This document shows positions 1 to 64,000 of a DNA stretch of 64,000 nucleotides, in pieces. The translations under genes and the position numbers were made by a program. The DNA is from a virus, in IMG/VR virus record IMGVR_UViG_3300027785_002095. One strand, given 5' to 3'. Below the pieces are notes generated by a model. It had not been told where the DNA came from, did not search any database, and saw only the letters and a program-made list of their open reading frames with translations. How positions within the stretch are numbered: position 1 is the stretch's first letter; each line of letters begins with the position of its first letter.

Positions 1-91
1 ATACAAGATCCAAAATTATACGACTTACCTCCTGAGAGTAGAGATTGGTATCTTAGAATGAAAAACTTAACAACATATTGAACGAACTATA

Positions 92-313
92 GTGGCTAAA
101 GAAGAAAGTTTTATGATGAAGGGCCGTATCACCGAGGCCCTACCAAATGCGTTATTTAAGGTGGGCCTAGAATCAGGAATTGAAGTACTTGGGTTCTTAT
201 CGGGAAAGATGAGAATGCACCGGATTACTATTATTCCCGGTGATGCAGTAGACATTGAAATGAGTCCTTACGATTTATCCAAGGGCCGTATCATGTTTAG
301 ACATAAAGGATAA
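92..313 (+). CDS. infA: translation initiation factor IF-1 (GTG start)
   Basis: 73 aa; MAKEESFMMKGRITEALPNALFKVGLESGIEVLGFLSGKMR...LSPYDLSKGRIMFR is colinear with E. coli IF-1 ([30 protein letters not shown]...TPYDLSKGRIVFR); S1-like OB fold. Confidence 0.85.
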   Translation: MAKEESFMMKGRITEALPNALFKVGLESGIEVLGFLSGKMRMHRITIIPGDAVDIEMSPYDLSKGRIMFRHKG

Positions 314-321
314 AACACAGT

Positions 322-855
322 ATGTGGATACTGAACTGGTTGCCCGATTTTGTATTTCACCTAATCTTAATTGCAGGTGTGCTGGCCATCTTAGCAGGCT
401 GGGCACTACGCATGGTTCCAGTAGTGGCAAAATATTCATTGCCAATTCAAGTTGCGGGCGTGTTGCTTACGGTACTGGGAGTATGGTATGAAGGTGGTAT
501 CGCCAAAGATGCAGAATGGAAGGCTCGTGTTGCTGAACTTGAAACTCAAGTAGCACAAGCAGAAGCAAAATCTGCAAAAGTAAACACCCAAATTGTTACC
601 AAGGTTGTTACAAAGACTCAAGTCATCCGACAAAAAGGCGATGATGTTGTTCGTTATATCGATCGTGAAATTACCAAATACGATGCAGAGTGTAAGATTC
701 CGCAAGTGGCTATTCGAGCACACGATGCAAGTGCATTGAACAAATCAATCGAAGAAGTAATATTAACACCTGCCAGCGTTATTAACACTACAGATCACAA
801 TGCACTGACTACACCTAAAGCGAAGAAATCATGGCGAGACTTTACTCCAAAATAA
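322..855 (+). CDS. membrane protein with two N-terminal TM segments and a coiled-coil periplasmic region; possible i-spanin
   Basis: hydrophobic segments FVFHLILIAGVLAILAGWAL and LPIQVAGVLLTVLGVWY followed by AEWKARVAELETQVAQAEAKSAKV coiled coil; 3' end overlaps a lipoprotein gene. Confidence 0.4.
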   Translation: MWILNWLPDFVFHLILIAGVLAILAGWALRMVPVVAKYSLPIQVAGVLLTVLGVWYEGGIAKDAEWKARVAELETQVAQAEAKSAKVNTQIVTKVVTKTQVIRQKGDDVVRYIDREITKYDAECKIPQVAIRAHDASALNKSIEEVILTPASVINTTDHNALTTPKAKKSWRDFTPK

Positions 856-1115
856 TCATATTATCATTGTTAAGCGTTATGCTTGTGGGCTGTAGCACCA
901 CTGTGCCCGTCAAGCGTACATTTCCCGATGTTCCTGCTGCCTTGCTAAAAGAGTGTGGCACACTCAATACCATCAACAAGCCCGAAGTAAAACTGTCAGA
1001 ATTGATAGATACGGTGGCCAAAAACTATGGTAAGTATCACGAATGTGCCGCAGTCAATGAGGCTTGGCAAGAGTGGTATTTGGAACAGAAAAAAGTTTTC
1101 GACGAACTCAAATAA
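831..1115 (+). CDS. small lipoprotein, possible o-spanin
   Basis: signal peptide with lipobox LSVMLVGC; overlaps the last 25 nt of the upstream membrane-protein gene out of frame (classic Rz/Rz1-like arrangement); contains Cys residues. Confidence 0.45.
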   Translation: MARLYSKIIILSLLSVMLVGCSTTVPVKRTFPDVPAALLKECGTLNTINKPEVKLSELIDTVAKNYGKYHECAAVNEAWQEWYLEQKKVFDELK

Positions 1116-1133
1116 CAGCGCAATGCTGTAAGC

Positions 1134-1934
1134 ATGGATTACTATAAAATACTAGGTGTGCCACGCGGCGCAACAGAAGATGAAATCAAAAAGGCTTATC
1201 GCAAACTTGCGATGACGCATCATCCCGATCGCGGCGGCGACGAAGAAGCATTTAAAAAAATTAAAGAAGCGTATGAAAAACTCACCAGTTCCGATTCTTA
1301 CGCACAATCGGATCAGCCCAGCGGGTTTCAAGACTTACATGAAATGTTTAACATGGGTCGGCGTGCTGGCGGCCGCAATTGGTCATTTGGTGAAGGATGG
1401 TCAGATGAACTTAGGAATCCCGATATCAGTATCAGTGTTCCGTGCTCGCTAGAAGAAGCGCACACTGGCTTTACTAAAGAAGTTGAATTTACGCTGCCGT
1501 CGGGTCAAACAAAAAGACTAAGTGTATCGTTTCCACCTGGCACGACCAAAGATATAAAAATACGGTACTCAGGCGAAGGTGGCACTTTGATGCCTAACAA
1601 CCCACCTGGTGACCTGTATGTCAGGGCCAGCATCGAATCTCATCCTGTTTGGCGTGTAGATGGTAATGACTTATTTGCTGTGTTAGAAATAACTGTTTGG
1701 CAAGCCATGTTAGGTACCACTGTGGAATTTGATGAAATTGGTGGCAGTCGTATGCAAATCACTATCCCTGCAGGAACACAATCTAGATCCCAACTACGGC
1801 TCAAAAGTAAAGGTATGAACATACGTGGATCAACTATCAGAGGCAATGCGTTTTTAGAAGTGGTGGTAAAAATTCCAACTCTTACCGAAGAAGATAAGAC
1901 CAAAACAATCATTGACTTACAAGATAAAATATAG
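1134..1934 (+). CDS. DnaJ-domain co-chaperone (J domain plus DnaJ C-terminal-like domain, no Zn finger)
   Basis: N-terminal [32 protein letters not shown] with HPD motif. Confidence 0.8.
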
Positions 1935-1946
1935 TAAAATAACAAC

Positions 1947-2441
1947 ATGTTAGAATTTGTACACGAAACCCATCCAATATTATCAACACAATTACCAACC
2001 GTTGATCCTGCAATCAATGTAGAACATTTAAGCAAAGAAATGTTTATGATCATGTGGCTCAATGGAGGCATTGGGCTTGCTGCACCTCAAGTAGGTATGG
2101 CTGTTCGCATGTTTGTTATGGGCCCACAAAAAGGTCCTAACTATGTTTGCATCAATCCAGAAATTGTTGAGATTTCCAAAGAACAAGAAACTGCCACAGA
2201 AGGATGTTTATCGTACCCTGCTCTCTGGTTAAATATCAAGAGACCAACATGGGTACATGCTCGTTATACAACACTCAGCGGCGAAACGGTAGAACAAAAG
2301 TTTGACGGATTGCTTGCAAGATGTTATATTCATGAGCTAGAACATTTAGATGGAATTACATTTACAAAGTATAGTTCGGTGTTAGGTTTAAAACTTGCGC
2401 GAGCTCGTCAGCAAAAGAAATTACGTAAAATTAAAGGGTAA
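1947..2441 (+). CDS. def: peptide deformylase
   Basis: three PDF motifs GIGLAAPQVG, EGCLS and HELEHLDG in order. Confidence 0.85.
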   Translation: MLEFVHETHPILSTQLPTVDPAINVEHLSKEMFMIMWLNGGIGLAAPQVGMAVRMFVMGPQKGPNYVCINPEIVEISKEQETATEGCLSYPALWLNIKRPTWVHARYTTLSGETVEQKFDGLLARCYIHELEHLDGITFTKYSSVLGLKLARARQQKKLRKIKG

Positions 2442-2442
2442 T

Positions 2443-4656
2443 ATGAGTCAAGAAAACGAAAACAACGGAAAGATCAATGAGGTTATTGCTCGTGCTTTCC
2501 AGGAAGCTCTAAACCGCGAACATGAATATGTAACGCTAGAACACATTTTGCGTGTTATGTTAGACGACGACGAAATTCGAGATGTACTAACAGAGCTGCA
2601 GATTAATGTACCTGATCTGCGTGATGAAATTGATGCATGGTTGCGTGAGCAAGAAGACATCCGTGTTGAAGGTGTCACAAAGCCACGCAAAACAGCAACA
2701 CTAGAACGTTGTTTTAATCGTGCGTACACACAGGCCATCTTCACTGGTCGAGGACACATGGAGCCAATTGACTTGCTGATCAGCATTGCCGCAGAGAAGA
2801 ACAGCTATGCCAATTTCTTCCTGGCCAAGAATGGTGTTACCAAAGAAGTTATCATTGCTTATGTTTCCAAATTAAAAGATGGTGGCAGCAAAGAAAGCAA
2901 AGTTGCCAAGAAGCGCGATGGTGAAAAAGTACTTTCTAAGTACACTACCAACTTAAACAAGGAAGCTGAAAAGTCTGCAATCGATCCGCTAATTGGTCGT
3001 GAGAAAGAAGTGTTCCGTCTTGCACAAACACTTACTCGTAAGAAGAAGAACAATGCTATCATGGTAGGCGAACCTGGCGTGGGTAAAACTGCTATTGTAG
3101 AAGGCCTTGCTGTTGCTATTGTGCGTAACGAAGTGCCAGCAGTGCTTAAAGGCAAAACCATTTACAGCTTAGAGCTTGGTAAACTAATGGCAGGTACTCG
3201 CTATCGCGGCGACTTTGAAGAACGCATGCAGCATGTGTTAGAAGCTCTTGAAGAACGTGATGACATTATCTTGTTCATCGACGAAATCCACATGATCATG
3301 GGCGCAGGCAATACTGGCAGTGGTAGCATGGACGTTGCTAACTTGTTAAAGCCAGCCTTGGAAAAGGGCAAGCTACGTTGTATTGGTAGTACAACTTACG
3401 AAGAGTTCCGTGCTCACTTTGAAAAAGATCGTGCGTTGTTGCGCCGCTTTACCAAAGTTGACATTAATGAACCCAGCGTAGAAGAAACTAAAATTATGTT
3501 ACGCCGTGTTGCTCCGGTGTACGCAAAACACCATAGTCTTGCCATTGGCGAAGAAGCAATTGATCTTGCTATTGACTTGTCAATGAAGTATATGTTGGAC
3601 AAGAAGCTGCCAGACAAAGCAATTGACATTATCGATGCAGCTATGGCTCGTATGCGAGTGTTAAATGCAGATAGTAAAGAAGTGACAAAAGACAACATTC
3701 GTCAAGAGATCAGCGATTTAACTCGTGTGCCAATCGAACAGTTAGGCGAGCAAAAAGGCATTGCTGTTACAGAACTTGAAAGCCGTATGCGTACAAACGT
3801 GTTTGGTCAAGACGATGCAATTGAACGCTTAATGAACATGGTGTATATTGCCAAGTCAGGTCTTAAGGAAGTAAACCGTCCAATGGCTAACTTCTTGTTT
3901 GTTGGTCCAACCGGTACAGGTAAAACAGAACTTGCTAACCAACTTGCAGAAGGACTGGGTATGGAAGTTGTTCGCTTTGATATGAGCGAATACCGAGAGT
4001 CGCACAAGATTGCATCGTTGATTGGTAGCCCTCCAGGTTACGTTGGTTACGGCGAAGGCAAAGCCGGTTCTGGTAAGTTGATTAACGAACTTGAACGTGT
4101 TCCTAACTGTGTGTTGCTGTTTGACGAAATTGAAAAAGCCCACCCGGACGTTATCCAGATTCTGCTGGGCTTGATGGACAATGGTATCATTACCGGTAGT
4201 GACAATAAACAAGCAAGTGGCCGCAATGCATTTATTATCTTAACTTCAAACTTAGGAGCAGTTGATAGTGAAAAGCAAGTGATTGGTTTTGGTGATGGAT
4301 TCAACACCAGCGCCAGCGACGAAGCAGTAAAACGCTTCTTTAGTCCAGAATTCCGAAACCGCTTAGATGCAGTTGTCAAGTTCAATCGCTTGCACAAAGA
4401 TGTTATTCGACGTGTTGCCAACAAGTTTATCAATCAAATCCGTGAACAGTTGACTGCACAGAATCAAACTATCACAATTGATGACTCTGCGCTGGACTAC
4501 TTGGCAGCAAATGGTTACAGTGAAACAATGGGTGCAAGACCAATGAAGCGATTGATTAACGAAGAAATTCGTTTACCAGTTGCCAAGCGTATCATCAAAG
4601 ATGGTATCAATGTTCACCATGTTAGTAGCGACGGTGAGAAGTTGGTTATCTCGTAA
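2443..4656 (+). CDS. clpA: ATP-dependent Clp protease ATP-binding subunit ClpA-like (double AAA+)
   Basis: ClpA N-domain (MSQENENNGKINEVIARAF...), Walker A GEPGVGKTAIVEGLA in D1 and GPTGTGKTELA in D2, no long ClpB middle domain; probable ATG at 2443 right after the def stop (track ORF begins at 2395). Confidence 0.85.
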   Translation: MSQENENNGKINEVIARAFQEALNREHEYVTLEHILRVMLDDDEIRDVLTELQINVPDLRDEIDAWLREQEDIRVEGVTKPRKTATLERCFNRAYTQAIFTGRGHMEPIDLLISIAAEKNSYANFFLAKNGVTKEVIIAYVSKLKDGGSKESKVAKKRDGEKVLSKYTTNLNKEAEKSAIDPLIGREKEVFRLAQTLTRKKKNNAIMVGEPGVGKTAIVEGLAVAIVRNEVPAVLKGKTIYSLELGKLMAGTRYRGDFEERMQHVLEALEERDDIILFIDEIHMIMGAGNTGSGSMDVANLLKPALEKGKLRCIGSTTYEEFRAHFEKDRALLRRFTKVDINEPSVEETKIMLRRVAPVYAKHHSLAIGEEAIDLAIDLSMKYMLDKKLPDKAIDIIDAAMARMRVLNADSKEVTKDNIRQEISDLTRVPIEQLGEQKGIAVTELESRMRTNVFGQDDAIERLMNMVYIAKSGLKEVNRPMANFLFVGPTGTGKTELANQLAEGLGMEVVRFDMSEYRESHKIASLIGSPPGYVGYGEGKAGSGKLINELERVPNCVLLFDEIEKAHPDVIQILLGLMDNGIITGSDNKQASGRNAFIILTSNLGAVDSEKQVIGFGDGFNTSASDEAVKRFFSPEFRNRLDAVVKFNRLHKDVIRRVANKFINQIREQLTAQNQTITIDDSALDYLAANGYSETMGARPMKRLINEEIRLPVAKRIIKDGINVHHVSSDGEKLVIS

Positions 4657-5306
4657 TGAAAGAACATAGCACTCAAAAGCTATTTTGGAAGAAGTGGCCG
4701 TTTAAAGCGATTATTAAAATCGCTGCGGGCCGCACCAGCTTTGGCGGTATGACACATGCTGGCATGCACTCTGGGTACTCATATACTCGTAGAAACAATG
4801 TTGAACGGGTGGAAGAGTTTGCAAGACTAAAAGAGTGGTTTAAAAATCATATCCCCGATGCTGGTATCCGCTGCGAAAGTAATTTAAGTGTATTCTTGTC
4901 CACTGCTGACGAACTTGCTGAAGTAATTGACGCTTTTGGAATCAAAGTAATTGAAATTTGGAAGCCAGAATCTGATGCTGCCAAAGAACTGTTAGTTGAA
5001 CATGAATATGATGTTGTACGTGACAGGCTCTGGTATGGCAAGTATCCTATCAGGGCAAGAATTCCCTACAGTGCAGAATTTAGAACTGCACACTTACAAT
5101 CGTTCCGCGAAGCAGTACTATCGCTTGGCAGCGAGTGTTGGCATGCAGCCGGCCACTTAAAAGACATTATTGTTAATTCTAAAGTAGACCGTTACGGATG
5201 GGGGCAACCACTACACTTGTATCTTGCCACAGCCGAAGATGCAGCCATGTTGCGATTACAATGCGGCGACTATATTGAACGATTTGAGCGTGTAAGAAAG
5301 CCTTAA
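4656..5306 (+). CDS. hypothetical protein
   Basis: 216-aa ORF, start overlaps clpA stop (ATGA); no recognisable motif. Confidence 0.5.
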   Translation: MKEHSTQKLFWKKWPFKAIIKIAAGRTSFGGMTHAGMHSGYSYTRRNNVERVEEFARLKEWFKNHIPDAGIRCESNLSVFLSTADELAEVIDAFGIKVIEIWKPESDAAKELLVEHEYDVVRDRLWYGKYPIRARIPYSAEFRTAHLQSFREAVLSLGSECWHAAGHLKDIIVNSKVDRYGWGQPLHLYLATAEDAAMLRLQCGDYIERFERVRKP

Positions 5307-5322
5307 AATCCAAAGCCCAATT

Positions 5323-5355
5323 AAAGCCTCCCAAGCTAAATACTTCGGAGGCTTT
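5323..5355 (+). promoter_or_regulatory. 9-bp perfect-stem hairpin AAAGCCTCC-N15-GGAGGCTTT whose 3' arm is the Shine-Dalgarno of the following small ORF
   Basis: inverted repeat read directly; GGAGGC lies 6 nt before the ATG at 5359. Confidence 0.4.
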
Positions 5356-5358
5356 AAA

Positions 5359-5523
5359 ATGGCAAAAATACACGAAGAATTAATCGTAATCAAACTAAGC
5401 AAACTGCACAAAGAATCCCAGAATGTTGGTACTCTTGCTAGCGAAGAAACAGTCGCTAACCTAGAAGCAATTGTACAGCAACTTGTTGGTGAAGATGTAG
5501 TTGTTGAAGTAATCAAGGAATAA
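5359..5523 (+). CDS. small hypothetical protein (54 aa)
   Basis: ATG preceded by GGAGG; MAKIHEELIVIKLSKLHKESQNVGTLASEETVANLEAIVQQLVGEDVVVEVIKE; below the ORF-track length cut-off. Confidence 0.35.
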   Translation: MAKIHEELIVIKLSKLHKESQNVGTLASEETVANLEAIVQQLVGEDVVVEVIKE

Positions 5524-5527
5524 TAGC

Positions 5528-5893
5528 ATGAGTATGCGTAACTCAAACATGTTGGTGGCTGACGGTCAATTAGATCAGACTGGGACAGCTACTCGTGCTG
5601 ACGGATATTACGGTTTTGCAGATGGCTTGCAAACTGTTGGTTTTTATTTAAAAAACTTTACTGGAAGACTCTATGTAGATGCTTCCATTAGCGATAACCC
5701 AGGAGATAACGATTGGTTTCCAATTGCGTTGGGTAATACAGATTTTGTTGATTTTGAAACTGCACAGACGGGCATTGAAACATTTAACATTGTTGGTAAT
5801 TTTGTGTATTTGCGAGCAAAGATTCGCAGAAGTTATTTAGGAAGACCAGTAAGCGATTTAGGCACTTGTGAACGAGTTGTACTAAGTCTTTAA
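5528..5893 (+). CDS. hypothetical protein, possibly structural
   Basis: 121-aa ORF tightly packed before the fibre genes. Confidence 0.45.
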   Translation: MSMRNSNMLVADGQLDQTGTATRADGYYGFADGLQTVGFYLKNFTGRLYVDASISDNPGDNDWFPIALGNTDFVDFETAQTGIETFNIVGNFVYLRAKIRRSYLGRPVSDLGTCERVVLSL

Positions 5894-5902
5894 GGAAATA
5901 AT

Positions 5903-7954
5903 ATGGGAATCAGAGCAAGTTCAGGCGGACAATTTAACAGTGGTGGCAGTGGATCTGGTGGTCCAGGTACTACACTGACTGTTGAGCAGGTACAGGACAT
6001 TTTGTCCGAAGCATTGTTGCCGGCAACTACAGTAGAAGGCTTATCACTTACATCAGTGTATGACGAAGTAACAGGTAAGATCACACTATCGCTAGGCACA
6101 CCACCAAGCGCACCAATCACAAACGTTGTTCCTGCCAGTATTGATGTTAAAAAACTTGGTGTGCCAGTTGGCGCTGCAAAGACCCTTAACTTTGCCGGTT
6201 CCGGTCTCGGTGCAGTAACCGTTGCTGATGGCGTAGTTACTATCAATGTGATTGGTGGTGATGGTACTGGTACTGGTAGCGGTGTTGGTATATCTGGTGC
6301 AGTTATTAACGCAAGTGGCAATTTGGTAATTGCGTTAACTGACGGATCTGTTATTGACACAGGCCGTGTTGTTGGTACAAATGGCGCACAAGGTGCCGCA
6401 GGCACAAATGGCGTTAGTGTTTCAACTGCTACTGTTAACCAATCTGGTCAACTTATTATTACAATGTCAACTGGTCAGCAAATCAATGCTGGTACTGTAG
6501 TTGGCGCACAAGGACCATTTGGTCCACAAGGTGCAGTAGGTCCGCAGGGCCAAGTTGGTGCTACAGGTGCAACTGGTGTAGCGGGTCCACAGGGTGTTCA
6601 AGGCCCAGCTGGTCGTAGTGTTGCCAGTAATGGAGCAACAATTGACTCCAATGGCAACTTACAAATTACACTGAGTGACGGTACAATTTTAAATGCAGGT
6701 CGTGCTGTTGGTGCGCAAGGCGCACAAGGTGTAGCAGGGCCAGTAGGTCCACAGGGCTTACAAGGATTAGCAGGGGCAACTGGCGCACAGGGTGCAGCTG
6801 GATCAAAAGGTGATACAGGCGCTGATAGTACTGTTCCTGGTCCAGCTGGTTTAACAGGTCCAGCAGGTGCAGTTGGTCCACAGGGACCAGCAGGAGCAGA
6901 TAGTACTGTTCAAGGCCCACAGGGTGTAGCTGGTCCACAAGGCATTCAGGGTGTAGCTGGTCCAATTGGCCCACAAGGTTTACCAGGTGTTGCAGGACCT
7001 GCAGGTACAAGTTACAGCATCAATGGCATTGCTGACGAAGTGCAAGTGTACGGTTTAAGTTCTACTACACAACCTGGTTACGATTTAGAAGTCGACGTTG
7101 CTAACCGTGCAAACAAATTAACAACTGCCCGCAATATTACTTTAAGTGGTAAAGTAACTGGCTTAACAAGTTTTGACGGCAGTGGTAATGTTAACATGAT
7201 AACTTCTTTAAGCGGTGTAACAACCAGCGATGTAGCAGAAGGCACAAACAAGTATTTCACTGATGCCAAGGCACGTGCCGCATTAAGTGCAAGTACAGGT
7301 CTTAGCTACAACAGTGCGACTGGTGTTATGGCATTAAACGCCAACAGTGATCAAATCACTGAAGGTTCCAACAACTTATACTTTACCAACAACAGATTTG
7401 ATAATCGTCTTGGTCAAAGTACATTGGCACAGTTTTCCGACGTTGCCAACACTAGCCCAACAACAGGTCAATCACTTGTATGGAACGGCAGTGCATGGGC
7501 TCCAAGCACTGTAAGCGGTGGTGGTTCTGGTGGTACAGGCGTAGGCGGTTCAGGTGTATTCAAAGCAACAGCACAAATTGAATATGATGCAAACGGTAAC
7601 CTTACCAACGTGAGTATTCTTAACGGTGGCATTAGTGCAGTTGTTACGACTGCTACAAGTACTACTGCCACAGTAACATTCACATTTACAGGCAGCACAT
7701 GCACACCACTTGGTATTCAAGTGTATGGTTATCAACGTGCTAACAACGTGTATGTTACTCGTGCGTTGGCCAGTGACTTCCCTACAAGAACTATTGCTGC
7801 TGGTGGAGCAAGCGGAGCCCCTGCTGCATTCAATGCGTTTGATGCAAGTACAAACACCATGACTATCAGCTTGACAAAGGCTGTTACAGGTGCTAATGCT
7901 GCAATTGGTCAGACAACACATTGCGTATTGCAATTCTTACTAAGCTCTATCTAA
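5903..7954 (+). CDS. tail fibre-like protein with collagen-like Gly-X-Y repeats
   Basis: aa ~155-370 hold runs such as GPQGAVGPQGQVGATGATGVAGPQGVQGPAG alternating with three beta-rich modules (ISGAVINASGNLVIALTDGSVIDTGRVV / VSTATVNQSGQLIITMSTGQQINAGTVV / SNGATIDSNGNLQITLSDGTILNAGRAV); EGTNKYFTDAKARAAL and EGSNNLYFTNNRFDNRLG motifs. Confidence 0.7.
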   Translation: MGIRASSGGQFNSGGSGSGGPGTTLTVEQVQDILSEALLPATTVEGLSLTSVYDEVTGKITLSLGTPPSAPITNVVPASIDVKKLGVPVGAAKTLNFAGSGLGAVTVADGVVTINVIGGDGTGTGSGVGISGAVINASGNLVIALTDGSVIDTGRVVGTNGAQGAAGTNGVSVSTATVNQSGQLIITMSTGQQINAGTVVGAQGPFGPQGAVGPQGQVGATGATGVAGPQGVQGPAGRSVASNGATIDSNGNLQITLSDGTILNAGRAVGAQGAQGVAGPVGPQGLQGLAGATGAQGAAGSKGDTGADSTVPGPAGLTGPAGAVGPQGPAGADSTVQGPQGVAGPQGIQGVAGPIGPQGLPGVAGPAGTSYSINGIADEVQVYGLSSTTQPGYDLEVDVANRANKLTTARNITLSGKVTGLTSFDGSGNVNMITSLSGVTTSDVAEGTNKYFTDAKARAALSASTGLSYNSATGVMALNANSDQITEGSNNLYFTNNRFDNRLGQSTLAQFSDVANTSPTTGQSLVWNGSAWAPSTVSGGGSGGTGVGGSGVFKATAQIEYDANGNLTNVSILNGGISAVVTTATSTTATVTFTFTGSTCTPLGIQVYGYQRANNVYVTRALASDFPTRTIAAGGASGAPAAFNAFDASTNTMTISLTKAVTGANAAIGQTTHCVLQFLLSSI

Positions 7955-9948
7955 GGACAACAATGACAATTCACGCATGGAAAACTAACTTTATCGGCTT
8001 AAACAAACCTGCAAAAGTAATGTCAGGAGTTGCTGATTCATTTGTTGGCGTAGACTTATGGCCGCATGCAAACGGAGTTGATGATCCGTATTGGTCGGGC
8101 GGCGCCAACCCACAATACTATCGCTGGAGAGTCACATTCACAGTTAATGAACGCTTACACGGTAGCCATTTAACTCGCACCCCGTTTCGCTTTGATGCGC
8201 AAGATATTGAAGTAGGTGACTTTGTTGGGGGCGCACAAGATGGCAAAGTTTGCCAAATCATGAGTGTTGAGTCCAAGACCAATAGTCAAGTGGTTGCTAT
8301 TGTAGAAGATAGATTGCGCTACAACACATTCCGCGACCCAGCAGGCTTTGGCCTGTTTACAGCACCGGGACAAGTTATCTTCTTCCAAATTAACGAACTT
8401 GGATATCCAATGTTGGATCCAGTTCCCGGTGAAGCAGCAGTTGACTTTGCCAGTAACGTGATGAGTCGTTTCCAGTATTTGAATCCGCTTATCAACTACT
8501 TGTTGGAAAAGCCAAACAACGGCTTTGAACAAGGTGATGCTATCTGTATTGAAGATGAACAGTTTGTACTAAGTGATGCCGATAACGTAAACAAGTTCAT
8601 TGGAACTGTCGTACATCCAGGGCCGGGCCCAAATCAATTTATTCTACGTCCTGCCAACGGAGTTATTGATTTTGTTCCTAACTTGCCAGGCTCAGTAGGC
8701 GACTACATTTATCCCAGCATGGATGGTTCGGGTGATTTAACAACCAATGACGCAAGCCGTCGACCTATCTACATGAAGGTGGCAGCAGCCATTACCAGTT
8801 CAACAACCGGTACCTCAGTAGATCCAACAGGCACAGATGGTGATGTTGTAGAATTTAATCGTGTGCAAATGACCCTAGGCAGCGGTGCAGGTACTTACAA
8901 CTTAGATGATGCAGTTGCCACGTTCAATGCCAATACAAATCTACATTACATAACTGCAATCAAAGTAGGTGCAGCCACTGTTGTGGAATCTGATGTTGCA
9001 GGCATTGGCAGTGCGTATGGCATTGTTGCTGGTTATAGTCCTTTTAGTGCCACTATCAATGGCGAGTTAGTGACATTTACCACAACAACAAGCGGTAGCG
9101 TTGCTTACGGCGATCCTGCAATTGCTGACGTAAATGACATGGTAATAGATATTAATCAAGCTGCTATTCCTGACATTGTTGCCAGCGTTGCCAATGGCAG
9201 TAACTTGCAATTAACAAACACTGCTGGCCAGGATATTGTTATTGTTAACGTAACGGCCGATGTTAATGGAAATAACTTTGCAGGTCCTGCATCAGTATCA
9301 AGTTTGCCATTGTTAACTGTAGCAAGCGGTACAACACATACACTAAGACTAGAACGCTTAGATGGTGGCCCAATTACAATTCGAGACATTCAGGGATCGT
9401 TCCTGAGTAGCGTAGGTGTAATGAGTGGACAAACTGGTCGCTATGCACTGGGCTTAAACATTGAACAAGGCCTGCGTTCAAGTACAACTACTGTGGTTCC
9501 AACAATAGGCGGCAGGGAAGCACTGTATGCATTAGTAGGCGATCAGGCCCATGTGCTGGATGATGGCAACGGCGAGTGGGCGTTGTTCTTGTTTGACGGC
9601 GCCGCCTGGATCAAGATTGGCGGAGAGCGCAGCGTTGCAGTTGATGCCAGAACAATAGAACAAGCAATCGCATTACCAGGGGCCACGACCACAATTGGTA
9701 CTGTCAGCGAAGATCGTCGAATCTTAAATGTAAGCGTAACAGTATTACAAGATTTAGTCAATGCACCAGACTTTGCTATCAATGTTGGTAGTAATACTGT
9801 TTGGCAATTTAGTCAACACGGTTCAAGTAAAACAGGAACATACACAGTTGATTCTGACTTGATGACTACAGTTCGTGAAGATGTAGTTGTCAACATACCA
9901 AGCAACACTGCTACTGGTAATATCAGAGTTGAGGTATCTTACATATAA
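7921..9948 (+). CDS. large tail/baseplate-associated structural protein (probable ATG at ~7963)
   Basis: 675-aa Thr/Ser/Gly/Val-rich ORF between two fibre genes; AAGGA before the Met at 7963. Confidence 0.5.
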   Translation: MRIAILTKLYLRTTMTIHAWKTNFIGLNKPAKVMSGVADSFVGVDLWPHANGVDDPYWSGGANPQYYRWRVTFTVNERLHGSHLTRTPFRFDAQDIEVGDFVGGAQDGKVCQIMSVESKTNSQVVAIVEDRLRYNTFRDPAGFGLFTAPGQVIFFQINELGYPMLDPVPGEAAVDFASNVMSRFQYLNPLINYLLEKPNNGFEQGDAICIEDEQFVLSDADNVNKFIGTVVHPGPGPNQFILRPANGVIDFVPNLPGSVGDYIYPSMDGSGDLTTNDASRRPIYMKVAAAITSSTTGTSVDPTGTDGDVVEFNRVQMTLGSGAGTYNLDDAVATFNANTNLHYITAIKVGAATVVESDVAGIGSAYGIVAGYSPFSATINGELVTFTTTTSGSVAYGDPAIADVNDMVIDINQAAIPDIVASVANGSNLQLTNTAGQDIVIVNVTADVNGNNFAGPASVSSLPLLTVASGTTHTLRLERLDGGPITIRDIQGSFLSSVGVMSGQTGRYALGLNIEQGLRSSTTTVVPTIGGREALYALVGDQAHVLDDGNGEWALFLFDGAAWIKIGGERSVAVDARTIEQAIALPGATTTIGTVSEDRRILNVSVTVLQDLVNAPDFAINVGSNTVWQFSQHGSSKTGTYTVDSDLMTTVREDVVVNIPSNTATGNIRVEVSYI

Positions 9949-10325
9949 TGAAAACATATAATAACACCGCAGGAACTACATCAAGTAATTTTGCATTAGG
10001 TCAAGGCACTGGTAACGAAGTTCGACAGTACTCACTGAGTCGTACTGATACTGGTATTGCAACAGATAGAACTGGCGCCCAGATAGCAATCGCTAGTGTG
10101 GAATTTTACGATGCCAAAGTACTTGTTAAAAGCACAGGTGGTATTGTTGCCAAGCAACTTCGCGGAACTATTAATGGAACAACAGTTACTAGAATTGAGG
10201 ATGTTTTTCAAGAAGACATTGCAGCAGATGTTACAGTAACATCCGACGGCACAACACTAAGCGTAAATTGTACAGGTACCGGAAACTTTACAATTTACAT
10301 AACACTAACAAGGGTAGCTGAATAA
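9948..10325 (+). CDS. hypothetical structural protein
   Basis: 125-aa T/G-rich ORF, start overlaps upstream stop. Confidence 0.4.
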   Translation: MKTYNNTAGTTSSNFALGQGTGNEVRQYSLSRTDTGIATDRTGAQIAIASVEFYDAKVLVKSTGGIVAKQLRGTINGTTVTRIEDVFQEDIAADVTVTSDGTTLSVNCTGTGNFTIYITLTRVAE

Positions 10326-11896
10326 TGGCACACGAATACGTTAAAATTTCCGAGCTAGAAGCAACGGCTAGCTTTGGTACTACAGATCAATTTGTAATTG
10401 TACAGGATGAAGAAACTGTAAAAATTGATGGAGCAGCCTTAATTGAGAGCCTGGCAACACTGACAAACTTAGCAACACGATCTTATGTTGATGCAGTAGT
10501 TGATTCTGCTCCAGGTACATTAGATACCCTAAGAGAATTAGCAGCGGCATTAAATGATGACTCTAATTTTGGTGCCAGTGTTACTGCATTGATCAATGAA
10601 AAATTGCCAGCTGGCAACTTTGGTTTAGAATTTTGGAATCAGCTTGCAACAGTAAACTCGTACCACATTCAAGAAGGTAGCAACTTATATTGGACACAAG
10701 ATAGATTTGATACAGCATTTGCGTCAAAGAACACATATCATTTAGTAGAAGGTAGCAATTTATACTTTACAGAACAGCGTGTTCTTGATGTTGTAACTCC
10801 TCTACTAGAACAGTTCTCTCCTGTTATCGGAGACAATCCGGTATTCAACTCAGTAACAACAACACAGTTAAATGTTCAAAATGTAACGTTTACCGGCACT
10901 GGTGCTGTAAACATTTTTAGTGGCAATGATTTAAACTTGTCGGCGGCTGGCAATGTTACTATCAACGGCCAGAATTTTGTTGCGTTCAGCGGCAATTATA
11001 ATGACCTATTAGACAAGCCAACAAATCCAACATACAACTCAGTTATTATTTCAGGTGCTATAACAAATCCAAGTCATGCAACAACCAAAGCGTATGTTGA
11101 TTGGAAATTAAGTTCTATGCCTACTCCATCATGGAATAGCTTAGTTAATATTAGTAACAACTTAGGTCCGACTCGAATCGCATTGGGTCGCAATGCAGGC
11201 GGATCCAGTGATGCTGATGGTTATGGTGGGTACGGCGGATATGGAGCATACGGTGGCTCCTCATTTGCTATTGCTATTGGTAATAGTTCAGGTAAAACAA
11301 ATCAGGGTGGCGCTGCAATTGGTATTGGAGTTGCAACTGGTTATACCAACCAAGGAGAAAGCGCAATTGCTATTGGCTTAACAGCTGGCAATGAGTACCA
11401 GGGCAGTGCTGCCGTTGCAATTGGCGCAAGCGCAGGTAATACTAACCAGGGCGTAAACTCAATAGCAATTGGCAGCTTGGCAGGCAAAACAAATCAACCA
11501 GCCGGATCTATTGTAATCAACGCAAGCGGAAACGAACTGAATGGTACTACCGCAGGTTTATTTGTTGATCCAATTAGATACGATGTAACAGCGCATGTTG
11601 CATATTACAATCCAGAGTCCAAAGAAGTAACATACGGTCCAGCACCAACAGGCGGTGGGGCTATGAGTCCAGATCCTGTATTCAATAGTGTAACAGCCAC
11701 AGACCTAAACGTTCAAAATGTAAACTTTACTGGCACTGGTGCAGTTACAATCAACAGCAACAATGATTTGAACTTTGCGGCTGCCGGTGATATTAAATTT
11801 AACGGTGAATTTGTAATCACTAAAACGCAACTGAAGTTGATAGTGGCATCGTCCATTGATTTTGCTGATTTTAAAGCTCGCATTGCGGCACTATAA
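10325..11896 (+). CDS. tail fibre-like protein with Gly-Tyr and SIAIG-type repeats
   Basis: two EGSNLYxT motifs (EGSNLYWTQDRFD, EGSNLYFTEQRV) shared with the 5903 ORF; DGYGGYGGYGAYGG; repeats IAIGNSSGKTNQG / IAIGLTAGNEYQG / VAIGASAGNTNQG / IAIGSLAGKTNQ; duplicated block NSVTTTQLNVQNVTFTGTGAVNI ... NSVTATDLNVQNVNFTGTGAVTI. Confidence 0.6.
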   Translation: MAHEYVKISELEATASFGTTDQFVIVQDEETVKIDGAALIESLATLTNLATRSYVDAVVDSAPGTLDTLRELAAALNDDSNFGASVTALINEKLPAGNFGLEFWNQLATVNSYHIQEGSNLYWTQDRFDTAFASKNTYHLVEGSNLYFTEQRVLDVVTPLLEQFSPVIGDNPVFNSVTTTQLNVQNVTFTGTGAVNIFSGNDLNLSAAGNVTINGQNFVAFSGNYNDLLDKPTNPTYNSVIISGAITNPSHATTKAYVDWKLSSMPTPSWNSLVNISNNLGPTRIALGRNAGGSSDADGYGGYGGYGAYGGSSFAIAIGNSSGKTNQGGAAIGIGVATGYTNQGESAIAIGLTAGNEYQGSAAVAIGASAGNTNQGVNSIAIGSLAGKTNQPAGSIVINASGNELNGTTAGLFVDPIRYDVTAHVAYYNPESKEVTYGPAPTGGGAMSPDPVFNSVTATDLNVQNVNFTGTGAVTINSNNDLNFAAAGDIKFNGEFVITKTQLKLIVASSIDFADFKARIAAL

Positions 11897-11906
11897 GGAA
11901 TAACAA

Positions 11907-13427
11907 ATGGAATATATTGTAACGGTTGCAGACCCAAAAGTATGGGACACACTTTGGAGTGAACTAACAGAAAACGGTCTTGGAGATAACTTTATTCCCG
12001 ATCATGCTGTGCCTGTACTTAATGAACGTCCGTTCAATGACTACTCGGCTCACTTTGATTTAACAGATGAAGAAGCTGTTGAACTTAGAAATGACCCGCG
12101 AGTTGCCGCAGTAGAACTACAAGCTGACCAGCAGCCGGGTGTTGAAAAACGCTTCTATGGTCAACGAGCCGGCAACTACGATCGCAATCCTTATTCAACA
12201 ACTGCCTCAATGAAGAACTGGGGCTTGATGCGTTGTACGCAACAGAATGATCCTTACGGCACAGAAACAAGCCTCAACACCAACTTTAACTACAACTTAG
12301 ATGGCGAAGGCGTTGACATCATTATGTTGGATTCTGGAGTTGAAGCTGATCATCCCGAGTTCGCAGTTAATGCTGATGGCTCTGGTGGTAGTCGTGTAGT
12401 TGATTTTGACTGGGCTAGCCTTGGTGTTCCTGGTGTACAATCTTCAGCATCGTACGGCGGCTACTTGGGAGATAGTGATGGGCATGGTTCAAACTGTGCA
12501 AGTATTGCCGCAGGCAACACATGTGGTTGGGCACACAGTTCTAAAATTTATTCTATTAGAATTTTTGCTGGCACTAGTATTCGCACTGGACAATACCTAA
12601 GCGCCATCAATTCTGACGTTGCATTTGACTTGGTACGTGCATTTCACTTAAAGAAACAGGCAGAAGGTAATACACGTCCAACCGTATGTTCAAACTCATG
12701 GGGATATTATTCAAATTATTCAGGGATGACTTCAACAACCTATCGCGGGCAAACATATTCTGCTAGCTCTTACAATTCATTGTATGGGCAAGTAGCAGCA
12801 GTACATGGCGCAAGAGTGTACTACGTTGATACCGCTGTTGAAAACTGTGGTGCTGCTGGTGTTATCCTTATTGGTGCAGCCGGCAATTATCGTCACAAGA
12901 TTGATGTGCCAGGGGGCCAAGATTATAATAACTACTGGACAGGTTACTGGGGGCAATCTTACTATCACAGAGGTTCAAGTCCAACTGCTACTCCTTGTAT
13001 GATTAACGTTGGTGCAACTGATACTATGTTAACTAACCCGCCTGTTGAACGCAAGGCTTATTTTAGCGAAACAGGGCCGCGAGTTGACGTGTATGCTCCG
13101 GGCACTATGATTATGGGTGCTTATGCTAATTCGCCATATCAGACTCAAGCAGTGGCTGATTCACGTAACCCAGAATATTATCTTAATAAGATTTCAGGTA
13201 CAAGTCAAGCAACGCCGCAAGTGACTGGTGTTGTTGCTTGCTTTTTACAACTACGACCAAATTCAACTGTAAACAATATTAAAAAGTTTATTGCCGAAAA
13301 CAGTAACAAAAACAAATTGGCCGAAGGTGCAGTAAGCTGGACAAACTTGTATAGCTTACAAGGTGGAGCCAATAATTATCTATACACACCGTTCACTAAT
13401 CCAAGTCGTGGCAGCATAACAAGTTAA
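11907..13427 (+). CDS. subtilisin-like serine peptidase (S8 family)
   Basis: catalytic triad contexts in order: Asp IIMLDSGVEADHPEF, His DGHGSNCASIAAG, Ser SGTSQATPQVTGVVA. Confidence 0.75.
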   Translation: MEYIVTVADPKVWDTLWSELTENGLGDNFIPDHAVPVLNERPFNDYSAHFDLTDEEAVELRNDPRVAAVELQADQQPGVEKRFYGQRAGNYDRNPYSTTASMKNWGLMRCTQQNDPYGTETSLNTNFNYNLDGEGVDIIMLDSGVEADHPEFAVNADGSGGSRVVDFDWASLGVPGVQSSASYGGYLGDSDGHGSNCASIAAGNTCGWAHSSKIYSIRIFAGTSIRTGQYLSAINSDVAFDLVRAFHLKKQAEGNTRPTVCSNSWGYYSNYSGMTSTTYRGQTYSASSYNSLYGQVAAVHGARVYYVDTAVENCGAAGVILIGAAGNYRHKIDVPGGQDYNNYWTGYWGQSYYHRGSSPTATPCMINVGATDTMLTNPPVERKAYFSETGPRVDVYAPGTMIMGAYANSPYQTQAVADSRNPEYYLNKISGTSQATPQVTGVVACFLQLRPNSTVNNIKKFIAENSNKNKLAEGAVSWTNLYSLQGGANNYLYTPFTNPSRGSITS

Positions 13428-13430
13428 AGT

Positions 13431-14297
13431 TTGTTTTTGGTAAGTACAATAATGACACCTTATCAAAAAAGATACGGGCGGCCTGTTCCCGACCCAGAAG
13501 CTGTACCAAACGAGTTTGTAAACAATATACTACGCAGGGGTTCTTGCCGTACATTCAATGGTGAGCCACTCAAACCAGGGACGTTAGAATTATTGGTTGC
13601 TGCGGCTCAAAGTGCGCCAACAAGCGGTATGCTTCAAACTTGGAGTGTCATTGCATTAACTACCCCCGAAGAAAAAGCAAGCATCTATAAAAAGACTTTC
13701 TTTTCGCCAAACAATATACAACTAATAGGTGGAATTGATAGTCATAATGTAAACGCAATTGCGTCGTCAGCAGTTGTTATGATCTGGCTTGCTGATCTGT
13801 CAAGACTTAAACTTATTCTCAATAGCATTGATGTCGATGAACGTATTCGTGAACAGCCCACATTTGCCGAGTATCATTTAAAGGCTATAGTTGATGCTAC
13901 AATAGCTGCTCAAACGTTTTGTTTGGCTGCAGAGAGCATGGGCATCGAAGGTACATACTGTGGAGCAATACGACAATTACCTATGGAATTCTTTAAGACT
14001 ACTTTTAATTTACCAAAGCATACTTTTCCAGTCTTTGGTACTATACATGGTTATCCTGAATCAAAACAGCCTCCACTTGTCAAGGCCCGGTTGCCCAGCG
14101 AAATAGTGTTGCACCGTGGTACCTACACAAAAATGAAGTCCACTGATGAATTACAAGAATATAACAAAGTACATGCTCGAAACATATCAAAAAATGTTTC
14201 AAGTTTTGAATCCAGAGTAGTTGAAAGATTGAAACCAACGTATAGTAAAGAATCAATTGGCACAGCATTGCGCTATATGGGATTTGACTTCAAATAA
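13431..14297 (+). CDS. nitroreductase-family flavoprotein
   Basis: NILRRGSCRTFNGEPL...AAQSAPTSGMLQTWSVIAL matches the nitroreductase N-terminal signature (R-x-S-x-R-x-F ... AP-S-x-x-N-x-Q-x-W); likely ATG at ~13452 (track start is TTG). Confidence 0.6.
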   Translation: MFLVSTIMTPYQKRYGRPVPDPEAVPNEFVNNILRRGSCRTFNGEPLKPGTLELLVAAAQSAPTSGMLQTWSVIALTTPEEKASIYKKTFFSPNNIQLIGGIDSHNVNAIASSAVVMIWLADLSRLKLILNSIDVDERIREQPTFAEYHLKAIVDATIAAQTFCLAAESMGIEGTYCGAIRQLPMEFFKTTFNLPKHTFPVFGTIHGYPESKQPPLVKARLPSEIVLHRGTYTKMKSTDELQEYNKVHARNISKNVSSFESRVVERLKPTYSKESIGTALRYMGFDFK

Positions 14298-14306
14298 GGA
14301 ATTAAA

Positions 14307-14672
14307 ATGGAAACGCAAGAACCAAAACACTTTATACGCTTCTGTGTAGAGCGAGAATTGACAGACGAAGAATTCGAAGACATGACTGAAATTGTTGACG
14401 AAGAAATTGGTGACTTGGTTGCATCAGACGAAGTATACGAACATCTGGGTGCAGACGATACCATTTGCTATATGTTTCGATTAGTACGTGACATGGACGT
14501 TACTGATGGAGATATCATCAGTTACGAAATTTCAAATGCCTGGTCAGAATCTCTACAGTGGGAATTGGAAGCAAGTCATTCTGATTTAGAATTAGATGTT
14601 GCAGATGATGCTACTCCTGAGCAAGTAGAAGAAGCTGCGGTCAATTACTTTCGCAATATCCTCAAAGGATAA
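14307..14672 (+). CDS. acidic hypothetical protein
   Basis: 121 aa, D/E-rich. Confidence 0.4.
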   Translation: METQEPKHFIRFCVERELTDEEFEDMTEIVDEEIGDLVASDEVYEHLGADDTICYMFRLVRDMDVTDGDIISYEISNAWSESLQWELEASHSDLELDVADDATPEQVEEAAVNYFRNILKG

Positions 14673-15130
14673 TGAAGTACACACCTGGATCACTTCGCCT
14701 GCTTGGTTATACTCGGCGGAGCAATCATTGGCAAGACTTTGTGACCAAAACCATGGCCACTTGGTACAAATTCAGCCCCGATCACTCCGTTAGCCACTTC
14801 GCTTGGGTTAATAATCCTCACCATCGCAACACACAAGGTACCACACATGGTGGCGCACTAATGACCTACATGGACTACTGCATGAGCGCACATGTATGGG
14901 ACTTGAGTGGCGGTAAAGCTGCATACACAATGGAACTGAACAACAGGTTCATTCGGCCTGCACGTATCACACGTTGGCTCTTTGGGGAAGTTAGACACGT
15001 TATGGTAGCTGATTCAATTGAGCTTGCTGGAACTGTACGAGCTAATGATCCAACTGGTGCGCTGATTCTGGAAAGTTTTGGGCGTTTTACTTTGCCAAAA
15101 CCGTTAAAAATCATTGACGACGACGAATAA
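14672..15130 (+). CDS. hot-dog fold thioesterase (PaaI/4HBT-like)
   Basis: HGGALMTYMDYCMSAHVW ... TMELNNRFIRPA ... ELAGTVRANDPTGALILESFGRF fits the thioesterase-superfamily HGG pattern. Confidence 0.55.
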   Translation: MKYTPGSLRLLGYTRRSNHWQDFVTKTMATWYKFSPDHSVSHFAWVNNPHHRNTQGTTHGGALMTYMDYCMSAHVWDLSGGKAAYTMELNNRFIRPARITRWLFGEVRHVMVADSIELAGTVRANDPTGALILESFGRFTLPKPLKIIDDDE

Positions 15131-15142
15131 CAGTGTTATAAT
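15114..15142 (+). promoter_or_regulatory. sigma70-type promoter TTGACG-N17-TATAAT
   Basis: read directly; overlaps the 3' end of the thioesterase gene; AAGGAC RBS and ATG at 15179 follow. Confidence 0.45.
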
Positions 15143-15178
15143 AGTCACATACGCTAACAACAGCAACTAAGGACTAAT

Positions 15179-15754
15179 ATGAAAATTAATTTACGCAAGG
15201 CCAGTGTGGTCCAGCAAACAATCACAGACGAGATCAAGCGTCTGGGAACAGAGAGCTACACTCTCAAAGTAAGTCTGTTTGAAACAGACATTGAAGCTCG
15301 TCTCAATGAGCAATTGGCCAAGGTTCGTGAGAACCATGCACATGCAGGTCGTTTGATGAGTGCGAACCGATTCTTGCGGGCCATTGTAGCCCGGAAGAAC
15401 GCAGAAGTTGGCATAACTGACTACTTGGCCGAAGAAGCCATGTTAGGTGCTGCCGAAGCACGTTTGAAGTCATTCAGCGAAGCTAATGTTCGCCAAGCAT
15501 TATCTAGCTTGGTTGCAGAAATTGAAAGCCGTCGGACTCCTGGTAGTGATCGTTCCAGCATTTACGGTCGTGAATACACAGTTGACGTAAACGTGGTTCC
15601 TGTGGAAGCAGTAGCAGAATCCAAAAAGGAATTGGAAACAATCCGACGCCGTCGACGCAAGATCAAGGACGAGATGGTATCCATCAATGTCCGTACAGAG
15701 TTTGAAGTACCTGAACAGGTAGCACTTGTGCTAACTGAGCTCGGGCTAGACTAA
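15179..15754 (+). CDS. hypothetical protein
   Basis: 191 aa, coiled-coil-like, good RBS. Confidence 0.5.
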   Translation: MKINLRKASVVQQTITDEIKRLGTESYTLKVSLFETDIEARLNEQLAKVRENHAHAGRLMSANRFLRAIVARKNAEVGITDYLAEEAMLGAAEARLKSFSEANVRQALSSLVAEIESRRTPGSDRSSIYGREYTVDVNVVPVEAVAESKKELETIRRRRRKIKDEMVSINVRTEFEVPEQVALVLTELGLD

Positions 15755-15839
15755 GACTGCCGCACTTAGTCCCGGGTAGGGAGCAGAAATACATCATCGA
15801 TTACTCGATGAAAACTACTGGCTTAGTCTGAAAAACTAA

Positions 15840-15960
15840 TCTACAACGTCTTGCTTAGGCATCAAAAAATTATATTGATATTTGATGTGATACCTAAGCA
15901 AAAGACTCATGTTTGATATTAGCTATTTGATATTTGCTGTTTGACTATTTCTGTTTCGTC
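15840..15960. repeat. iteron-like direct repeats TTTGATAT(T) flanked by inverted repeat TGCTTAGG...CCTAAGCA
   Basis: tattgatatttgatgtgata ... gtttgatattagctatttgatatttgctgtttgactatt: at least 5 TTGAT(A/G)T units spaced 8-15 nt; 8-bp inverted repeat encloses the first two. Confidence 0.35.
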
Positions 15961-15980
15961 CCGGCTTCGTGGCACTTTTT

Positions 15981-16139
15981 ATGAAGAAAATCTGGAGACT
16001 TTGGGCCAAGGCCCTAGGTGAAAAAGCAGGCAATACTGATAAAGAATCAGATCATATTGCTTGCTTTCGTACGATAATTGTGTTAACATACATTATTACA
16101 AACTGTTTTATTGTGGCTGGAGTGATCCGGCATTGGTAG
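15981..16139 (+). CDS. small tail-anchored membrane protein (52 aa)
   Basis: MKKIWRLWAKALGEKAGNTDKESDHIACFRTIIVLTYIITNCFIVAGVIRHW; ends 9 nt before uvdE ATG; no strong SD. Confidence 0.3.
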   Translation: MKKIWRLWAKALGEKAGNTDKESDHIACFRTIIVLTYIITNCFIVAGVIRHW

Positions 16140-16148
16140 GAGCCAATT

Positions 16149-17156
16149 ATGAGTCGTGTAGGTTTTTGTTGCAAATGGATCAATAATCCCTCAGAAGTAG
16201 CTGGACTAAAACCCTCAGCAGTGGATCGAGATCTTAACGGTCGCAGTACCACAATGCGTTGGTTGCGCGAACACAAAGCAGAAGCCGAACAACGACAGTG
16301 GGACATTATGAACCACAATGCTCGTGCAGCATTGCTCCTGGTAGAACGTGTGGCCAGTTTGCCGCCTAATCGACGCATGGTGCGATTGGGTTCAGAAATG
16401 CTACAAGGCTACACACATGACGACTGGATTCCTTTTTGGCAACAGGCCGATGTTCAAGCTCACTGCGAAAAAATCTTTGCTCCAGTTGGCGAAGCTGCTC
16501 GCCGTTTAGATGTGCGACTAAGTTTCCACCCTGGTCAGTTCTGTGTGCTGGCAAGTGAAAATCCTGGCATTGTGGATCGCAGTGTGCTGGAATTTGAATA
16601 TCATGCAGACCTGGCTCGTTGGATGGGCTATGGTAAGACATTTCAGGACTTTAAGATCAATGTACACATTTCAGGTAAACAAGGTCCAAGCGGTATCATT
16701 GCTGCACTACAACGACTTAGCCCAGAAGCCCGTAACTGCATCACAATCGAGAACGACGAAAACTGCTGGGGCATCGACAGCAGCCTTGAACTTGCCGAAC
16801 ATTGCGCCTTGGTACTTGACGTACACCATCACTGGATCCGTACTGGAGAGTACATTCAGCCCACCGACGATAGATGTTCGCGTGTGATTGATAGCTGGCG
16901 TGGTGTGCGCCCTGCTATGCACTACAGTGTCAGCAGGGAAGATTATCTAGTAGGACATGCCACAGATGTGTTGCCCGATATGGCTGCATTGTTGGCACAG
17001 GGTTATAAAAAACAAAAGCTCAGGGCTCACAGTGATTTCTATTGGAATTCAGCTGTAAACACCTGGGCTCTATCTTTTGCAAAAGATTTTGATATTCAAT
17101 GCGAATCTAAGGGTAAAAATCTTGCCTCATTAGATTTTAGCAAATTACTTGCTTAA
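16149..17156 (+). CDS. uvdE: UV damage endonuclease (UvdE/Uve1 family)
   Basis: MSRVGFCCKW..., RLSFHPGQFCVLAS, EFEYHADLARWMGY, INVHISGKQG, ITIENDENCW, LVLDVHHHW align by eye with Bacillus UvsE blocks (RLGYVCI, RLSMHPDQFTVLNS, INIHVGG, LTLENDDKSY, VFDIHHH). Confidence 0.75.
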   Translation: MSRVGFCCKWINNPSEVAGLKPSAVDRDLNGRSTTMRWLREHKAEAEQRQWDIMNHNARAALLLVERVASLPPNRRMVRLGSEMLQGYTHDDWIPFWQQADVQAHCEKIFAPVGEAARRLDVRLSFHPGQFCVLASENPGIVDRSVLEFEYHADLARWMGYGKTFQDFKINVHISGKQGPSGIIAALQRLSPEARNCITIENDENCWGIDSSLELAEHCALVLDVHHHWIRTGEYIQPTDDRCSRVIDSWRGVRPAMHYSVSREDYLVGHATDVLPDMAALLAQGYKKQKLRAHSDFYWNSAVNTWALSFAKDFDIQCESKGKNLASLDFSKLLA

Positions 17157-17429
17157 TTATTCGTTAGTCGACGTAACTACAATACCATTGGCTTTATTGT
17201 AAGCTATGATGCTTTCACGATGTGCAACAACAATTGGGTCAGCATAATAAGCTGCTTTAGTTGCGTCGTCTGCAAATGTAATTGAAGTTGTAGTAACATT
17301 ACCAACTAATGAATCTGTTACAGTAACACGATCACCATATGTTTCAAGTCTATGCTGAATAAATTCCTGGCTTGCTGCCATTGGGCCTGCTTGTCTGACG
17401 TCAGCCTGGCTGATTTGTAAAGTTATCAT
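17157..17429 (-). CDS. hypothetical protein (90 aa) on minus strand
   Basis: RBS AAGGAAAATAAAATG identical to that of the divergent + gene at 17675; convergent with uvdE. Confidence 0.5.
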   Translation of the reverse strand: MITLQISQADVRQAGPMAASQEFIQHRLETYGDRVTVTDSLVGNVTTTSITFADDATKAAYYADPIVVAHRESIIAYNKANGIVVTSTNE

Positions 17430-17564
17430 TTTATTTTCCTTTATAAGTGCTCTAGCACTGTATTGAGTTATTTATACTAACAGTTTCAATTTGGTGTAAA
17501 TTTGGCTGATTTAGTGAGCTGTCACTAAACGCCTTAAAAACCGTTAAAACGGGCTACAATGATG

Positions 17565-17614
17565 TTGCGGTGCAGCATAATTAATGTTATACTAGTGAAA
17601 ACACTGATAGTGTT
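17565..17614 (+). promoter_or_regulatory. promoter TTGCGG-N17-TATACT followed by perfect palindrome AAACACT-GAT-AGTGTTT
   Basis: read directly; palindrome sits 4 nt after the -10, operator-like. Confidence 0.4.
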
Positions 17615-17674
17615 TCTACTAGTGGTAGTGCTCATTAGAGGCTACTAAACATTTGCTTAATAAAGGAAAATAAA

Positions 17675-17896
17675 ATGTTCACAGAAATCACAAAAACTTT
17701 CGAATCAAACCAAAAATTGGCCAAAGAATTGGTTGCACAATTGACAGGTGCATCAACTGCATTTGCCAAGACAATCGTAGACGTTAACACACAGTTAGCC
17801 GAAACTTTCAAAGCACAAGCCGCAGAAGCTTACAAAAACTTAGAAGCATTCAAAGTTCCAGTAATGGATGCTTACACTAAGACAAGTAAGAAGTAA
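17675..17896 (+). CDS. hypothetical protein (73 aa)
   Basis: RBS AAAGGAAAATAAAATG. Confidence 0.5.
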   Translation: MFTEITKTFESNQKLAKELVAQLTGASTAFAKTIVDVNTQLAETFKAQAAEAYKNLEAFKVPVMDAYTKTSKK

Positions 17897-17901
17897 TCAC
17901 A

Positions 17902-18063
17902 ATGTGGGCAAAAATTAAATCAGTATTTGCTCACATGTTTCATCAGCCCTCCATGGGCTGGTGGGAAGAACAATATCTAAACGCAGCACAAAATGCTTGC
18001 GATTTAGAACATCGTCAACGTCAGCTCTTACAAGGACTGGCAAGAACACAGGGATTCCAATGA
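17902..18063 (+). CDS. small hypothetical ORF (53 aa)
   Basis: MWAKIKSVFAHMFHQ...; stop overlaps next start (ATGA). Confidence 0.25.
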   Translation: MWAKIKSVFAHMFHQPSMGWWEEQYLNAAQNACDLEHRQRQLLQGLARTQGFQ

Positions 18064-18182
18064 AATCATTTTTCAACACAATTTGCAGTCTATTAGAAAG
18101 CATGGGTCGTGCTAAAGCAGCAGCATATCTAAGTCGTAATGGGCAAGTTGAGCAAGCCAAAGCATTGATGCTGGCCAAATAA
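18060..18182 (+). CDS. small hypothetical ORF (40 aa)
   Basis: MKSFFNTICSLLESMGRAKAAAYLSRNGQVEQAKALMLAK; coupled between two + genes; the 170-aa antisense ORF here is rejected. Confidence 0.25.
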   Translation: MKSFFNTICSLLESMGRAKAAAYLSRNGQVEQAKALMLAK

Positions 18183-18183
18183 T

Positions 18184-18732
18184 ATGTCGGCTGTTCGCAG
18201 AGTGTTAGTAAGCGAATATCACAAATATCGTACACACTTAAAATCACTTGACGCAGACAGTAAGTATCTGCGTTTTGGTCATCATGTCCAAGATGAAGTG
18301 CTTGATCGATTATGCGATCAATTTGAAGCAGACGCAGATAAGAATATTTTATTCTGCGTAGAAAATGACAATTTAGATTTTGTAGCGGTGGGACATATTG
18401 CACTGCAAGATGAAATGGAATTGGCATTTAGTGTGCTTAAAGAGTATCAAGGACAAGGATTGGGAAATCAGTTATTCCGACGTGTTATACAATGGTGCAG
18501 AACACATAACCAACTCAAAGGCAACATGGTTTGTTTAAGCAGTAATAAGGTTGTGCGGCACTTGTGTGCCAAATACGGTATACACATGGTAAGCGATCAT
18601 GGCGAAACACTGGCTTCAATTGAACTAGATCATCCAGACATTACCACTTACTTTACCGAAGCCGCAGACTCAAATCTGGCAGTTATGGACTATATGGGCA
18701 AGCGGTTTGTGCATAGACTTAAACAAAAGTAA
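18184..18732 (+). CDS. GNAT-family N-acetyltransferase
   Basis: motif A-like LAFSVLKEYQGQGLGNQLFRRVIQW. Confidence 0.6.
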   Translation: MSAVRRVLVSEYHKYRTHLKSLDADSKYLRFGHHVQDEVLDRLCDQFEADADKNILFCVENDNLDFVAVGHIALQDEMELAFSVLKEYQGQGLGNQLFRRVIQWCRTHNQLKGNMVCLSSNKVVRHLCAKYGIHMVSDHGETLASIELDHPDITTYFTEAADSNLAVMDYMGKRFVHRLKQK

Positions 18733-18771
18733 TCTGAGCCTTCACTAAATATAGCGAGGGCTTTTTCTAAT

Positions 18772-19380
18772 ATGTTTATAAGTGACAAAGATGTTTGGAC
18801 CACATGCCCTGCAGATTACCTGTGGGTTTACGATAAATTAATACTGTCCCGCAAGTTAGGATATTTGGCAGCACCAGCAGGTATTGCAGTGCCTCAAGCC
18901 GATTGGTATATTATACGCCCTATAACCAATATTCGTTCAATGAGTCGCGGAGCTCAGAAACTATGGCTGACTCCCACAGACACTGATTCAGTGCCAGATG
19001 GTATGTTTTGGAGTGAAACATTTACAGGGCGGCATACCAGTGTAGACTTCCATTATGGCATACAACATCTGGCCGTAGAAGGATTTAGAGACGACCCTAA
19101 CAGGCTCAATCGTTTCAGCCGCTGGGAACGAATCGAAGAACACTATAAGTTTCCCAAAGTGTTAGGCGAGCTGTGGAAACTAACTCCGTGGGTCAATGTA
19201 GAATATGTTGACAACAAGATTATTGAAGTTCATCTCAGATGGAACGACGATTTTAGCAATCACAACGCAGATGTTATATACCCAGTGTGGAAGGAAGATG
19301 TCAGGCTGCAACCAATAAATACCACATGGTATGCCAGCGCCGACGGAGATCGTTTGGGATTCTGGATTGTGAATAAATAA
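18772..19380 (+). CDS. hypothetical protein
   Basis: 202 aa, Trp-rich, no assignable motif. Confidence 0.5.
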   Translation: MFISDKDVWTTCPADYLWVYDKLILSRKLGYLAAPAGIAVPQADWYIIRPITNIRSMSRGAQKLWLTPTDTDSVPDGMFWSETFTGRHTSVDFHYGIQHLAVEGFRDDPNRLNRFSRWERIEEHYKFPKVLGELWKLTPWVNVEYVDNKIIEVHLRWNDDFSNHNADVIYPVWKEDVRLQPINTTWYASADGDRLGFWIVNK

Positions 19381-19403
19381 ACAATGTAAAACCCGCCCAC
19401 AAT

Positions 19404-19841
19404 GTGGCGGCTAGATTCAACAAGAGAAACGATAGAATGACCAATAAACAATTAAATGAAGGCATGGGCAGTGTCAACGTAGAAGAACAATATGACGTTA
19501 GTCGTATCCAACAGTTGGCTGGACTTGCCAATGGTTCCACAGTGGCAGGTACTCCTGTTGCCGAAAGCATCAATGACGACATCAGCCCCGAAGAAGCACT
19601 TGACCTGGCTAAACAATTAGAAACACTTGTAAGGTCATTGGACGTTGCATTAGGAGACATTGAACACTTGATCCGTGCTCGACTTCCAAGAGAATTCCGC
19701 TCAATGGAACAGTACACATTTGCACACATCAAGGCTGCACTTGGCGGGCATGGATATGCTGAAAACCGTATGGCAAAAAGCCTTTATAGTTTAGTAGAAG
19801 ATCTAATAGACTACAGTGAAGGCAGCGAAGATACACTATGA
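19404..19841 (+). CDS. hypothetical protein
   Basis: 145 aa acidic. Confidence 0.5.
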   Translation: MAARFNKRNDRMTNKQLNEGMGSVNVEEQYDVSRIQQLAGLANGSTVAGTPVAESINDDISPEEALDLAKQLETLVRSLDVALGDIEHLIRARLPREFRSMEQYTFAHIKAALGGHGYAENRMAKSLYSLVEDLIDYSEGSEDTL

Positions 19842-20098
19842 AACAGCATCGTGTAACTGCCAGCATGTTTAACCCACAAGGGAACAATCCCGGGGTTCCT
19901 GATGCGTATGTTGATCCAGCAGTATTAAAGGCTGCTGGCGTTTACACAACAGTTGCACAACCTGTGGTAGCCAATAGCCCACAATTACCTAACTTGGGTC
20001 GTTACCAAGCAGATAATAACATCCGCCCCGGAACAGATGCTTGGTTTAAATTATGGTTCAGTAGACCAACACTGACTGGTGAGAAGCCCCATGAATGA
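19838..20098 (+). CDS. hypothetical protein
   Basis: 86 aa; ATGA overlap with upstream gene. Confidence 0.45.
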   Translation: MKQHRVTASMFNPQGNNPGVPDAYVDPAVLKAAGVYTTVAQPVVANSPQLPNLGRYQADNNIRPGTDAWFKLWFSRPTLTGEKPHE

Positions 20099-20207
20099 AC
20101 CTACAGTAGAACCATTGGAAGAACCTGTGCCTAGTCCAGATATCTATCTTGTATACCCTGCAGATGATGGTTATGATACTCCTAAAAATCCCTACAGCCA
20201 GCACTAA

Positions 20208-20360
20208 ATAATTTTATACTAAGAACCCACCTTAGGGCCGTTGTCGTAACGGTTAGCCCACCGGGCAGGCGTCCGAGTAGTTGCCGTAAGCAACCGGCGT
20301 AATTACACTGCTGAGCCTTAATAAAGTCAGCGCCGGATAAAGTAACCGGCTTTATATTTG
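20208..20360 (+). other. GC-rich structured intergenic element (three hairpins, last one terminator-like)
   Basis: GGGCCGTT-gtcgt-AACGGTTAGCCC; GTTGC-cgtaa-GCAAC; GCCGG-ataaagtaa-CCGGC followed by TTTATATTT; no tRNA cloverleaf or T-loop consensus. Confidence 0.3.
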
Positions 20361-20410
20361 AGAACATAATTTTAGGTTACACTCTTGATTTCAAGGACAT
20401 AAATATCAAT

Positions 20411-21262
20411 ATGAACATAAAAAATATACACGATGGTTGGTGCACTGAAATTACCACAACATACAACGAACTAATGGAAGAGTCTTCGGCTGTATGGCGT
20501 AATAGACTTGTTGACCGTGGACTGCTTATAGTTAAGGGATTGGGTCCCGATTTGACAGACAAACAGTTTCACGATGTTGCAAGTAAATTTGGTACGCTAT
20601 GGACTGTTGAGGATTATCGTGCAGGGTCGGGCAAGTTTGATGTTACACTAAACAAAGAAAATTTGGCAACTCCAACCAGTTATTTTAAAACAACAAATAA
20701 CCATTGGAAAGACACAGAAATGTTTTATCATGCGGACATGGCGCACATTGGAGAAAAGAGCTTTCCGGCCCGTTCATTGTACATGGTGCGCACCGCCAAT
20801 GACAACAGTGGGCAGACTGAGTGGCTTAACTTAGAAGCTGCTTACGATCAGTTTACCGAAGAAGAAAAAGCATATTACAGTGACGTAAAGATTTTTCAAC
20901 ACTTTATGTATTCTCCGGGTACACAACTTACCGAATTTCCTTTCTTAAAGACCAATCCGTATTCTGGCAGAGTTAGCCCTAGAATGAACTGCTATGGTAA
21001 AGGTAAGACTTGGATTCATCATGCCACCAAGGCCGGGGAAGAAGTTGTTTACTTCCGTGAGTTTATGGAAAAAATCTTTCGCTTATGTGAAAGCAAGCCC
21101 AATACACGATACAAGCATACATGGGAAAATGGCGACATGTTGATTTATGACAACTGGAACAGCGTACATCGTCGTGATCTTGTGACATTTCAACCTGGTG
21201 AACCAGATCGTCTACTAAAGCGATTGTCGTTTAACATATTTGACAGCATTGAAATAGCTTAA
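20411..21262 (+). CDS. Fe(II)/2-oxoglutarate dioxygenase, TauD/TfdA-like
   Basis: FYHADMAH (H-x-D), SGQTEWLN, IYDNWNSVHRRD resemble the TauD triad and 2OG-binding Arg region. Confidence 0.55.
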   Translation: MNIKNIHDGWCTEITTTYNELMEESSAVWRNRLVDRGLLIVKGLGPDLTDKQFHDVASKFGTLWTVEDYRAGSGKFDVTLNKENLATPTSYFKTTNNHWKDTEMFYHADMAHIGEKSFPARSLYMVRTANDNSGQTEWLNLEAAYDQFTEEEKAYYSDVKIFQHFMYSPGTQLTEFPFLKTNPYSGRVSPRMNCYGKGKTWIHHATKAGEEVVYFREFMEKIFRLCESKPNTRYKHTWENGDMLIYDNWNSVHRRDLVTFQPGEPDRLLKRLSFNIFDSIEIA

Positions 21263-21263
21263 C

Positions 21264-21290
21264 AAAACAGGTCCATTGGACCTGTTTTTA
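21264..21290 (+). terminator. intrinsic terminator AAAACAGGTCC-ATT-GGACCTGTTTT + T-run
   Basis: perfect 11-bp stem, 3-nt loop, TTTTTAT; directly after the dioxygenase stop. Confidence 0.65.
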
Positions 21291-21294
21291 TGAC

Positions 21295-21323
21295 TTGACA
21301 AACACTTTAAAAGGTGTTATACT
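21295..21323 (+). promoter_or_regulatory. promoter TTGACA-N17-TATACT with dyad AACAC/GTGTT in the spacer
   Basis: read directly; 31 nt upstream of the ATG at 21355. Confidence 0.5.
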
Positions 21324-21354
21324 ACACATATTAAATTAGCACTCAAGGATTACG

Positions 21355-21744
21355 ATGACTATGCATTTGGAAGGTCCATGGCTCAGTACCGTGGGCAAAC
21401 GTAAGGGCAAGAAAAAGTTTGCATCTGCTGAGATGGCACGAAAGGCCCGCGAGTTGGACGCAGATTGGAAAGAGCTACAAAAGCGTTGGGGTGTGGCTGC
21501 AGAAGATAAAAAGCGAACTCGTGCTCTTGCTGCCGAACCATACGTTACTCCAAAACAAGTTCATCGTGGCGCTGAACTGGCTCGTATTCCCAGTCGCGAC
21601 AGCGGACATGGCAATGCTACACTAAAGCCTGTTCCAGTTTATACTGGCGACAAAATGATTGGAATTGGACAACTTCATAAGTCAAACGCAGTTCCTGTGT
21701 TTAGAACTGAAGATGCAGAAGATATTGCCAGGATGCGTCGATAA
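21355..21744 (+). CDS. basic hypothetical protein
   Basis: 129 aa, K/R-rich N-terminus. Confidence 0.5.
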   Translation: MTMHLEGPWLSTVGKRKGKKKFASAEMARKARELDADWKELQKRWGVAAEDKKRTRALAAEPYVTPKQVHRGAELARIPSRDSGHGNATLKPVPVYTGDKMIGIGQLHKSNAVPVFRTEDAEDIARMRR

Positions 21745-21885
21745 TGCGTGACATGGTAATCAAGGAATGTCATCGTTTAGCGGCCGTATTAGGCGAAGAA
21801 CTTGACACAAATTGGAATAATATCAGTAATCGAGAGTTATTGATAATATACGGTGATTTACGAATTGATATCGAAACAGAGGAAT

Positions 21886-22191
21886 ATGATGACAAAGATT
21901 AAACTACTCGTTGCAGCCATAATGGTCGTGATATTAAGTGGATGTGCAACTCGAACAGGTACTGCTATTGTGGCAGGTACTGCTGGTATGGTCATTGGTA
22001 CAGCAATGTCACAACCAAGAACAGTTGTGGTGCGTGAAGTCCAAGAACAAGTTATTATTGTTAATGACGTGTGTAACCATTATTCATTATACAGTCAACG
22101 TGCCGCTTGTGAACGTGGTTCACGTCAACGTTATTATGAAGAACAGCGGCGTCGAGATAATGAAGCATATAGATCTGGTTATGGCAGGTAA
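21886..22191 (+). CDS. small lipoprotein
   Basis: MMTKIKLLVAAIMVVILSGC lipobox; GAGGAA RBS (track ORF starts upstream at a GTG). Confidence 0.55.
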   Translation: MMTKIKLLVAAIMVVILSGCATRTGTAIVAGTAGMVIGTAMSQPRTVVVREVQEQVIIVNDVCNHYSLYSQRAACERGSRQRYYEEQRRRDNEAYRSGYGR

Positions 22192-22240
22192 TAATATATA
22201 ATATATTAAAATAATATATAATATAATATAATAATATGGC
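22189..22240. repeat. AT-only low-complexity tract (TAATATA / AATATATAATAT units)
   Basis: about 50 nt without G or C between the lipoprotein stop and the next promoter. Confidence 0.5.
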
Positions 22241-22303
22241 CTAAATGTTGCTAAAATACAACGAAAATAGTCCAGAAATCTGGCTCAAACTCACTAAAAA
22301 CGG

Positions 22304-22332
22304 TTGACTTCTGGACCAGATTGCAGTATAAT
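22304..22332 (+). promoter_or_regulatory. promoter TTGACT-N17-TATAAT with palindrome TCTGGACCAGA in the spacer
   Basis: aligns over ~45 nt with the promoter at 30630; -10 ends 6 nt before the ATG at 22339 (leaderless transcript predicted). Confidence 0.5.
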
Positions 22333-22338
22333 AAACAC

Positions 22339-22671
22339 ATGAACTGCAAAAACACTCCAACACAACGCAAGCGCCGTACAGATCGTAACCATGCGATTTA
22401 CGAACTGTTTTGCGAAGTGACTGGCGAAAGCTACATTGGTATCACTGTGGTTGATGGTACTGCATTGGGTTCTGTGCGTGGACGTTTTAACCGTCACCTT
22501 AGCCGTGCTAATACTGAAAGCAAGAACTGGAACCTGTGTACTGCACTTCGTACACACGGACGCGAAGGGTTCACTCCTTACTTGCTGGAAGTAGTGCGTG
22601 GCAAGACAGCGGCTCACGCTCGTGAACGCGAATTGATTGCAGTTATGCAACCTGCTCTTAACACTCTTTAA
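22339..22671 (+). CDS. GIY-YIG nuclease-domain protein
   Basis: AIYELFCEVTGESYIGIT (GIY-x10-YIG), later RGRFNRHLS and RERE. Confidence 0.55.
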   Translation: MNCKNTPTQRKRRTDRNHAIYELFCEVTGESYIGITVVDGTALGSVRGRFNRHLSRANTESKNWNLCTALRTHGREGFTPYLLEVVRGKTAAHARERELIAVMQPALNTL

Positions 22672-22682
22672 AAGGAAACACC

Positions 22683-22898
22683 ATGTCTGATTATGCTATG
22701 TTCTCTGAAGCTGGTAACGCGGCAGTTGATGCAATCGTCCGTACTGCTCGAATCCTCAAATTGGATTGGCCCCAAGTTTATAATGAACTTGGCAGTTTGG
22801 CAGAACGTTTCCCCAAAGACTTTGGTGAAGCAACAGACACCGCAGTTCGTGAATCGGTTTACGATGCTTGTGGTTTCAAATCAGCTTTTTACATCTAA
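22683..22898 (+). CDS. hypothetical protein
   Basis: 71 aa, RBS GGAAACACCATG. Confidence 0.45.
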   Translation: MSDYAMFSEAGNAAVDAIVRTARILKLDWPQVYNELGSLAERFPKDFGEATDTAVRESVYDACGFKSAFYI

Positions 22899-22907
22899 GG
22901 AACTGAT

Positions 22908-23147
22908 ATGCTTGAACAAGTTACTAAAATTGAGTTTAACGGCAAGACATACAATCAGAAACACGGCAATGCTTTTGATCGTGGTTCAGCCGACAGCTAC
23001 TATGGTCGTCGACGTACCCCGCACCGTGGCGGCGTAGGTGGTGACAGTGGTCCTCGAATTGAACAGTTGTCTGAATTTGAAATCGAAGCATACAATGCTG
23101 GTTACGATTACAATGAGCACAGCGGTGACAAAAAGAATTGGGATTAA
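22908..23147 (+). CDS. hypothetical protein
   Basis: 79 aa. Confidence 0.45.
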   Translation: MLEQVTKIEFNGKTYNQKHGNAFDRGSADSYYGRRRTPHRGGVGGDSGPRIEQLSEFEIEAYNAGYDYNEHSGDKKNWD

Positions 23148-23188
23148 TAATCCCATTGACAGTTTAATTTTAACTTAAAGGAAATATC

Positions 23189-23335
23189 ATGTTTGAACGT
23201 ATGGAAATTCGTAAAGTGGCCAATGGCTTTGTACTGACAGTAGAGTCAGAAGAGGGTGAAAAGGACTATGTGTTTGACACCCAACGTAAACTGTTCAAGT
23301 TTATCAAAGATCTAATGGATGCTACCAAGGCATGA
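23189..23335 (+). CDS. small hypothetical protein (48 aa)
   Basis: AAAGGAAATATCATG; MFERMEIRKVANGFVLTVESEEGEKDYVFDTQRKLFKFIKDLMDATKA. Confidence 0.3.
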   Translation: MFERMEIRKVANGFVLTVESEEGEKDYVFDTQRKLFKFIKDLMDATKA

Positions 23336-23498
23336 TGTGATCCAGGAATATAAAGTAATCAATGCAACGCACGATGAGTTCCATCTACAAGTTGCATTAT
23401 TAATCAAAGCAGGATGGCAACCTTTGGGAGGAGTTGCCATCATTCGCGAGTATTTGACCCAGCCTACCACTTACTACTTTCAAGCATTCGTTCGATAA
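23319..23498 (+). CDS. small hypothetical protein (59 aa), DUF1737-like?
   Basis: ...EYKVINATHDEFHLQVALLIKAGWQPLGGVAII...; overlaps previous small ORF out of frame; family guess from memory only. Confidence 0.25.
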   Translation: MLPRHDVIQEYKVINATHDEFHLQVALLIKAGWQPLGGVAIIREYLTQPTTYYFQAFVR

Positions 23499-23814
23499 CT
23501 TGGACCTTTCCAAGTTAGCCAGTTTCCATTTGACAGATAGTTGTCCCAAGTACTATAATTAAAACAAGTGCAAGTTTTGTAGTACTTGAATGTTCCTGCT
23601 ACTTACTACTCATTTTTCGGACTAAGTTGTATAACATTTAACAATCTTTGTAAATTACATCGTAACTTCATTGGTTAATTTTACGTTATAATTGTTGTAA
23701 GCGTTAGCTGAAGTACTGCTAGCGTGACACGTACTTACAACTGAAGTTTAGTGTAATACAACAGCCGGAACAATTATGTAGAATACCACAGTAAGTATTA
23801 ACGGGAGACAAACT

Positions 23815-24504
23815 ATGAAACGAACAATTTATTTTGATACATTACAAACGCAATTAAGCGTAGACGCTAAAATTGCAATCAGCGACATTACCAGTAGTAC
23901 CATTGATGTAGTAGATTCTTGGCCAGGTCTTATGAGCCTGCTTTGTCAAGAACTCTGCCACAATGACAGTGTTGATCAGGATATTACTTTGGTGATATTC
24001 AACAAAGATTCACTTGCATTTCCCGGAACAACACTAAACGAAATAGTAGACGCAATTCGCACTATTTCTACCATATCCGGACCAAAGAAAGTAAGAATAG
24101 GAATTTTAATAAATGATAAATGTGAACAAAAGTTTGTTCAGCATTTAAAGAAAAGCAACATAAGCGGCATTGTACCAAATTTTAAAACGTTTGGGGATGC
24201 CGATTTCTTTGACGGCTTAAACACTTTATTGTCGGGTACTACACACTGGCCCGACGCATACATTGTTCAACGAATCAAATCATCTACTAGATCCACAGTG
24301 GAATACGGAATTCGGTTGACTGCACGACAACGTGAAATTATGACACTGGTAGCAAATCGAGGACTCAGCAATAAAAAGATTGCTCAAGTATTAAACATCA
24401 GTGAAAGTACTGTCAAGGTACATATCAGTTCTATTTTAAAAGCATACGGAGTCCGAAACAGAACTCAGCTGGCTCTGGCCGGTAACAAAGGGCTACACGC
24501 ATAA
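23815..24504 (+). CDS. LuxR-family transcriptional regulator (C-terminal HTH, atypical N-terminal domain)
   Basis: LTARQREIMTLVANRGLSNKKIAQVLNISESTVKVHISSILKAYGVRNRTQLA; N-domain lacks receiver Asp pocket. Confidence 0.7.
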   Translation: MKRTIYFDTLQTQLSVDAKIAISDITSSTIDVVDSWPGLMSLLCQELCHNDSVDQDITLVIFNKDSLAFPGTTLNEIVDAIRTISTISGPKKVRIGILINDKCEQKFVQHLKKSNISGIVPNFKTFGDADFFDGLNTLLSGTTHWPDAYIVQRIKSSTRSTVEYGIRLTARQREIMTLVANRGLSNKKIAQVLNISESTVKVHISSILKAYGVRNRTQLALAGNKGLHA

Positions 24505-24521
24505 TTTGCAACCTGGTTAAA

Positions 24522-24548
24522 ATATCCCCTTCATGGGGATATTTTTTT
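24522..24548 (+). terminator. intrinsic terminator ATATCCCC-ttcat-GGGGATAT + T6
   Basis: read directly after the LuxR stop. Confidence 0.75.
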
Positions 24549-24701
24549 GACTGTAGTACTGACGCACAGTATAGTACTTTTGCCTTTGAATAATCAGCAC
24601 CTGTGCCTTTAACTAATATTGTACTGTGGCAAAATTGATTTTGTTGCAGTCAGATCCTAGGCAAACATACAGCCTAGAATTTTACTTTAAAGGAAAATAA
24701 A

Positions 24702-25256
24702 ATGGCTGATATGCTAACAACTGATCCCTTCTTCGCTTTGACAAACCAGGTAGCTGGTGTACGTGAAAAGGTTTCTGATTCAATTTTTGAAAACTACAAA
24801 CTACAGGTCGCTCAAACAAACGACATCAACAACCGTGCTATGCAGGTTGCGCTACACGACTCCAGCGAACTAGCTAGCATCAAGCAAGAAGTTGCCAACA
24901 GCACACTTCAAACTATGTTGGCCGCAGCTCGCACAGACGCTGCAATTGGTGCAACAAGTGCTGCCGCACAACGCTTGACAATGGAGCAAGCAGAAGCTAC
25001 TCGTCGCTTAATCGTGGACTTGAACACACAAAACTTAAACACAGCATTGATCAACACAAACACAGCATTAACTGGTTTGGGCGTTCAATTTGGTGGCTTG
25101 GGTCTTGCTTATGGTGGCGCAGTAAGTGCTTACCAAAGTGCCAATCAAGTAAGCGCAGTAAACGCATTACAAAGCGCAATTTCTAGCCAAGGTCTAGTAA
25201 ACACTGGTACTATGACAGGTACTACACAAACTTCTACACCTACTAGCATCAATTAA
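24702..25256 (+). CDS. hypothetical protein (A/T/Q-rich)
   Basis: RBS AAAGGAAAATAAAATG; C-terminus SAISSQGLVNTGTMTGTTQTSTPTSIN recurs in the small ORF at 25546. Confidence 0.5.
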   Translation: MADMLTTDPFFALTNQVAGVREKVSDSIFENYKLQVAQTNDINNRAMQVALHDSSELASIKQEVANSTLQTMLAAARTDAAIGATSAAAQRLTMEQAEATRRLIVDLNTQNLNTALINTNTALTGLGVQFGGLGLAYGGAVSAYQSANQVSAVNALQSAISSQGLVNTGTMTGTTQTSTPTSIN

Positions 25257-25272
25257 TTAAGGAGATACTATT

Positions 25273-25491
25273 ATGTATAGATCCGGAATTATTGGGCTTG
25301 GTGGTTATGGCCGTCGTGGCTATTTGGCAGCAGGTATTGGTTATCCATACGGCGTGCTAGGTGGTTATGGCTTGGGCTATGGCTATGGTTACCCAGGCTA
25401 TGGTTATGGCCTAGGGTACGGAGGTTGTGGTTATGGCTTAGGCTGTGGCTACGGTGGCTACTACGGTGGCATCTCAGGCGGCTTGTTATAA
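25273..25491 (+). CDS. Gly/Tyr-rich low-complexity protein
   Basis: GYGRRGYLAAGIGYPYGVLGGYGLGYGYGYPGYGYGLGYGGCGYGLGCGYGGYYGG; RBS AAGGAG. Confidence 0.45.
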   Translation: MYRSGIIGLGGYGRRGYLAAGIGYPYGVLGGYGLGYGYGYPGYGYGLGYGGCGYGLGCGYGGYYGGISGGLL

Positions 25492-25501
25492 AATGAGCAC
25501 A

Positions 25502-25534
25502 GTGGGCCGACTCACAAGGTTGGCTCACTTTTTT
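25502..25534 (+). terminator. terminator-like hairpin GTGGGCC-N13-GGCTCAC + T6
   Basis: 7-bp stem with one G-U pair; T-run runs into the next SD. Confidence 0.45.
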
Positions 25535-25545
25535 AAGGAGTAAAA

Positions 25546-25719
25546 ATGTTTTCAGGTTATTATTATCCATTCTACAGAAGTTTTGCGTATCCGGGATTTA
25601 ACCCTTGGAGTTATAACGCCAACAACATCATTGGTAGCGCAGTGTCTAATCAAGGCTTTGTGAACACCGGCACCGCCGTGGGGGTAAATCAGATTTCCAC
25701 TCCAACAGTTATATGGTGA
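25546..25719 (+). CDS. small protein (57 aa) sharing a C-terminal motif with the 24702 ORF
   Basis: AAGGAG-N5-ATG; MFSGYYYPFYRSFAYPGFNPWSYNANNIIGSAVSNQGFVNTGTAVGVNQISTPTVIW. Confidence 0.35.
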   Translation: MFSGYYYPFYRSFAYPGFNPWSYNANNIIGSAVSNQGFVNTGTAVGVNQISTPTVIW

Positions 25720-25723
25720 TTAG

Positions 25724-26380
25724 ATGTACACAATAACACATACAAAATACGTTAATGGCCGGCTGGTAAAGCCCTTGGCAAGCGATCCGCTGCCAACAGT
25801 TGTCATTAATGAAAGAACTATGAACTTTCGCATGGACAATAGAACTCTATGGACACGTTATAGTTTAGGCATGATTAATTTTTCAGTTGCGCTATACAGC
25901 GGAATGGAAAGTGAAAATGTTTCGGAAAATTTAAAGCGGGCAGCATTTGCTTGCGGCAACTACTTTACACCATATTATGGTCTAAATGCTTCTAGAAAAA
26001 TTGGCAGCTTGTTAAGCGTCATTGTGTCCAATGGCGAGCGTGTGGCAGAATCACTAAAGACTGGCGCAGATATTGCTGCTTACGAAACTATATGGGACAA
26101 GCAAATCAATGAACTTGCAAATTACTTAAACGAGCTTAATCCCAATTATTGGCCCCGAGACACACTTGACGAAATGTTTATCAATTTGACAGCATTGTGG
26201 GTCGACAACTTCCGAGCCCGCTTGGCAAAAGATTTTGCCACTGATTCTGTTTCGCTTGACAACATTCTCAAAATTGCTGTGTCGGGCATACCAAATCATA
26301 TTCACAAAGGTTATACCAGCATTGCTGATCTGATCAGTCGCGGCATTATTGCACAGTCACCTTTAGAATTTTCGGTGTAA
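25724..26380 (+). CDS. hypothetical protein
   Basis: 218 aa. Confidence 0.5.
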   Translation: MYTITHTKYVNGRLVKPLASDPLPTVVINERTMNFRMDNRTLWTRYSLGMINFSVALYSGMESENVSENLKRAAFACGNYFTPYYGLNASRKIGSLLSVIVSNGERVAESLKTGADIAAYETIWDKQINELANYLNELNPNYWPRDTLDEMFINLTALWVDNFRARLAKDFATDSVSLDNILKIAVSGIPNHIHKGYTSIADLISRGIIAQSPLEFSV

Positions 26381-26383
26381 ATT

Positions 26384-26626
26384 ATGGCAATAATAAGCTC
26401 AAGTAAAGATGTAGAATTGACTGACTTAGAAGCGCATGTTGCGCTGTGTGCTCAGCGCCGTACTGCAACTGAGCTTAGAATAGATCATTTAGAAAGCAAA
26501 CTCAAATCCGCAGACGATCGAAGTGAACGTATTCGTAATATTATGCTGGGCGGGCTTATTTCCTTGGCGGCTGGTATCGCAGGCACAATATTTGCTGTGC
26601 TGTTTAAGCATGGGGTACTTCAATGA
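26384..26626 (+). CDS. small coiled-coil protein with C-terminal TM anchor
   Basis: MLGGLISLAAGIAGTIFAVLF at C-terminus. Confidence 0.45.
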   Translation: MAIISSSKDVELTDLEAHVALCAQRRTATELRIDHLESKLKSADDRSERIRNIMLGGLISLAAGIAGTIFAVLFKHGVLQ

Positions 26627-27147
26627 CAAATCAACAATTGGCCGAGCAACAGCGTCTTGGTGAAATATTGAAGTTGGCCCGAATGCAACTCAATGAAGAA
26701 TACATGAAGAGTCATTCAGCTGCTCATACTGCCTGGATCACTACAGCAAGAACTGCCTGGACTTCGGCTGGTACATTGATACCGTTTACTACAAAATTTG
26801 TTTACCCAACAGAAGAAGAAGTAGTTGCCCGTGGTGTTACAATTTATAACTCGCTAACGCAAAATACTGCGGTACCTAAACCTGAAGTATTAAGCAAACC
26901 AATGGATGTAGCCGTGGCTCCTCCTGCTGCAATTGAAATATTGCAAGCTGGGGGTGATATTGTACTTGCTGAAATTCCAGAAGAAGTAGTATGCGTAGAA
27001 GAGACTGCTGATCTAATAACAGATGTGGTAGCAAAAGAAGAAGTTGCCGCAGTCGAGCCAGTGGCCGAGCCAACTGTGACAGATTCGTTATTAGAAAACA
27101 AATTTAAAAGCCTATTCACCAAGTGGGGCGGCCGTGGAAATTATTAA
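26623..27147 (+). CDS. acidic hypothetical protein
   Basis: 174 aa. Confidence 0.45.
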   Translation: MTNQQLAEQQRLGEILKLARMQLNEEYMKSHSAAHTAWITTARTAWTSAGTLIPFTTKFVYPTEEEVVARGVTIYNSLTQNTAVPKPEVLSKPMDVAVAPPAAIEILQAGGDIVLAEIPEEVVCVEETADLITDVVAKEEVAAVEPVAEPTVTDSLLENKFKSLFTKWGGRGNY

Positions 27148-27159
27148 GGAAAACAAATT

Positions 27160-27594
27160 ATGATGTTTAACAATTTAGGCTTATACTCGTACTGGCAGTA
27201 CCGACGCCGTCGACCTGGACGAGTGGCAAGACGTGCTCCGGTCACACAAATCAGCAGCAGCATTGGCGGCTATGGCAATGATATTATCAATTTGGGCACT
27301 ATTACCAACGTGTCAATTGTACCTGTAACTGACGTTACTGTAACGCCGTACACACCGGGACCAACCGAATACTTTTTATGTGTTGATGTTGGCGGGCCAG
27401 CAACTGTTAGATTGCCAACCAGCGTGGTGGGCAAAGTATACGAAGTAAAAGATTGTGATGGCGACGCTGCCACTAACCCAATTACAATCACAGCAATAGG
27501 CAGTACCATAGATGGTGCGGCTTCTGCGACAATTAACGTTGACTACGGAAGCCTGAGCTTTGTGTTTAACGGATCAGAATGGAGTATCGATTAA
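27160..27594 (+). CDS. NPITIT-motif paralog 1
   Basis: C-terminal KDCDGDAATNPITITAIGSTIDGAASATINVDYGSLSFVFNGSEWSI shared with 28378 and 28788 ORFs. Confidence 0.5.
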   Translation: MMFNNLGLYSYWQYRRRRPGRVARRAPVTQISSSIGGYGNDIINLGTITNVSIVPVTDVTVTPYTPGPTEYFLCVDVGGPATVRLPTSVVGKVYEVKDCDGDAATNPITITAIGSTIDGAASATINVDYGSLSFVFNGSEWSID

Positions 27595-27830
27595 TGGCAA
27601 CCAAAAGAATGACAAGAATGGATGTTTATCCCGATGGTGACACAATTCCAAAAAATTTACCCGACAGTTACATGCCGGCTGCATACGGCGCACCAGCAGG
27701 ACAAAATTGCTTTACCTGCAGCCATTTTAGCTTGACAACTAATACACGCTTCTGCGAAAAGTGGGACGCACCTGTAAAACCCAAATGGTGGTGTGCAGCG
27801 TGGACAACTCTTTGGCCGACTAAACTATGA
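27594..27830 (+). CDS. HiPIP-like [4Fe-4S] protein, no signal peptide
   Basis: four Cys in C-x2-C-x12-C-x12-C; NCFTCSHF, FCEKWDAPVKPK, WWCAAWT parallel HiPIP CANCQF, GCQLFPGK, GWCASW; ATG overlaps upstream stop (TAATGG). Confidence 0.5.
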   Translation: MATKRMTRMDVYPDGDTIPKNLPDSYMPAAYGAPAGQNCFTCSHFSLTTNTRFCEKWDAPVKPKWWCAAWTTLWPTKL

Positions 27831-28378
27831 CATATAAATTACCTATTACTAATACTACCGAATGGGGAGTAATGAAGACCGGCACAGGTTTAACTGTGAC
27901 TGCTGGAGTAGTATCAGCAACCCTTGGCTTACTTAACTATGGCTTCTTCACTGACGGCACACAAATTAACCCAGTAGCAAGTGCTGTTAATCTAGTGACA
28001 TTTAACCTCACTGGGCCCGCAAACGGAATTAGCATTGTTGCAGGCACTCAACTCACTGTTGCCAATGCCGGCACATACAATACTGTGTTTACAATGAATG
28101 TGAACAAAACATCCGCTGGAGCAAGTACCATTACAATTTGGATGCGGCTGAATGGAGTTGACATTGTGGGTTCAACCCAAGATTTAATCTTAACTGGCGC
28201 ATTAGATACAATCTTTGTCACTGGTAATTTTACATTAGATATACCAGCTGGCGGAAATGTCGAACTATGCTGGAGCAGTGCAGACACTACTATGCAACTA
28301 CTAGCATTACCACCAAGAGTAGCGCCCATTAGACCTTCGGGCTCTAGCGCAAAAGTAACACTAACCAGGATCTCATAA
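27827..28378 (+). CDS. hypothetical beta-rich protein
   Basis: 183 aa, T/G/N-rich. Confidence 0.5.
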   Translation: MTYKLPITNTTEWGVMKTGTGLTVTAGVVSATLGLLNYGFFTDGTQINPVASAVNLVTFNLTGPANGISIVAGTQLTVANAGTYNTVFTMNVNKTSAGASTITIWMRLNGVDIVGSTQDLILTGALDTIFVTGNFTLDIPAGGNVELCWSSADTTMQLLALPPRVAPIRPSGSSAKVTLTRIS

Positions 28379-28746
28379 TGTCATTGAATCTATCAACAAA
28401 AATTGTCACCACAACCCCATATGCTGTTCTGAATACAGATCAAGTAATTTTTATCAATATAACATCTGGCGCTGCTTCGGTGGTACTACCATCAACTGGT
28501 AACGCCAATGGTGAAGACTGCTGCGGCGATGAAAGCAACGACAAAAAATACGAGGCTGGTAAGTCAACAGTACTAAAGCGTTCATTTTATATTAAAGATT
28601 TCAGCGGCACTGCTGCAACCAATCCAATCACCATTACATCAACAGGAGGAAAGACCATTGACGGCGGCTCCTTTGCATTGATCAATGGAGGATATGCCCA
28701 TATACAGGTAGTATATGATGGCACAAATTGGAAGATTATAAGTTAA
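28378..28746 (+). CDS. NPITIT-motif paralog 2
   Basis: KDFSGTAATNPITITSTGGKTIDGGSFALINGGYAHIQVVYDGTNWKII. Confidence 0.5.
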   Translation: MSLNLSTKIVTTTPYAVLNTDQVIFINITSGAASVVLPSTGNANGEDCCGDESNDKKYEAGKSTVLKRSFYIKDFSGTAATNPITITSTGGKTIDGGSFALINGGYAHIQVVYDGTNWKIIS

Positions 28747-28787
28747 TCTCCAAGTAAACTTAGTTAACAATATAAGGAAAAACTAAA

Positions 28788-29186
28788 ATGTCATATACAA
28801 ATAACCCCCGCTCTCTTATTGCAGGAACAGGTATCACAGTATCACCTACAACAGGAACAGGCGCAAACTCAGTAACTATCACTGCAAACGGACTTGCATT
28901 AGAGCCAGTACGTATTGCGCTAGTATCGCCGGATACTGTACTAGCAACCGACTCTATTGTAAGTTATCAACTTACAGTACCTGGCGCAGTTGCAGTAGCA
29001 TTGCCAGCTGGTATCACAGGCACTGTATACTATCTCAAAGATGGCACAGGTGACGCTGCTGTCAACCCTATTACTATTACTCCTAACTTGCTTGAAACGA
29101 TCGACGATGCTGCCACTGCAACTATCAACACCAACTACGGTGCATTGACATTGGTGTACACTGGCGCCAAGTGGGAAATCATCTAA
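28788..29186 (+). CDS. NPITIT-motif paralog 3
   Basis: KDGTGDAAVNPITITPNLLETIDDAATATINTNYGALTLVYTGAKWEII. Confidence 0.5.
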   Translation: MSYTNNPRSLIAGTGITVSPTTGTGANSVTITANGLALEPVRIALVSPDTVLATDSIVSYQLTVPGAVAVALPAGITGTVYYLKDGTGDAAVNPITITPNLLETIDDAATATINTNYGALTLVYTGAKWEII

Positions 29187-29238
29187 GGATTTACAATGAC
29201 GGAACACGATGTAACGTCAATGAATAAGGAAAAATAAA

Positions 29239-29886
29239 ATGTATAAGAAAATTACACATACAATCGTCGAAGAGCACTTCGACCACCCAATGGGCGTTGG
29301 AATTGCAGCCAACGTTGGTATGCCAAAGAGCATGCGTCACTCACTTGCTGAAATTATGCCAGCTGGACAATTTAAAACATTTGTTGACAATTACTTCATT
29401 AAATCTGAAGACGCCCTGATTGATTTGGCAAACGCAACATTTGACGAATCGCTTGACTTTCAAGCTGCATTAGCAAAAGCAATGGAGTACGAAGGACTTG
29501 GAGACATGCTTGAAAAGTATTATGATGTTGAATTTAAAGAACGTTTCAACCAACAGTTAAACAATGCAATCTTACAACTTCTGTTCTATTGGAGAAACAC
29601 TATTCGAAAATTTGATAATAAAGATACCTTGAATAGAATTAAAACTTCTGGATGGGCAGCAGGAATGTTGCTAAACCAATACAATAATTATTGGGACAGA
29701 GACATTGGAAGAACATTGTTTGATGATTTCTTCCAGGAACTTATAAATTTAGGCAATGCCAAATTTGCCAAGAATAAAGCAAATGAAACAGCAGCAATGG
29801 ATCGATTATCGGCTGCGGGATCAAAGTTGTCAAATTATATATCAACTGGTGCTATCCAAAATCATCCAGAGTTTTTTACTCCGTAA
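29239..29886 (+). CDS. hypothetical protein
   Basis: 215 aa; RBS AAGGAAAAATAAAATG. Confidence 0.5.
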   Translation: MYKKITHTIVEEHFDHPMGVGIAANVGMPKSMRHSLAEIMPAGQFKTFVDNYFIKSEDALIDLANATFDESLDFQAALAKAMEYEGLGDMLEKYYDVEFKERFNQQLNNAILQLLFYWRNTIRKFDNKDTLNRIKTSGWAAGMLLNQYNNYWDRDIGRTLFDDFFQELINLGNAKFAKNKANETAAMDRLSAAGSKLSNYISTGAIQNHPEFFTP

Positions 29887-30560
29887 TGCCGGGACAGCTA
29901 GTTGATCTAAGAGAGTGGGCCAGTCCTGTTGAAGAACAATGGCAACTGGGTAGTTGCACTGCACAAGCAGTAGTTGGTGCGTATGAACTATTGACTAAGA
30001 TGCACTACCCAGACCAAGCAGTTGACCTAAGCAGATTGTTTTTGTACTACAACGCTCGAAAGCTTTCTGGCGACATAAACGAGGACATTGGTGCTTATAT
30101 TTCAACTGCAATTGAAGCAGTCAAGATTTACGGGTTGTGCCGCGAAGATTTGTGGCCTTACGACACTGATAAATTTCGAGTAGAACCCAACTGGAAAAGT
30201 TATTTTGATGCTAGGCGTCGCACAATATCTAATGTGTACGAAATAACTTCACACGATCAGATTATCAACATGCTGGATAAACAATATCCTGTGGTGGTCG
30301 GTGTTGCTGTTTATTCTGGATTTAATCGAATAAGCAATCAATCAACAACGCTGAAACTGCCGCCATCTGCTGAAGAGTCCATGGGCAGTCATGCCATGTG
30401 CATAGTTGGCTATGACAATGTGCAACAAGCATTTTTATTACGAAATAGTTTCGGTGACGACTGGGGCGAAGGTGGCCATATGTGGGTTCCGTATGCGTAT
30501 GCAGACGCAAATTTCTCGGATATGTGGACCTTTGATATACTTTTAAAAAGTAGCATTTAG
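29886..30560 (+). CDS. papain-like cysteine peptidase (C1 family)
   Basis: QLGSCTAQAVVGAYE (catalytic Cys context), GSHAMCIVGYDN (His), NSFGDDWGEGGHMWVPY (Asn/Trp) in canonical order. Confidence 0.7.
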   Translation: MPGQLVDLREWASPVEEQWQLGSCTAQAVVGAYELLTKMHYPDQAVDLSRLFLYYNARKLSGDINEDIGAYISTAIEAVKIYGLCREDLWPYDTDKFRVEPNWKSYFDARRRTISNVYEITSHDQIINMLDKQYPVVVGVAVYSGFNRISNQSTTLKLPPSAEESMGSHAMCIVGYDNVQQAFLLRNSFGDDWGEGGHMWVPYAYADANFSDMWTFDILLKSSI

Positions 30561-30571
30561 TATTACCTTTT

Positions 30572-30596
30572 TGTTGTAAAAATACAACACTTTTTT
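30572..30596 (+). terminator. intrinsic terminator TGTTGTA-aaaa-TACAACA + T6
   Basis: read directly. Confidence 0.6.
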
Positions 30597-30629
30597 ACCA
30601 CTTTTTTGAAGATTTTTGCCAGAAAAAGG

Positions 30630-30658
30630 TTGACGTCCTGGTCCAGATGCGCTATAAT
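30630..30658 (+). promoter_or_regulatory. promoter TTGACG-N17-TATAAT with palindrome CTGGTCCAG in the spacer
   Basis: near-identical to promoter at 22304 (aaaa-gGTTGAC-tcCTGGwCCAGAt-gc-TATAATAAACACAT); CAGGAG RBS and ATG 30691 follow. Confidence 0.5.
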
Positions 30659-30690
30659 AAACACATAGACAGCAACAAACAGGAGTTTAA

Positions 30691-30978
30691 ATGAGCAAAC
30701 AAGATCATACTGTGTACATTTATAAAGCAGACAAGCGCACCAAAGCAGGCGAGCGACTTGTTAGCACTACTGTTTGGCGCAATCGTGATGCGGCTGAAAT
30801 GAAGCGTGAAGTTCGCGAACTGCAATACGAACTGTGGCCCGTTAGCAAAGGCTTCCGCATCGAATTCTTCCCTACAATGAAAACTGTAAAGAATTTGATG
30901 ACTGGCAAAGACATTCAAATTGATCGTGACACTCCTTGGAGTTGCAACCCAGCTTCCGAATCTTACTGGAGCATGTGA
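30691..30978 (+). CDS. hypothetical protein
   Basis: 95 aa. Confidence 0.5.
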   Translation: MSKQDHTVYIYKADKRTKAGERLVSTTVWRNRDAAEMKREVRELQYELWPVSKGFRIEFFPTMKTVKNLMTGKDIQIDRDTPWSCNPASESYWSM

Positions 30979-31213
30979 TATGATGAATCAGAACATACAA
31001 AAACTTATCAACGATTACCAAACAATCTTGGATCGAGATCCAATGGATCAGATGGAAGACACCCAGTCTATTCTGCTTAAATTTACTCAAGCTCTTGCAG
31101 TAGAGCTAGGTGAGATTGTAGTAGCAAGTCCTTACAATGAAGGCGTTCACATGTACTTTGATGAAAAGATTGCTCGTTACGAAATTAAAAATGCTGTGGG
31201 AATTGAACAATGA
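30977..31213 (+). CDS. hypothetical protein
   Basis: likely starts at MMNQNIQKL (ATGTGATATG overlap); track ORF begins at 30920. Confidence 0.4.
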   Translation, partial: DMMNQNIQKLINDYQTILDRDPMDQMEDTQSILLKFTQALAVELGEIVVASPYNEGVHMYFDEKIARYEIKNAVGIEQ

Positions 31214-31386
31214 TACGAATAATTTTCTTTTGGTTGGTCCTTTTTGCCTTGTTCTTTTTTGGCATAAAATTTCTTAGAAGTTTGTCCGGAAGCGAGGCTT
31301 GGGCATTGACAAAGCTAGCATCTTATGCTATACTATGTTCACTGCTAACAACAGCATTTTTGGTTCTTATTGTAATTCTTTTTTAA
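31210..31386 (+). CDS. small two-TM membrane protein (58 aa), holin-like
   Basis: MIRIIFFWLVLFALFFFGIKFLRSLSGSEAWALTKLASYAILCSLLTTAFLVLIVILF; ATGA overlap with upstream stop. Confidence 0.35.
   Translation: MIRIIFFWLVLFALFFFGIKFLRSLSGSEAWALTKLASYAILCSLLTTAFLVLIVILF
31306..31334 (+). promoter_or_regulatory. promoter TTGACA-N17-TATACT (dyad AGCAT/ATGCT in spacer) inside the small membrane ORF
   Basis: read directly; 61 nt upstream of the band-7 gene ATG. Confidence 0.45.
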
Positions 31387-31395
31387 AGGTGTATC

Positions 31396-32190
31396 ATGAA
31401 ACGTATTTTGACTCTCTCTATTTTGGCTGCGGCAGTTCTTGCTACTGGTTGTACTCGTATTGAAACTGGTGAAGTTGGAGTCCGAGTCGGCTTTGACAAA
31501 CAGGTCCAAAGCGGCGAATTGCTGCCTGGTTCTTTCAACCAAAGTATTGTTGGCAGCATCCTTACATTCCCAATCAAGGACGTTAACGTGACCTTGGACA
31601 ATATGACTCCGGTGGCTGCTGACAACAGCACAATGAAAGACTTTGATGCTGTGGTTGTTTACAACATCAATCCTGCACAAGTGGCCGAACTGTACAGCAC
31701 CAAGAACAAGAGCTTCCACGCCGAGTTCAAAGGCGACACTTATGTGATGTACAACTACATTGTTCAAAATGCTCGTAACGCTATCTACAAAGCCGCCCGT
31801 AAGTACGAAGCCTTGGACATGGCAGACAAGCGTAATGACATGGAAAAGTTCATTCAAGAAGAAATTGTGCGAAACATGACTGAAGAAAAGTTGGACGGTG
31901 CAATTACAATCAGCCAAGTTATGATTCGTAATGTTGTGCCTAGCGACACAGTAGTCGAAAGTGCCAACGCATTGGTTCGTAGTAAAAACGAACTCAAGCA
32001 GAAAGAAGTTGAAGTTAAGACTGCTGAAGCTGAATCGCGTCGAATGGCAGCACTGGCCAACAACTCAGGTGCAAGTATTGCATTCATGCAAGCCCAGGCC
32101 ATGTTGAACGTTAGTGAAGGTATCAAGAACGGCAAGGTTCAAACCATTGTTGTGCCCTCTAACTTCAACGCATTGATGATGCCCAAGTAA
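31396..32190 (+). CDS. SPFH/band-7 (prohibitin/HflK-like) lipoprotein
   Basis: lipobox LATGC then SPFH-like core and C-terminal coiled coil. Confidence 0.6.
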   Translation: MKRILTLSILAAAVLATGCTRIETGEVGVRVGFDKQVQSGELLPGSFNQSIVGSILTFPIKDVNVTLDNMTPVAADNSTMKDFDAVVVYNINPAQVAELYSTKNKSFHAEFKGDTYVMYNYIVQNARNAIYKAARKYEALDMADKRNDMEKFIQEEIVRNMTEEKLDGAITISQVMIRNVVPSDTVVESANALVRSKNELKQKEVEVKTAEAESRRMAALANNSGASIAFMQAQAMLNVSEGIKNGKVQTIVVPSNFNALMMPK

Positions 32191-32344
32191 TGAGCAATCT
32201 TTGGTTCAACATCAGATTCGGTGTGCGCCATTTTCAGTTCTCGAGGGACTGGGAAATAACATTTCGTGTTAATCCTTACTTCCTTGAGAACCCTCCTGCT
32301 AAATGGTTTGAGATTTATTGTTTATTTGGAAAGCAAATCTGATT

Positions 32345-32608
32345 ATGAAACAGCGCGGATTTACCCTTATTGAAGTGATGGTTGTATGTGTAATGGTTGC
32401 AATTGTAATCATGATTGCTATTCCAGCAATAGTCGGTACATCCAGCACTAATAATATTAGCTATGGGGTCAATGGCATGACTGAAAGCAGATGCATTGAA
32501 GGTTACAAGTTCATCATTGATCAAAAAGGTAATTCCCGCCAAATCTTAGATGAGTTTGGCAAGGGTGTTCGTTGTGAACGAGCAAGTGTGCCCGGAGGTA
32601 TGCAATGA
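32345..32608 (+). CDS. type IV pilin/pseudopilin-like protein (prepilin N-methylation motif)
   Basis: MKQRGFTLIEVMVVCVMVAIVIMIAIPAI: short basic leader, G-FTLIE cleavage/methylation signature, hydrophobic helix. Confidence 0.55.
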   Translation: MKQRGFTLIEVMVVCVMVAIVIMIAIPAIVGTSSTNNISYGVNGMTESRCIEGYKFIIDQKGNSRQILDEFGKGVRCERASVPGGMQ

Positions 32609-32871
32609 CTATAGTCAAGAAGCCTATCAAAAGTGTAAAGCCCACAGAACTGCATCATGACTTAATGGGGCGCGAGTTCAAAGAAGGTCAGTATGTTGCA
32701 GTAAGCGACAATGGACTTTATATTGCTCAAGTAAAACGTTTTACTCCCAAGATGGTTGAGGTTGAAAAAGTTGGCTCAAAGTATCGAAGCACCCGACTAA
32801 AGTATGCAAGCGATATGGTTATCTTAGACGGGCCCGATGTGTTTATGTGGGTACTGACCAATGGACTTTAA
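32605..32871 (+). CDS. hypothetical protein
   Basis: 88 aa, ATGA overlap. Confidence 0.45.
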   Translation: MTIVKKPIKSVKPTELHHDLMGREFKEGQYVAVSDNGLYIAQVKRFTPKMVEVEKVGSKYRSTRLKYASDMVILDGPDVFMWVLTNGL

Positions 32872-33112
32872 GGCCAAAACTAAAGAAGAAGCGTATGATT
32901 TTTTAGTAAGAGCAGGCATTATTCGTCCCAATGAACGCACTTTAGAAGGACGAGAGAAAGAAGAGATGATGCTTATCTTGACTCTTCTTACTCCCACACA
33001 CTCAACTAACAATCAACGATTTATCACTGAGCACTACCAGTACGGCGAACTAGAATACTCAGTTACTTTTTTCGACGAAAAAGAATACGATATCATTGAA
33101 ATCAAAACATAA
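32861..33112 (+). CDS. hypothetical protein
   Basis: 83 aa. Confidence 0.4.
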   Translation: MDFKAKTKEEAYDFLVRAGIIRPNERTLEGREKEEMMLILTLLTPTHSTNNQRFITEHYQYGELEYSVTFFDEKEYDIIEIKT

Positions 33113-33144
33113 CTCATAATTACATATAGTTTTAAGGAAACCAC

Positions 33145-33345
33145 ATGGCAGATATTATTGACGACGCACAAGAAGCAATGGAAGCGCAAGAAGAAATGCG
33201 CAAAGCATTAGCAAAAGAGTTTGTACCAATTCGCACTGGCTTTTGCCTCGAGTGTGAAGAACCAACAGAGTTCACGTTCTGTTGCGTAGATTGTAGGGAC
33301 TCCCACGAAAAGCGTGAGAAGATGAAATCCATCAACGGAAAGTAA
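33145..33345 (+). CDS. DksA/TraR-type C4 zinc-finger protein
   Basis: C-x2-C-x17-C-x2-C (CLECEEPTEFTFCCVDC). Confidence 0.55.
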   Translation: MADIIDDAQEAMEAQEEMRKALAKEFVPIRTGFCLECEEPTEFTFCCVDCRDSHEKREKMKSINGK

Positions 33346-33381
33346 GCCAAGGACGTAGTTACCGTATCAGGTAAATATCTG

Positions 33382-34593
33382 ATGCGTTTACGTGAACTAT
33401 TATCTGAAGTCAAAATTGACAACCAACAAGGTGCTGGAGCAGTTCCTTATAACCAAGATGTAGACTACTTTGGTCTGCGTGTTATGATGAAGCCCAGCAC
33501 ATTCCTACGACTGGCTGCTCCGCTTGGACAAGAGCACAGTGCTGAACTAGAAAAATACATTGCCGACGGTGGTGCCATTGGTGCTCCATTCTTAGAAATT
33601 AAAATCCCGCAGGAATGGGATGACGGCGACTATTCCAAGACTGCACAAGTTGCAGGGCACGAAGGTCGCAATCGTATGACAGCCGTTAAAAAGCTAGAAG
33701 GCGATGCTCCTATTGAAGTACACATTTTCCCTCGCGGTGGCTATCGTGCCCGTGACATTACTCCTGAATTTCGTGCGGCATTGGTACGTGGACTACAAGC
33801 TGAAAAAGCAACCAACATTGTTGCTGGGCCACTATTTGAGGAAGGCTTAGAAGAAGGCTGGAAAGATACAGTTGCTAACTTAGCCATTGCAGGTGGCATT
33901 GCCGCAGGCGGCATGGGTGGCATGATGGCCAAGCAGTCGGCACAGGATTACTTCAAAGAGCCAACTGCTGTAGTAGCACAGGCGCCAGCAGTTAAAAAAG
34001 CAGAAGCACCAAAAACGTTTGCACAAGCTAAAGCAAGCCCGGCGGCTCCGGCCGCATTAAAAGCAGAACCAAAGAAAATTGATGTCAAGACAATTACTAG
34101 CAATCCGCTCGAAGGGGTACTATTAAAAGTTGCCAAAGCATCTGGACTCCAAGGTTCCGAGCTTGCTGCATTTATGGCGCAATGCGCTCACGAAACACTA
34201 GACTTTAAACGTCTAACAGAATTTGGCGGTAGCTTAGACTTCCGCAAATATGATCCAAAATACGCCCCAAAGAAGGCCAAAGCACTGGGTAATAAACAAG
34301 TCGGGGACGGCGCAAAGTATAAAGGTCGTGGATTTATTCAAATCACAGGACGTTGGAATTACAAGCAAGCTGGCGAAGAATTAGGCTTACCATTGGAAAA
34401 GCATCCCGAGTTAGCAGAAGATCCTGCTACAGCGGCTAAAATTGCTGTTTGGTTTTGGAAGCATCGTGTACAACCAAACGTAGATAACTTTAAAGATACT
34501 ACTAGTGTTACAAAACAAGTCAACCCGGGTATGCGTGGTTTAGAACAGCGCAAAGATAACTTTGCTGATTACATGCAAGTTGCAATGCGATAG
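33382..34593 (+). CDS. GH19 lysozyme/chitinase-like domain fused to an N-terminal domain carrying the MRLRELLSE leader
   Basis: C-terminal FMAQCAHETLDF...YKGRGFIQITGRWNYKQAG...AAKIAVWFWKHRV (GH19 signatures) after an A/P/K-rich linker. Confidence 0.7.
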   Translation: MRLRELLSEVKIDNQQGAGAVPYNQDVDYFGLRVMMKPSTFLRLAAPLGQEHSAELEKYIADGGAIGAPFLEIKIPQEWDDGDYSKTAQVAGHEGRNRMTAVKKLEGDAPIEVHIFPRGGYRARDITPEFRAALVRGLQAEKATNIVAGPLFEEGLEEGWKDTVANLAIAGGIAAGGMGGMMAKQSAQDYFKEPTAVVAQAPAVKKAEAPKTFAQAKASPAAPAALKAEPKKIDVKTITSNPLEGVLLKVAKASGLQGSELAAFMAQCAHETLDFKRLTEFGGSLDFRKYDPKYAPKKAKALGNKQVGDGAKYKGRGFIQITGRWNYKQAGEELGLPLEKHPELAEDPATAAKIAVWFWKHRVQPNVDNFKDTTSVTKQVNPGMRGLEQRKDNFADYMQVAMR

Positions 34594-34684
34594 GCGGTCG
34601 TTTTGAACTGCTACAAGTTCAGCAAAAAAACTAAATATAATACACGGTTTTAGATGATTCTGAGCCATCAATAAAGGAAAAGAA

Positions 34685-34876
34685 ATGTTATCATTTTTAA
34701 AGAAGCTATTTGGGTTTGGTACTACACCAGCAGTCGAGGCTCCGTATAAAGTCGAAGTGCAAGTTGTAGCCGAAACAGTTACTGAAGTTGCGCCAGTTGT
34801 AGTTGAAAAGAAGCCACGTGCCAAAAAGCCGGCTGCTCCTAAAGCACCACGTGCTAAGAAGGCTCCTAAGGCATAA
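34685..34876 (+). CDS. small basic K/A/P-rich protein (histone H1-like tail)
   Basis: C-terminus KKPRAKKPAAPKAPRAKKAPKA. Confidence 0.45.
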   Translation: MLSFLKKLFGFGTTPAVEAPYKVEVQVVAETVTEVAPVVVEKKPRAKKPAAPKAPRAKKAPKA

Positions 34877-34878
34877 TA

Positions 34879-35694
34879 ATGTTTTTAACCGATATCACTC
34901 CACGAGTCACTGTATATGAATCCCTGCGTCAAGTAAACGGACGTTGGGCCCGTGTCAATACGGAAACAAATACAGTCGTGGAGTTTTATCATGGTGACAA
35001 TACCATTATCGTCGAAGGCGGTAATGTTTTCAAGAGTGCAGAAGGCGAAGAACTAACACAGCGCATCAATCAAGCTGATGTAGAACCAACTATCCGCTTT
35101 CTTGAAAAGATTACAGGAATCCCGCATTTTGAACATGCGCTAGGTACTACTGGCAAGACTCCCACAAGCGGCGACTTGGATATTGGTATGCCAGCAGGCG
35201 TTACCAAAGAAGAATTGGTTGCCAAGCTAAGCCAATGGACATCACAACACGGTGAAGATTCAAAAGCATTCATTCGAAAGTCTGGCATCAGTGTACATTT
35301 TAAAACACCAATTGGTGGCAGTCCTGAACGTGGTTATGTACAAACTGACTTTATGTTTGTGCCCAATTTGGAGTTTGCAAAGTTTGCAATGGCTGCTGAT
35401 CCGCACAGCAAGTACCGCGGCGCCCACAAACAAATTCTACTAAGTAGCATTGCTAAAGTACTAGGCTTCACTTGGAATCCAACTACTGGCTTAATTGATC
35501 GTGCGACTAAGAAGTTAGTTGACAACGGTGACGATCCAGATCATATTGCCAAGTTATTGTTTGGAGCAGGTGCGGATCGTACCAGTTTAACCAGTGTAGA
35601 AGCTGTACTTGCAGCACTAGAAAATAATCCCGAACGCGAAGCGTTGTTAGCAGATGCCAGAGAAACACTAGGTCGCGATGGAGTTGAGATTTAA
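34879..35694 (+). CDS. hypothetical protein
   Basis: 271 aa. Confidence 0.5.
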   Translation: MFLTDITPRVTVYESLRQVNGRWARVNTETNTVVEFYHGDNTIIVEGGNVFKSAEGEELTQRINQADVEPTIRFLEKITGIPHFEHALGTTGKTPTSGDLDIGMPAGVTKEELVAKLSQWTSQHGEDSKAFIRKSGISVHFKTPIGGSPERGYVQTDFMFVPNLEFAKFAMAADPHSKYRGAHKQILLSSIAKVLGFTWNPTTGLIDRATKKLVDNGDDPDHIAKLLFGAGADRTSLTSVEAVLAALENNPEREALLADARETLGRDGVEI

Positions 35695-35695
35695 A

Positions 35696-37201
35696 ATGTT
35701 ATTACGTCATATATTTGAAACTAGAATTGAAGTGTTAATTGAGGGTCGTGGTTTAGCGGCTCGAGTTCCTGGTGAGCAATTTAAGAATCCGCAAGGCGAT
35801 GTAATTACATTCCAAAGTTTGGACTTCTTTCCGGAGCGCGGCCAATTTGCTTCTGCTGAAGAAATGCAAGCAGAGATTGCTGCACAAGGTAAGGGTAAAA
35901 ATATTCATTGGAGCAACAATACCAATTCTGGTATGTTGGCCTTTGCCATTGCTACATTCACTGACGAGAACAAGAAAGCGTATTACCTAGGACGCTATTA
36001 CAGAACAATCAGTCCTAATCGTGTACAAAACGATTGGCAACATAAAGACATTCCCGGCGGCTTTAAGTACCAAAGCAAAGCAGGACAAAAAGAAAATACA
36101 GGCTATAAGCCCAGCGAAGTATTAACACAGTTCAAAGACAACACAGTTGATTCTATCTCTAGACAAATTATTACCAAGTTTGGCCAAGGAAGCGATGAAG
36201 TTGTTGCTTTGAACGCATTTTTAAAAGCCAGCAAATTTCCTATTACATTCCCCAAGGGAAACATAAACATGACAGCGTTTCGCGACTACTTCTGCGAAAT
36301 GCTACAGCCAATGGCATTGCTAATGGACAAGCCAATCAAAGGTAATGCCGGGGAAGCTGCTGACATCTTCTTTGGCAGCGGGGGCTACAAAGGTAGCACT
36401 ATCAGTTTCAATAATAGCGTAACAGGTGGCTTATATGACAGCTTGTTGGTTAGCCCCGAAGGTAAGCAAATTAAGTTGTCAAGCAAGGGTGCAAGCGGTG
36501 CAAGTGCAAGTGTTGTTAACTTGCTAAAGAGTATTAACGAATTAAAGGTTGCTCCCAAAGGCGCAGTATTGCTTGAAAAGCACAAAGTAGTCGTTGAGAT
36601 TCTAAAGGACATTGATGCTAAAGGCCACTTTGGTGCTCCGTTAAAACTAGCAGTAGACTACAAAATGATCAGTCCCGATGATGCTACATTTGCAATGACA
36701 TTAAAGAAGTATGGTCCCGATGATCAAATTGATTGGGCCGGCCACACTGCATTAGAAACATTGTACAATGGACGCAAGGCACGTGATATGCGTGTTATTA
36801 TTCCAATGGAACACATGATCAGTGCTATTGCTTATAAAGTTGCTGCTCACGTTAATGCCAATACAAACTTTGGCAATGCTGCGTCTGACATTTTAAACCA
36901 CAGTGCATTGGTGCAGATGTACACAAATACATCCGAAACCAAGGACACAATCAGCATTGACAACTTCAATGCGGTATACCCAAGCGAAACTGTTACAGGC
37001 GTTTTACTTGATGCTAGTAAAGCATATATGAGTACGCAGGGTAAGGGCAACTTTACCTTCAAGATTCTCAAGAATGGTGCCAAAGAAGCCGATATAGCAG
37101 ATGACGGTGATGCTACTGTTGCAGTACCGCAGCCTAAGAAAATTGTGCCTAAGGACAAGTCTGCAATGACTGTTACTAGCACCAATCGAGAGTTGAAGTA
37201 A
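35696..37201 (+). CDS. hypothetical protein with MLLRHIFETR leader
   Basis: ATG 1 nt after upstream stop (track ORF begins at 35678). Confidence 0.5.
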   Translation: MLLRHIFETRIEVLIEGRGLAARVPGEQFKNPQGDVITFQSLDFFPERGQFASAEEMQAEIAAQGKGKNIHWSNNTNSGMLAFAIATFTDENKKAYYLGRYYRTISPNRVQNDWQHKDIPGGFKYQSKAGQKENTGYKPSEVLTQFKDNTVDSISRQIITKFGQGSDEVVALNAFLKASKFPITFPKGNINMTAFRDYFCEMLQPMALLMDKPIKGNAGEAADIFFGSGGYKGSTISFNNSVTGGLYDSLLVSPEGKQIKLSSKGASGASASVVNLLKSINELKVAPKGAVLLEKHKVVVEILKDIDAKGHFGAPLKLAVDYKMISPDDATFAMTLKKYGPDDQIDWAGHTALETLYNGRKARDMRVIIPMEHMISAIAYKVAAHVNANTNFGNAASDILNHSALVQMYTNTSETKDTISIDNFNAVYPSETVTGVLLDASKAYMSTQGKGNFTFKILKNGAKEADIADDGDATVAVPQPKKIVPKDKSAMTVTSTNRELK

Positions 37202-37264
37202 CCAAAATCAGTGAATTCCATAAATAGTAGTTGAGTATGACTCTACTTTTGTATATGGACATTC

Positions 37265-37750
37265 ATGAAAAAACTTCTATTACTACTATTAATCCCAATT
37301 TGTGGCTATGCTGCCGAGTTGCAACATGGATTCAATAGCCCGTCGTTTTCCGGAATTGGTTACAGTACTCACATATTAACTATTAAACAGTTAGAAGACC
37401 AAGGCAAGCAAAATAACAAAAATGTAGCAGATTCATTGAAGGCGCAGGCCGAGCGTGATGCTGCTACAAATCCACAGGCACAGTTCGTTGCCAATCTACA
37501 AGCCCGCATATACTCGCAATTAGCAAAACAATTAACTGATAGCTTATTTGGAACAGCTGGTACTCCAGCTTGCACCAGTGCAACTGCTGGCGCAGTGTGC
37601 GGAGAGATTCCTGATATTGCTGGCAATAACATTACTTGGAAACTTGGCGTAGGTGCAGACACTGGTATGATTGTAATCACTATCCAGAATCTAACCGATA
37701 GTTCTCAGGTTACTATTATGAAGGTACCAAGCGGTACGTTTGCATTTTAA
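37265..37750 (+). CDS. csgF: CsgF-like curli assembly protein
   Basis: signal peptide MKKLLLLLLIPICGYA; mature AELQHGFNSPSFSGIGYS vs E. coli CsgF GTMTFQFRNPNFGGNP; QARIYSQLAKQLTDSLFG vs QAIQSQILGGLLSNI. Confidence 0.6.
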   Translation: MKKLLLLLLIPICGYAAELQHGFNSPSFSGIGYSTHILTIKQLEDQGKQNNKNVADSLKAQAERDAATNPQAQFVANLQARIYSQLAKQLTDSLFGTAGTPACTSATAGAVCGEIPDIAGNNITWKLGVGADTGMIVITIQNLTDSSQVTIMKVPSGTFAF

Positions 37751-38573
37751 TATGATCAAACTTATAGTATCCTTATTAGCAGTGCTTTTAGTAAGCGGGT
37801 GTGCGTCAACATCTATTATTAAAGGAAAACTAACCAATGAACAATTTGATGCTCCTGTGGTAGAACAGAACATATATCTAAAACAACAAAGCGGCGACTT
37901 AGCAGGACCAGCTGGTGGTCCATTAACTGTTGCAGTATATGGCTTCAAAGACCTAACAGGGCAACGTAAAAGTTTAACTAACATTGCAAGTTTAAGTTCG
38001 GCTGTGACACAAGGAGCAGAGAACTTTTTAATTAAGTCGTTGCAGGACGTTGGCAGTGATAAAAAATGGTTCATTGTTGTTGAACGTGTTGGCTTAGAAA
38101 ATTTAATTAAAGAGCGTCAGATGATTCGCCAGATGCGTGAGCAGTATCAGGGTAAAGATGCAAAGTTGTTACCACCAATGATTTTCGCTGGAATCATTAT
38201 GGAAGGCGGTATAATTGGTTATGATTCAAATACACTAACAGGCGGCAATGGATTTCGATTACTGGGCATTGGCGCATCAACTCAATACCAAAGTGATACT
38301 GTTACAATAGTTCTTAGAACAGTGAGTGTAAGTACCGGCGAAGTGTTAACGTCGGTTACAATTACAAAAACAGTATTAAGCTATATGGACAAACTGGGAG
38401 TATTAAAGTTTGTCAACGTAGGAACCGAGGCAGTCGAAGCAGAAGTCGGAACCAGTGTAAATGAAAGTATCAATAAAGCAGTGTCTGTTGCTATTCAAGC
38501 CGCTGTTGTAGATACTATTAAAGAAGGCGCTCGTAAAGGGCATTGGGGATTCGCAAAAGAATCAATAAAGTAA
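37740..38573 (+). CDS. csgG: CsgG curli secretion channel lipoprotein
   Basis: lipobox LLVSGC; LTVAVYGFKDLTGQRK, KWFIVVERVGLENLIKERQMIRQMREQ, IIMEGGIIGYDSNTLTGGNGFRLLGIGASTQYQSDTVTIVLRTVSVSTGEVLTSVTITKTVLSY are colinear with E. coli CsgG. Confidence 0.85.
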   Translation: MHFNMIKLIVSLLAVLLVSGCASTSIIKGKLTNEQFDAPVVEQNIYLKQQSGDLAGPAGGPLTVAVYGFKDLTGQRKSLTNIASLSSAVTQGAENFLIKSLQDVGSDKKWFIVVERVGLENLIKERQMIRQMREQYQGKDAKLLPPMIFAGIIMEGGIIGYDSNTLTGGNGFRLLGIGASTQYQSDTVTIVLRTVSVSTGEVLTSVTITKTVLSYMDKLGVLKFVNVGTEAVEAEVGTSVNESINKAVSVAIQAAVVDTIKEGARKGHWGFAKESIK

Positions 38574-38678
38574 GATCTTGTGCATAGATCTTGCTTGTAT
38601 GTTATATACTCTGGCGATTCAGAGTCTAAGGGCATAGCCCAGAGGAGCGTGAAATTTAACATTTCGCGAACTTATATT

Positions 38679-39422
38679 ATGTTTGAAAGAATTAAACTAC
38701 ACAGATACATTGCAGTATGTGCCGTTGCTTTTTATGGCAGCATGGCACTGGCACAAGTAACAACGCCCACTGGCGCAAATAGTGTTTACATTGAGCAAAT
38801 TGGTAACAGCAACAATATTTTAATTGAGCAAGTTGGCAATGCAAACAACATTGGCGGAACAGCAAATGCTACACCCAGCAGTTCCAACTATGGCACAATC
38901 ACTGGCAACACCAACACACTTACATTACGTCAAACTGGCGACGGCAATTTGAGTCAGTACAATATCAAAGGCACAGACAACATTTATTCATTGGTTATGA
39001 CCGGCAGTGGAAACAAGACAAAGTTAGATGCTGGCGATGCTAATACAAACAATCTGCGCAATTCAATAACCGAAACCATCATTGGTGATACTAACACTGT
39101 TACACAAACATTAGTGGGTAATGATATTACAAGTACATTGGCAATTACAGGAAATACAAACATTGTTAATAAAGAGATAAAGAGCAGCAATGCATCAAGT
39201 ACTGTGACAATTATGGGTGGAAACAATACACTTGACATTCAACAAGTGGACATTTCAGGCGCACGTGGACATTTGTTAACTCAAACAGTTGCTGGAGACT
39301 TTAATACTATTACTACTCAACAGCAAGGTACAATCGACACCACTGTTAATATTTCCACTGCTGGCAATTCAAATCAAATTGTTGTTAGAACAAGTAGCTC
39401 GGCTATCGTCAATCCTCGTTAA
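38679..39422 (+). CDS. secreted curlin-repeat protein (CsgA/CsgB-like)
   Basis: signal peptide MFERIKLHRYIAVCAVAFYGSMALAQV; about 9 imperfect repeats N-x-x-x-I-x-Q-x-G-N (NSVYIEQIGNSNN, ILIEQVGNANN, NTLTLRQTGDGN, NIYSLVMTGSGN, NTVTQTLVGNDI, NTLDIQQVDISG...); track ORF starts upstream at 38580. Confidence 0.6.
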   Translation: MFERIKLHRYIAVCAVAFYGSMALAQVTTPTGANSVYIEQIGNSNNILIEQVGNANNIGGTANATPSSSNYGTITGNTNTLTLRQTGDGNLSQYNIKGTDNIYSLVMTGSGNKTKLDAGDANTNNLRNSITETIIGDTNTVTQTLVGNDITSTLAITGNTNIVNKEIKSSNASSTVTIMGGNNTLDIQQVDISGARGHLLTQTVAGDFNTITTQQQGTIDTTVNISTAGNSNQIVVRTSSSAIVNPR

Positions 39423-39427
39423 GTATT

Positions 39428-40534
39428 ATGAAGCTACTGCTAATTGCATTGTTGCTTATTAGTCACAGTCCACTTCATGCAGGGCCTGCTATTGGTGCAG
39501 TGTCAGAAAATAAAGGAACCAGCTGTGAAATCGAGCGCGGCTCATCTAAATTATCTGGACTTAAAGGTGCCGCAGTTGAAAGCATGGACACATATCGCAC
39601 TGGCGGGTGTGTTAGCGATATTGTATTCAAAGATGATACCAAGGTTAAGATAACAGAAAATAGTCGCTTGGTAATCGACGACTTTGTGTACGATCCAAAG
39701 AAGGGTGATGCGGGCAAGTTGGTAATGCGAGTAGGCATGGGCACTGTTCGTTATGCGTCGGGACAAATTGCCAAACAAAATCCACAACAAGTTTCCATTA
39801 AGACGCCCACTGCAAATATTGCAGTTCGCGGCACAGACTTTACAATGACAGTTGACGAGACTGGTCGTAGCCTTGTGGTGCTGCTACCAAGTTGCAAAGA
39901 TCAAATTGATGTTAAGACATATGAGCTTGAGGAGAATCGTTGTAGAGTTGGCGAGATACTTGTTTCAACTGGGGCAGGCGATGTACTATTGTCACATCCG
40001 TTCCAGGCCACATACGTTATAAGCAATTCTGTAGCGCCATCTACTGCATTTATTATGCAGACTGTTGAAAGTAAACTAAACAATAATTTAATACTTGCAC
40101 AGCCCAAAGAAGTTGGCCGAGTACTTCGTGACGTGTCGGGTAAGACTAAACGTGACGAAGAATTGGAAGCATTAGAAACAGAGGCTGCCCGTCGATTAGC
40201 ACAGGCAGTATCAGACAAGCGAGAAGATCTTGAACACGCACGAATTTTAATATTAGAAGATATGGCAGTAAAAGCTGGTTGCAATTCAGCAACTAGCGTG
40301 TGTGTCAGTTGGGATAATCCGTCTGAATCAGCAATACAAAATCGTGGCAAAGGTATAGCATTCCGTAATACTGAAAATACGCACTATGCCGAAGTTAAAA
40401 CACAAGGCTATGCATCAAACACCACGGTTGCAATTAGCCACAACGATGTTGCAGCTTCAACTATCATTGGTGACGGCAGTGTTGGCGGGAATGTGATTAG
40501 TATACTTCAAAACGTTGGAGTAGCAAAGAGATAA
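39428..40534 (+). CDS. secreted protein with FecR-like beta-sandwich block
   Basis: signal peptide MKLLLIALLLISHSPLHA; QVSIKTPTANIAVRGTDFTMTVDETG. Confidence 0.5.
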   Translation: MKLLLIALLLISHSPLHAGPAIGAVSENKGTSCEIERGSSKLSGLKGAAVESMDTYRTGGCVSDIVFKDDTKVKITENSRLVIDDFVYDPKKGDAGKLVMRVGMGTVRYASGQIAKQNPQQVSIKTPTANIAVRGTDFTMTVDETGRSLVVLLPSCKDQIDVKTYELEENRCRVGEILVSTGAGDVLLSHPFQATYVISNSVAPSTAFIMQTVESKLNNNLILAQPKEVGRVLRDVSGKTKRDEELEALETEAARRLAQAVSDKREDLEHARILILEDMAVKAGCNSATSVCVSWDNPSESAIQNRGKGIAFRNTENTHYAEVKTQGYASNTTVAISHNDVAASTIIGDGSVGGNVISILQNVGVAKR

Positions 40535-40697
40535 TGGGCGAGCTACATCTGTTACACATGTATCAGGCCTGGCAGCAAGGCAATGATAACTATGCACGTG
40601 ATTGGCAAAGATTTGTCAGTCTGGCCGCAGTATGGAACAATACATCGTCGGACAACCTGCTATGTGAATTGAAAAAGTACAATTGGTTCAAAACATG
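40533..40697 (+). CDS. small coupled ORF (54 aa)
   Basis: TAATGG overlap with upstream stop and ATGA overlap with the downstream start. Confidence 0.25.
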
Positions 40698-41627
40698 AAA
40701 CTTTTATTTTGTTGGATACTGATGTTTGTTACATCATTGAGCACCGCAGCTACAGTGTCACAGGCAATGAATGTAAGCAGCCAGGGCAGCGACTACATAT
40801 TTGTTTATCGTGGTAATAACCCAACCGAATTTGATGCGCTGATAGCATATAATCCAGTTGGATGGACTGCTACATGTAGCTCAGGGCAGGCATGCACAGG
40901 ACAAACAGCTACAATTATTAGTTGGGCAAGACCGGATCCAGATTACTTGTTTTTATACACAAAGAACAGCGACGGCACTGCATATATTCCCTCTTCTGGT
41001 GCATATTATTCATTCTCAAGTCCACCTGCTGCATGTTGCAGTGCTGGATCACCATCTGTCTTTGTGCCAAACAGCTATAATACAACTCGACTACAAACAT
41101 ATAATAGTAGGCCCATTGACCAGCGTAATGCGCAGATATACATTGAACAAATTGGATCAAATAATATCACTACAATTGAGCAGACCGGGACTAAAGATAA
41201 CCATGCAGAGTACGCCAGCAATGGTAATAACAATACTGTAAACATTTTACAAACAGGCGATGCTACTACCTCAAACTACACAGATCTTGGAATAATTGGC
41301 AATGCCAATACAGTGTCAATTACGCAACAAAGCACGGGCGGAATCAAAGGTGCGTTTGTAAAAATAAATGACAACAACAATAGCTTATTATTATCACAAA
41401 AAGATAGCGGTAGCCATTATGCAGAAGTAACACTAAGCGGCAGCAACAAGAATGTAGATATTTTACAGCAAGGTTCTGCAGGCCATGTGGCAAGTGTAGG
41501 CCTAACTGGAAATCCAACTGATTTAAGTTTAACACAATCTGGCTCAACACAGCACTTCTACAGCATACAATTCAATTGTGCCACAGCAGGTGGTTGCGCT
41601 AAGATTACAGTCCAACAAGGACAGTAA
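40683..41627 (+). CDS. secreted curlin-repeat protein 2
   Basis: signal peptide MKLLFCWILMFVTSLSTAATVSQA; repeats NAQIYIEQIGSNN, ITTIEQTGTKDN, NTVNILQTGDAT, NTVSITQQSTGG, VDILQQGSAG, LSLTQSGSTQ; likely ATG at ~40695. Confidence 0.6.
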   Translation: MVQNMKLLFCWILMFVTSLSTAATVSQAMNVSSQGSDYIFVYRGNNPTEFDALIAYNPVGWTATCSSGQACTGQTATIISWARPDPDYLFLYTKNSDGTAYIPSSGAYYSFSSPPAACCSAGSPSVFVPNSYNTTRLQTYNSRPIDQRNAQIYIEQIGSNNITTIEQTGTKDNHAEYASNGNNNTVNILQTGDATTSNYTDLGIIGNANTVSITQQSTGGIKGAFVKINDNNNSLLLSQKDSGSHYAEVTLSGSNKNVDILQQGSAGHVASVGLTGNPTDLSLTQSGSTQHFYSIQFNCATAGGCAKITVQQGQ

Positions 41628-41643
41628 GCTAAATATCTATACT

Positions 41644-43638
41644 ATGAAACTACGAGATTCCAACCCACAAAATAATAGATTAGCTGAACAACAGCTAGAC
41701 GAAATCAACATGAGCCCGTCAAGTCTAAAGCAATTGGCCAGCAAGATCAATGCTCGAGCAGGTATGGAATTTGAAATGATTGTACCTGGTGCTCAAAGTG
41801 ATGATGATGATGACGACTGGGAAGCTGATTACGATAACGATGAACGTACACGTAGCTTTTCAGACATTGAAGAATTCTTCAATGATGGCGACTACAACAG
41901 CCGTGATCAAGTTCAACGCTTGATTGAAAAATTACAAGAACGCTATTACGAGTGGGAAAGCGAAAAGATTGACGAAGACTGGAGCAAAGACGGGGAAGAT
42001 TACTTACGTGATTGGATCAACAATAACGAGTGGGTAGAAGAAGATAAAATCCGCGAACATTTAGAATCACAAGGGTTAGATGAAGAAGCTGTGGATGCTG
42101 CAATGGCTGCTGGTAATAGTGCGCCGCGTTACACCAAATTGGATGCACAACAGGCTGCTCGTGAAGCAGACGAAAATTACAATCACTACATGGAAGCAAA
42201 GAGTGCTACTGATGATGAATTTGAAGAATTAGTCACAACTGAATGGGAAAGCAACGGCAGCATGTACGACTCTGCGTTAGACGAGTACCGTGAAGAAAAT
42301 CAAGGTACCGCAGATGAAGGTGACTTCTTAGAAGATGCCAGGTACCGCTACATGAGTGATATTTCGGGAGAGTTTGATATACAATGGCCATACTACACTA
42401 ACTCCGGGGCCAGTGGCGAAGTCAACGCAGAATCTGTTGCTGAAGATTTTGCCAAAGCAATTGGACGAGAAGTCAAATCCAGCGGCTCTTATCACTCGGG
42501 CAGTGTGGCTCGTCCTGATGCCAGTAACTCGCACTATGTTGTTGAGCCTGACGGTAGCTTAACCGCAGACGACAGCGCAGATGGCGGTTTAGAGTTTGTT
42601 AGCCCAGCATTGCCTATCGCCGAATTGTTGTCTGATCTAGACAAAGTTGCCAAGTGGGCTGGCATGTATGGCGCTTACACCAACAAGTCAACTGGCTTGC
42701 ACATTAACGTCAGCGTTGAAGGTTGGTCCGGCGACATGGGCAAGTTAGATTATGTCAAATTAGCATTGCTGATGGGTGACAATTACATTTTAGAAAAGTT
42801 TGGTCGTGCTGGTAATACCTATTGCAAAAGTGCAATGAACGAAGTTAAAAATCGTGTGAGTCAACGCCCCGAAGATGCAGAAGTATTGCTGGGGAAAATG
42901 AAGACAGGTTTAGATTCACTTGCAAGCAAAGCAATTCACTCGGGTGCTACTCAAAAGTTCACCAGTATTAACACAAAGGACGGCTACATTGAGTTTCGTA
43001 GTCCCGGTGGTGATTGGTTAGGAGAATATGCAAGCGACCCAGGTACAATCACAAACACCCTGCTACGTTTCGTTGTAGCACTAGATGCTGCTGTAGATCC
43101 AGAAAAGTACAAACAAGAATATTTGAAAAAGTTGTATGCAATTCTACAACCTAAAACTCATAATGATACCATGGCTTACTTTGCACAGTATGCCGCGGGA
43201 CAAATGCCCAAGGCAGCACTAAAGAGTTTCATTCGTCAAGCACAGTTAGAGCGTCAAGGTAAAAAACCTGAGGTGCCGCAGCAAGAACCAAATTGGTATA
43301 TCAAGAATCGTGACACCAATGAGATTGTTAAGAACTACTATGCTGCCAGTTCTGAAGAAGCGTTTAAATACCTAGAAGACTTTAAAGCACAGAACCCAGG
43401 TGATTACATGTACGGTAAGATTTCTGCTCCTGCAGCAACTGCAACGACGGGTGCGCCAACTGGCAGTGGCGAGTGGACTGGACAATGGCTAATTAAAGAC
43501 GGCAGTGATAGAGTGCTACATACTTTTGGCGGTATTGGCAATAGTCAAAGTGATGCAAACCGTATTGCAATTCAATGGCTAACTAGAAACGGATATGGAC
43601 ACGGCACCGAAGTATCAGTTGTTCCAGAGATGAGATAA
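41644..43638 (+). CDS. large acidic protein (DDDDDDWEADYDNDE) with MKLRDS N-terminus
   Basis: track ORF 41578..43638; probable start at MKLRDSNPQNN. Confidence 0.5.
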   Translation: MKLRDSNPQNNRLAEQQLDEINMSPSSLKQLASKINARAGMEFEMIVPGAQSDDDDDDWEADYDNDERTRSFSDIEEFFNDGDYNSRDQVQRLIEKLQERYYEWESEKIDEDWSKDGEDYLRDWINNNEWVEEDKIREHLESQGLDEEAVDAAMAAGNSAPRYTKLDAQQAAREADENYNHYMEAKSATDDEFEELVTTEWESNGSMYDSALDEYREENQGTADEGDFLEDARYRYMSDISGEFDIQWPYYTNSGASGEVNAESVAEDFAKAIGREVKSSGSYHSGSVARPDASNSHYVVEPDGSLTADDSADGGLEFVSPALPIAELLSDLDKVAKWAGMYGAYTNKSTGLHINVSVEGWSGDMGKLDYVKLALLMGDNYILEKFGRAGNTYCKSAMNEVKNRVSQRPEDAEVLLGKMKTGLDSLASKAIHSGATQKFTSINTKDGYIEFRSPGGDWLGEYASDPGTITNTLLRFVVALDAAVDPEKYKQEYLKKLYAILQPKTHNDTMAYFAQYAAGQMPKAALKSFIRQAQLERQGKKPEVPQQEPNWYIKNRDTNEIVKNYYAASSEEAFKYLEDFKAQNPGDYMYGKISAPAATATTGAPTGSGEWTGQWLIKDGSDRVLHTFGGIGNSQSDANRIAIQWLTRNGYGHGTEVSVVPEMR

Positions 43639-43658
43639 CATTACGTAAGTGGTAAGCT

Positions 43659-44444
43659 ATGCTAATACGTGAATTACTTGAGGCTGACATTAAATTGGGC
43701 AGCAATAATAATGCAGCTCGAGCATGGATTGATAAAGTCTATGCCAAGTACCCGCACACTATGCAAAACAATCACGTTATGGTATGGGGTTCAGGTGACG
43801 ACCAGCAGTTTGCTATGTTTGAACTTGTTCCAAGTTTTAGTAAGCGCGGCGCAGTTGAAGTCAAATGGTTCCAAGCATATCCATTGCGTCAAGGTGTTGG
43901 CTCTAAAGCAATGAAAGAATTGCAAACGATGGCCCGTGAAGATGGTATTGCACTTACGCTATTCCCGTGGGACAAGGGACAAGTTAGCCAAGCCAAGCTA
44001 ACAAAGTTCTATCGAGGACAAGGCTTTAAGCCAACTGTTAAAGGTGGCAAAGCAATGGCATGGGAAACAAGTGTGGCAGAAAGCTCTGGTGTTATGTTTT
44101 CAAAAATAATGGGACACGAAACAAGCGCAGAGGCTGCACAACAAATTCAACAACATGGATTTAAGAAATCACATACTGGTATATTCTTCAATGTAGGAGA
44201 TCAGAATTACTCAGGTGGCGGTTATGGTGGCACAGTAGTAATGGCAAAAGTTTCGGGACCTGCTGATGACATTCTAAATTTAGATGATGACAATGACTTG
44301 CCGGACGAGTTAGATGAGTTTGCGGACGGTGAGGAAATTGCTAACTACGCCCGTAGCGAAGGATATTGGGCCTGGACCGATGGTGTGCAATTTGCTGTAC
44401 TTGACCCAAGTCATATACAAGTTGTTAAGCAAGGTGTGGCGTAA
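43659..44444 (+). CDS. GNAT-like protein with MLIRELLEA leader
   Basis: VKWFQAYPLRQGVGSKAMKELQTMAREDGI resembles GNAT motif A. Confidence 0.5.
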   Translation: MLIRELLEADIKLGSNNNAARAWIDKVYAKYPHTMQNNHVMVWGSGDDQQFAMFELVPSFSKRGAVEVKWFQAYPLRQGVGSKAMKELQTMAREDGIALTLFPWDKGQVSQAKLTKFYRGQGFKPTVKGGKAMAWETSVAESSGVMFSKIMGHETSAEAAQQIQQHGFKKSHTGIFFNVGDQNYSGGGYGGTVVMAKVSGPADDILNLDDDNDLPDELDEFADGEEIANYARSEGYWAWTDGVQFAVLDPSHIQVVKQGVA

Positions 44445-45115
44445 ACTGTAAGTTGCCAATAACGTCATCTTTGAAGATTGGTCCTACTACAGCAGTCGTA
44501 AGTACTGCACAATAATCATGTGTAACAAAAGGTTAGCAGGCCAGTAAATATTCTGCCGGGTAAGCATCTAAGTGTGTGCCGATGCCCAATTCTGTGAGTA
44601 CACCACGGACTCGTATTCACTACCCGTCTTCGTACGGATGCCTTAAAACGGTGCCCCATTGTGGTTTCACGTTTGAATACTAGTATACAGGTTGAGTGCA
44701 GCGCAAGTTGACTTAGTTCCAATGCATCCATAACAACATATGACACCGAAGTTGTTTTAAAAATCGTAATAGGTCGGGTAAGGTACAGAGCCCAGAGATG
44801 CGGAAACCAAAACACCTATTGTCTCAGTGTGGCTGATCGTCTAAGCAAACATCTCATCCGGCATCCTTTACAGGGTGTCGTATGGCCACCCAATCTAGCA
44901 AAACTATTCATCTTAGTTCAAATTTTTCGTGTTAACCAAAACACAATACACAAATAATTAACCCGCAAAATTATGGAACTATTATACTTGCACCGTAAAA
45001 TTTTATGATGCCGCAAAAATATGGTTAACAGATGAACGTACACTATATAGGACTCTAAGGGTAACTACGAGTCGTTCTGGTCCAGACTTATTTGACTTGA
45101 CTTTCAGTCAAAAAT
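44445..45115. other. 670-bp non-coding island: mixed-GC structured core plus AT-rich promoter region with CCGCAAAA(T)TATGG direct repeat
   Basis: only a 99-aa antisense ORF; several short hairpins; CCGCAAAATTATGG and CCGCAAAAATATGG 46 nt apart; CTGGTCCAG palindrome and TTGACT-N17-TAAATT before the ATG at 45131. Confidence 0.35.
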
Positions 45116-47167
45116 GTGTTAAATTATAGTATGAAAAACTTTATTCCCGGTCCATTGAGTATTGCTTGGGTAGCAGTTACGGCTGTTATACTTGTGGCAT
45201 TAAAAATCTCTAACCCTGTGCCTGTTGAAAGCATTCAACTCAAAGGCTTTGATGCACTACTGTCAGTTGACACTCCTGTTGATTCTGATAGTGTTGTTAT
45301 AGTCGACATCGGCGAAGCCAGTATAGAACGCCAGGGACAGTGGCCGTGGCCTCGGCGAGACCTAGCTCGAGCAATTGAACAAATACAAGAACTGGGTGCT
45401 GCCGCAATTGTTGTTCCTGTTATTATGAGTGAAGCAGACCGTTTTGGCAGCGATCGAGATCTAGTTAAAGTACTTGGCCGCACCAACAGTGTTATTGCCC
45501 AAGCACCTACTACGCAAAACAAACGTCCTGACGCAGTTCGTCGTGGTGTTGCTGTTATAGGTGGTAATCCGTTAGAATGGGTGTACTCTTGGCCTGGCGC
45601 ACTAAGTCCTTACCGGCCATTGGCTAATGCAGCCGCTGGAGTAGGTACAACTGTTGTTGCTCCTGAAGTAGATGGTGTTGTTCGACGCATGCCACTTATT
45701 GTGGGCGTAGGCGAAGAAATTTATCCCAGCTTGCCATTAGAAGCACTTCGTGTTGTTACTGGACAACAAAGTTATCAAGTTAAAATGAGTTCAGCAGGAA
45801 TTGAAAAAGTTCGTATTGCTGGACAACCTGTTATCACCACAGACGAACGTGCCAGAATCTGGTTGCGTTGGAACAAGAACTTCACACGCTATGAACTATC
45901 TGAATTGGCCAATAAAAACGTAAATCTGCAGGGTAAAGTGGTAGTGTTAGGCTTGTCAGTAGAAGGCCTAGGTGGTATTATTGCTACACCGCGTGGTGAA
46001 GCCTGGGCACACGATATTCAAGCACAAACTGTACAAACATTGCTTGACGGTGATAGCCCTGTACGCCCTGCATTTGCCAATGCAATCGAATTGATAACAA
46101 TTGTGCTTATAGCGTTTCTACTAATTTTCGCGATGCCTAGATTGCCTTTTTGGGCAGTGGGCACAGCACTATTTGCAACCATTGGCAGTGTTGTGTGGGG
46201 TAGCTTTTTTGCGTGGAGCAACTATAGTCAACTATGGGACATTTACTCTTTAACGTTTGCAGCCATTGTACTGTATGGGCATGCACTATTTGCACGTTTC
46301 GTACAAGAGTTCAAGCAAAAGCAACAAATCAAGAAACAGTTTGGTACATACCTAAGCCCTGCACTGGTTGCTAAACTACAGAAGAATCCAGAGCTGTTAC
46401 AGCTAGGTGGCGACGAGCGCGAGTTAAGTATTATGTTCACTGACGTTCGTGGCTTTACTACAATCTCAGAACACTATGGTCGGGATGTACAAGGACTTAC
46501 CAAGATTATGAATCGTTACATGACTGCAATGACTCGCAAGATCATTGACAATAACGGCACATTAGACAAGTACATTGGTGATGCACAGATGGCATTTTGG
46601 AACGCACCAGTTGACGAAGCACGTCACGCACATATGGCTGTTAAGACAGCATTAGAAATGATGGAGAGTTTAGATGAATTTAATCGTGAAGTTACAGCAG
46701 AAGGTATACCAGCTTTTGGTATGGGTCTTGGGATTAATAGCGCAGTTGTTGTGGTCGGTAACATGGGATCTGATCAGCGTTTTGACTATACTTGTCTGGG
46801 CGATGGCGTCAATCTTGCGTCCCGCCTTGAGGGACAAAGTAAGCCTTATGGCGTTAGAATTGTACTGGGACAGCGAACTGCTGAATTGGTTCAGGACCAA
46901 TACCCGACGATAGAATTAGATTGCATTGCAGTTAAAGGTAAAACAGTTGGAGTAAGAATCTTTACATTAGGCACTACCAATATTACCCTGCATGACACAT
47001 ATTTGCAAGCATACTACCGTGGCGATTGGACTCGTGCTATTCGTCAATGTGAAAAGTTAATTGGTTTAGATAACGAACTAAAGCAGTATTACGAAAATAT
47101 GCTGGAACGTATGCGTGAAGGCTTGCCAGCTAATTGGGACGGCACATATAGAGCAACAAGTAAGTAA
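45116..47167 (+). CDS. CHASE2-sensor class III adenylate/guanylate cyclase
   Basis: N-terminal TM + extracytoplasmic CHASE2-like region (GQWPWPR), later TMs, cyclase core FTDVRGFTT...DKYIGDAQMAFWNAP...GINSAVVVVGNMGS...YTCLGDGVNLASRLEG. Confidence 0.75.
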   Translation: MLNYSMKNFIPGPLSIAWVAVTAVILVALKISNPVPVESIQLKGFDALLSVDTPVDSDSVVIVDIGEASIERQGQWPWPRRDLARAIEQIQELGAAAIVVPVIMSEADRFGSDRDLVKVLGRTNSVIAQAPTTQNKRPDAVRRGVAVIGGNPLEWVYSWPGALSPYRPLANAAAGVGTTVVAPEVDGVVRRMPLIVGVGEEIYPSLPLEALRVVTGQQSYQVKMSSAGIEKVRIAGQPVITTDERARIWLRWNKNFTRYELSELANKNVNLQGKVVVLGLSVEGLGGIIATPRGEAWAHDIQAQTVQTLLDGDSPVRPAFANAIELITIVLIAFLLIFAMPRLPFWAVGTALFATIGSVVWGSFFAWSNYSQLWDIYSLTFAAIVLYGHALFARFVQEFKQKQQIKKQFGTYLSPALVAKLQKNPELLQLGGDERELSIMFTDVRGFTTISEHYGRDVQGLTKIMNRYMTAMTRKIIDNNGTLDKYIGDAQMAFWNAPVDEARHAHMAVKTALEMMESLDEFNREVTAEGIPAFGMGLGINSAVVVVGNMGSDQRFDYTCLGDGVNLASRLEGQSKPYGVRIVLGQRTAELVQDQYPTIELDCIAVKGKTVGVRIFTLGTTNITLHDTYLQAYYRGDWTRAIRQCEKLIGLDNELKQYYENMLERMREGLPANWDGTYRATSK

Positions 47168-47171
47168 ATAC

Positions 47172-47879
47172 ATGATGATGCAATCCAATTACTTCTTTCC
47201 TTTAAACTTAAAAATTGATTCAGATGAAAAGCTCGACTTTACAAATACTGTATTACATGACCTTATTGAACAGTTTACAACATCTAATTCAGATCTAACT
47301 CACATTGGATCTAATTTAGCAATGCAATTTGCTCGCACCATTGACAATGTTAACGCAGTACTACATCCAATTGGGCTTATGGTTTACAAACCCACTATGT
47401 TTATGAGCAGCGGTAACATTATTGGCAAAAATATTCACTGTGATGGCATGATCGATCATGCAGGCAATATTGGAATGTTAGAAGCAAGAATTAACTTATA
47501 TGAAATGTCATTGGGACAAAATTCTATCGAATGGTGGGATCAGTTACCTAATACTATTCCAGTTGACGACGGAAATGCGCCTTGGTGGAAAACCCCCAGA
47601 CTGCTTAAAAATCAGGCAAGCGCACACCCGTTTGTTATTTGTTTGCCACCATTTAGACGCGACTTACGAAGCGGAAAAATAACTTGGGATCAAATTCCAA
47701 CTCCAAATTTTAGCATTGCTATATCAAGTCCAAGTGCTGTGGTACGTACCAATCTGCCACACCACATTATTCAACAAGACGGGGTGCGTGTTACATTAAG
47801 TTTGAGTATTGCATTCCAATCTGGTGAATTAAACGGTGTATGGCAACATATTCAAAACAATATCAATCAACTACAATGA
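47172..47879 (+). CDS. 2OG-Fe(II) oxygenase-like protein, tandem paralog 1
   Basis: IHCDGMIDH (H-x-D), HHIIQ, RVTLSLS (R-x-S); track ORF starts at 47115. Confidence 0.4.
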   Translation: MMMQSNYFFPLNLKIDSDEKLDFTNTVLHDLIEQFTTSNSDLTHIGSNLAMQFARTIDNVNAVLHPIGLMVYKPTMFMSSGNIIGKNIHCDGMIDHAGNIGMLEARINLYEMSLGQNSIEWWDQLPNTIPVDDGNAPWWKTPRLLKNQASAHPFVICLPPFRRDLRSGKITWDQIPTPNFSIAISSPSAVVRTNLPHHIIQQDGVRVTLSLSIAFQSGELNGVWQHIQNNINQLQ

Positions 47880-48586
47880 CACAACAATTAGACTTTGACT
47901 TTTCACAAAAGCCGGCCCGCGATCCAGGTTACTTTTTTCCATTGACTCTACGTTTAGATCCTGTAGAGAAGGCGAACTTTATTAAAACAGCATTAGTACC
48001 GCACAGAGACAAAATAGAAGGTGCAGGATACGGATTATCGAATGTTGGCAACGCCGATCAGAGTTTCCCTGTTACTATTGCCAACACAAATGAGTTCTTA
48101 AAACCGCTTGGACTTAAAACAAGACGAATGACATTATTTTTAAGTGCCAAGAGTCAGACCAGTTGGGTAATACATTGCGATGGAGTCCGCGCACCTTCGG
48201 GTCCTGCTATGCTTGAAGCACGATTGAGTTATTACGAGCTGGCTGAAGAACCCGGAGCAATACGTTGGTGGAACTATTTGCCAAATAAAGGCATTGCTAT
48301 TTTTCCGGCAAACGAACAATTGGGTACACAAGAGAGAATCAGTTGCTTTGCCGATTGTGCTGAACAACTCAAAGACGATAAACTAAATTGGGCAGATATA
48401 CCGGCCCCAGATTTCAGTGTAGTATCGTCTGCGCCAAGTGCAATTTTACGCACCAATCGATTCCATCATGTAATACAAGGTCCGGGATTGAGAGTAACAG
48501 TTAGTTGTCAATTAGTATTTCCCGACGGCAGTCCAGAAGGTGTATGGGAACACATACAAAACAATATTCATAAATTAGGAGTTTAA
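47876..48586 (+). CDS. 2OG-Fe(II) oxygenase-like protein, tandem paralog 2
   Basis: YFFPLTLRLD/ HCDGV/ MLEARLSYYEL/ LRTNRFHHVIQGPGLRVTVS/ VWEHIQNNI parallel the upstream paralog; ATGA overlap at MTQQLDF. Confidence 0.4.
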   Translation: MTQQLDFDFSQKPARDPGYFFPLTLRLDPVEKANFIKTALVPHRDKIEGAGYGLSNVGNADQSFPVTIANTNEFLKPLGLKTRRMTLFLSAKSQTSWVIHCDGVRAPSGPAMLEARLSYYELAEEPGAIRWWNYLPNKGIAIFPANEQLGTQERISCFADCAEQLKDDKLNWADIPAPDFSVVSSAPSAILRTNRFHHVIQGPGLRVTVSCQLVFPDGSPEGVWEHIQNNIHKLGV

Positions 48587-48587
48587 C

Positions 48588-48971
48588 GTGTTATATTTTG
48601 CATATGGTATGAATACCAACAACAATGCTATGTCTAAGACAAGCAAAAGATTAGGACCAGCAGTACTATTAGACTACAAGTGGGAAATGTTACAGTTTGC
48701 CAATGTATTTGAAACGCCAGGTGTTACAGCAATTGGCATATTATGGGAAATTGATGAAAATGAATTGCAAGACCTAGACATACGAGAAGGGTATCCAACA
48801 TTTTACAATCGCGTTATGTCGTCAGTAGAATACAATGGAGAACTAACACAGGCCTGGGTATATTATATGACACCGCACTATAGAACAAAGCTGACTGGTT
48901 GTAAGCCAAGTCAGCATTATTACGATTCAGTGGTTGAAGGGTACGCCCAAAACGGGATAGTTATTTCTTAA
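48588..48971 (+). CDS. gamma-glutamyl cyclotransferase-like (AIG2/GGCT fold)
   Basis: N-terminal LYFAYGMNTN resembles YxxYGSNM. Confidence 0.45.
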   Translation: MLYFAYGMNTNNNAMSKTSKRLGPAVLLDYKWEMLQFANVFETPGVTAIGILWEIDENELQDLDIREGYPTFYNRVMSSVEYNGELTQAWVYYMTPHYRTKLTGCKPSQHYYDSVVEGYAQNGIVIS

Positions 48972-49293
48972 CTGGCTTAGTATCAATGTTAACAGCGTCG
49001 CGGAACTTTTCATCAGCTTCGCGATCTACTTTTTGCTGTTCTACTACACGTTCACCATCAATAATCTTGCCGCGTAAGTGTAGTACAACATCAACCTTTT
49101 GATTTAATCGTATTAAATCGTTGTCTAACATACGCACACGATCAATCAGCGCAATAAGCGTATTACTAGCAGCACTTAGCACTGGCTTAATGTCCTGTGT
49201 TGCCCATTGCCATACGTAGAATATCAAGTATCCCATGCCGCCAGCAGCCACAATTGGGAAGCCGTATTTGTTAATTAAGTTCGCTAAATCCAT
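48961..49293 (-). CDS. BhlA/UviB-like holin-type membrane protein
   Basis: hydrophobic YGFPIVAAGGMGYLIFYVWQW then coiled-coil LIALIDRVRMLDNDLIRLNQKVDVVL; paralog of the 49695..49976 gene. Confidence 0.45.
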   Translation of the reverse strand: MDLANLINKYGFPIVAAGGMGYLIFYVWQWATQDIKPVLSAASNTLIALIDRVRMLDNDLIRLNQKVDVVLHLRGKIIDGERVVEQQKVDREADEKFRDAVNIDTKPVKK

Positions 49294-49504
49294 AATTTCT
49301 GTGCCCTGTTAATAAATCCTCATCTTCATAAACTGGCAAGCATACATGCCCCCAAGTCAATAAAAATACCGAGTGTGCTTCACCTTCGGGAATCCAAAAG
49401 CGTGTGCGATTCAGATGTGCTTCAAATTTAACTTTGTGTTCTTTAATCCAACGAATCACATTTATAAACTCTGGGTTCTGAGTCATTACACAATACTGTA
49501 TCAT
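49271..49504 (-). CDS. hypothetical protein (77 aa)
   Basis: translationally coupled within the minus-strand cassette. Confidence 0.4.
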   Translation of the reverse strand: MIQYCVMTQNPEFINVIRWIKEHKVKFEAHLNRTRFWIPEGEAHSVFLLTWGHVCLPVYEDEDLLTGHRNYGFSELN

Positions 49505-49695
49505 TTTTTAATATCTTCGCCAATGTCGCGGACCAGACTAGTAAGAGAATCTACTTTAACCAGCATCGCACAGCCATTTACATTGACAACTTTAAAGTAG
49601 TCGCCAGCCCGCCAGCCTAATCGATCAATGTTTAATTCTTTGTCTAGAATAATTCTGTCTGGGTACAAATCCCAGTCGTATTCATAGTGCTTCAT
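49501..49695 (-). CDS. AbrB/MazE-like swapped-hairpin domain protein
   Basis: RIILDKELNIDRLGWRAGDYFKVVNVNGCAMLVKVD. Confidence 0.35.
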   Translation of the reverse strand: MKHYEYDWDLYPDRIILDKELNIDRLGWRAGDYFKVVNVNGCAMLVKVDSLTSLVRDIGEDIKK

Positions 49696-49976
49696 TAATC
49701 GCGTCTCGCATCGTTTTTACCGTCTGCTCGCGCAATACGTGATACATCGGGCTTTAAACCTAATGCATTGCTAACAATGGTGTCGATTCGGATAACATCA
49801 TGGTTCATTGTTTTGACACGATTGTCTAATGCTTCAATGATATTCTTTAAGCCACTGACACTGGAAGTAACACCAGCTAGAATGAACTTCAGTGTCAAAA
49901 ACACAAAGTATCCAGCGGCAATAGCGGCTGCAATTGGGAAGCCTACTTCTGCTACTAACTTGAAAAACTCACCCAT
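49695..49976 (-). CDS. BhlA/UviB-like holin-type membrane protein
   Basis: VGFPIAAAIAAGYFVFLT then IIEALDNRVKTMNHDVIRIDTIVSNAL. Confidence 0.45.
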   Translation of the reverse strand: MGEFFKLVAEVGFPIAAAIAAGYFVFLTLKFILAGVTSSVSGLKNIIEALDNRVKTMNHDVIRIDTIVSNALGLKPDVSRIARADGKNDARRD

Positions 49977-50019
49977 CTTGGCAATCCTTTATCTATGCTG
50001 CTATTTATTAAAATAGATC

Positions 50020-50038
50020 AAAAACAGGACCTGTTTTT
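50020..50038. promoter_or_regulatory. perfect palindrome AAAAACAGG-A-CCTGTTTTT in the divergent region
   Basis: read directly; 50 nt upstream of ATG 50089; could act as bidirectional terminator or operator. Confidence 0.35.
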
Positions 50039-50088
50039 GAAACGGTAAATAGAGCGAAGGTTATTGTGCAAAAACAATAAATATATCT

Positions 50089-51396
50089 ATGAAACTACGT
50101 GAATTAATAATGATGGAGGATGGTGACGCCAGTGTAGCAACCACGTCTAGCGACATCGCTACTGTGGCTTATCCTCTATTTGTACGTGGTCGAAGCAATA
50201 AAGAAAAACGCAAGAACGCACGTGCCGCTGTAGGACAAAAGTACGTTCCGGGTCCTAATGGAATTGGTACTGGTGTATTTGAAGGCACCTTAAACGAATT
50301 TGCTCCTGGTGCCGGAGATGACGGCGGGGGCGAGGATCCATACAAGTATCCTAAGCCAGAGCATTTTAGTCGTAGTATAGATTTCTTTGGTCGATTCGAA
50401 GCAGATCATTTTGATCGTGAAGACATGGATGACGCCAAGGGCGAGTTCAAAGGCTATTGGGATAAAGATCAAATTGCCTATTTCAAATTTGATAACCCCA
50501 AGCGCACAGGCAGCGATGACCCGGGTATGGGCTGGTATTATGAGCCCGAATCAACTGGTAGTGCTAGTGCTACAGCCGCACCTGCTGTTGACACGTCTGC
50601 ACAACGCAAGCAGCAAGAACTAGGCATGATTCGTGCGTTTTTAAAATCTGGCAATCGACCAAATCCAGACAGTCAAATTGGTCGATTGATGAAAAAACAT
50701 GGAATGGCAGAAGCACATGTATTAGATAATCAAAATGTCATCTATCGTTTAGATCGTGAAAACCCAATGAGCGATACTGAAGTAGCAGTGTTGGGTGGTG
50801 CTGGCCGTTATAGCTTAAAAGCTCTACGTGACAAAGCTCGTCGCGAAGCCGCAGAGTTAGCACAAGATCTAAGTGTAGAACACGGTGGCGCATTCCGTCG
50901 CAGTGCCGACAACATTAAACAACTAACAAACACAATAAATACTATCGTGGCAGCATACAATGAGCTAGCAAGATTAAGACGCAAAGGCGGACGCGGCAGT
51001 CGAGGCATCACTGATGAAGATGCTAATTTTATTAGAGAATGTATTCGTGTCGTAGAGCAAGCCACACAGAATTATCGCTTGATGGAAGGTTTAGTAAAAG
51101 AACCAGACCCTAAGGGATACGCTAAAAATACATTGACTAACCCCAAGTACACAGTTGTAGTAAATACACCTGGAGACTTAGATTGGTACAAAATTGGCAC
51201 GTATTGGAATAATAAAGTAGTTGATCCGCATGAATTTGGGCAAGACGACAGTGACACTGTGCTGGTTGCACAGGGTGCAGAAGAATATAAAGAAATGTTA
51301 GACAAAATTAAACGAATGGGTCTGACATACAAGATAATTGGCGGCACGAGTGATCAGCCAGAAATTCACGAAAAGAATAAAAAGGGATACAAATGA
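50089..51396 (+). CDS. hypothetical protein with MKLRELIMME leader
   Basis: 435 aa, charged. Confidence 0.5.
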   Translation: MKLRELIMMEDGDASVATTSSDIATVAYPLFVRGRSNKEKRKNARAAVGQKYVPGPNGIGTGVFEGTLNEFAPGAGDDGGGEDPYKYPKPEHFSRSIDFFGRFEADHFDREDMDDAKGEFKGYWDKDQIAYFKFDNPKRTGSDDPGMGWYYEPESTGSASATAAPAVDTSAQRKQQELGMIRAFLKSGNRPNPDSQIGRLMKKHGMAEAHVLDNQNVIYRLDRENPMSDTEVAVLGGAGRYSLKALRDKARREAAELAQDLSVEHGGAFRRSADNIKQLTNTINTIVAAYNELARLRRKGGRGSRGITDEDANFIRECIRVVEQATQNYRLMEGLVKEPDPKGYAKNTLTNPKYTVVVNTPGDLDWYKIGTYWNNKVVDPHEFGQDDSDTVLVAQGAEEYKEMLDKIKRMGLTYKIIGGTSDQPEIHEKNKKGYK

Positions 51397-54300
51397 TTCG
51401 CATTAGATTAATCAATGAAGGTAAAGTTGTTAAACAAATTACCAGCCGCTTACACGAAGGAGTAGTACTTGAGCAAATTAAAAAGTACAATAGTCCTTAC
51501 GATACTGTTCAGATTATCGAAGGCGAACTAAGCGAAGATGCCAAAAGCATGTTGCAACATGTTGCCAAGAAAATTGTTCCGGCTGCATTGGCAGCAGGTA
51601 TGGCAATGAGTGGCGCGGGCTCTGCGCAAGCACAAGGCGGCGCCAACCCCAACTATCCAGGTTTAAATCATTCAGTTGGCCAGCACATGACAGATATTTT
51701 TAGTCCCAACTACAAAGAAAAGATGCGTCAACGTGAATATGGACGCAGTACAGAGCGTCAAGTTTGGAACGCCGAACAAGATCAATTACGCAAGCAACGA
51801 ATAGCAGATGCTCGTGCTCGTGCTGACGCTGGTCGTACCACAACTGGTGCTCAACATGTAGTGTATGATCAAAGCCGTATCAGTCAAGATGGCAAGTCAT
51901 ACATTATCTATGGCATGGACAACAAGGTTCGTCGTATTCCTGTGGCTGGAACCGAATTCATGGCAGCTGATAGCCAACGCCTGCCACACTATATCAGCAG
52001 CACTGGCAGCGTATTTTATGTACGTCACCCGCACGTTAAAGATGGCATTAGAGAGTCAGCTGGTACTAATCTACCACGTGCAACAATGACACGGGACAAA
52101 ACTACAGGTAATGCTTCTATTCAATTTGATGGTAAAACGTTTACTCCGTCGGCACCTTTCACTAAAGTACCAGCGGGAGTTACAGGTACACGAATACAAG
52201 TGCCAGCTGCCGCATTTGGTATTAGAAGCATGGGTGATGTTGCTGCCTTAATAAGTGCTGATGGTACAGTATATGCCGAGCAGCCAATAAAAATTGTTAC
52301 GTCAGGCATGAGCACAAAATCAGTAAAAGAATCTGCCGAGAACAAAGCAGAACATGATAAAGGTTATAGTGATGCTTCCCAAGGTAAATCTAAGAACCCA
52401 TATAACCCAGGTAGCCCAGCGGCTGCTGCTTACAATGCAGGACAACAATCATACAAGCGACATTTTAGCGAAGGTTATACAGTAACTCGCGGAATCGACA
52501 AAGAACGCTATCAAGAGCGCCCGGGCTTAGAAGGCCCATTCAGTACCAAGAGCGGTAAAGTTGTTTACTACGATAAAAAAGAAGGCAAGTATTATGATCC
52601 CGAAACTGACTTTTACATTGGCCACGAAGACTATGCCAAGATGGATGAAAGCGATCCAAATGCTACAGTTGGTACTATTCCAAGTTCTGGCACAGTTGGT
52701 ACTTCTGGTGGCATGAGTCAACGCACACAGTTTGCGCCAACAGGCAAAACAACTAACGCTAAGTTTAACAAGAGCGGCCAAATTGAATTAGACACTGATC
52801 CAGAAGCAGACGGTAGTGTTAACTTAGATGCCGATGCAGTAAAACAATTACAGCAAGCCGGAGTACAAATTAAAGAAGAAGACGGGCACAGTCCAGTGGC
52901 TTATGCTATCACTCGACGCATTATGACTCAGCGTGTGGACTTGCTTAAAGATTACGGGCCAGTATTGGTAGGTCAAGCCATTGACGAAGTTGCGGACTTT
53001 GTTGGTGACGTAGAAGAAATTGGTAGTAGCGATGTATCAGGTTGGGTAAAGCATGTTGAACAAATGTTGCAAAGCAATCCACCAGAAGCGTTCAATGAAG
53101 CCTGGTGGAACGGTTGGGACTCTGGTGACGCAAATTCCTGGGCAGACAATTACAAAACTGCGTACCCAGAAAAGATCAAGGCCATTGTTCAGGGCGGCGG
53201 CATTGGCCAGCAACGCACAAATAACGATGTTGCTACTGCACAACGAATCTTACTACAATACTGGAAAGAGCAAGGTGAAAATCTTACTCAAGCTCACATT
53301 GAAAAAGCAAAAGAACAAATTAAAGCTGATGTTGCTAAAGCGCAAGGATTAACTGAAGGTAGCGATACATTAGAAGGTATCCTAAGCAAGTACAGTGCAG
53401 ACTATGCCAAGTTTAAAGCTGGCGGCGACATTGATGAAAATCAAGACTTCTTTGATGCACTGTATGCTCACTATGCTGATTCAGGCGAAATGCCTTACGG
53501 TATACAAAAAGCTCGCGACGGTGACCCTTATGAGTGGATTACACAACGTTTAGATCAAGAAGCAGGAATGCAGCCAGTGATAGAAAATTTAGCCGAAGGT
53601 GCAGAACAAATGACTCCTAACTGGGCCAAGTATGTACTAGACCAAATTTACAACAGCAACGGTGCAGTTACTTTAACTGACCTGTTTGACGAAGGAATTC
53701 CGGGACTGCATGACATGTTTGTGGCCACTGCGCAGGAACATGGTCTTGACCCAGAAGAAGATTTTGAAGATGTTCAACATGAATTAACTGTGGAATTAGA
53801 AGATATTATCAAAGGCGGCCACGGCTTAGACGAAGCAGAAGAAGATGAAGCTACTCCCGGCGATCAAGCAGCCGCTGATCAAAATATCATAATGAAAATA
53901 CGCAAAGCCAGTGATAACAACAGACCAACTCGTATTGAATTGGCCGACGGTTCAGTATCAGTAATTGCGCCAAACATTGCAAAACAACTACTGGCCAAGT
54001 TTGACAAGATGAAACCAGACAGCAAAGCATTGTTGCAAAAGACATTGAATACTGAAGAAGGTTTCACAGAGATTTTAAATTACTTTGGTGGCGGTGTTCG
54101 CGAACAAGCAGCAAGTCGTGCGGCCCGCATCATGCAATCAGCAATGGTTGAAGCTGGTGTATTAGATGATGTGCGAGCAAGAATGGATGCAAGACGTAAT
54201 CCGCCTGCAAAGCCAGCAGCTACACCTACTACTCCGCTGCCTACTACACCGCGCCCTCCAGTTCCACCATATGAAGCACCTGTGGCGCAGGCTGAAGTTA

Positions 54301-55874
54301 AAGCAGGCGACATAATTGGTTATAGATTCCCCGGCTCAAAAATGATGCCTATCAAAGCCAAGGTACTAAAGCTAATGAGTGATGGCACTGCAATGGTCAG
54401 CGTCTCAAGCAAACGCATGATTCAAGACAACAATGGCAGTCCTGTTATTAGCATTGGCCCTTTAAAATCTCTTGAGATTCAAAATCCATACCAGGAACTA
54501 TCAACAAAGCCAGCAGCTTCCAATTCTCAAGTAGCTGTTATGAAAGAAGATACCGAAGATTGGTTGCCAGCATACAAAGCATTGGCCAAAAACAACGGAG
54601 CTCCAGAATCTTTAAAATTTAGCGATGCATACCGTAATATTATTTGGAAGAAGCAGGTAGCATTGGTTGCAAAAGCCAATAACATCAGAGACAGAAACAG
54701 TTTGCAAAAATTAGCACAAGACTATTCGTCTGAACCAGACAGTGACGAACGTGCGCAGTATTTGGCTTACGAAATTGAAAAGTTAGTGTCACAGGCACCA
54801 AGTATGGCTGAAATGCGTAAAGTATTAGCACAACAACCTGACACAATTCATCAGCAAAACATAACTGCTATTCAAAATAAATTGGATTTAGAAAATGTTC
54901 CAATGCAACATGAATTGTCGATTCAGGCATTGTTAAACAAAGTTGAATTAGATCAAGCGGACCAGAAAGAGTTGTTGGAACTTGATATGGAAGCACGTTT
55001 AGCTATTGTTAAAATGAAGCAAGATTTAGAACTTGATGCCAAAGAACGTTTAGTTGCAATTGAGCGTGAAATTGAAGATCGTAAAGAACGTGAAGATATT
55101 CGCAAGCACGATTTAGAAATGGCACAAGCTGGTTACAAGCACGAACTTGCTGTTATTGATGCTACAGCCGAAGGTGAATATAAGAAAGCCAAACTAGAAG
55201 CCGACTATCAACTTCATATTAAACAGCTGGACAACATTGACAACGCTGAAGAACGAAAAAGCAGACTTGAGTTACTCAATGCTGAAAAAGCAAAACAGTT
55301 AGCAGTCATTGATTCCGAGACAAAAGCCAGAGTCGAAGTAATGCAAAAAGAAGTTGATGTTGAACAGCAGTCAAGCGACATTAAAATTCAAAGTGCATTT
55401 ATGATGGCGTTTAAAAACATATGGGCTGATTCACTAAGTGCTGCACAAAGTGCAGCCGGACAAGCATGGGATGTAGGTATTGCCAACGTTAAGAAAGCAT
55501 TGGCAATGATGTCTAAACCAATTATGCCAACTGCCCAAAAAGAAAGTCGTTATGATCGTCGCGATGCTGGTCAACGTGATTATGATTCAAGCGTAGCAAA
55601 TATGGGCAAGCGTCAATCTTATGCTTATCAACAAGACGGTGGTGCCAATGACGAAGGTTGGGACAAGCCAGAACGTTCTTACCAAGCTCCGCAGGAAACA
55701 TACTATGTTCGTTTCAAGGATTCGGGTAAAGTATACAAGCAAAAAGGTGTTCCGAAGAGCTTTGCAAACAAAGCGGCTGCAAATGCCTATGCGATTGCAA
55801 TGATTAAAAACAATCCTGCTCAGCAGGGCAACATTCTGTTATCAGTATCTGGCGAAGACAAGCCTACTGCATAA
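51393..55874 (+). CDS. very large (1493 aa) virion-associated/ejection-type protein candidate
   Basis: hydrophobic AALAAGMAMSGAGSAQAQGG segment, long acidic and coiled-coil C-terminal half; no catalytic motif recognised. Confidence 0.5.
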   Translation: MIRIRLINEGKVVKQITSRLHEGVVLEQIKKYNSPYDTVQIIEGELSEDAKSMLQHVAKKIVPAALAAGMAMSGAGSAQAQGGANPNYPGLNHSVGQHMTDIFSPNYKEKMRQREYGRSTERQVWNAEQDQLRKQRIADARARADAGRTTTGAQHVVYDQSRISQDGKSYIIYGMDNKVRRIPVAGTEFMAADSQRLPHYISSTGSVFYVRHPHVKDGIRESAGTNLPRATMTRDKTTGNASIQFDGKTFTPSAPFTKVPAGVTGTRIQVPAAAFGIRSMGDVAALISADGTVYAEQPIKIVTSGMSTKSVKESAENKAEHDKGYSDASQGKSKNPYNPGSPAAAAYNAGQQSYKRHFSEGYTVTRGIDKERYQERPGLEGPFSTKSGKVVYYDKKEGKYYDPETDFYIGHEDYAKMDESDPNATVGTIPSSGTVGTSGGMSQRTQFAPTGKTTNAKFNKSGQIELDTDPEADGSVNLDADAVKQLQQAGVQIKEEDGHSPVAYAITRRIMTQRVDLLKDYGPVLVGQAIDEVADFVGDVEEIGSSDVSGWVKHVEQMLQSNPPEAFNEAWWNGWDSGDANSWADNYKTAYPEKIKAIVQGGGIGQQRTNNDVATAQRILLQYWKEQGENLTQAHIEKAKEQIKADVAKAQGLTEGSDTLEGILSKYSADYAKFKAGGDIDENQDFFDALYAHYADSGEMPYGIQKARDGDPYEWITQRLDQEAGMQPVIENLAEGAEQMTPNWAKYVLDQIYNSNGAVTLTDLFDEGIPGLHDMFVATAQEHGLDPEEDFEDVQHELTVELEDIIKGGHGLDEAEEDEATPGDQAAADQNIIMKIRKASDNNRPTRIELADGSVSVIAPNIAKQLLAKFDKMKPDSKALLQKTLNTEEGFTEILNYFGGGVREQAASRAARIMQSAMVEAGVLDDVRARMDARRNPPAKPAATPTTPLPTTPRPPVPPYEAPVAQAEVKAGDIIGYRFPGSKMMPIKAKVLKLMSDGTAMVSVSSKRMIQDNNGSPVISIGPLKSLEIQNPYQELSTKPAASNSQVAVMKEDTEDWLPAYKALAKNNGAPESLKFSDAYRNIIWKKQVALVAKANNIRDRNSLQKLAQDYSSEPDSDERAQYLAYEIEKLVSQAPSMAEMRKVLAQQPDTIHQQNITAIQNKLDLENVPMQHELSIQALLNKVELDQADQKELLELDMEARLAIVKMKQDLELDAKERLVAIEREIEDRKEREDIRKHDLEMAQAGYKHELAVIDATAEGEYKKAKLEADYQLHIKQLDNIDNAEERKSRLELLNAEKAKQLAVIDSETKARVEVMQKEVDVEQQSSDIKIQSAFMMAFKNIWADSLSAAQSAAGQAWDVGIANVKKALAMMSKPIMPTAQKESRYDRRDAGQRDYDSSVANMGKRQSYAYQQDGGANDEGWDKPERSYQAPQETYYVRFKDSGKVYKQKGVPKSFANKAAANAYAIAMIKNNPAQQGNILLSVSGEDKPTA

Positions 55875-55890
55875 ACTATATTATGCAACG

Positions 55891-55915
55891 AAATTGCCGC
55901 AAATTGCGGCAATTT
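55891..55915 (+). terminator. 12-bp perfect inverted repeat AAATTGCCGCAA-A-TTGCGGCAATTT + TTTCTTT
   Basis: read directly after the 1493-aa gene. Confidence 0.55.
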
Positions 55916-55945
55916 CTTTGACTTAAACTACTGGTAAGTATATCT

Positions 55946-57436
55946 ATGGATGTTATACTTTTAAACAGCGGCCCAGCAGATTTTGGCAAAATCTCGCCTT
56001 ATAGAACATTGGGCGCATATAAAATTGCACACTATGCAAGAACAGCTGGTTACGATACTCAAATAATAGATCATCTAATGTTTCTAAGCGAAGAACAGCT
56101 TCGCGCTTGCTTGTTAAAGTATGTTACAAATGAAACTTTAGTTATTGGAATTAGCACTACATTCATGCAAGATCCAAGTCGGCCTCGCAATGTACAAATG
56201 TTACCAGCACACTTGATTACAGTGCTAAATGAAATATCCGAGCAGTTTCCCAATGTTAAATTAATTTTTGGTGGCTACGCAACCAATCTTGTTACATTAG
56301 CAACTGGTGTAGAATACGTTAAACGACCCTACGCTGTTATACAGCAATATGGGGAAGATACGTTTGTTGACGTATTGAATCATTTAAAAGGAATTGGTAA
56401 AGAACCAAATTGGACTATCGCAGGCGTTGCACCCACTGGCCCATATAAAACAATAATCAAACAATACGCAGCGCCGCTCACCGTTAGATTTAACATTGAG
56501 ACTGATGCCTTTAAGTTTACAGAACATGATGCTATTATGCCCAATGAAACACTACCAATTGAAATTAGTAGAGGTTGTATTTTTAAATGCAAGTTTTGTA
56601 ATCACTTGTTATTGGGAAGAGGTAAACTTGACTATCTCAGAGATTTTGAGTTAGTACGGCAGGAGATGGTACATAATTATGAAAAGTGGGGCACTACTAA
56701 TTACTATGTAATTTGTGATACATTTAACGATACCGAATACAAAATGAGGGAATGGCACAAAATGGTCACATCGTTACCTTTTAAGATCAATTGGACTTCC
56801 TATTTGCGAGCCGACTTATTACATAGGTTTCCTGATGTGCCGTACATGTTGGCAGAAACAGGACTGTTTTCATGCTTTCATGGGATTGAAACGTTGGGAG
56901 AGCATGCGTCCAATGTCATTGGAAAAGGCTGGAGTGGAAAAGGGGCTCGCGAATTCCTCCCTAAACTATATCACGATATTTGGAATAAGCAAGTATTTCA
57001 AACTTTGAGTTTCATTGTTGGACTGCCCGGAGATACTGCGGATAGCATTGTAGACACTGCAAATTGGTTTAATGACAATGACTTGTACAATATATCATGG
57101 CACACATTAGGTTTAAGTGCAAGCGGAGTCAAAAATGCAAGTGAATTTGAACGCAATGCAAAGGATTATGGCTACACTTTTACAGGCAAATTCTCCTGGA
57201 AAAATGATCTTTGGACCAACCTAACTGCTGGTGAATTTGCCAGCACAACTCTATCAGCAATGACTGATCCATATAATGCAAAGCATGGTAGTTGGAAAAT
57301 TATGCAGTTGCGCCAAATTGGCTATACCCACGAAGACTTTCTTAAAGAAAATAATAATTTGTGGACTACTGCTGAACAATACAATCGAGGACGATCACTG
57401 ATTGATCAATATGTAATCAAATTACTGGCACAGTAA
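55946..57436 (+). CDS. B12-binding-domain radical SAM enzyme (class B)
   Basis: N-terminal B12-binding-like VILLNSGPADFGKISPYRTLGAYKIAHYARTAGYDTQIIDH; C-x3-C-x2-C in EISRGCIFKCKFCNH. Confidence 0.6.
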   Translation: MDVILLNSGPADFGKISPYRTLGAYKIAHYARTAGYDTQIIDHLMFLSEEQLRACLLKYVTNETLVIGISTTFMQDPSRPRNVQMLPAHLITVLNEISEQFPNVKLIFGGYATNLVTLATGVEYVKRPYAVIQQYGEDTFVDVLNHLKGIGKEPNWTIAGVAPTGPYKTIIKQYAAPLTVRFNIETDAFKFTEHDAIMPNETLPIEISRGCIFKCKFCNHLLLGRGKLDYLRDFELVRQEMVHNYEKWGTTNYYVICDTFNDTEYKMREWHKMVTSLPFKINWTSYLRADLLHRFPDVPYMLAETGLFSCFHGIETLGEHASNVIGKGWSGKGAREFLPKLYHDIWNKQVFQTLSFIVGLPGDTADSIVDTANWFNDNDLYNISWHTLGLSASGVKNASEFERNAKDYGYTFTGKFSWKNDLWTNLTAGEFASTTLSAMTDPYNAKHGSWKIMQLRQIGYTHEDFLKENNNLWTTAEQYNRGRSLIDQYVIKLLAQ

Positions 57437-57465
57437 TAAATACATTTAATAAGGAATCATAATTT

Positions 57466-59151
57466 ATGAAATTCACAGATTTAGGCGACACGGGCGCACA
57501 ACTCAATATCAAAGTTGAAGCAGCACCTGCAGGTGTTAAATTAGCAGCCGGTGCAGCAATGGGCGCACTCAGTGGCGCTGGTGGACACATTCTCGGAGCA
57601 GTATTTGGTCCCATTGGTAGTATTGCAATGGCGGCTGCAATGGCACATCAGGGCGCAACGCTGGGCATGAAAATGGCCGACGGCATTTGGGACTTCTTTA
57701 GCGATAAGCTGGGCGGTGATGATAATGCTGAAGAGTTTGCAATGGCACACTTGACTGCGTCTGCTAAAGGTTTGCCAACATTTGATTATCGTGGTAAAAC
57801 TTACAACGTTAAAGTACCACAACAGCAGGCTCGTGCTGCCGCAGTTGAAGTTCGTAAAGTAACTGAAAGTTTGACAGAGCGTAGACAGCAAGGTCTAGTA
57901 GAATTTGCTCCAGCAGGCAGCGGTGATAGCGGCGACGATGGCTTCGATGAACGCATGCTAAAGCAGTTGGCAGCACAGTGGTGGAACGGTGATGAAGATC
58001 CAAAAGCAGAAAAAACATTGTTGGCTGCAGGTTGGGAAATTGGACAAGATGAAGGCTATGACAACGGCGGCGTATTTGTGGTGCAAGCAGGCGACGAGCA
58101 TGGTAAGAGCTATATTAGCTGGCCAGCAGAAGAATTACAGCAAGGTGTAGCGGAGGACCAAGGTCAAAATCAACAATGGTCCAACAAAGACATGGAGAAG
58201 TTGCGGGTTGCTACCCGAGACTTTGATGATATACTATCTGCTAATGGACCCGACGCATTCAAACAAGAGCTTATTAAGAAACGAATTAAAACAAAACCCA
58301 TGCCAGGCCCTAAAGGCCAATTGCCCGAGCAAGGCGTTGTTGAAGGCTCCAATGATGGCAGAGATAAATTCTACTATCAACGCAACAACATCTGGAGAGT
58401 CATGGACGGTGATGACCTAGTGCAAGAATACACACCAGACCGTTATGAAGTTGTTGGTGCTAAAAAGCTATTGGCCCGTTTTGACGATGAAGGTTATGAT
58501 GTTGACCGTGTAATTAGCCCAATGGGAACTATCACATACCTGTATGGCAAACCTGAAGAAGACATAGACGAGGGTGTAGCAGAAACTTTACCATTGAATG
58601 ATGCGCTAAAGCTATTACGTCAGTATGGTGCTGAAAATTTAAAAACAACCAGCAACGAATTGCATTTTTACAAAAACGGTCGAGCATTCAGTGTCGACTT
58701 GGTTATGAATCCCGACGCAACTCGCAGTGCAAGTTTAAGCAGTTTAAATGCAGCAACTCGTGGCTTAAAGGGACAAGGTGTGTCGGAAGATGATATTGAG
58801 GAAGCCAGTTTAGCATCCATGCGTGACTTCTTTAATCAACCTGACGATTCAATTGCTGTCAATCGCGGTCCTGCTGTAGCTGGTAGAAATCCAGCAGGCA
58901 TTCCAAATGAGATTCAAACATTAGTAAACAAAATGTATCATGCTGGAAAGATAAGTCCGAAAGAACTTGAAATCCTTAGAGACTTCCAGCGTAAAACTAA
59001 AATCAACGTTGGCATTCGAGAAGCTGATAAAAATCCATATGCGATCGGCATGAGCCAAGCTATGAAAAGTACAGGTGATAAACCACCATTAAAGAAAAGC
59101 ACAATCAACAAGGCACATGAGATTGCTCGCGCAGTCAAAAAAGGCGAATAA
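57466..59151 (+). CDS. hypothetical protein (561 aa) with Gly/Ala-rich hydrophobic N-terminus
   Basis: GAAMGALSGAGGHILGAVFGPIGSIAMAAAMAH. Confidence 0.5.
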   Translation: MKFTDLGDTGAQLNIKVEAAPAGVKLAAGAAMGALSGAGGHILGAVFGPIGSIAMAAAMAHQGATLGMKMADGIWDFFSDKLGGDDNAEEFAMAHLTASAKGLPTFDYRGKTYNVKVPQQQARAAAVEVRKVTESLTERRQQGLVEFAPAGSGDSGDDGFDERMLKQLAAQWWNGDEDPKAEKTLLAAGWEIGQDEGYDNGGVFVVQAGDEHGKSYISWPAEELQQGVAEDQGQNQQWSNKDMEKLRVATRDFDDILSANGPDAFKQELIKKRIKTKPMPGPKGQLPEQGVVEGSNDGRDKFYYQRNNIWRVMDGDDLVQEYTPDRYEVVGAKKLLARFDDEGYDVDRVISPMGTITYLYGKPEEDIDEGVAETLPLNDALKLLRQYGAENLKTTSNELHFYKNGRAFSVDLVMNPDATRSASLSSLNAATRGLKGQGVSEDDIEEASLASMRDFFNQPDDSIAVNRGPAVAGRNPAGIPNEIQTLVNKMYHAGKISPKELEILRDFQRKTKINVGIREADKNPYAIGMSQAMKSTGDKPPLKKSTINKAHEIARAVKKGE

Positions 59152-59163
59152 CAGGAGATTAGT

Positions 59164-59796
59164 ATGATTGAATTGAATATTGATATTTTAGTTGAATGTT
59201 TACCAGAAGCTAAACGCAGCAACTTGGAAAAGTTTGTAGAAGGTTTAAATGAAACATTTGAACACTTTGAAATTGACACGCCAGAACGCATGGCCATGTT
59301 TATTGCACAAACTGCACACGAGTCCGGCAACTTTGCAGCCACACAAGAAAACTTGAACTACAGTGCCAAAGGTTTGAACGGTACATTTAAAAAGTATTTC
59401 CCTACTGAAGATTCAGCAGTACCTTATGCACGTAAGCCAGAAAAGATTGCTAATAAGGTATATGGTGGCCGTATGGGCAACGGAGCCGAAAGTTCCGGTG
59501 ATGGTTACAAGTATCGCGGCCGCGGTGTTATTCAATTAACTGGCAAGGACAACTATACTGCATGCGGTAAAGCATTAGAGATGGACTTATTAACTGATCC
59601 AGATTCGGTAGCAGAAAACCCAGTTGCAGTATTAAGTGCAGGTTGGTTCTGGAACACACGTCGATTAAACGAGTGGGCTGACAAAGGTGACATCACCACA
59701 GTTACTAAACGAATCAACGGTGGTACAATTGGTCTTGCTGATCGTAAAAAACATTACGAGCACATTTTGGAAGTACTTCACGCATTAGAAGACTAA
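59164..59796 (+). CDS. GH19 lysozyme/endolysin
   Basis: FIAQTAHESGNF...YKYRGRGVIQLTGKDNYTACG...AVLSAGWFWNTRRL. Confidence 0.7.
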   Translation: MIELNIDILVECLPEAKRSNLEKFVEGLNETFEHFEIDTPERMAMFIAQTAHESGNFAATQENLNYSAKGLNGTFKKYFPTEDSAVPYARKPEKIANKVYGGRMGNGAESSGDGYKYRGRGVIQLTGKDNYTACGKALEMDLLTDPDSVAENPVAVLSAGWFWNTRRLNEWADKGDITTVTKRINGGTIGLADRKKHYEHILEVLHALED

Positions 59797-59811
59797 GTAA
59801 TATTAACACGG

Positions 59812-59855
59812 CCCCAACCTCTGCGGATTAATTACCCAAGCACGTTGGGGTTTTT
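59812..59855 (+). terminator. terminator-like hairpin (CCCAA-gcacg-TTGGG inner; CCCCAAC...GTTGGGG outer) + T5
   Basis: read directly after the lysozyme stop; GGCCGCAAATTC follows. Confidence 0.5.
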
Positions 59856-59897
59856 CTTGGCCGCAAATTCTTTAACAGCGCATATAATAAATAAAGT

Positions 59898-61172
59898 ATG
59901 AGCGAAATGATTTGGTACTGCGATCACAAGAATGACAATCCGTTTGAATTGCACAGCTACCTACAACAGTTTATTACCAATGACACTGACAACATAGATC
60001 ATTTTACTGTTCAGCCTGCAATTGATTTGACCATACTTCCTGAATTTGCGTCAGACGTAGTAGTTAAAACATTTCCTGACTATAAAAACAATTCTAATGG
60101 CGTTGTTGTAATTGGACTCCACGGAGGATGGGACAAGATAAAACTTGAACTGATTACTGAATGGTTTAAGTCAGATCATAATAGACTTCGGGCCTGGCGC
60201 GATAGTACTTGTCGTATTGTACTTGATTACAGTATGGAAGGCTTTGGAGAAGAAGCGTTTGGGGACTTATACACCTGGAGTTGCAAACATAAATTAGAAG
60301 ATAGATTAATATATGTGTCAGGCGATTTGAACATACAAGATAACTACCAAGTATGGTGTAGTCGACATCGAATTCATCCAGCAATGCTTGCTGCATATTA
60401 TGGATACTTTGCAGTGTGGGCAAGTAGACAACTCAGGGCCACTGCACAGACTACTGCCCGTAAGCGTTATATGAGTTTAAATCGTAGGCCCCACTATCAT
60501 CGTATTATGATGATGACTATACTTGAACGCAGAGATTTAATTGAGCACGGTACAATCAGTATGCCGCGTGACTTTGTGGAGCCTGACATAGGATGGGCTA
60601 AAGATCAATGGGACTTACGTAGATTATGGGACGAGTTGAAAGATTTACAAATAGGATTCTTAGATCGTTACGAAGATGCATTTCAGACGTTGTATAAACG
60701 TCTACCTCTAATAGCCGACAGAACAGACTTTGAAACCAATCATGCACTGGACTTTAATACAGACTTATACAGCGAACATCCTGTAAATCTTGTCACAGAA
60801 ACACTGTGCTTCACTACCAGCGCATTTGCATCAGAGAAGATTTGGAAGCCAATGGCTGCTGGCCAAATATTTTTGGTACTAAGTGGGCCACATTACTTAC
60901 GGGGTTTACGACGACTTGGGTTTCGTACATTTGCTCCATACATTAACGAAGAATACGATGAAGAGCTTGAGCCTATTGCTCGTGCTAATCTGGTAGCTCG
61001 TGAATTGAAACGACTGATAAGTATCACTGACGAGGAATTTGGTGCAGTAGTGGCTCAATGTCAAATAGTACTTAAATATAATCAACAATTGGTTATTGAT
61101 CAGGCTAAGATAAAAGCAACAGTTGCTCGTGACTTAGTACGCACATTAGAAGGTAAACGTGGACCCAATTAA
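59898..61172 (+). CDS. hypothetical protein (possible glycosyltransferase-like)
   Basis: 424 aa; TATAAT ends 9 nt before ATG; function is a guess from gene context. Confidence 0.4.
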   Translation: MSEMIWYCDHKNDNPFELHSYLQQFITNDTDNIDHFTVQPAIDLTILPEFASDVVVKTFPDYKNNSNGVVVIGLHGGWDKIKLELITEWFKSDHNRLRAWRDSTCRIVLDYSMEGFGEEAFGDLYTWSCKHKLEDRLIYVSGDLNIQDNYQVWCSRHRIHPAMLAAYYGYFAVWASRQLRATAQTTARKRYMSLNRRPHYHRIMMMTILERRDLIEHGTISMPRDFVEPDIGWAKDQWDLRRLWDELKDLQIGFLDRYEDAFQTLYKRLPLIADRTDFETNHALDFNTDLYSEHPVNLVTETLCFTTSAFASEKIWKPMAAGQIFLVLSGPHYLRGLRRLGFRTFAPYINEEYDEELEPIARANLVARELKRLISITDEEFGAVVAQCQIVLKYNQQLVIDQAKIKATVARDLVRTLEGKRGPN

Positions 61173-62622
61173 AATTCATTTGAACAAGATAAAGCAACAA
61201 TTAGACACTGTTAGCAGTAGCTATTGCGTTGCCAAATGGCAGCAAGTTACAATCCATCTTGCAACAGGACAGACACATTCGTGCCACCATCCAGCCACAC
61301 ATCATATTCCAGTAGAGGAAATTACTGCAAATCCAAGTGCGCTGCACAATACCAAGTTCAAAAAAGAACAGCGTAAAAAGATGCTGGAAGGTGAACGTCC
61401 AAGTGAATGCGACTACTGCTGGAAAGCTGAAGATAGTCCCGGACATCACTTTTCCGATCGTGTTCTCAAAAGTGCTGACTTAGTTTGGGGGCAACCATTT
61501 TTAAAGTCGTCGTCACAGATGCCCTGGGACGCAGATGTTACCCCTGCTTATGTAGAAGTTTCATTTAGTAACGTATGCAACTTTGGTTGTGCATATTGCA
61601 GTCCAGACATTAGTTCTACAATCATGCAAGAGGCCAAACGCTATGGCCCAGTGTTACTTGATGGTGGGCGTGTTGATCGTGACATTATTAAGTTAGAGCA
61701 ACAAGGCCGCATGCCTATCCCCAACAGGGAACATAATCCTTACATTGAAGCATTTTGGAAATGGTGGCCTACACTATATCCCAAGCTAAAAGTATTCCGT
61801 ATTACTGGCGGGGAGCCGCTGCTGGCCAAAGACACCTTTAAGGTATTAGACTGGATTATTGCCAACCCCAATCCCGAACTCGATCTTGCCATCAACAGCA
61901 ATTTGGGTGTAGATGAAAAACTACTAAACGAGTTTTTAGAAAAAGCCAACTACATCCAAGAAAACAATTTGGTAAAGAGTTTAAAGATCTTTACTTCATG
62001 TGACACCTGGGGCAAGCAAGCCGAATACATTCGTACTGGCCTAAATTACAAACAATGGTATCGTACATTGTGGGACATTACACTACGTTATCCTGCGCTG
62101 AGCATTACAGTAATGGTGACGTTTAACTTGTTGAGTATTCCACGCTTTGAATCATTCCTACGTGATATGTTGGCACTGCGGCAAGCCCCAAGTGTTAGTA
62201 TCAATAATTCGGGCATGCGTGGGGTTGGATTAGACTTCCCGTATCTACGTCATCCACGTTACCTAAGTTCGTTACTGGCAGATCCTTATATGCTGGTATT
62301 ACTTGATCGTTGTATTCAGTTTATGCGACACAATACTGCAACATATCAACATGTTGATTACCATGATGGATTTTATCCACACGAAGTTGACAATTTACAA
62401 CGTGTGTATAATATTGCTTCAGCCGAATGGCAAGACAGCACGGCCAATAAGGTAAGTAGACGTGACTTTTATTTGTATATTACAGAACACGATCGTCGTA
62501 ACGGAACTGACTTTAAAACAGTATTTTCAGAAATTGGATATTTCTACGACCAGTGCAAGCGAGAATACGAAGAGTCGCAAGCTGCACGAGAAGCAGCAAA
62601 TAAAGACAAAGAAGAAACATGA
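61159..62622 (+). CDS. radical SAM domain protein
   Basis: VSFSNVCNFGCAYCSP and RITGGEPLL. Confidence 0.6.
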   Translation: MDPIKIHLNKIKQQLDTVSSSYCVAKWQQVTIHLATGQTHSCHHPATHHIPVEEITANPSALHNTKFKKEQRKKMLEGERPSECDYCWKAEDSPGHHFSDRVLKSADLVWGQPFLKSSSQMPWDADVTPAYVEVSFSNVCNFGCAYCSPDISSTIMQEAKRYGPVLLDGGRVDRDIIKLEQQGRMPIPNREHNPYIEAFWKWWPTLYPKLKVFRITGGEPLLAKDTFKVLDWIIANPNPELDLAINSNLGVDEKLLNEFLEKANYIQENNLVKSLKIFTSCDTWGKQAEYIRTGLNYKQWYRTLWDITLRYPALSITVMVTFNLLSIPRFESFLRDMLALRQAPSVSINNSGMRGVGLDFPYLRHPRYLSSLLADPYMLVLLDRCIQFMRHNTATYQHVDYHDGFYPHEVDNLQRVYNIASAEWQDSTANKVSRRDFYLYITEHDRRNGTDFKTVFSEIGYFYDQCKREYEESQAAREAANKDKEET

Positions 62623-64000
62623 AACGTGTAGCAATGATTGGATTAGGTAAGCTAGGCTTACCATGTGCCGAAGTAATGGCTGAACATTACGATGTGTGCG
62701 GATATGATATCAACACTGTAGACCCAACACTGACTGTAGCCATCAAAGGTTCCGTTGAAGAAGCTGTTAAAGGTGCTGACATTATTTTTGTTGCAGTACC
62801 TACTCCACACAATCCACAATACGGCGGAGAGACTCCGATCAGCAACATGACGCCATGTGACTTTGATTACACACCTGTTATCAAAGTTTTTCAACAAATC
62901 AATCCGCATGTGACACAAGATCAACTAGTTGTTTTAATCTCAACAGTGTTGCCCGGTACTGTACGTGATCAACTAATTGGTTACCTAACTAACGCACGTT
63001 TCATTTACAACCCATATCTTATTGCTATGGGATCTGTTAAGTGGGACATGGTTAATCCAGAGTGTCTTATCATTGGTACAGAAGATGGTAGTACAACAGG
63101 CGATGCACAAGAGCTAATTGAATTTTACAAGCCGCTAATGCAGAACGAACCCCGTGTTAACGTAGGCACATGGGACGAAGCCGAAGCTATTAAGATTTTT
63201 TACAACACATTCATCTCAGCCAAGATTGGTCTTGTCAACATGATTCAGGACGTAGCAGAAAAGAATGGCAACATCAACGTAGATGTGGTAACAGATGCGC
63301 TTAAAGCTGCCACACAGCGTATTACTGGGCCACGCTATTTGACAGCCGGCTTAGGTGACGCAGGTGCTTGCCATCCACGCGATAACATTGCTCTACGCTG
63401 GTTAAGCGGCAAGTTGGATTTAGGTTATGATATGTTCCATGCTATCATGAGTGCTCGCGACAGTCAAGCGCAGGCGATGGCAGGTAAATTAGTAAAACTT
63501 GCACAAGAAAACAACCTCCCGGTTGTGATTCACGGTAAAGCATACAAGCCATATGTTCCTTATACAATTGGCAGTTATAGTTTGTTGGTAGGGCACTTTG
63601 TTGAACATGCTGGTGTAGAGTTGTATTACGTAGATCCTCTCACTGGCGATGATACAGTTCCTGCTGGTCCAGCAGTTGTGCTAATGGCACACAATCCTGC
63701 TATCACGTATGCTGGGACCGGAGTTGAAGTAAAGGCAGATGAATTTTACTATGACATTGCCCCCGGTAGTATTCTTGTTGATCCGTGGCGCACAATTAAA
63801 GAGTTTCCAGGTTGCAAGGTAGTACACTATGGCAATCCCAAATTTAGTTTGCCAACTATCAATGGACGTATTTTAAATCCTGTAAACAAGTGCAACATCT
63901 TTGTTGAGTTGTATTCGCAGTTTAAATTTAGTTCTGACTTGGCCAAACCAATGACATATTTTGCATTGGCACCTGTAGAAGCAGTTAACAAAGATTTGGT
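62619..64000 (+). CDS. UDP-glucose/GDP-mannose 6-dehydrogenase family (runs off window end)
   Basis: MKRVAMIGLGKLGLP Rossmann start; active-site GLGDAGACHPRD (GGxCxxKD-like); ATGA overlap with the upstream stop; absent from ORF track because no stop in window. Confidence 0.65.
   Translation, partial: MKRVAMIGLGKLGLPCAEVMAEHYDVCGYDINTVDPTLTVAIKGSVEEAVKGADIIFVAVPTPHNPQYGGETPISNMTPCDFDYTPVIKVFQQINPHVTQDQLVVLISTVLPGTVRDQLIGYLTNARFIYNPYLIAMGSVKWDMVNPECLIIGTEDGSTTGDAQELIEFYKPLMQNEPRVNVGTWDEAEAIKIFYNTFISAKIGLVNMIQDVAEKNGNINVDVVTDALKAATQRITGPRYLTAGLGDAGACHPRDNIALRWLSGKLDLGYDMFHAIMSARDSQAQAMAGKLVKLAQENNLPVVIHGKAYKPYVPYTIGSYSLLVGHFVEHAGVELYYVDPLTGDDTVPAGPAVVLMAHNPAITYAGTGVEVKADEFYYDIAPGSILVDPWRTIKEFPGCKVVHYGNPKFSLPTINGRILNPVNKCNIFVELYSQFKFSSDLAKPMTYFALAPVEAVNKDL

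Follow-up and report, generated by a model that had tools for sequence, protein, structure and literature searches.

Type VIII (curli-type) secretion genes, amyloid subunits and a membrane sensor cyclase in a jumbo bacteriophage

A module equivalent to the one analysed here has already been described in marine phages, in work dating from 2013 to 2022. CsgF, CsgG and curlin are annotated in GenBank for the phages HTVC008M and Melnitz, and the viral curli cluster has been analysed in at least four studies (PMC7029224, 2020; PMC7198788, 2020; PMC9004378, 2022; PMC9599517, 2022). The suggestion in a preliminary description of the present sequence, that virus-encoded curli might be undescribed, is not supported. 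A complete viral type VIII secretion system (T8SS), including CsgA/B-like fibres, FecR and an adenylate cyclase, is explicit in the most recent work (PMC9599517). In the HTVC023P-type pelagipodophages the cluster comprises CsgF, CsgG and a CsgA/B-like fibre, followed by FecR and often by another fibre gene plus an adenylate cyclase; this T8SS has been interpreted as complete and expressed, and expression of viral curli genes has been reported from ocean metatranscriptomes (PMC9599517). CsgE, CsgC/CsgH and CsgD are often missing outside Enterobacteria (PMC7029224, PMC9599517) and are thus not universal defining features of curli systems.

The locus described here lies in a 64 kb stretch of DNA, referred to below as the window, in which positions 37265-41627 hold an intact set of genes for type VIII (curli-type) secretion and its amyloid subunits. 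The features of the locus are the following:

34879-35694 and 35678-37201, plus strand: two open reading frames (ORFs) of 271 aa and 507 aa, directly upstream of csgF
37265..37750, plus strand: CsgF-like secreted protein, 161 aa, with a signal peptide
37752..38573, plus strand: CsgG outer-membrane lipoprotein channel, 273 aa, lipobox L-V-S-G-C
38679..39422, plus strand: Cur1, curlin-repeat fibre subunit, 247 aa, uninterrupted predicted β-solenoid repeats after a signal peptide
39428..40534, plus strand: secreted FecR-domain protein, 368 aa, with a signal peptide (Pfam FecR, 8e-11)
40534..40698, plus strand: 54-aa ORF (p54), no leader, overlapping both neighbours
40695..41627, plus strand: Cur2, second curlin-repeat protein, 310 aa (Pfam Curlin_rpt)
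41644..44444, plus strand: lineage-specific insertion within the module, outside the conserved viral curli core
41644-43638, plus strand: acidic Amidoligase_2 protein (E=1.5e-9, C-terminal half)
43659-44444, plus strand: 261-aa ORF, part of the insertion
45131..47167, plus strand: CHASE2 sensor with an adenylate/guanylate cyclase domain, 678 aa, the conserved last module gene

All six ORFs that had been claimed in 37265-41627 were found on the plus strand at the positions assigned to them, yet the module does not stop at 41627 as was then supposed, its conserved final gene being the CHASE2 adenylate/guanylate cyclase at 45131-47167. Leader peptides occur on CsgF, CsgG, Cur1, the FecR-domain protein and Cur2, which are all the exported parts of the module. 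Gaps of 5 nt or less, or overlaps, join CsgF to CsgG, Cur1 to FecR, FecR to p54 and p54 to Cur2, while 105 nt separate CsgG from Cur1. All module genes are under strong purifying selection, with dN/dS values of 0.04-0.11 across every gene, both curlins included. CsgE, CsgC, CsgH and CsgD gave no Pfam or NCBIfam match in the module and flanking ORFs scanned, in keeping with the earlier remark that csgD, csgE and csgC are unrecognisable.

The element is viral rather than an ordinary bacterial chromosome, and its carrier is a large (jumbo) tailed bacteriophage outside the pelagiphages, bearing a complete curli-type cluster plus a membrane sensor cyclase. The phage context proposed at the outset is supported by PHROG matches, by IMG/VR relatives and by a GenBank phage record. 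At least 179 IMG/VR viral contigs carry a CsgG 65-92% identical to that of the window, some of them 280-372 kb long; the window's own sub-lineage is represented on a 295 kb contig with the same gene order, which is also found in the 332 kb 'uncultured Caudovirales phage' LR797824. The PHROG matches in the window include a tail fibre, an endolysin and others, and ClpA-like, UV-endonuclease and subtilase proteins have their best matches in myoviruses of 178-490 kb. The ORFs of at least 170 aa are on the plus strand, with the longest minus-strand ORF (190 aa) lying inside a plus-strand gene. Across 91 loci, many of them truncated, the module genes were present as follows: CsgF 89, CsgG 89, Cur1 85, FecR 83, Cur2 72 and cyclase 58; gene order is kept in nearly all of about 80 IMG/VR loci. 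Genes for capsid, portal or terminase were not recognised within the 64 kb window, so that the case for a virus is built on the genes nearby, the relatives and the IMG/VR classification. That gap, together with the finding of the module in five metagenome-assembled genomes (MAGs) of a genome collection, would fit an ordinary curli operon on a bacterial chromosome, or on a prophage-free genomic island, misread as phage. We consider this very improbable: the five MAGs are spread over as many unrelated phyla and their copies of the module have 34-39% GC, which points to mis-binned phage contigs; the genes are co-directional, with neither tRNA nor Rfam RNA in the 64 kb; there are many PHROG matches, tail fibres and endolysins among them; the closest relatives lie on viral contigs of IMG/VR and in the GenBank phage record; and FecR and cyclase genes are foreign to bacterial curli operons (PMC9599517). 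A pelagiphage carrier, either a T4-like myophage of ~140-150 kb or an HTVC023P-type podophage, was also considered and rejected, given protein identities of 34-47%, relatives of 280-372 kb and a GC content of 42%. The window gave no nucleotide match to any cultured phage.

The csgG gene, called unambiguous from the start, matches Pfam CsgG with 164 bits (E=3e-48; cutoff 20.8 bits). Its end at 38573 was correctly placed, but the ATG at 37752 is a likelier start than the TTG at 37740, since the ATG product is identical to called genes on JGI and ENA assemblies while the TTG version is not on record. The match to NCBIfam CsgG (E=4.5e-48, 164 bits) is under the equivalog cutoff of 505. The protein aligns over its full length with the E. 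coli CsgG structures 3X2R/4UV3 (E=2e-42), lipobox cysteine included, and this cysteine is retained in 40/40 viral homologs. The loop at the constriction has a viral variant form, TGQRKS-xxx-IASLSSAVTQGA, with a one-residue insertion relative to E. coli across the 40 homologs. The sites equivalent to E. coli Y51, N55 and F56 are Leu, Ser and Leu in the window's protein; among the viral homologs (n=40) the first is variable, the second Ser in 37 and the third Leu in 36. The E. coli-type constriction is thus absent, and the channel properties may differ. The suggestion that the CsgG pore might release virions is not supported, having already been judged physically implausible with a pore of 40 Å and a capsid of 550 Å (PMC7029224).

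The CsgF-like protein falls just below the Pfam CsgF cutoff (25.4 against 25.8 bits), matches PHROG phrog_35372 at 7.5e-28, and belongs with homologs of which, among the matches listed, 119/120 have a Pfam CsgF match on record. Its signal peptide is followed by an invariant F-x-x-P-x-F-x-G-x-G motif, which lines up with the N-terminal part of E. coli CsgF that binds CsgG. The top PDB match of the family profile is E. coli CsgF, at a weak E=0.42, and hhalign against CsgF gives a probability of 50% over 44 N-terminal columns only. Judged from these alignments, the resemblance to CsgF appears confined to about 44 columns at the N-terminus and has little statistical strength. For the last ~100 aa no likeness to CsgF could be demonstrated, and the protein's weak structural model, modelled C-terminal part included, gave no match to the CsgF fold.

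Two secreted curlin-repeat subunits are encoded, both with the Sec signal peptides originally claimed for them, and a β-solenoid fold is predicted for Cur1. The earlier count of 9-11 repeats in each was approximate: Cur1 has 13 G-x-x-N strand-turn units and Cur2 about 7. Periodicity at lag 11 in Cur1 is above that of shuffled sequences, and the solenoid predicted for it overlays the solved fibril of CsgA, a solved CsgA being the best structural match. Cur2 exceeds the cutoff for Pfam Curlin_rpt (30.1 bits, 4.8e-7), is under the cutoff for NCBIfam CsgA (E=2.5e-5) and shows a lag-23 signal of 0.36 against a shuffled maximum of 0.19. In this protein the signal peptide is followed by a ~120-aa Cys-containing non-repeat N-domain, which is conserved and not hypervariable, and then by about 7 repeats of 23 aa; its dN/dS is 0.11. 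Cur1 is a candidate for the major fibre subunit and Cur2 for a minor, nucleator or adhesive subunit.

The curlins bear directly on the proposal of Buchholz et al. (2022) that CsgG and CsgF have been repurposed as a gated pore in the outer membrane, resembling a secretin or pinholin, which times lysis or passes small molecules, with the curlin-like genes making no fibres. It was put forward for Melnitz, where clumping of infected cells was not seen (PMC9004378), an observation that also counts against the fibre reading, and it would be consistent with the conserved non-E. coli constriction loop, with the missing CsgE periplasmic gate and with the two GH19 lysins of the window, one of them 2.7 kb upstream of csgF, where a GH19 lysin had indeed been predicted. 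We nevertheless regard it as unlikely. Both curlin genes are kept in nearly all loci, are constrained by purifying selection to the same degree as CsgF and FecR, and encode Sec leaders; Cur1 has the predicted curli-type solenoid described above; and the premise that csgA/csgB are missing (PMC9004378) is contradicted by the Melnitz GenBank annotation and by PMC9599517.

The secreted FecR-like protein foreseen at 39428-40534 is confirmed by its leader and FecR domain. It matches phrog_37870 at 5.7e-68, has an NCBIfam match to LipL45/Lsa33-like proteins, is without an anti-sigma or transmembrane part, and has more than 6,600 environmental homologs. The small p54 shares 1 nt with the FecR stop and 4 nt with the Cur2 start, has no Pfam or NCBIfam family match and is detectable at 15/91 loci, with a 57-58-aa ORF at the equivalent position in LR797824. 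The cyclase, encoded 4.6 kb from FecR in this window, has CHASE2 (Pfam, 1.3e-43) and Guanylate_cyc (5.5e-19) domains and a dN/dS of 0.08, and is 41% identical, across 97% of its length, to the cyclase encoded at the end of the Melnitz curli cluster (40% to that of HTVC008M). Hydrophobic 19-mers at residues ~4-28 and ~313-345, either side of CHASE2, predict a periplasmic CHASE2 domain between two transmembrane segments and a cytoplasmic catalytic domain. The phage thus encodes, side by side in one cluster, a secreted protein with a FecR domain and a membrane-bound one whose CHASE2 domain is putatively periplasmic, and the two genes are co-conserved in the viral cluster (91 loci). In a Burkholderia operon a LysM-FecR protein is paired with a CHASE2 kinase (PMC5192318), and at two Acidobacteria loci distant FecR-domain relatives adjoin CHASE2 sensor genes; tblastn did not detect CHASE2 in 8 other bacterial FecR-domain loci, and the next sizeable downstream ORF, scanned at 6 of these, had no Pfam match. 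By analogy, the FecR-domain protein may be a periplasmic partner of the CHASE2 cyclase.

FecR also figures in the suggestion that an ungated CsgG and the FecR-like protein take up nutrients or cofactors required by the phage, for example iron complexes, with fibres being secondary (PMC7029224, PMC9599517). The FecR domain family does include regulators of ferric citrate transport, and the CsgE gate is missing, but this uptake role appears improbable: the protein encoded here is devoid of the anti-sigma and transmembrane parts of true FecR and resembles secreted LipL45/Lsa33-type proteins, its distant bacterial relatives adjoin CHASE2 sensors and not TonB-dependent transporters, and two conserved curlin genes would be left unexplained.

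The acidic protein previously noted downstream is present and is an Amidoligase_2 family member, an assignment also on record for an identical database protein. Together with the 261-aa ORF and a conserved non-coding stretch, it makes up an insertion separating Cur2 from the cyclase, found at only 14/91 loci, against 72/91 for Cur2 and 58/91 for the cyclase. At most other loci the cyclase match starts within about 2 kb of the Cur2 match, and in LR797824, Melnitz and HTVC008M the cyclase directly follows the Cur2 equivalent. The insertion is specific to the window's sub-lineage and displaces the cyclase from the rest of the module. The 271-aa and 507-aa ORFs precede csgF at 23/91 and 35/91 loci respectively, and are also found there on the 295 kb contig, with counterparts of 239 aa and 498 aa in LR797824. 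They have no Pfam, NCBIfam, PHROG or PDB match and no kinase domain, and their membership of the module is uncertain.

Taking these lines of evidence into account, the locus is probably a copy of the described viral type VIII secretion (curli) module, working as follows on its jumbo tailed phage. By homology with E. coli, five module proteins would be exported through the host Sec system during infection, and lipidated CsgG would form an outer-membrane channel. The N-terminal segment of the CsgF-like protein would dock in the CsgG barrel, leaving the remainder displayed at the surface, while Cur1 and Cur2 would pass the channel unfolded and form β-solenoid amyloid fibres on the infected cell. 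Cur1 would be the bulk subunit and Cur2, with its extra N-domain, the nucleator, anchor or adhesive subunit. The FecR-domain protein and the CHASE2 cyclase would constitute a sensor pair of the periplasm, separate in origin and drawn into the cluster, that answers a signal from the envelope or from outside by making cAMP or cGMP within the infected cell. The assembly of the channel, the making of fibres, the contact between FecR and CHASE2 and any gain for the phage are inferred; that gain would most likely be the clumping of infected cells and their neighbours, or a coat of fibres that protects against superinfection. The weak CsgF similarity, the variant CsgG constriction, the lack of CsgE/CsgC equivalents, the missing virion genes within the window and the 4.6 kb between FecR and the cyclase stand against this main reading.

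What the locus adds is modest: the occurrence of the module in a non-pelagiphage jumbo-phage clade, direct fold evidence, from structure prediction, for the first curlin as a curli β-solenoid, and a rationale for FecR and CHASE2 as a pre-existing bacterial periplasmic sensor pair.

The closest described systems are those of the T4-like marine myophages HTVC008M (KC465899; a Pelagibacter phage) and Melnitz (MZ577095-98; a Methylophilales phage), together with those of the pelagimyophage MAGs of Zaragoza-Solas et al. (2020). They share with the window the order CsgF-CsgG-curlin-FecR-curlin-CHASE2 cyclase, identical PHROG families for CsgF, CsgG and FecR, the CsgG loop signature TGQRK…AVTQG and the lack of CsgE, CsgC and CsgD. 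Nonetheless, the module proteins are only 34-47% identical, the window's relatives measure 280-372 kb as opposed to 141-147 kb, and GC is about 42% compared with 34-37%; in addition, the cluster of the window is split by the insertion and has the 54-aa ORF between FecR and Cur2. In the HTVC023P-type podoviruses one or two histidine kinases always precede the cluster, whereas the upstream ORFs of the window have no kinase match, and the T8SS region of up to seven genes takes up about 8% of the genome, in contrast to the 280-372 kb contigs of the window's relatives. The curli system of E. coli and Salmonella (csgBAC, csgDEFG) resembles the present one in the full-length CsgG alignment, the lipobox, the putative CsgF N-terminal docking motif and the two Sec-leader curlin-repeat subunits, with the predicted Cur1 solenoid superposing on the CsgA fibril. 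It differs in having two divergent operons instead of a single co-directional cluster, in possessing CsgD, CsgE and CsgC, and in the Y51/N55/F56 constriction replaced here; the curlin subunits of the window are about twice the length of CsgA, Cur2 adds a non-repeat N-domain, and the cluster embeds the FecR-domain protein and the CHASE2 cyclase. The phage pair is in turn like the Burkholderia contaminans 'BiofilmReg' operon (PMC5192318) and the two Acidobacteria loci, where a FecR-domain gene adjoins a periplasmic-CHASE2 sensor, although the bacterial cassettes carry a histidine kinase or HD phosphohydrolase output domain and are unlinked to curli genes, while in the phage the output is a class III cyclase and the pair is part of a curli cluster.

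The curli-type cluster in the window proves to be a genuine and intact curli module carried by a phage, and it had been recognised correctly. All six co-directional open reading frames that had been reported for it are present, and a hydrophobic leader is found on each of the CsgF-like, CsgG, FecR-domain and curlin-repeat proteins (Cur1 and Cur2), as previously stated for the latter two. The preliminary description, which closed the module at 41627, overlooked a cyclase gene that also belongs to it. The elements of the region are as follows.

Curli module and adjoining features
34879-35694, + strand: 271-aa ORF, directly upstream of csgF with the 507-aa ORF
35678-37201, + strand: 507-aa ORF, directly upstream of csgF
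37265-37750, + strand: CsgF-like protein
37752-38573, + strand: CsgG
38679-39422, + strand: Cur1, curlin-repeat protein
39428-40534, + strand: FecR-domain protein
40534-40698, + strand: p54, 54-aa ORF
40695-41627, + strand: Cur2, curlin-repeat protein
41644-43638, + strand: Amidoligase_2 protein
44445-45130, + strand: conserved non-coding stretch
45131-47167, + strand: fusion of a CHASE2 sensor and an adenylate/guanylate cyclase domain of class III

The assignment of csgG has been borne out by a Pfam CsgG match (E=3e-48) and by a full-length alignment with the solved E. coli CsgG (E=2e-42), in which the lipobox cysteine (within L-V-S-G-C) is aligned to that of the E. coli protein. This lipobox is kept in 40 of 40 viral members of the family. 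The gene itself stands, while the start that had been given for it, the TTG at 37740, is less likely than the ATG at 37752, since genes with exactly the ATG product have been called on several contigs from JGI and ENA and an exact look-up of the TTG product found none on record. Viral CsgG proteins have a distinct and tightly conserved constriction loop, in which Y51, N55 and F56 of E. coli CsgG are replaced by a variable residue, Ser and Leu, with a one-residue insertion, and a TGQRK…AVTQG signature is held in common with pelagiphage CsgG. About half of the viral homologs (compared loci L013-L091; up to 443 aa) bear a C-terminal extension of 50-170 aa, which is absent from both the E. coli and the window CsgG.

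The CsgF-like protein scores just under the Pfam CsgF cutoff (25.4 against 25.8 bits), is placed in PHROG family phrog_35372 (7.5e-28), and 119 of its 120 listed homologs have a Pfam CsgF match on record. Its alignment with E. coli CsgF is limited to the segment right after the signal peptide, with weak statistics, a segment in which F23, P26, F28, G30 and G32 are invariant. In CsgG:CsgF structures, this N-terminal part of the E. coli protein is the one inserted in the barrel of CsgG. Structure modelling, with a weak model, and fold comparison found no CsgF likeness in the remainder of the protein.

The curlin repeats noted previously show a periodicity above shuffled controls, at lag 11 in Cur1 and lag 23 in Cur2. 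Cur2 lies above the Pfam Curlin_rpt cutoff and also comprises an N-domain outside the repeats, about 120 aa long and containing four cysteines, which was missing from the earlier account. The window copy of Cur1 has no Pfam match; 28 of 36 members of its family have one, and the family profile matches the solved curli subunit 8C50 (1.4e-6). An AlphaFold2 model of Cur1 from 101 homologs (pLDDT 84.7, pTM 0.81) is all-β with regular strand-turn units, a Foldseek search being uninformative. When compared to a 295 kb relative, dN/dS values of 0.07 for Cur1, 0.11 for Cur2, 0.04 for CsgG and 0.06 for CsgF were obtained. For the Methylophilales phage Melnitz, CsgGF has been modelled and a lysis-timing pore proposed (Buchholz et al. 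2022; PMC9004378), a reading in which CsgG and CsgF are a repurposed outer-membrane pore and the curlin-like genes do not make fibres. This pore-only reading is opposed by the fold evidence for Cur1 and by purifying selection on both curlin genes, which favour real fibre production. Taking into account the predicted solenoid and these dN/dS values, we argue that both curlins are functional secreted solenoid subunits. The release of virions through the CsgG pore, raised in the preliminary description, had already been dismissed by Zaragoza-Solas et al. 2020 as an exit through a 40 Å pore (PMC7029224). Surface variation through a hypervariable Cur2 N-domain had been suspected from products of 301 and 310 aa in relatives and one match at 70% identity; it was rejected, as the domain is about 87-90% conserved, and the difference in length reflects the start chosen by gene callers.

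The genes from CsgF to CsgG, Cur1 to FecR, FecR to p54 and p54 to Cur2 overlap or lie no more than 5 nt apart, and a gap of 105 nt (38574-38678) separates csgG from Cur1. Two hairpins occur at this gap (38568-38596, 11 pairs; 38648-38668, 8 pairs), through which the channel and the fibre subunit could be expressed at different levels. A promoter and terminator scan of 33000-49500 yielded counts that exceeded the means of shuffled sequences by only 1.7 and 2.0 sd, and no coherent operon picture.

The FecR-domain protein (Pfam 8e-11) has a leader, is devoid of an anti-sigma or transmembrane part, and is similar to the secreted LipL45/Lsa33 proteins. The cyclase shares 41% identity, across 97% of its length, with the cyclase closing the Melnitz curli cluster and 40% with that of the curli cluster in the Pelagibacter phage HTVC008M, and hydrophobic segments on either side of CHASE2 predict a periplasmic location for this domain. 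A FecR profile scan across 185,579 genomes of bacteria and archaea returned only 15 loci, five of them probably mis-binned phage contigs. In two Acidobacteria genomes, OmpA and CHASE2-HD genes come after the FecR-domain gene, and the Burkholderia 'BiofilmReg' operon comprises a LysM-FecR protein and a CHASE2 histidine kinase (PMC5192318). CHASE2 was not detected by tblastn at eight other distant bacterial FecR-domain loci, and the FecR-CHASE2 link therefore rests on the two Acidobacteria loci and the Burkholderia literature; the next sizeable downstream ORF, which could be scanned at six of these eight, has no Pfam match there. Considering the secreted FecR protein, the periplasmic CHASE2 domain and the bacterial pairings, we tentatively infer from sequence that the two viral proteins form a periplasmic sensor pair which the curli cluster has recruited, and are not curli assembly factors. 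An imported bacterial sensor pair would constitute a testable role for genes that earlier papers called 'putatively regulatory'.

Synteny was compared across 91 loci (80 from IMG/VR, two cultured phages and near-identical metagenome contigs), many of which are truncated. The order CsgF-CsgG-Cur1-FecR-Cur2-cyclase is conserved throughout, with CsgF and CsgG each detected in 89 loci, Cur1 in 85, FecR in 83, Cur2 in 72 and the cyclase in 58. The protein downstream of Cur2 is acidic, as had been described, and has now been identified as an Amidoligase_2 member; together with a 261-aa ORF it forms an insertion found in only about 14 of the 91 loci, which represent the window's sub-lineage. Within a few kb downstream of the amidoligase, at 48588-48971, is a gene resembling gamma-glutamyl cyclotransferases of the GGACT/AIG2 type, a pairing that suggests a peptide-ligation and removal system, present only in this sub-lineage. 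The two ORFs upstream of csgF have counterparts of 239 aa and 498 aa in LR797824, a GenBank record of an 'uncultured Caudovirales phage', and no match in Pfam, NCBIfam, PHROG or PDB; a G-x-x-G-D-L-D-I motif in the 271-aa ORF is reminiscent of nucleotidyltransferases.

The 686-nt gap before the cyclase gene (44445-45130, + strand) shows 81-86% nucleotide identity in four relatives, as against 76% for the cyclase coding sequence. Its + strand consensus fold contains 115 pairs, nine of them with compensatory double changes, many G·U pairs are compatible with the + strand only, and no Rfam match was found. An invariant 26-mer of the stretch occurs in only six IMG/VR contigs, and a covariance model of a 168-nt core recovered a single copy, weak and divergent at 25 bits, on a 372 kb contig (L090 19757-19918), at a different intergenic site 4.5 kb downstream of the cyclase gene. 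On these few and closely related sequences, the core at about 44450-44890 (+ strand, about 440 nt) may be a candidate undescribed phage structured RNA, confined to the window's phage sub-lineage apart from the weak L090 copy.

The viral context expected for the module is supported by its relatives and neighbours; capsid, portal and terminase genes were not found in the window, and it is here that the viral assignment is weakest. The ORFs of at least 170 aa are all on the + strand, and the longest ORF of the minus strand, of 190 aa, falls within a + strand gene. PHROG families in the window include collagen-like tail-fibre proteins, two GH19 endolysin-type genes, a ClpA-like ATPase, a peptide deformylase and others. 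Myoviruses of 178-490 kb provide the best matches of the ClpA-like protein, UV endonuclease and subtilase. Auxiliary genes are plentiful in the window, and more envelope-directed genes (N_methyl, Band_7 and papain-like) lie upstream of the curli cluster.

Other genes of the window
1947-2441: peptide deformylase
2395-4656: ClpA-like ATPase, best matches in 287-490 kb jumbo phages
11907-13427: S8 subtilase, also present in cyanomyophages
13431-14297: nitroreductase
16149-17156: UV endonuclease, also present in Erwinia and Dickeya jumbo phages
29886-30560: papain-like peptidase, near the N_methyl and Band_7 genes
31396-32190: Band_7/lipoprotein-family gene, adjoining the N_methyl gene
32345-32608: small protein with prepilin-type N-terminal methylation motif (Pfam N_methyl 1.6e-8)
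33382-34593: first GH19 endolysin-type gene, with an N-terminal extension of about 250 aa
51393-55874: 1,493-aa ORF, essentially without detectable homology
55946-57436: radical-SAM protein
59164-59796: second GH19 endolysin-type gene
61159-62622: radical-SAM protein

CsgG proteins 65-92% identical to that of the window are found on at least 179 IMG/VR viral contigs, several of 280-372 kb. The 295 kb contig, JGI 3300057100 Ga0574185_000010, whose CsgG is in the same 90% cluster, shares the window's gene order (Band_7, GH19, curli genes, amidoligase, cyclase), and its counterpart of the first GH19 gene bears a LysM domain. The module is also carried by LR797824.1 (332 kb), where CsgF and curlin were already named. 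No nucleotide match to cultured phages was obtained by megablast with 20 kb, and scans of the window for tRNA and tmRNA genes and against Rfam at the gathering cutoffs found nothing. The FecR profile scan detected the whole module in five metagenome-assembled genomes (L092-L096); as these are from five unrelated phyla and have a GC content of 34-39%, the copies are best explained as phage contigs that were probably mis-binned into bacterial genomes.

Contigs of assembled genomes carrying the curli-FecR-cyclase module
PBLX01000006: labelled Legionellales
FZLS01000092: labelled Rhodobacteraceae
NZAX01000026: labelled Flavobacteriaceae
JADHSL010000081: labelled Pirellulales
CAILDT010000117: labelled Bacteroidetes

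In the proposed working of the system, following Sec export, CsgG would serve as the outer-membrane channel with the CsgF-like protein docked in it, while Cur1, as the bulk subunit, and Cur2, as a nucleator, anchor or adhesin, would be secreted and assemble into polymers at the infected cell's surface. A periplasmic signal would be converted into a cyclic nucleotide by the FecR-CHASE2 cyclase pair, and the phage might benefit if cells aggregate ('sibling capture') or if a coat wards off superinfection. It is conceivable, if somewhat short of probable, that a large and hitherto unremarked jumbo-phage clade distinct from the pelagiphages (at least 179 contigs, about 280-370 kb) maintains by selection a complete amyloid export system with a FecR-CHASE2 cyclic-nucleotide sensor, that infected cells display phage curli under phage signalling, and that type VIII secretion is a general trait of aquatic phages acquired by virus-to-virus transfer. 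If true, viral type VIII secretion would not be peculiar to SAR11 and OM43 phages.

A virus-encoded system of this type had been thought undescribed, which earlier records and papers show to be wrong. The records of HTVC008M (2013) and Melnitz annotate CsgF, CsgG and curlin proteins, the cluster was reported in pelagimyophages with 'sibling capture' proposed (Zaragoza-Solas et al. 2020; PMC7029224), and a T4-like viral genome, one assigned to marine Bacteroidetes, was noted to carry curli genes (Tominaga et al. 2020; PMC7198788). A complete viral type VIII secretion system with CsgA/B-like fibres, FecR, adenylate cyclase and histidine kinase was described in 2022 from podo- and myo-pelagiphages and reported to be ubiquitous and expressed in the ocean (PMC9599517). 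Three rival functions for viral functional-amyloid secretion are in print. A literature search on type VIII secretion in jumbo or freshwater phages and on LR797824 found no relevant paper in the library searched. Since the system itself is already known, the module of the window constitutes no new category. It extends beyond the phages of streamlined marine bacteria to a jumbo-phage lineage that is widespread and differs in base composition, and strong purifying selection acts on it there. To the known systems the present analysis adds a jumbo-phage carrier clade, the overlooked cyclase gene and a lineage-specific insertion, together with support from structure and selection for the curlins as true fibre subunits and a rationale for the presence of FecR and CHASE2.
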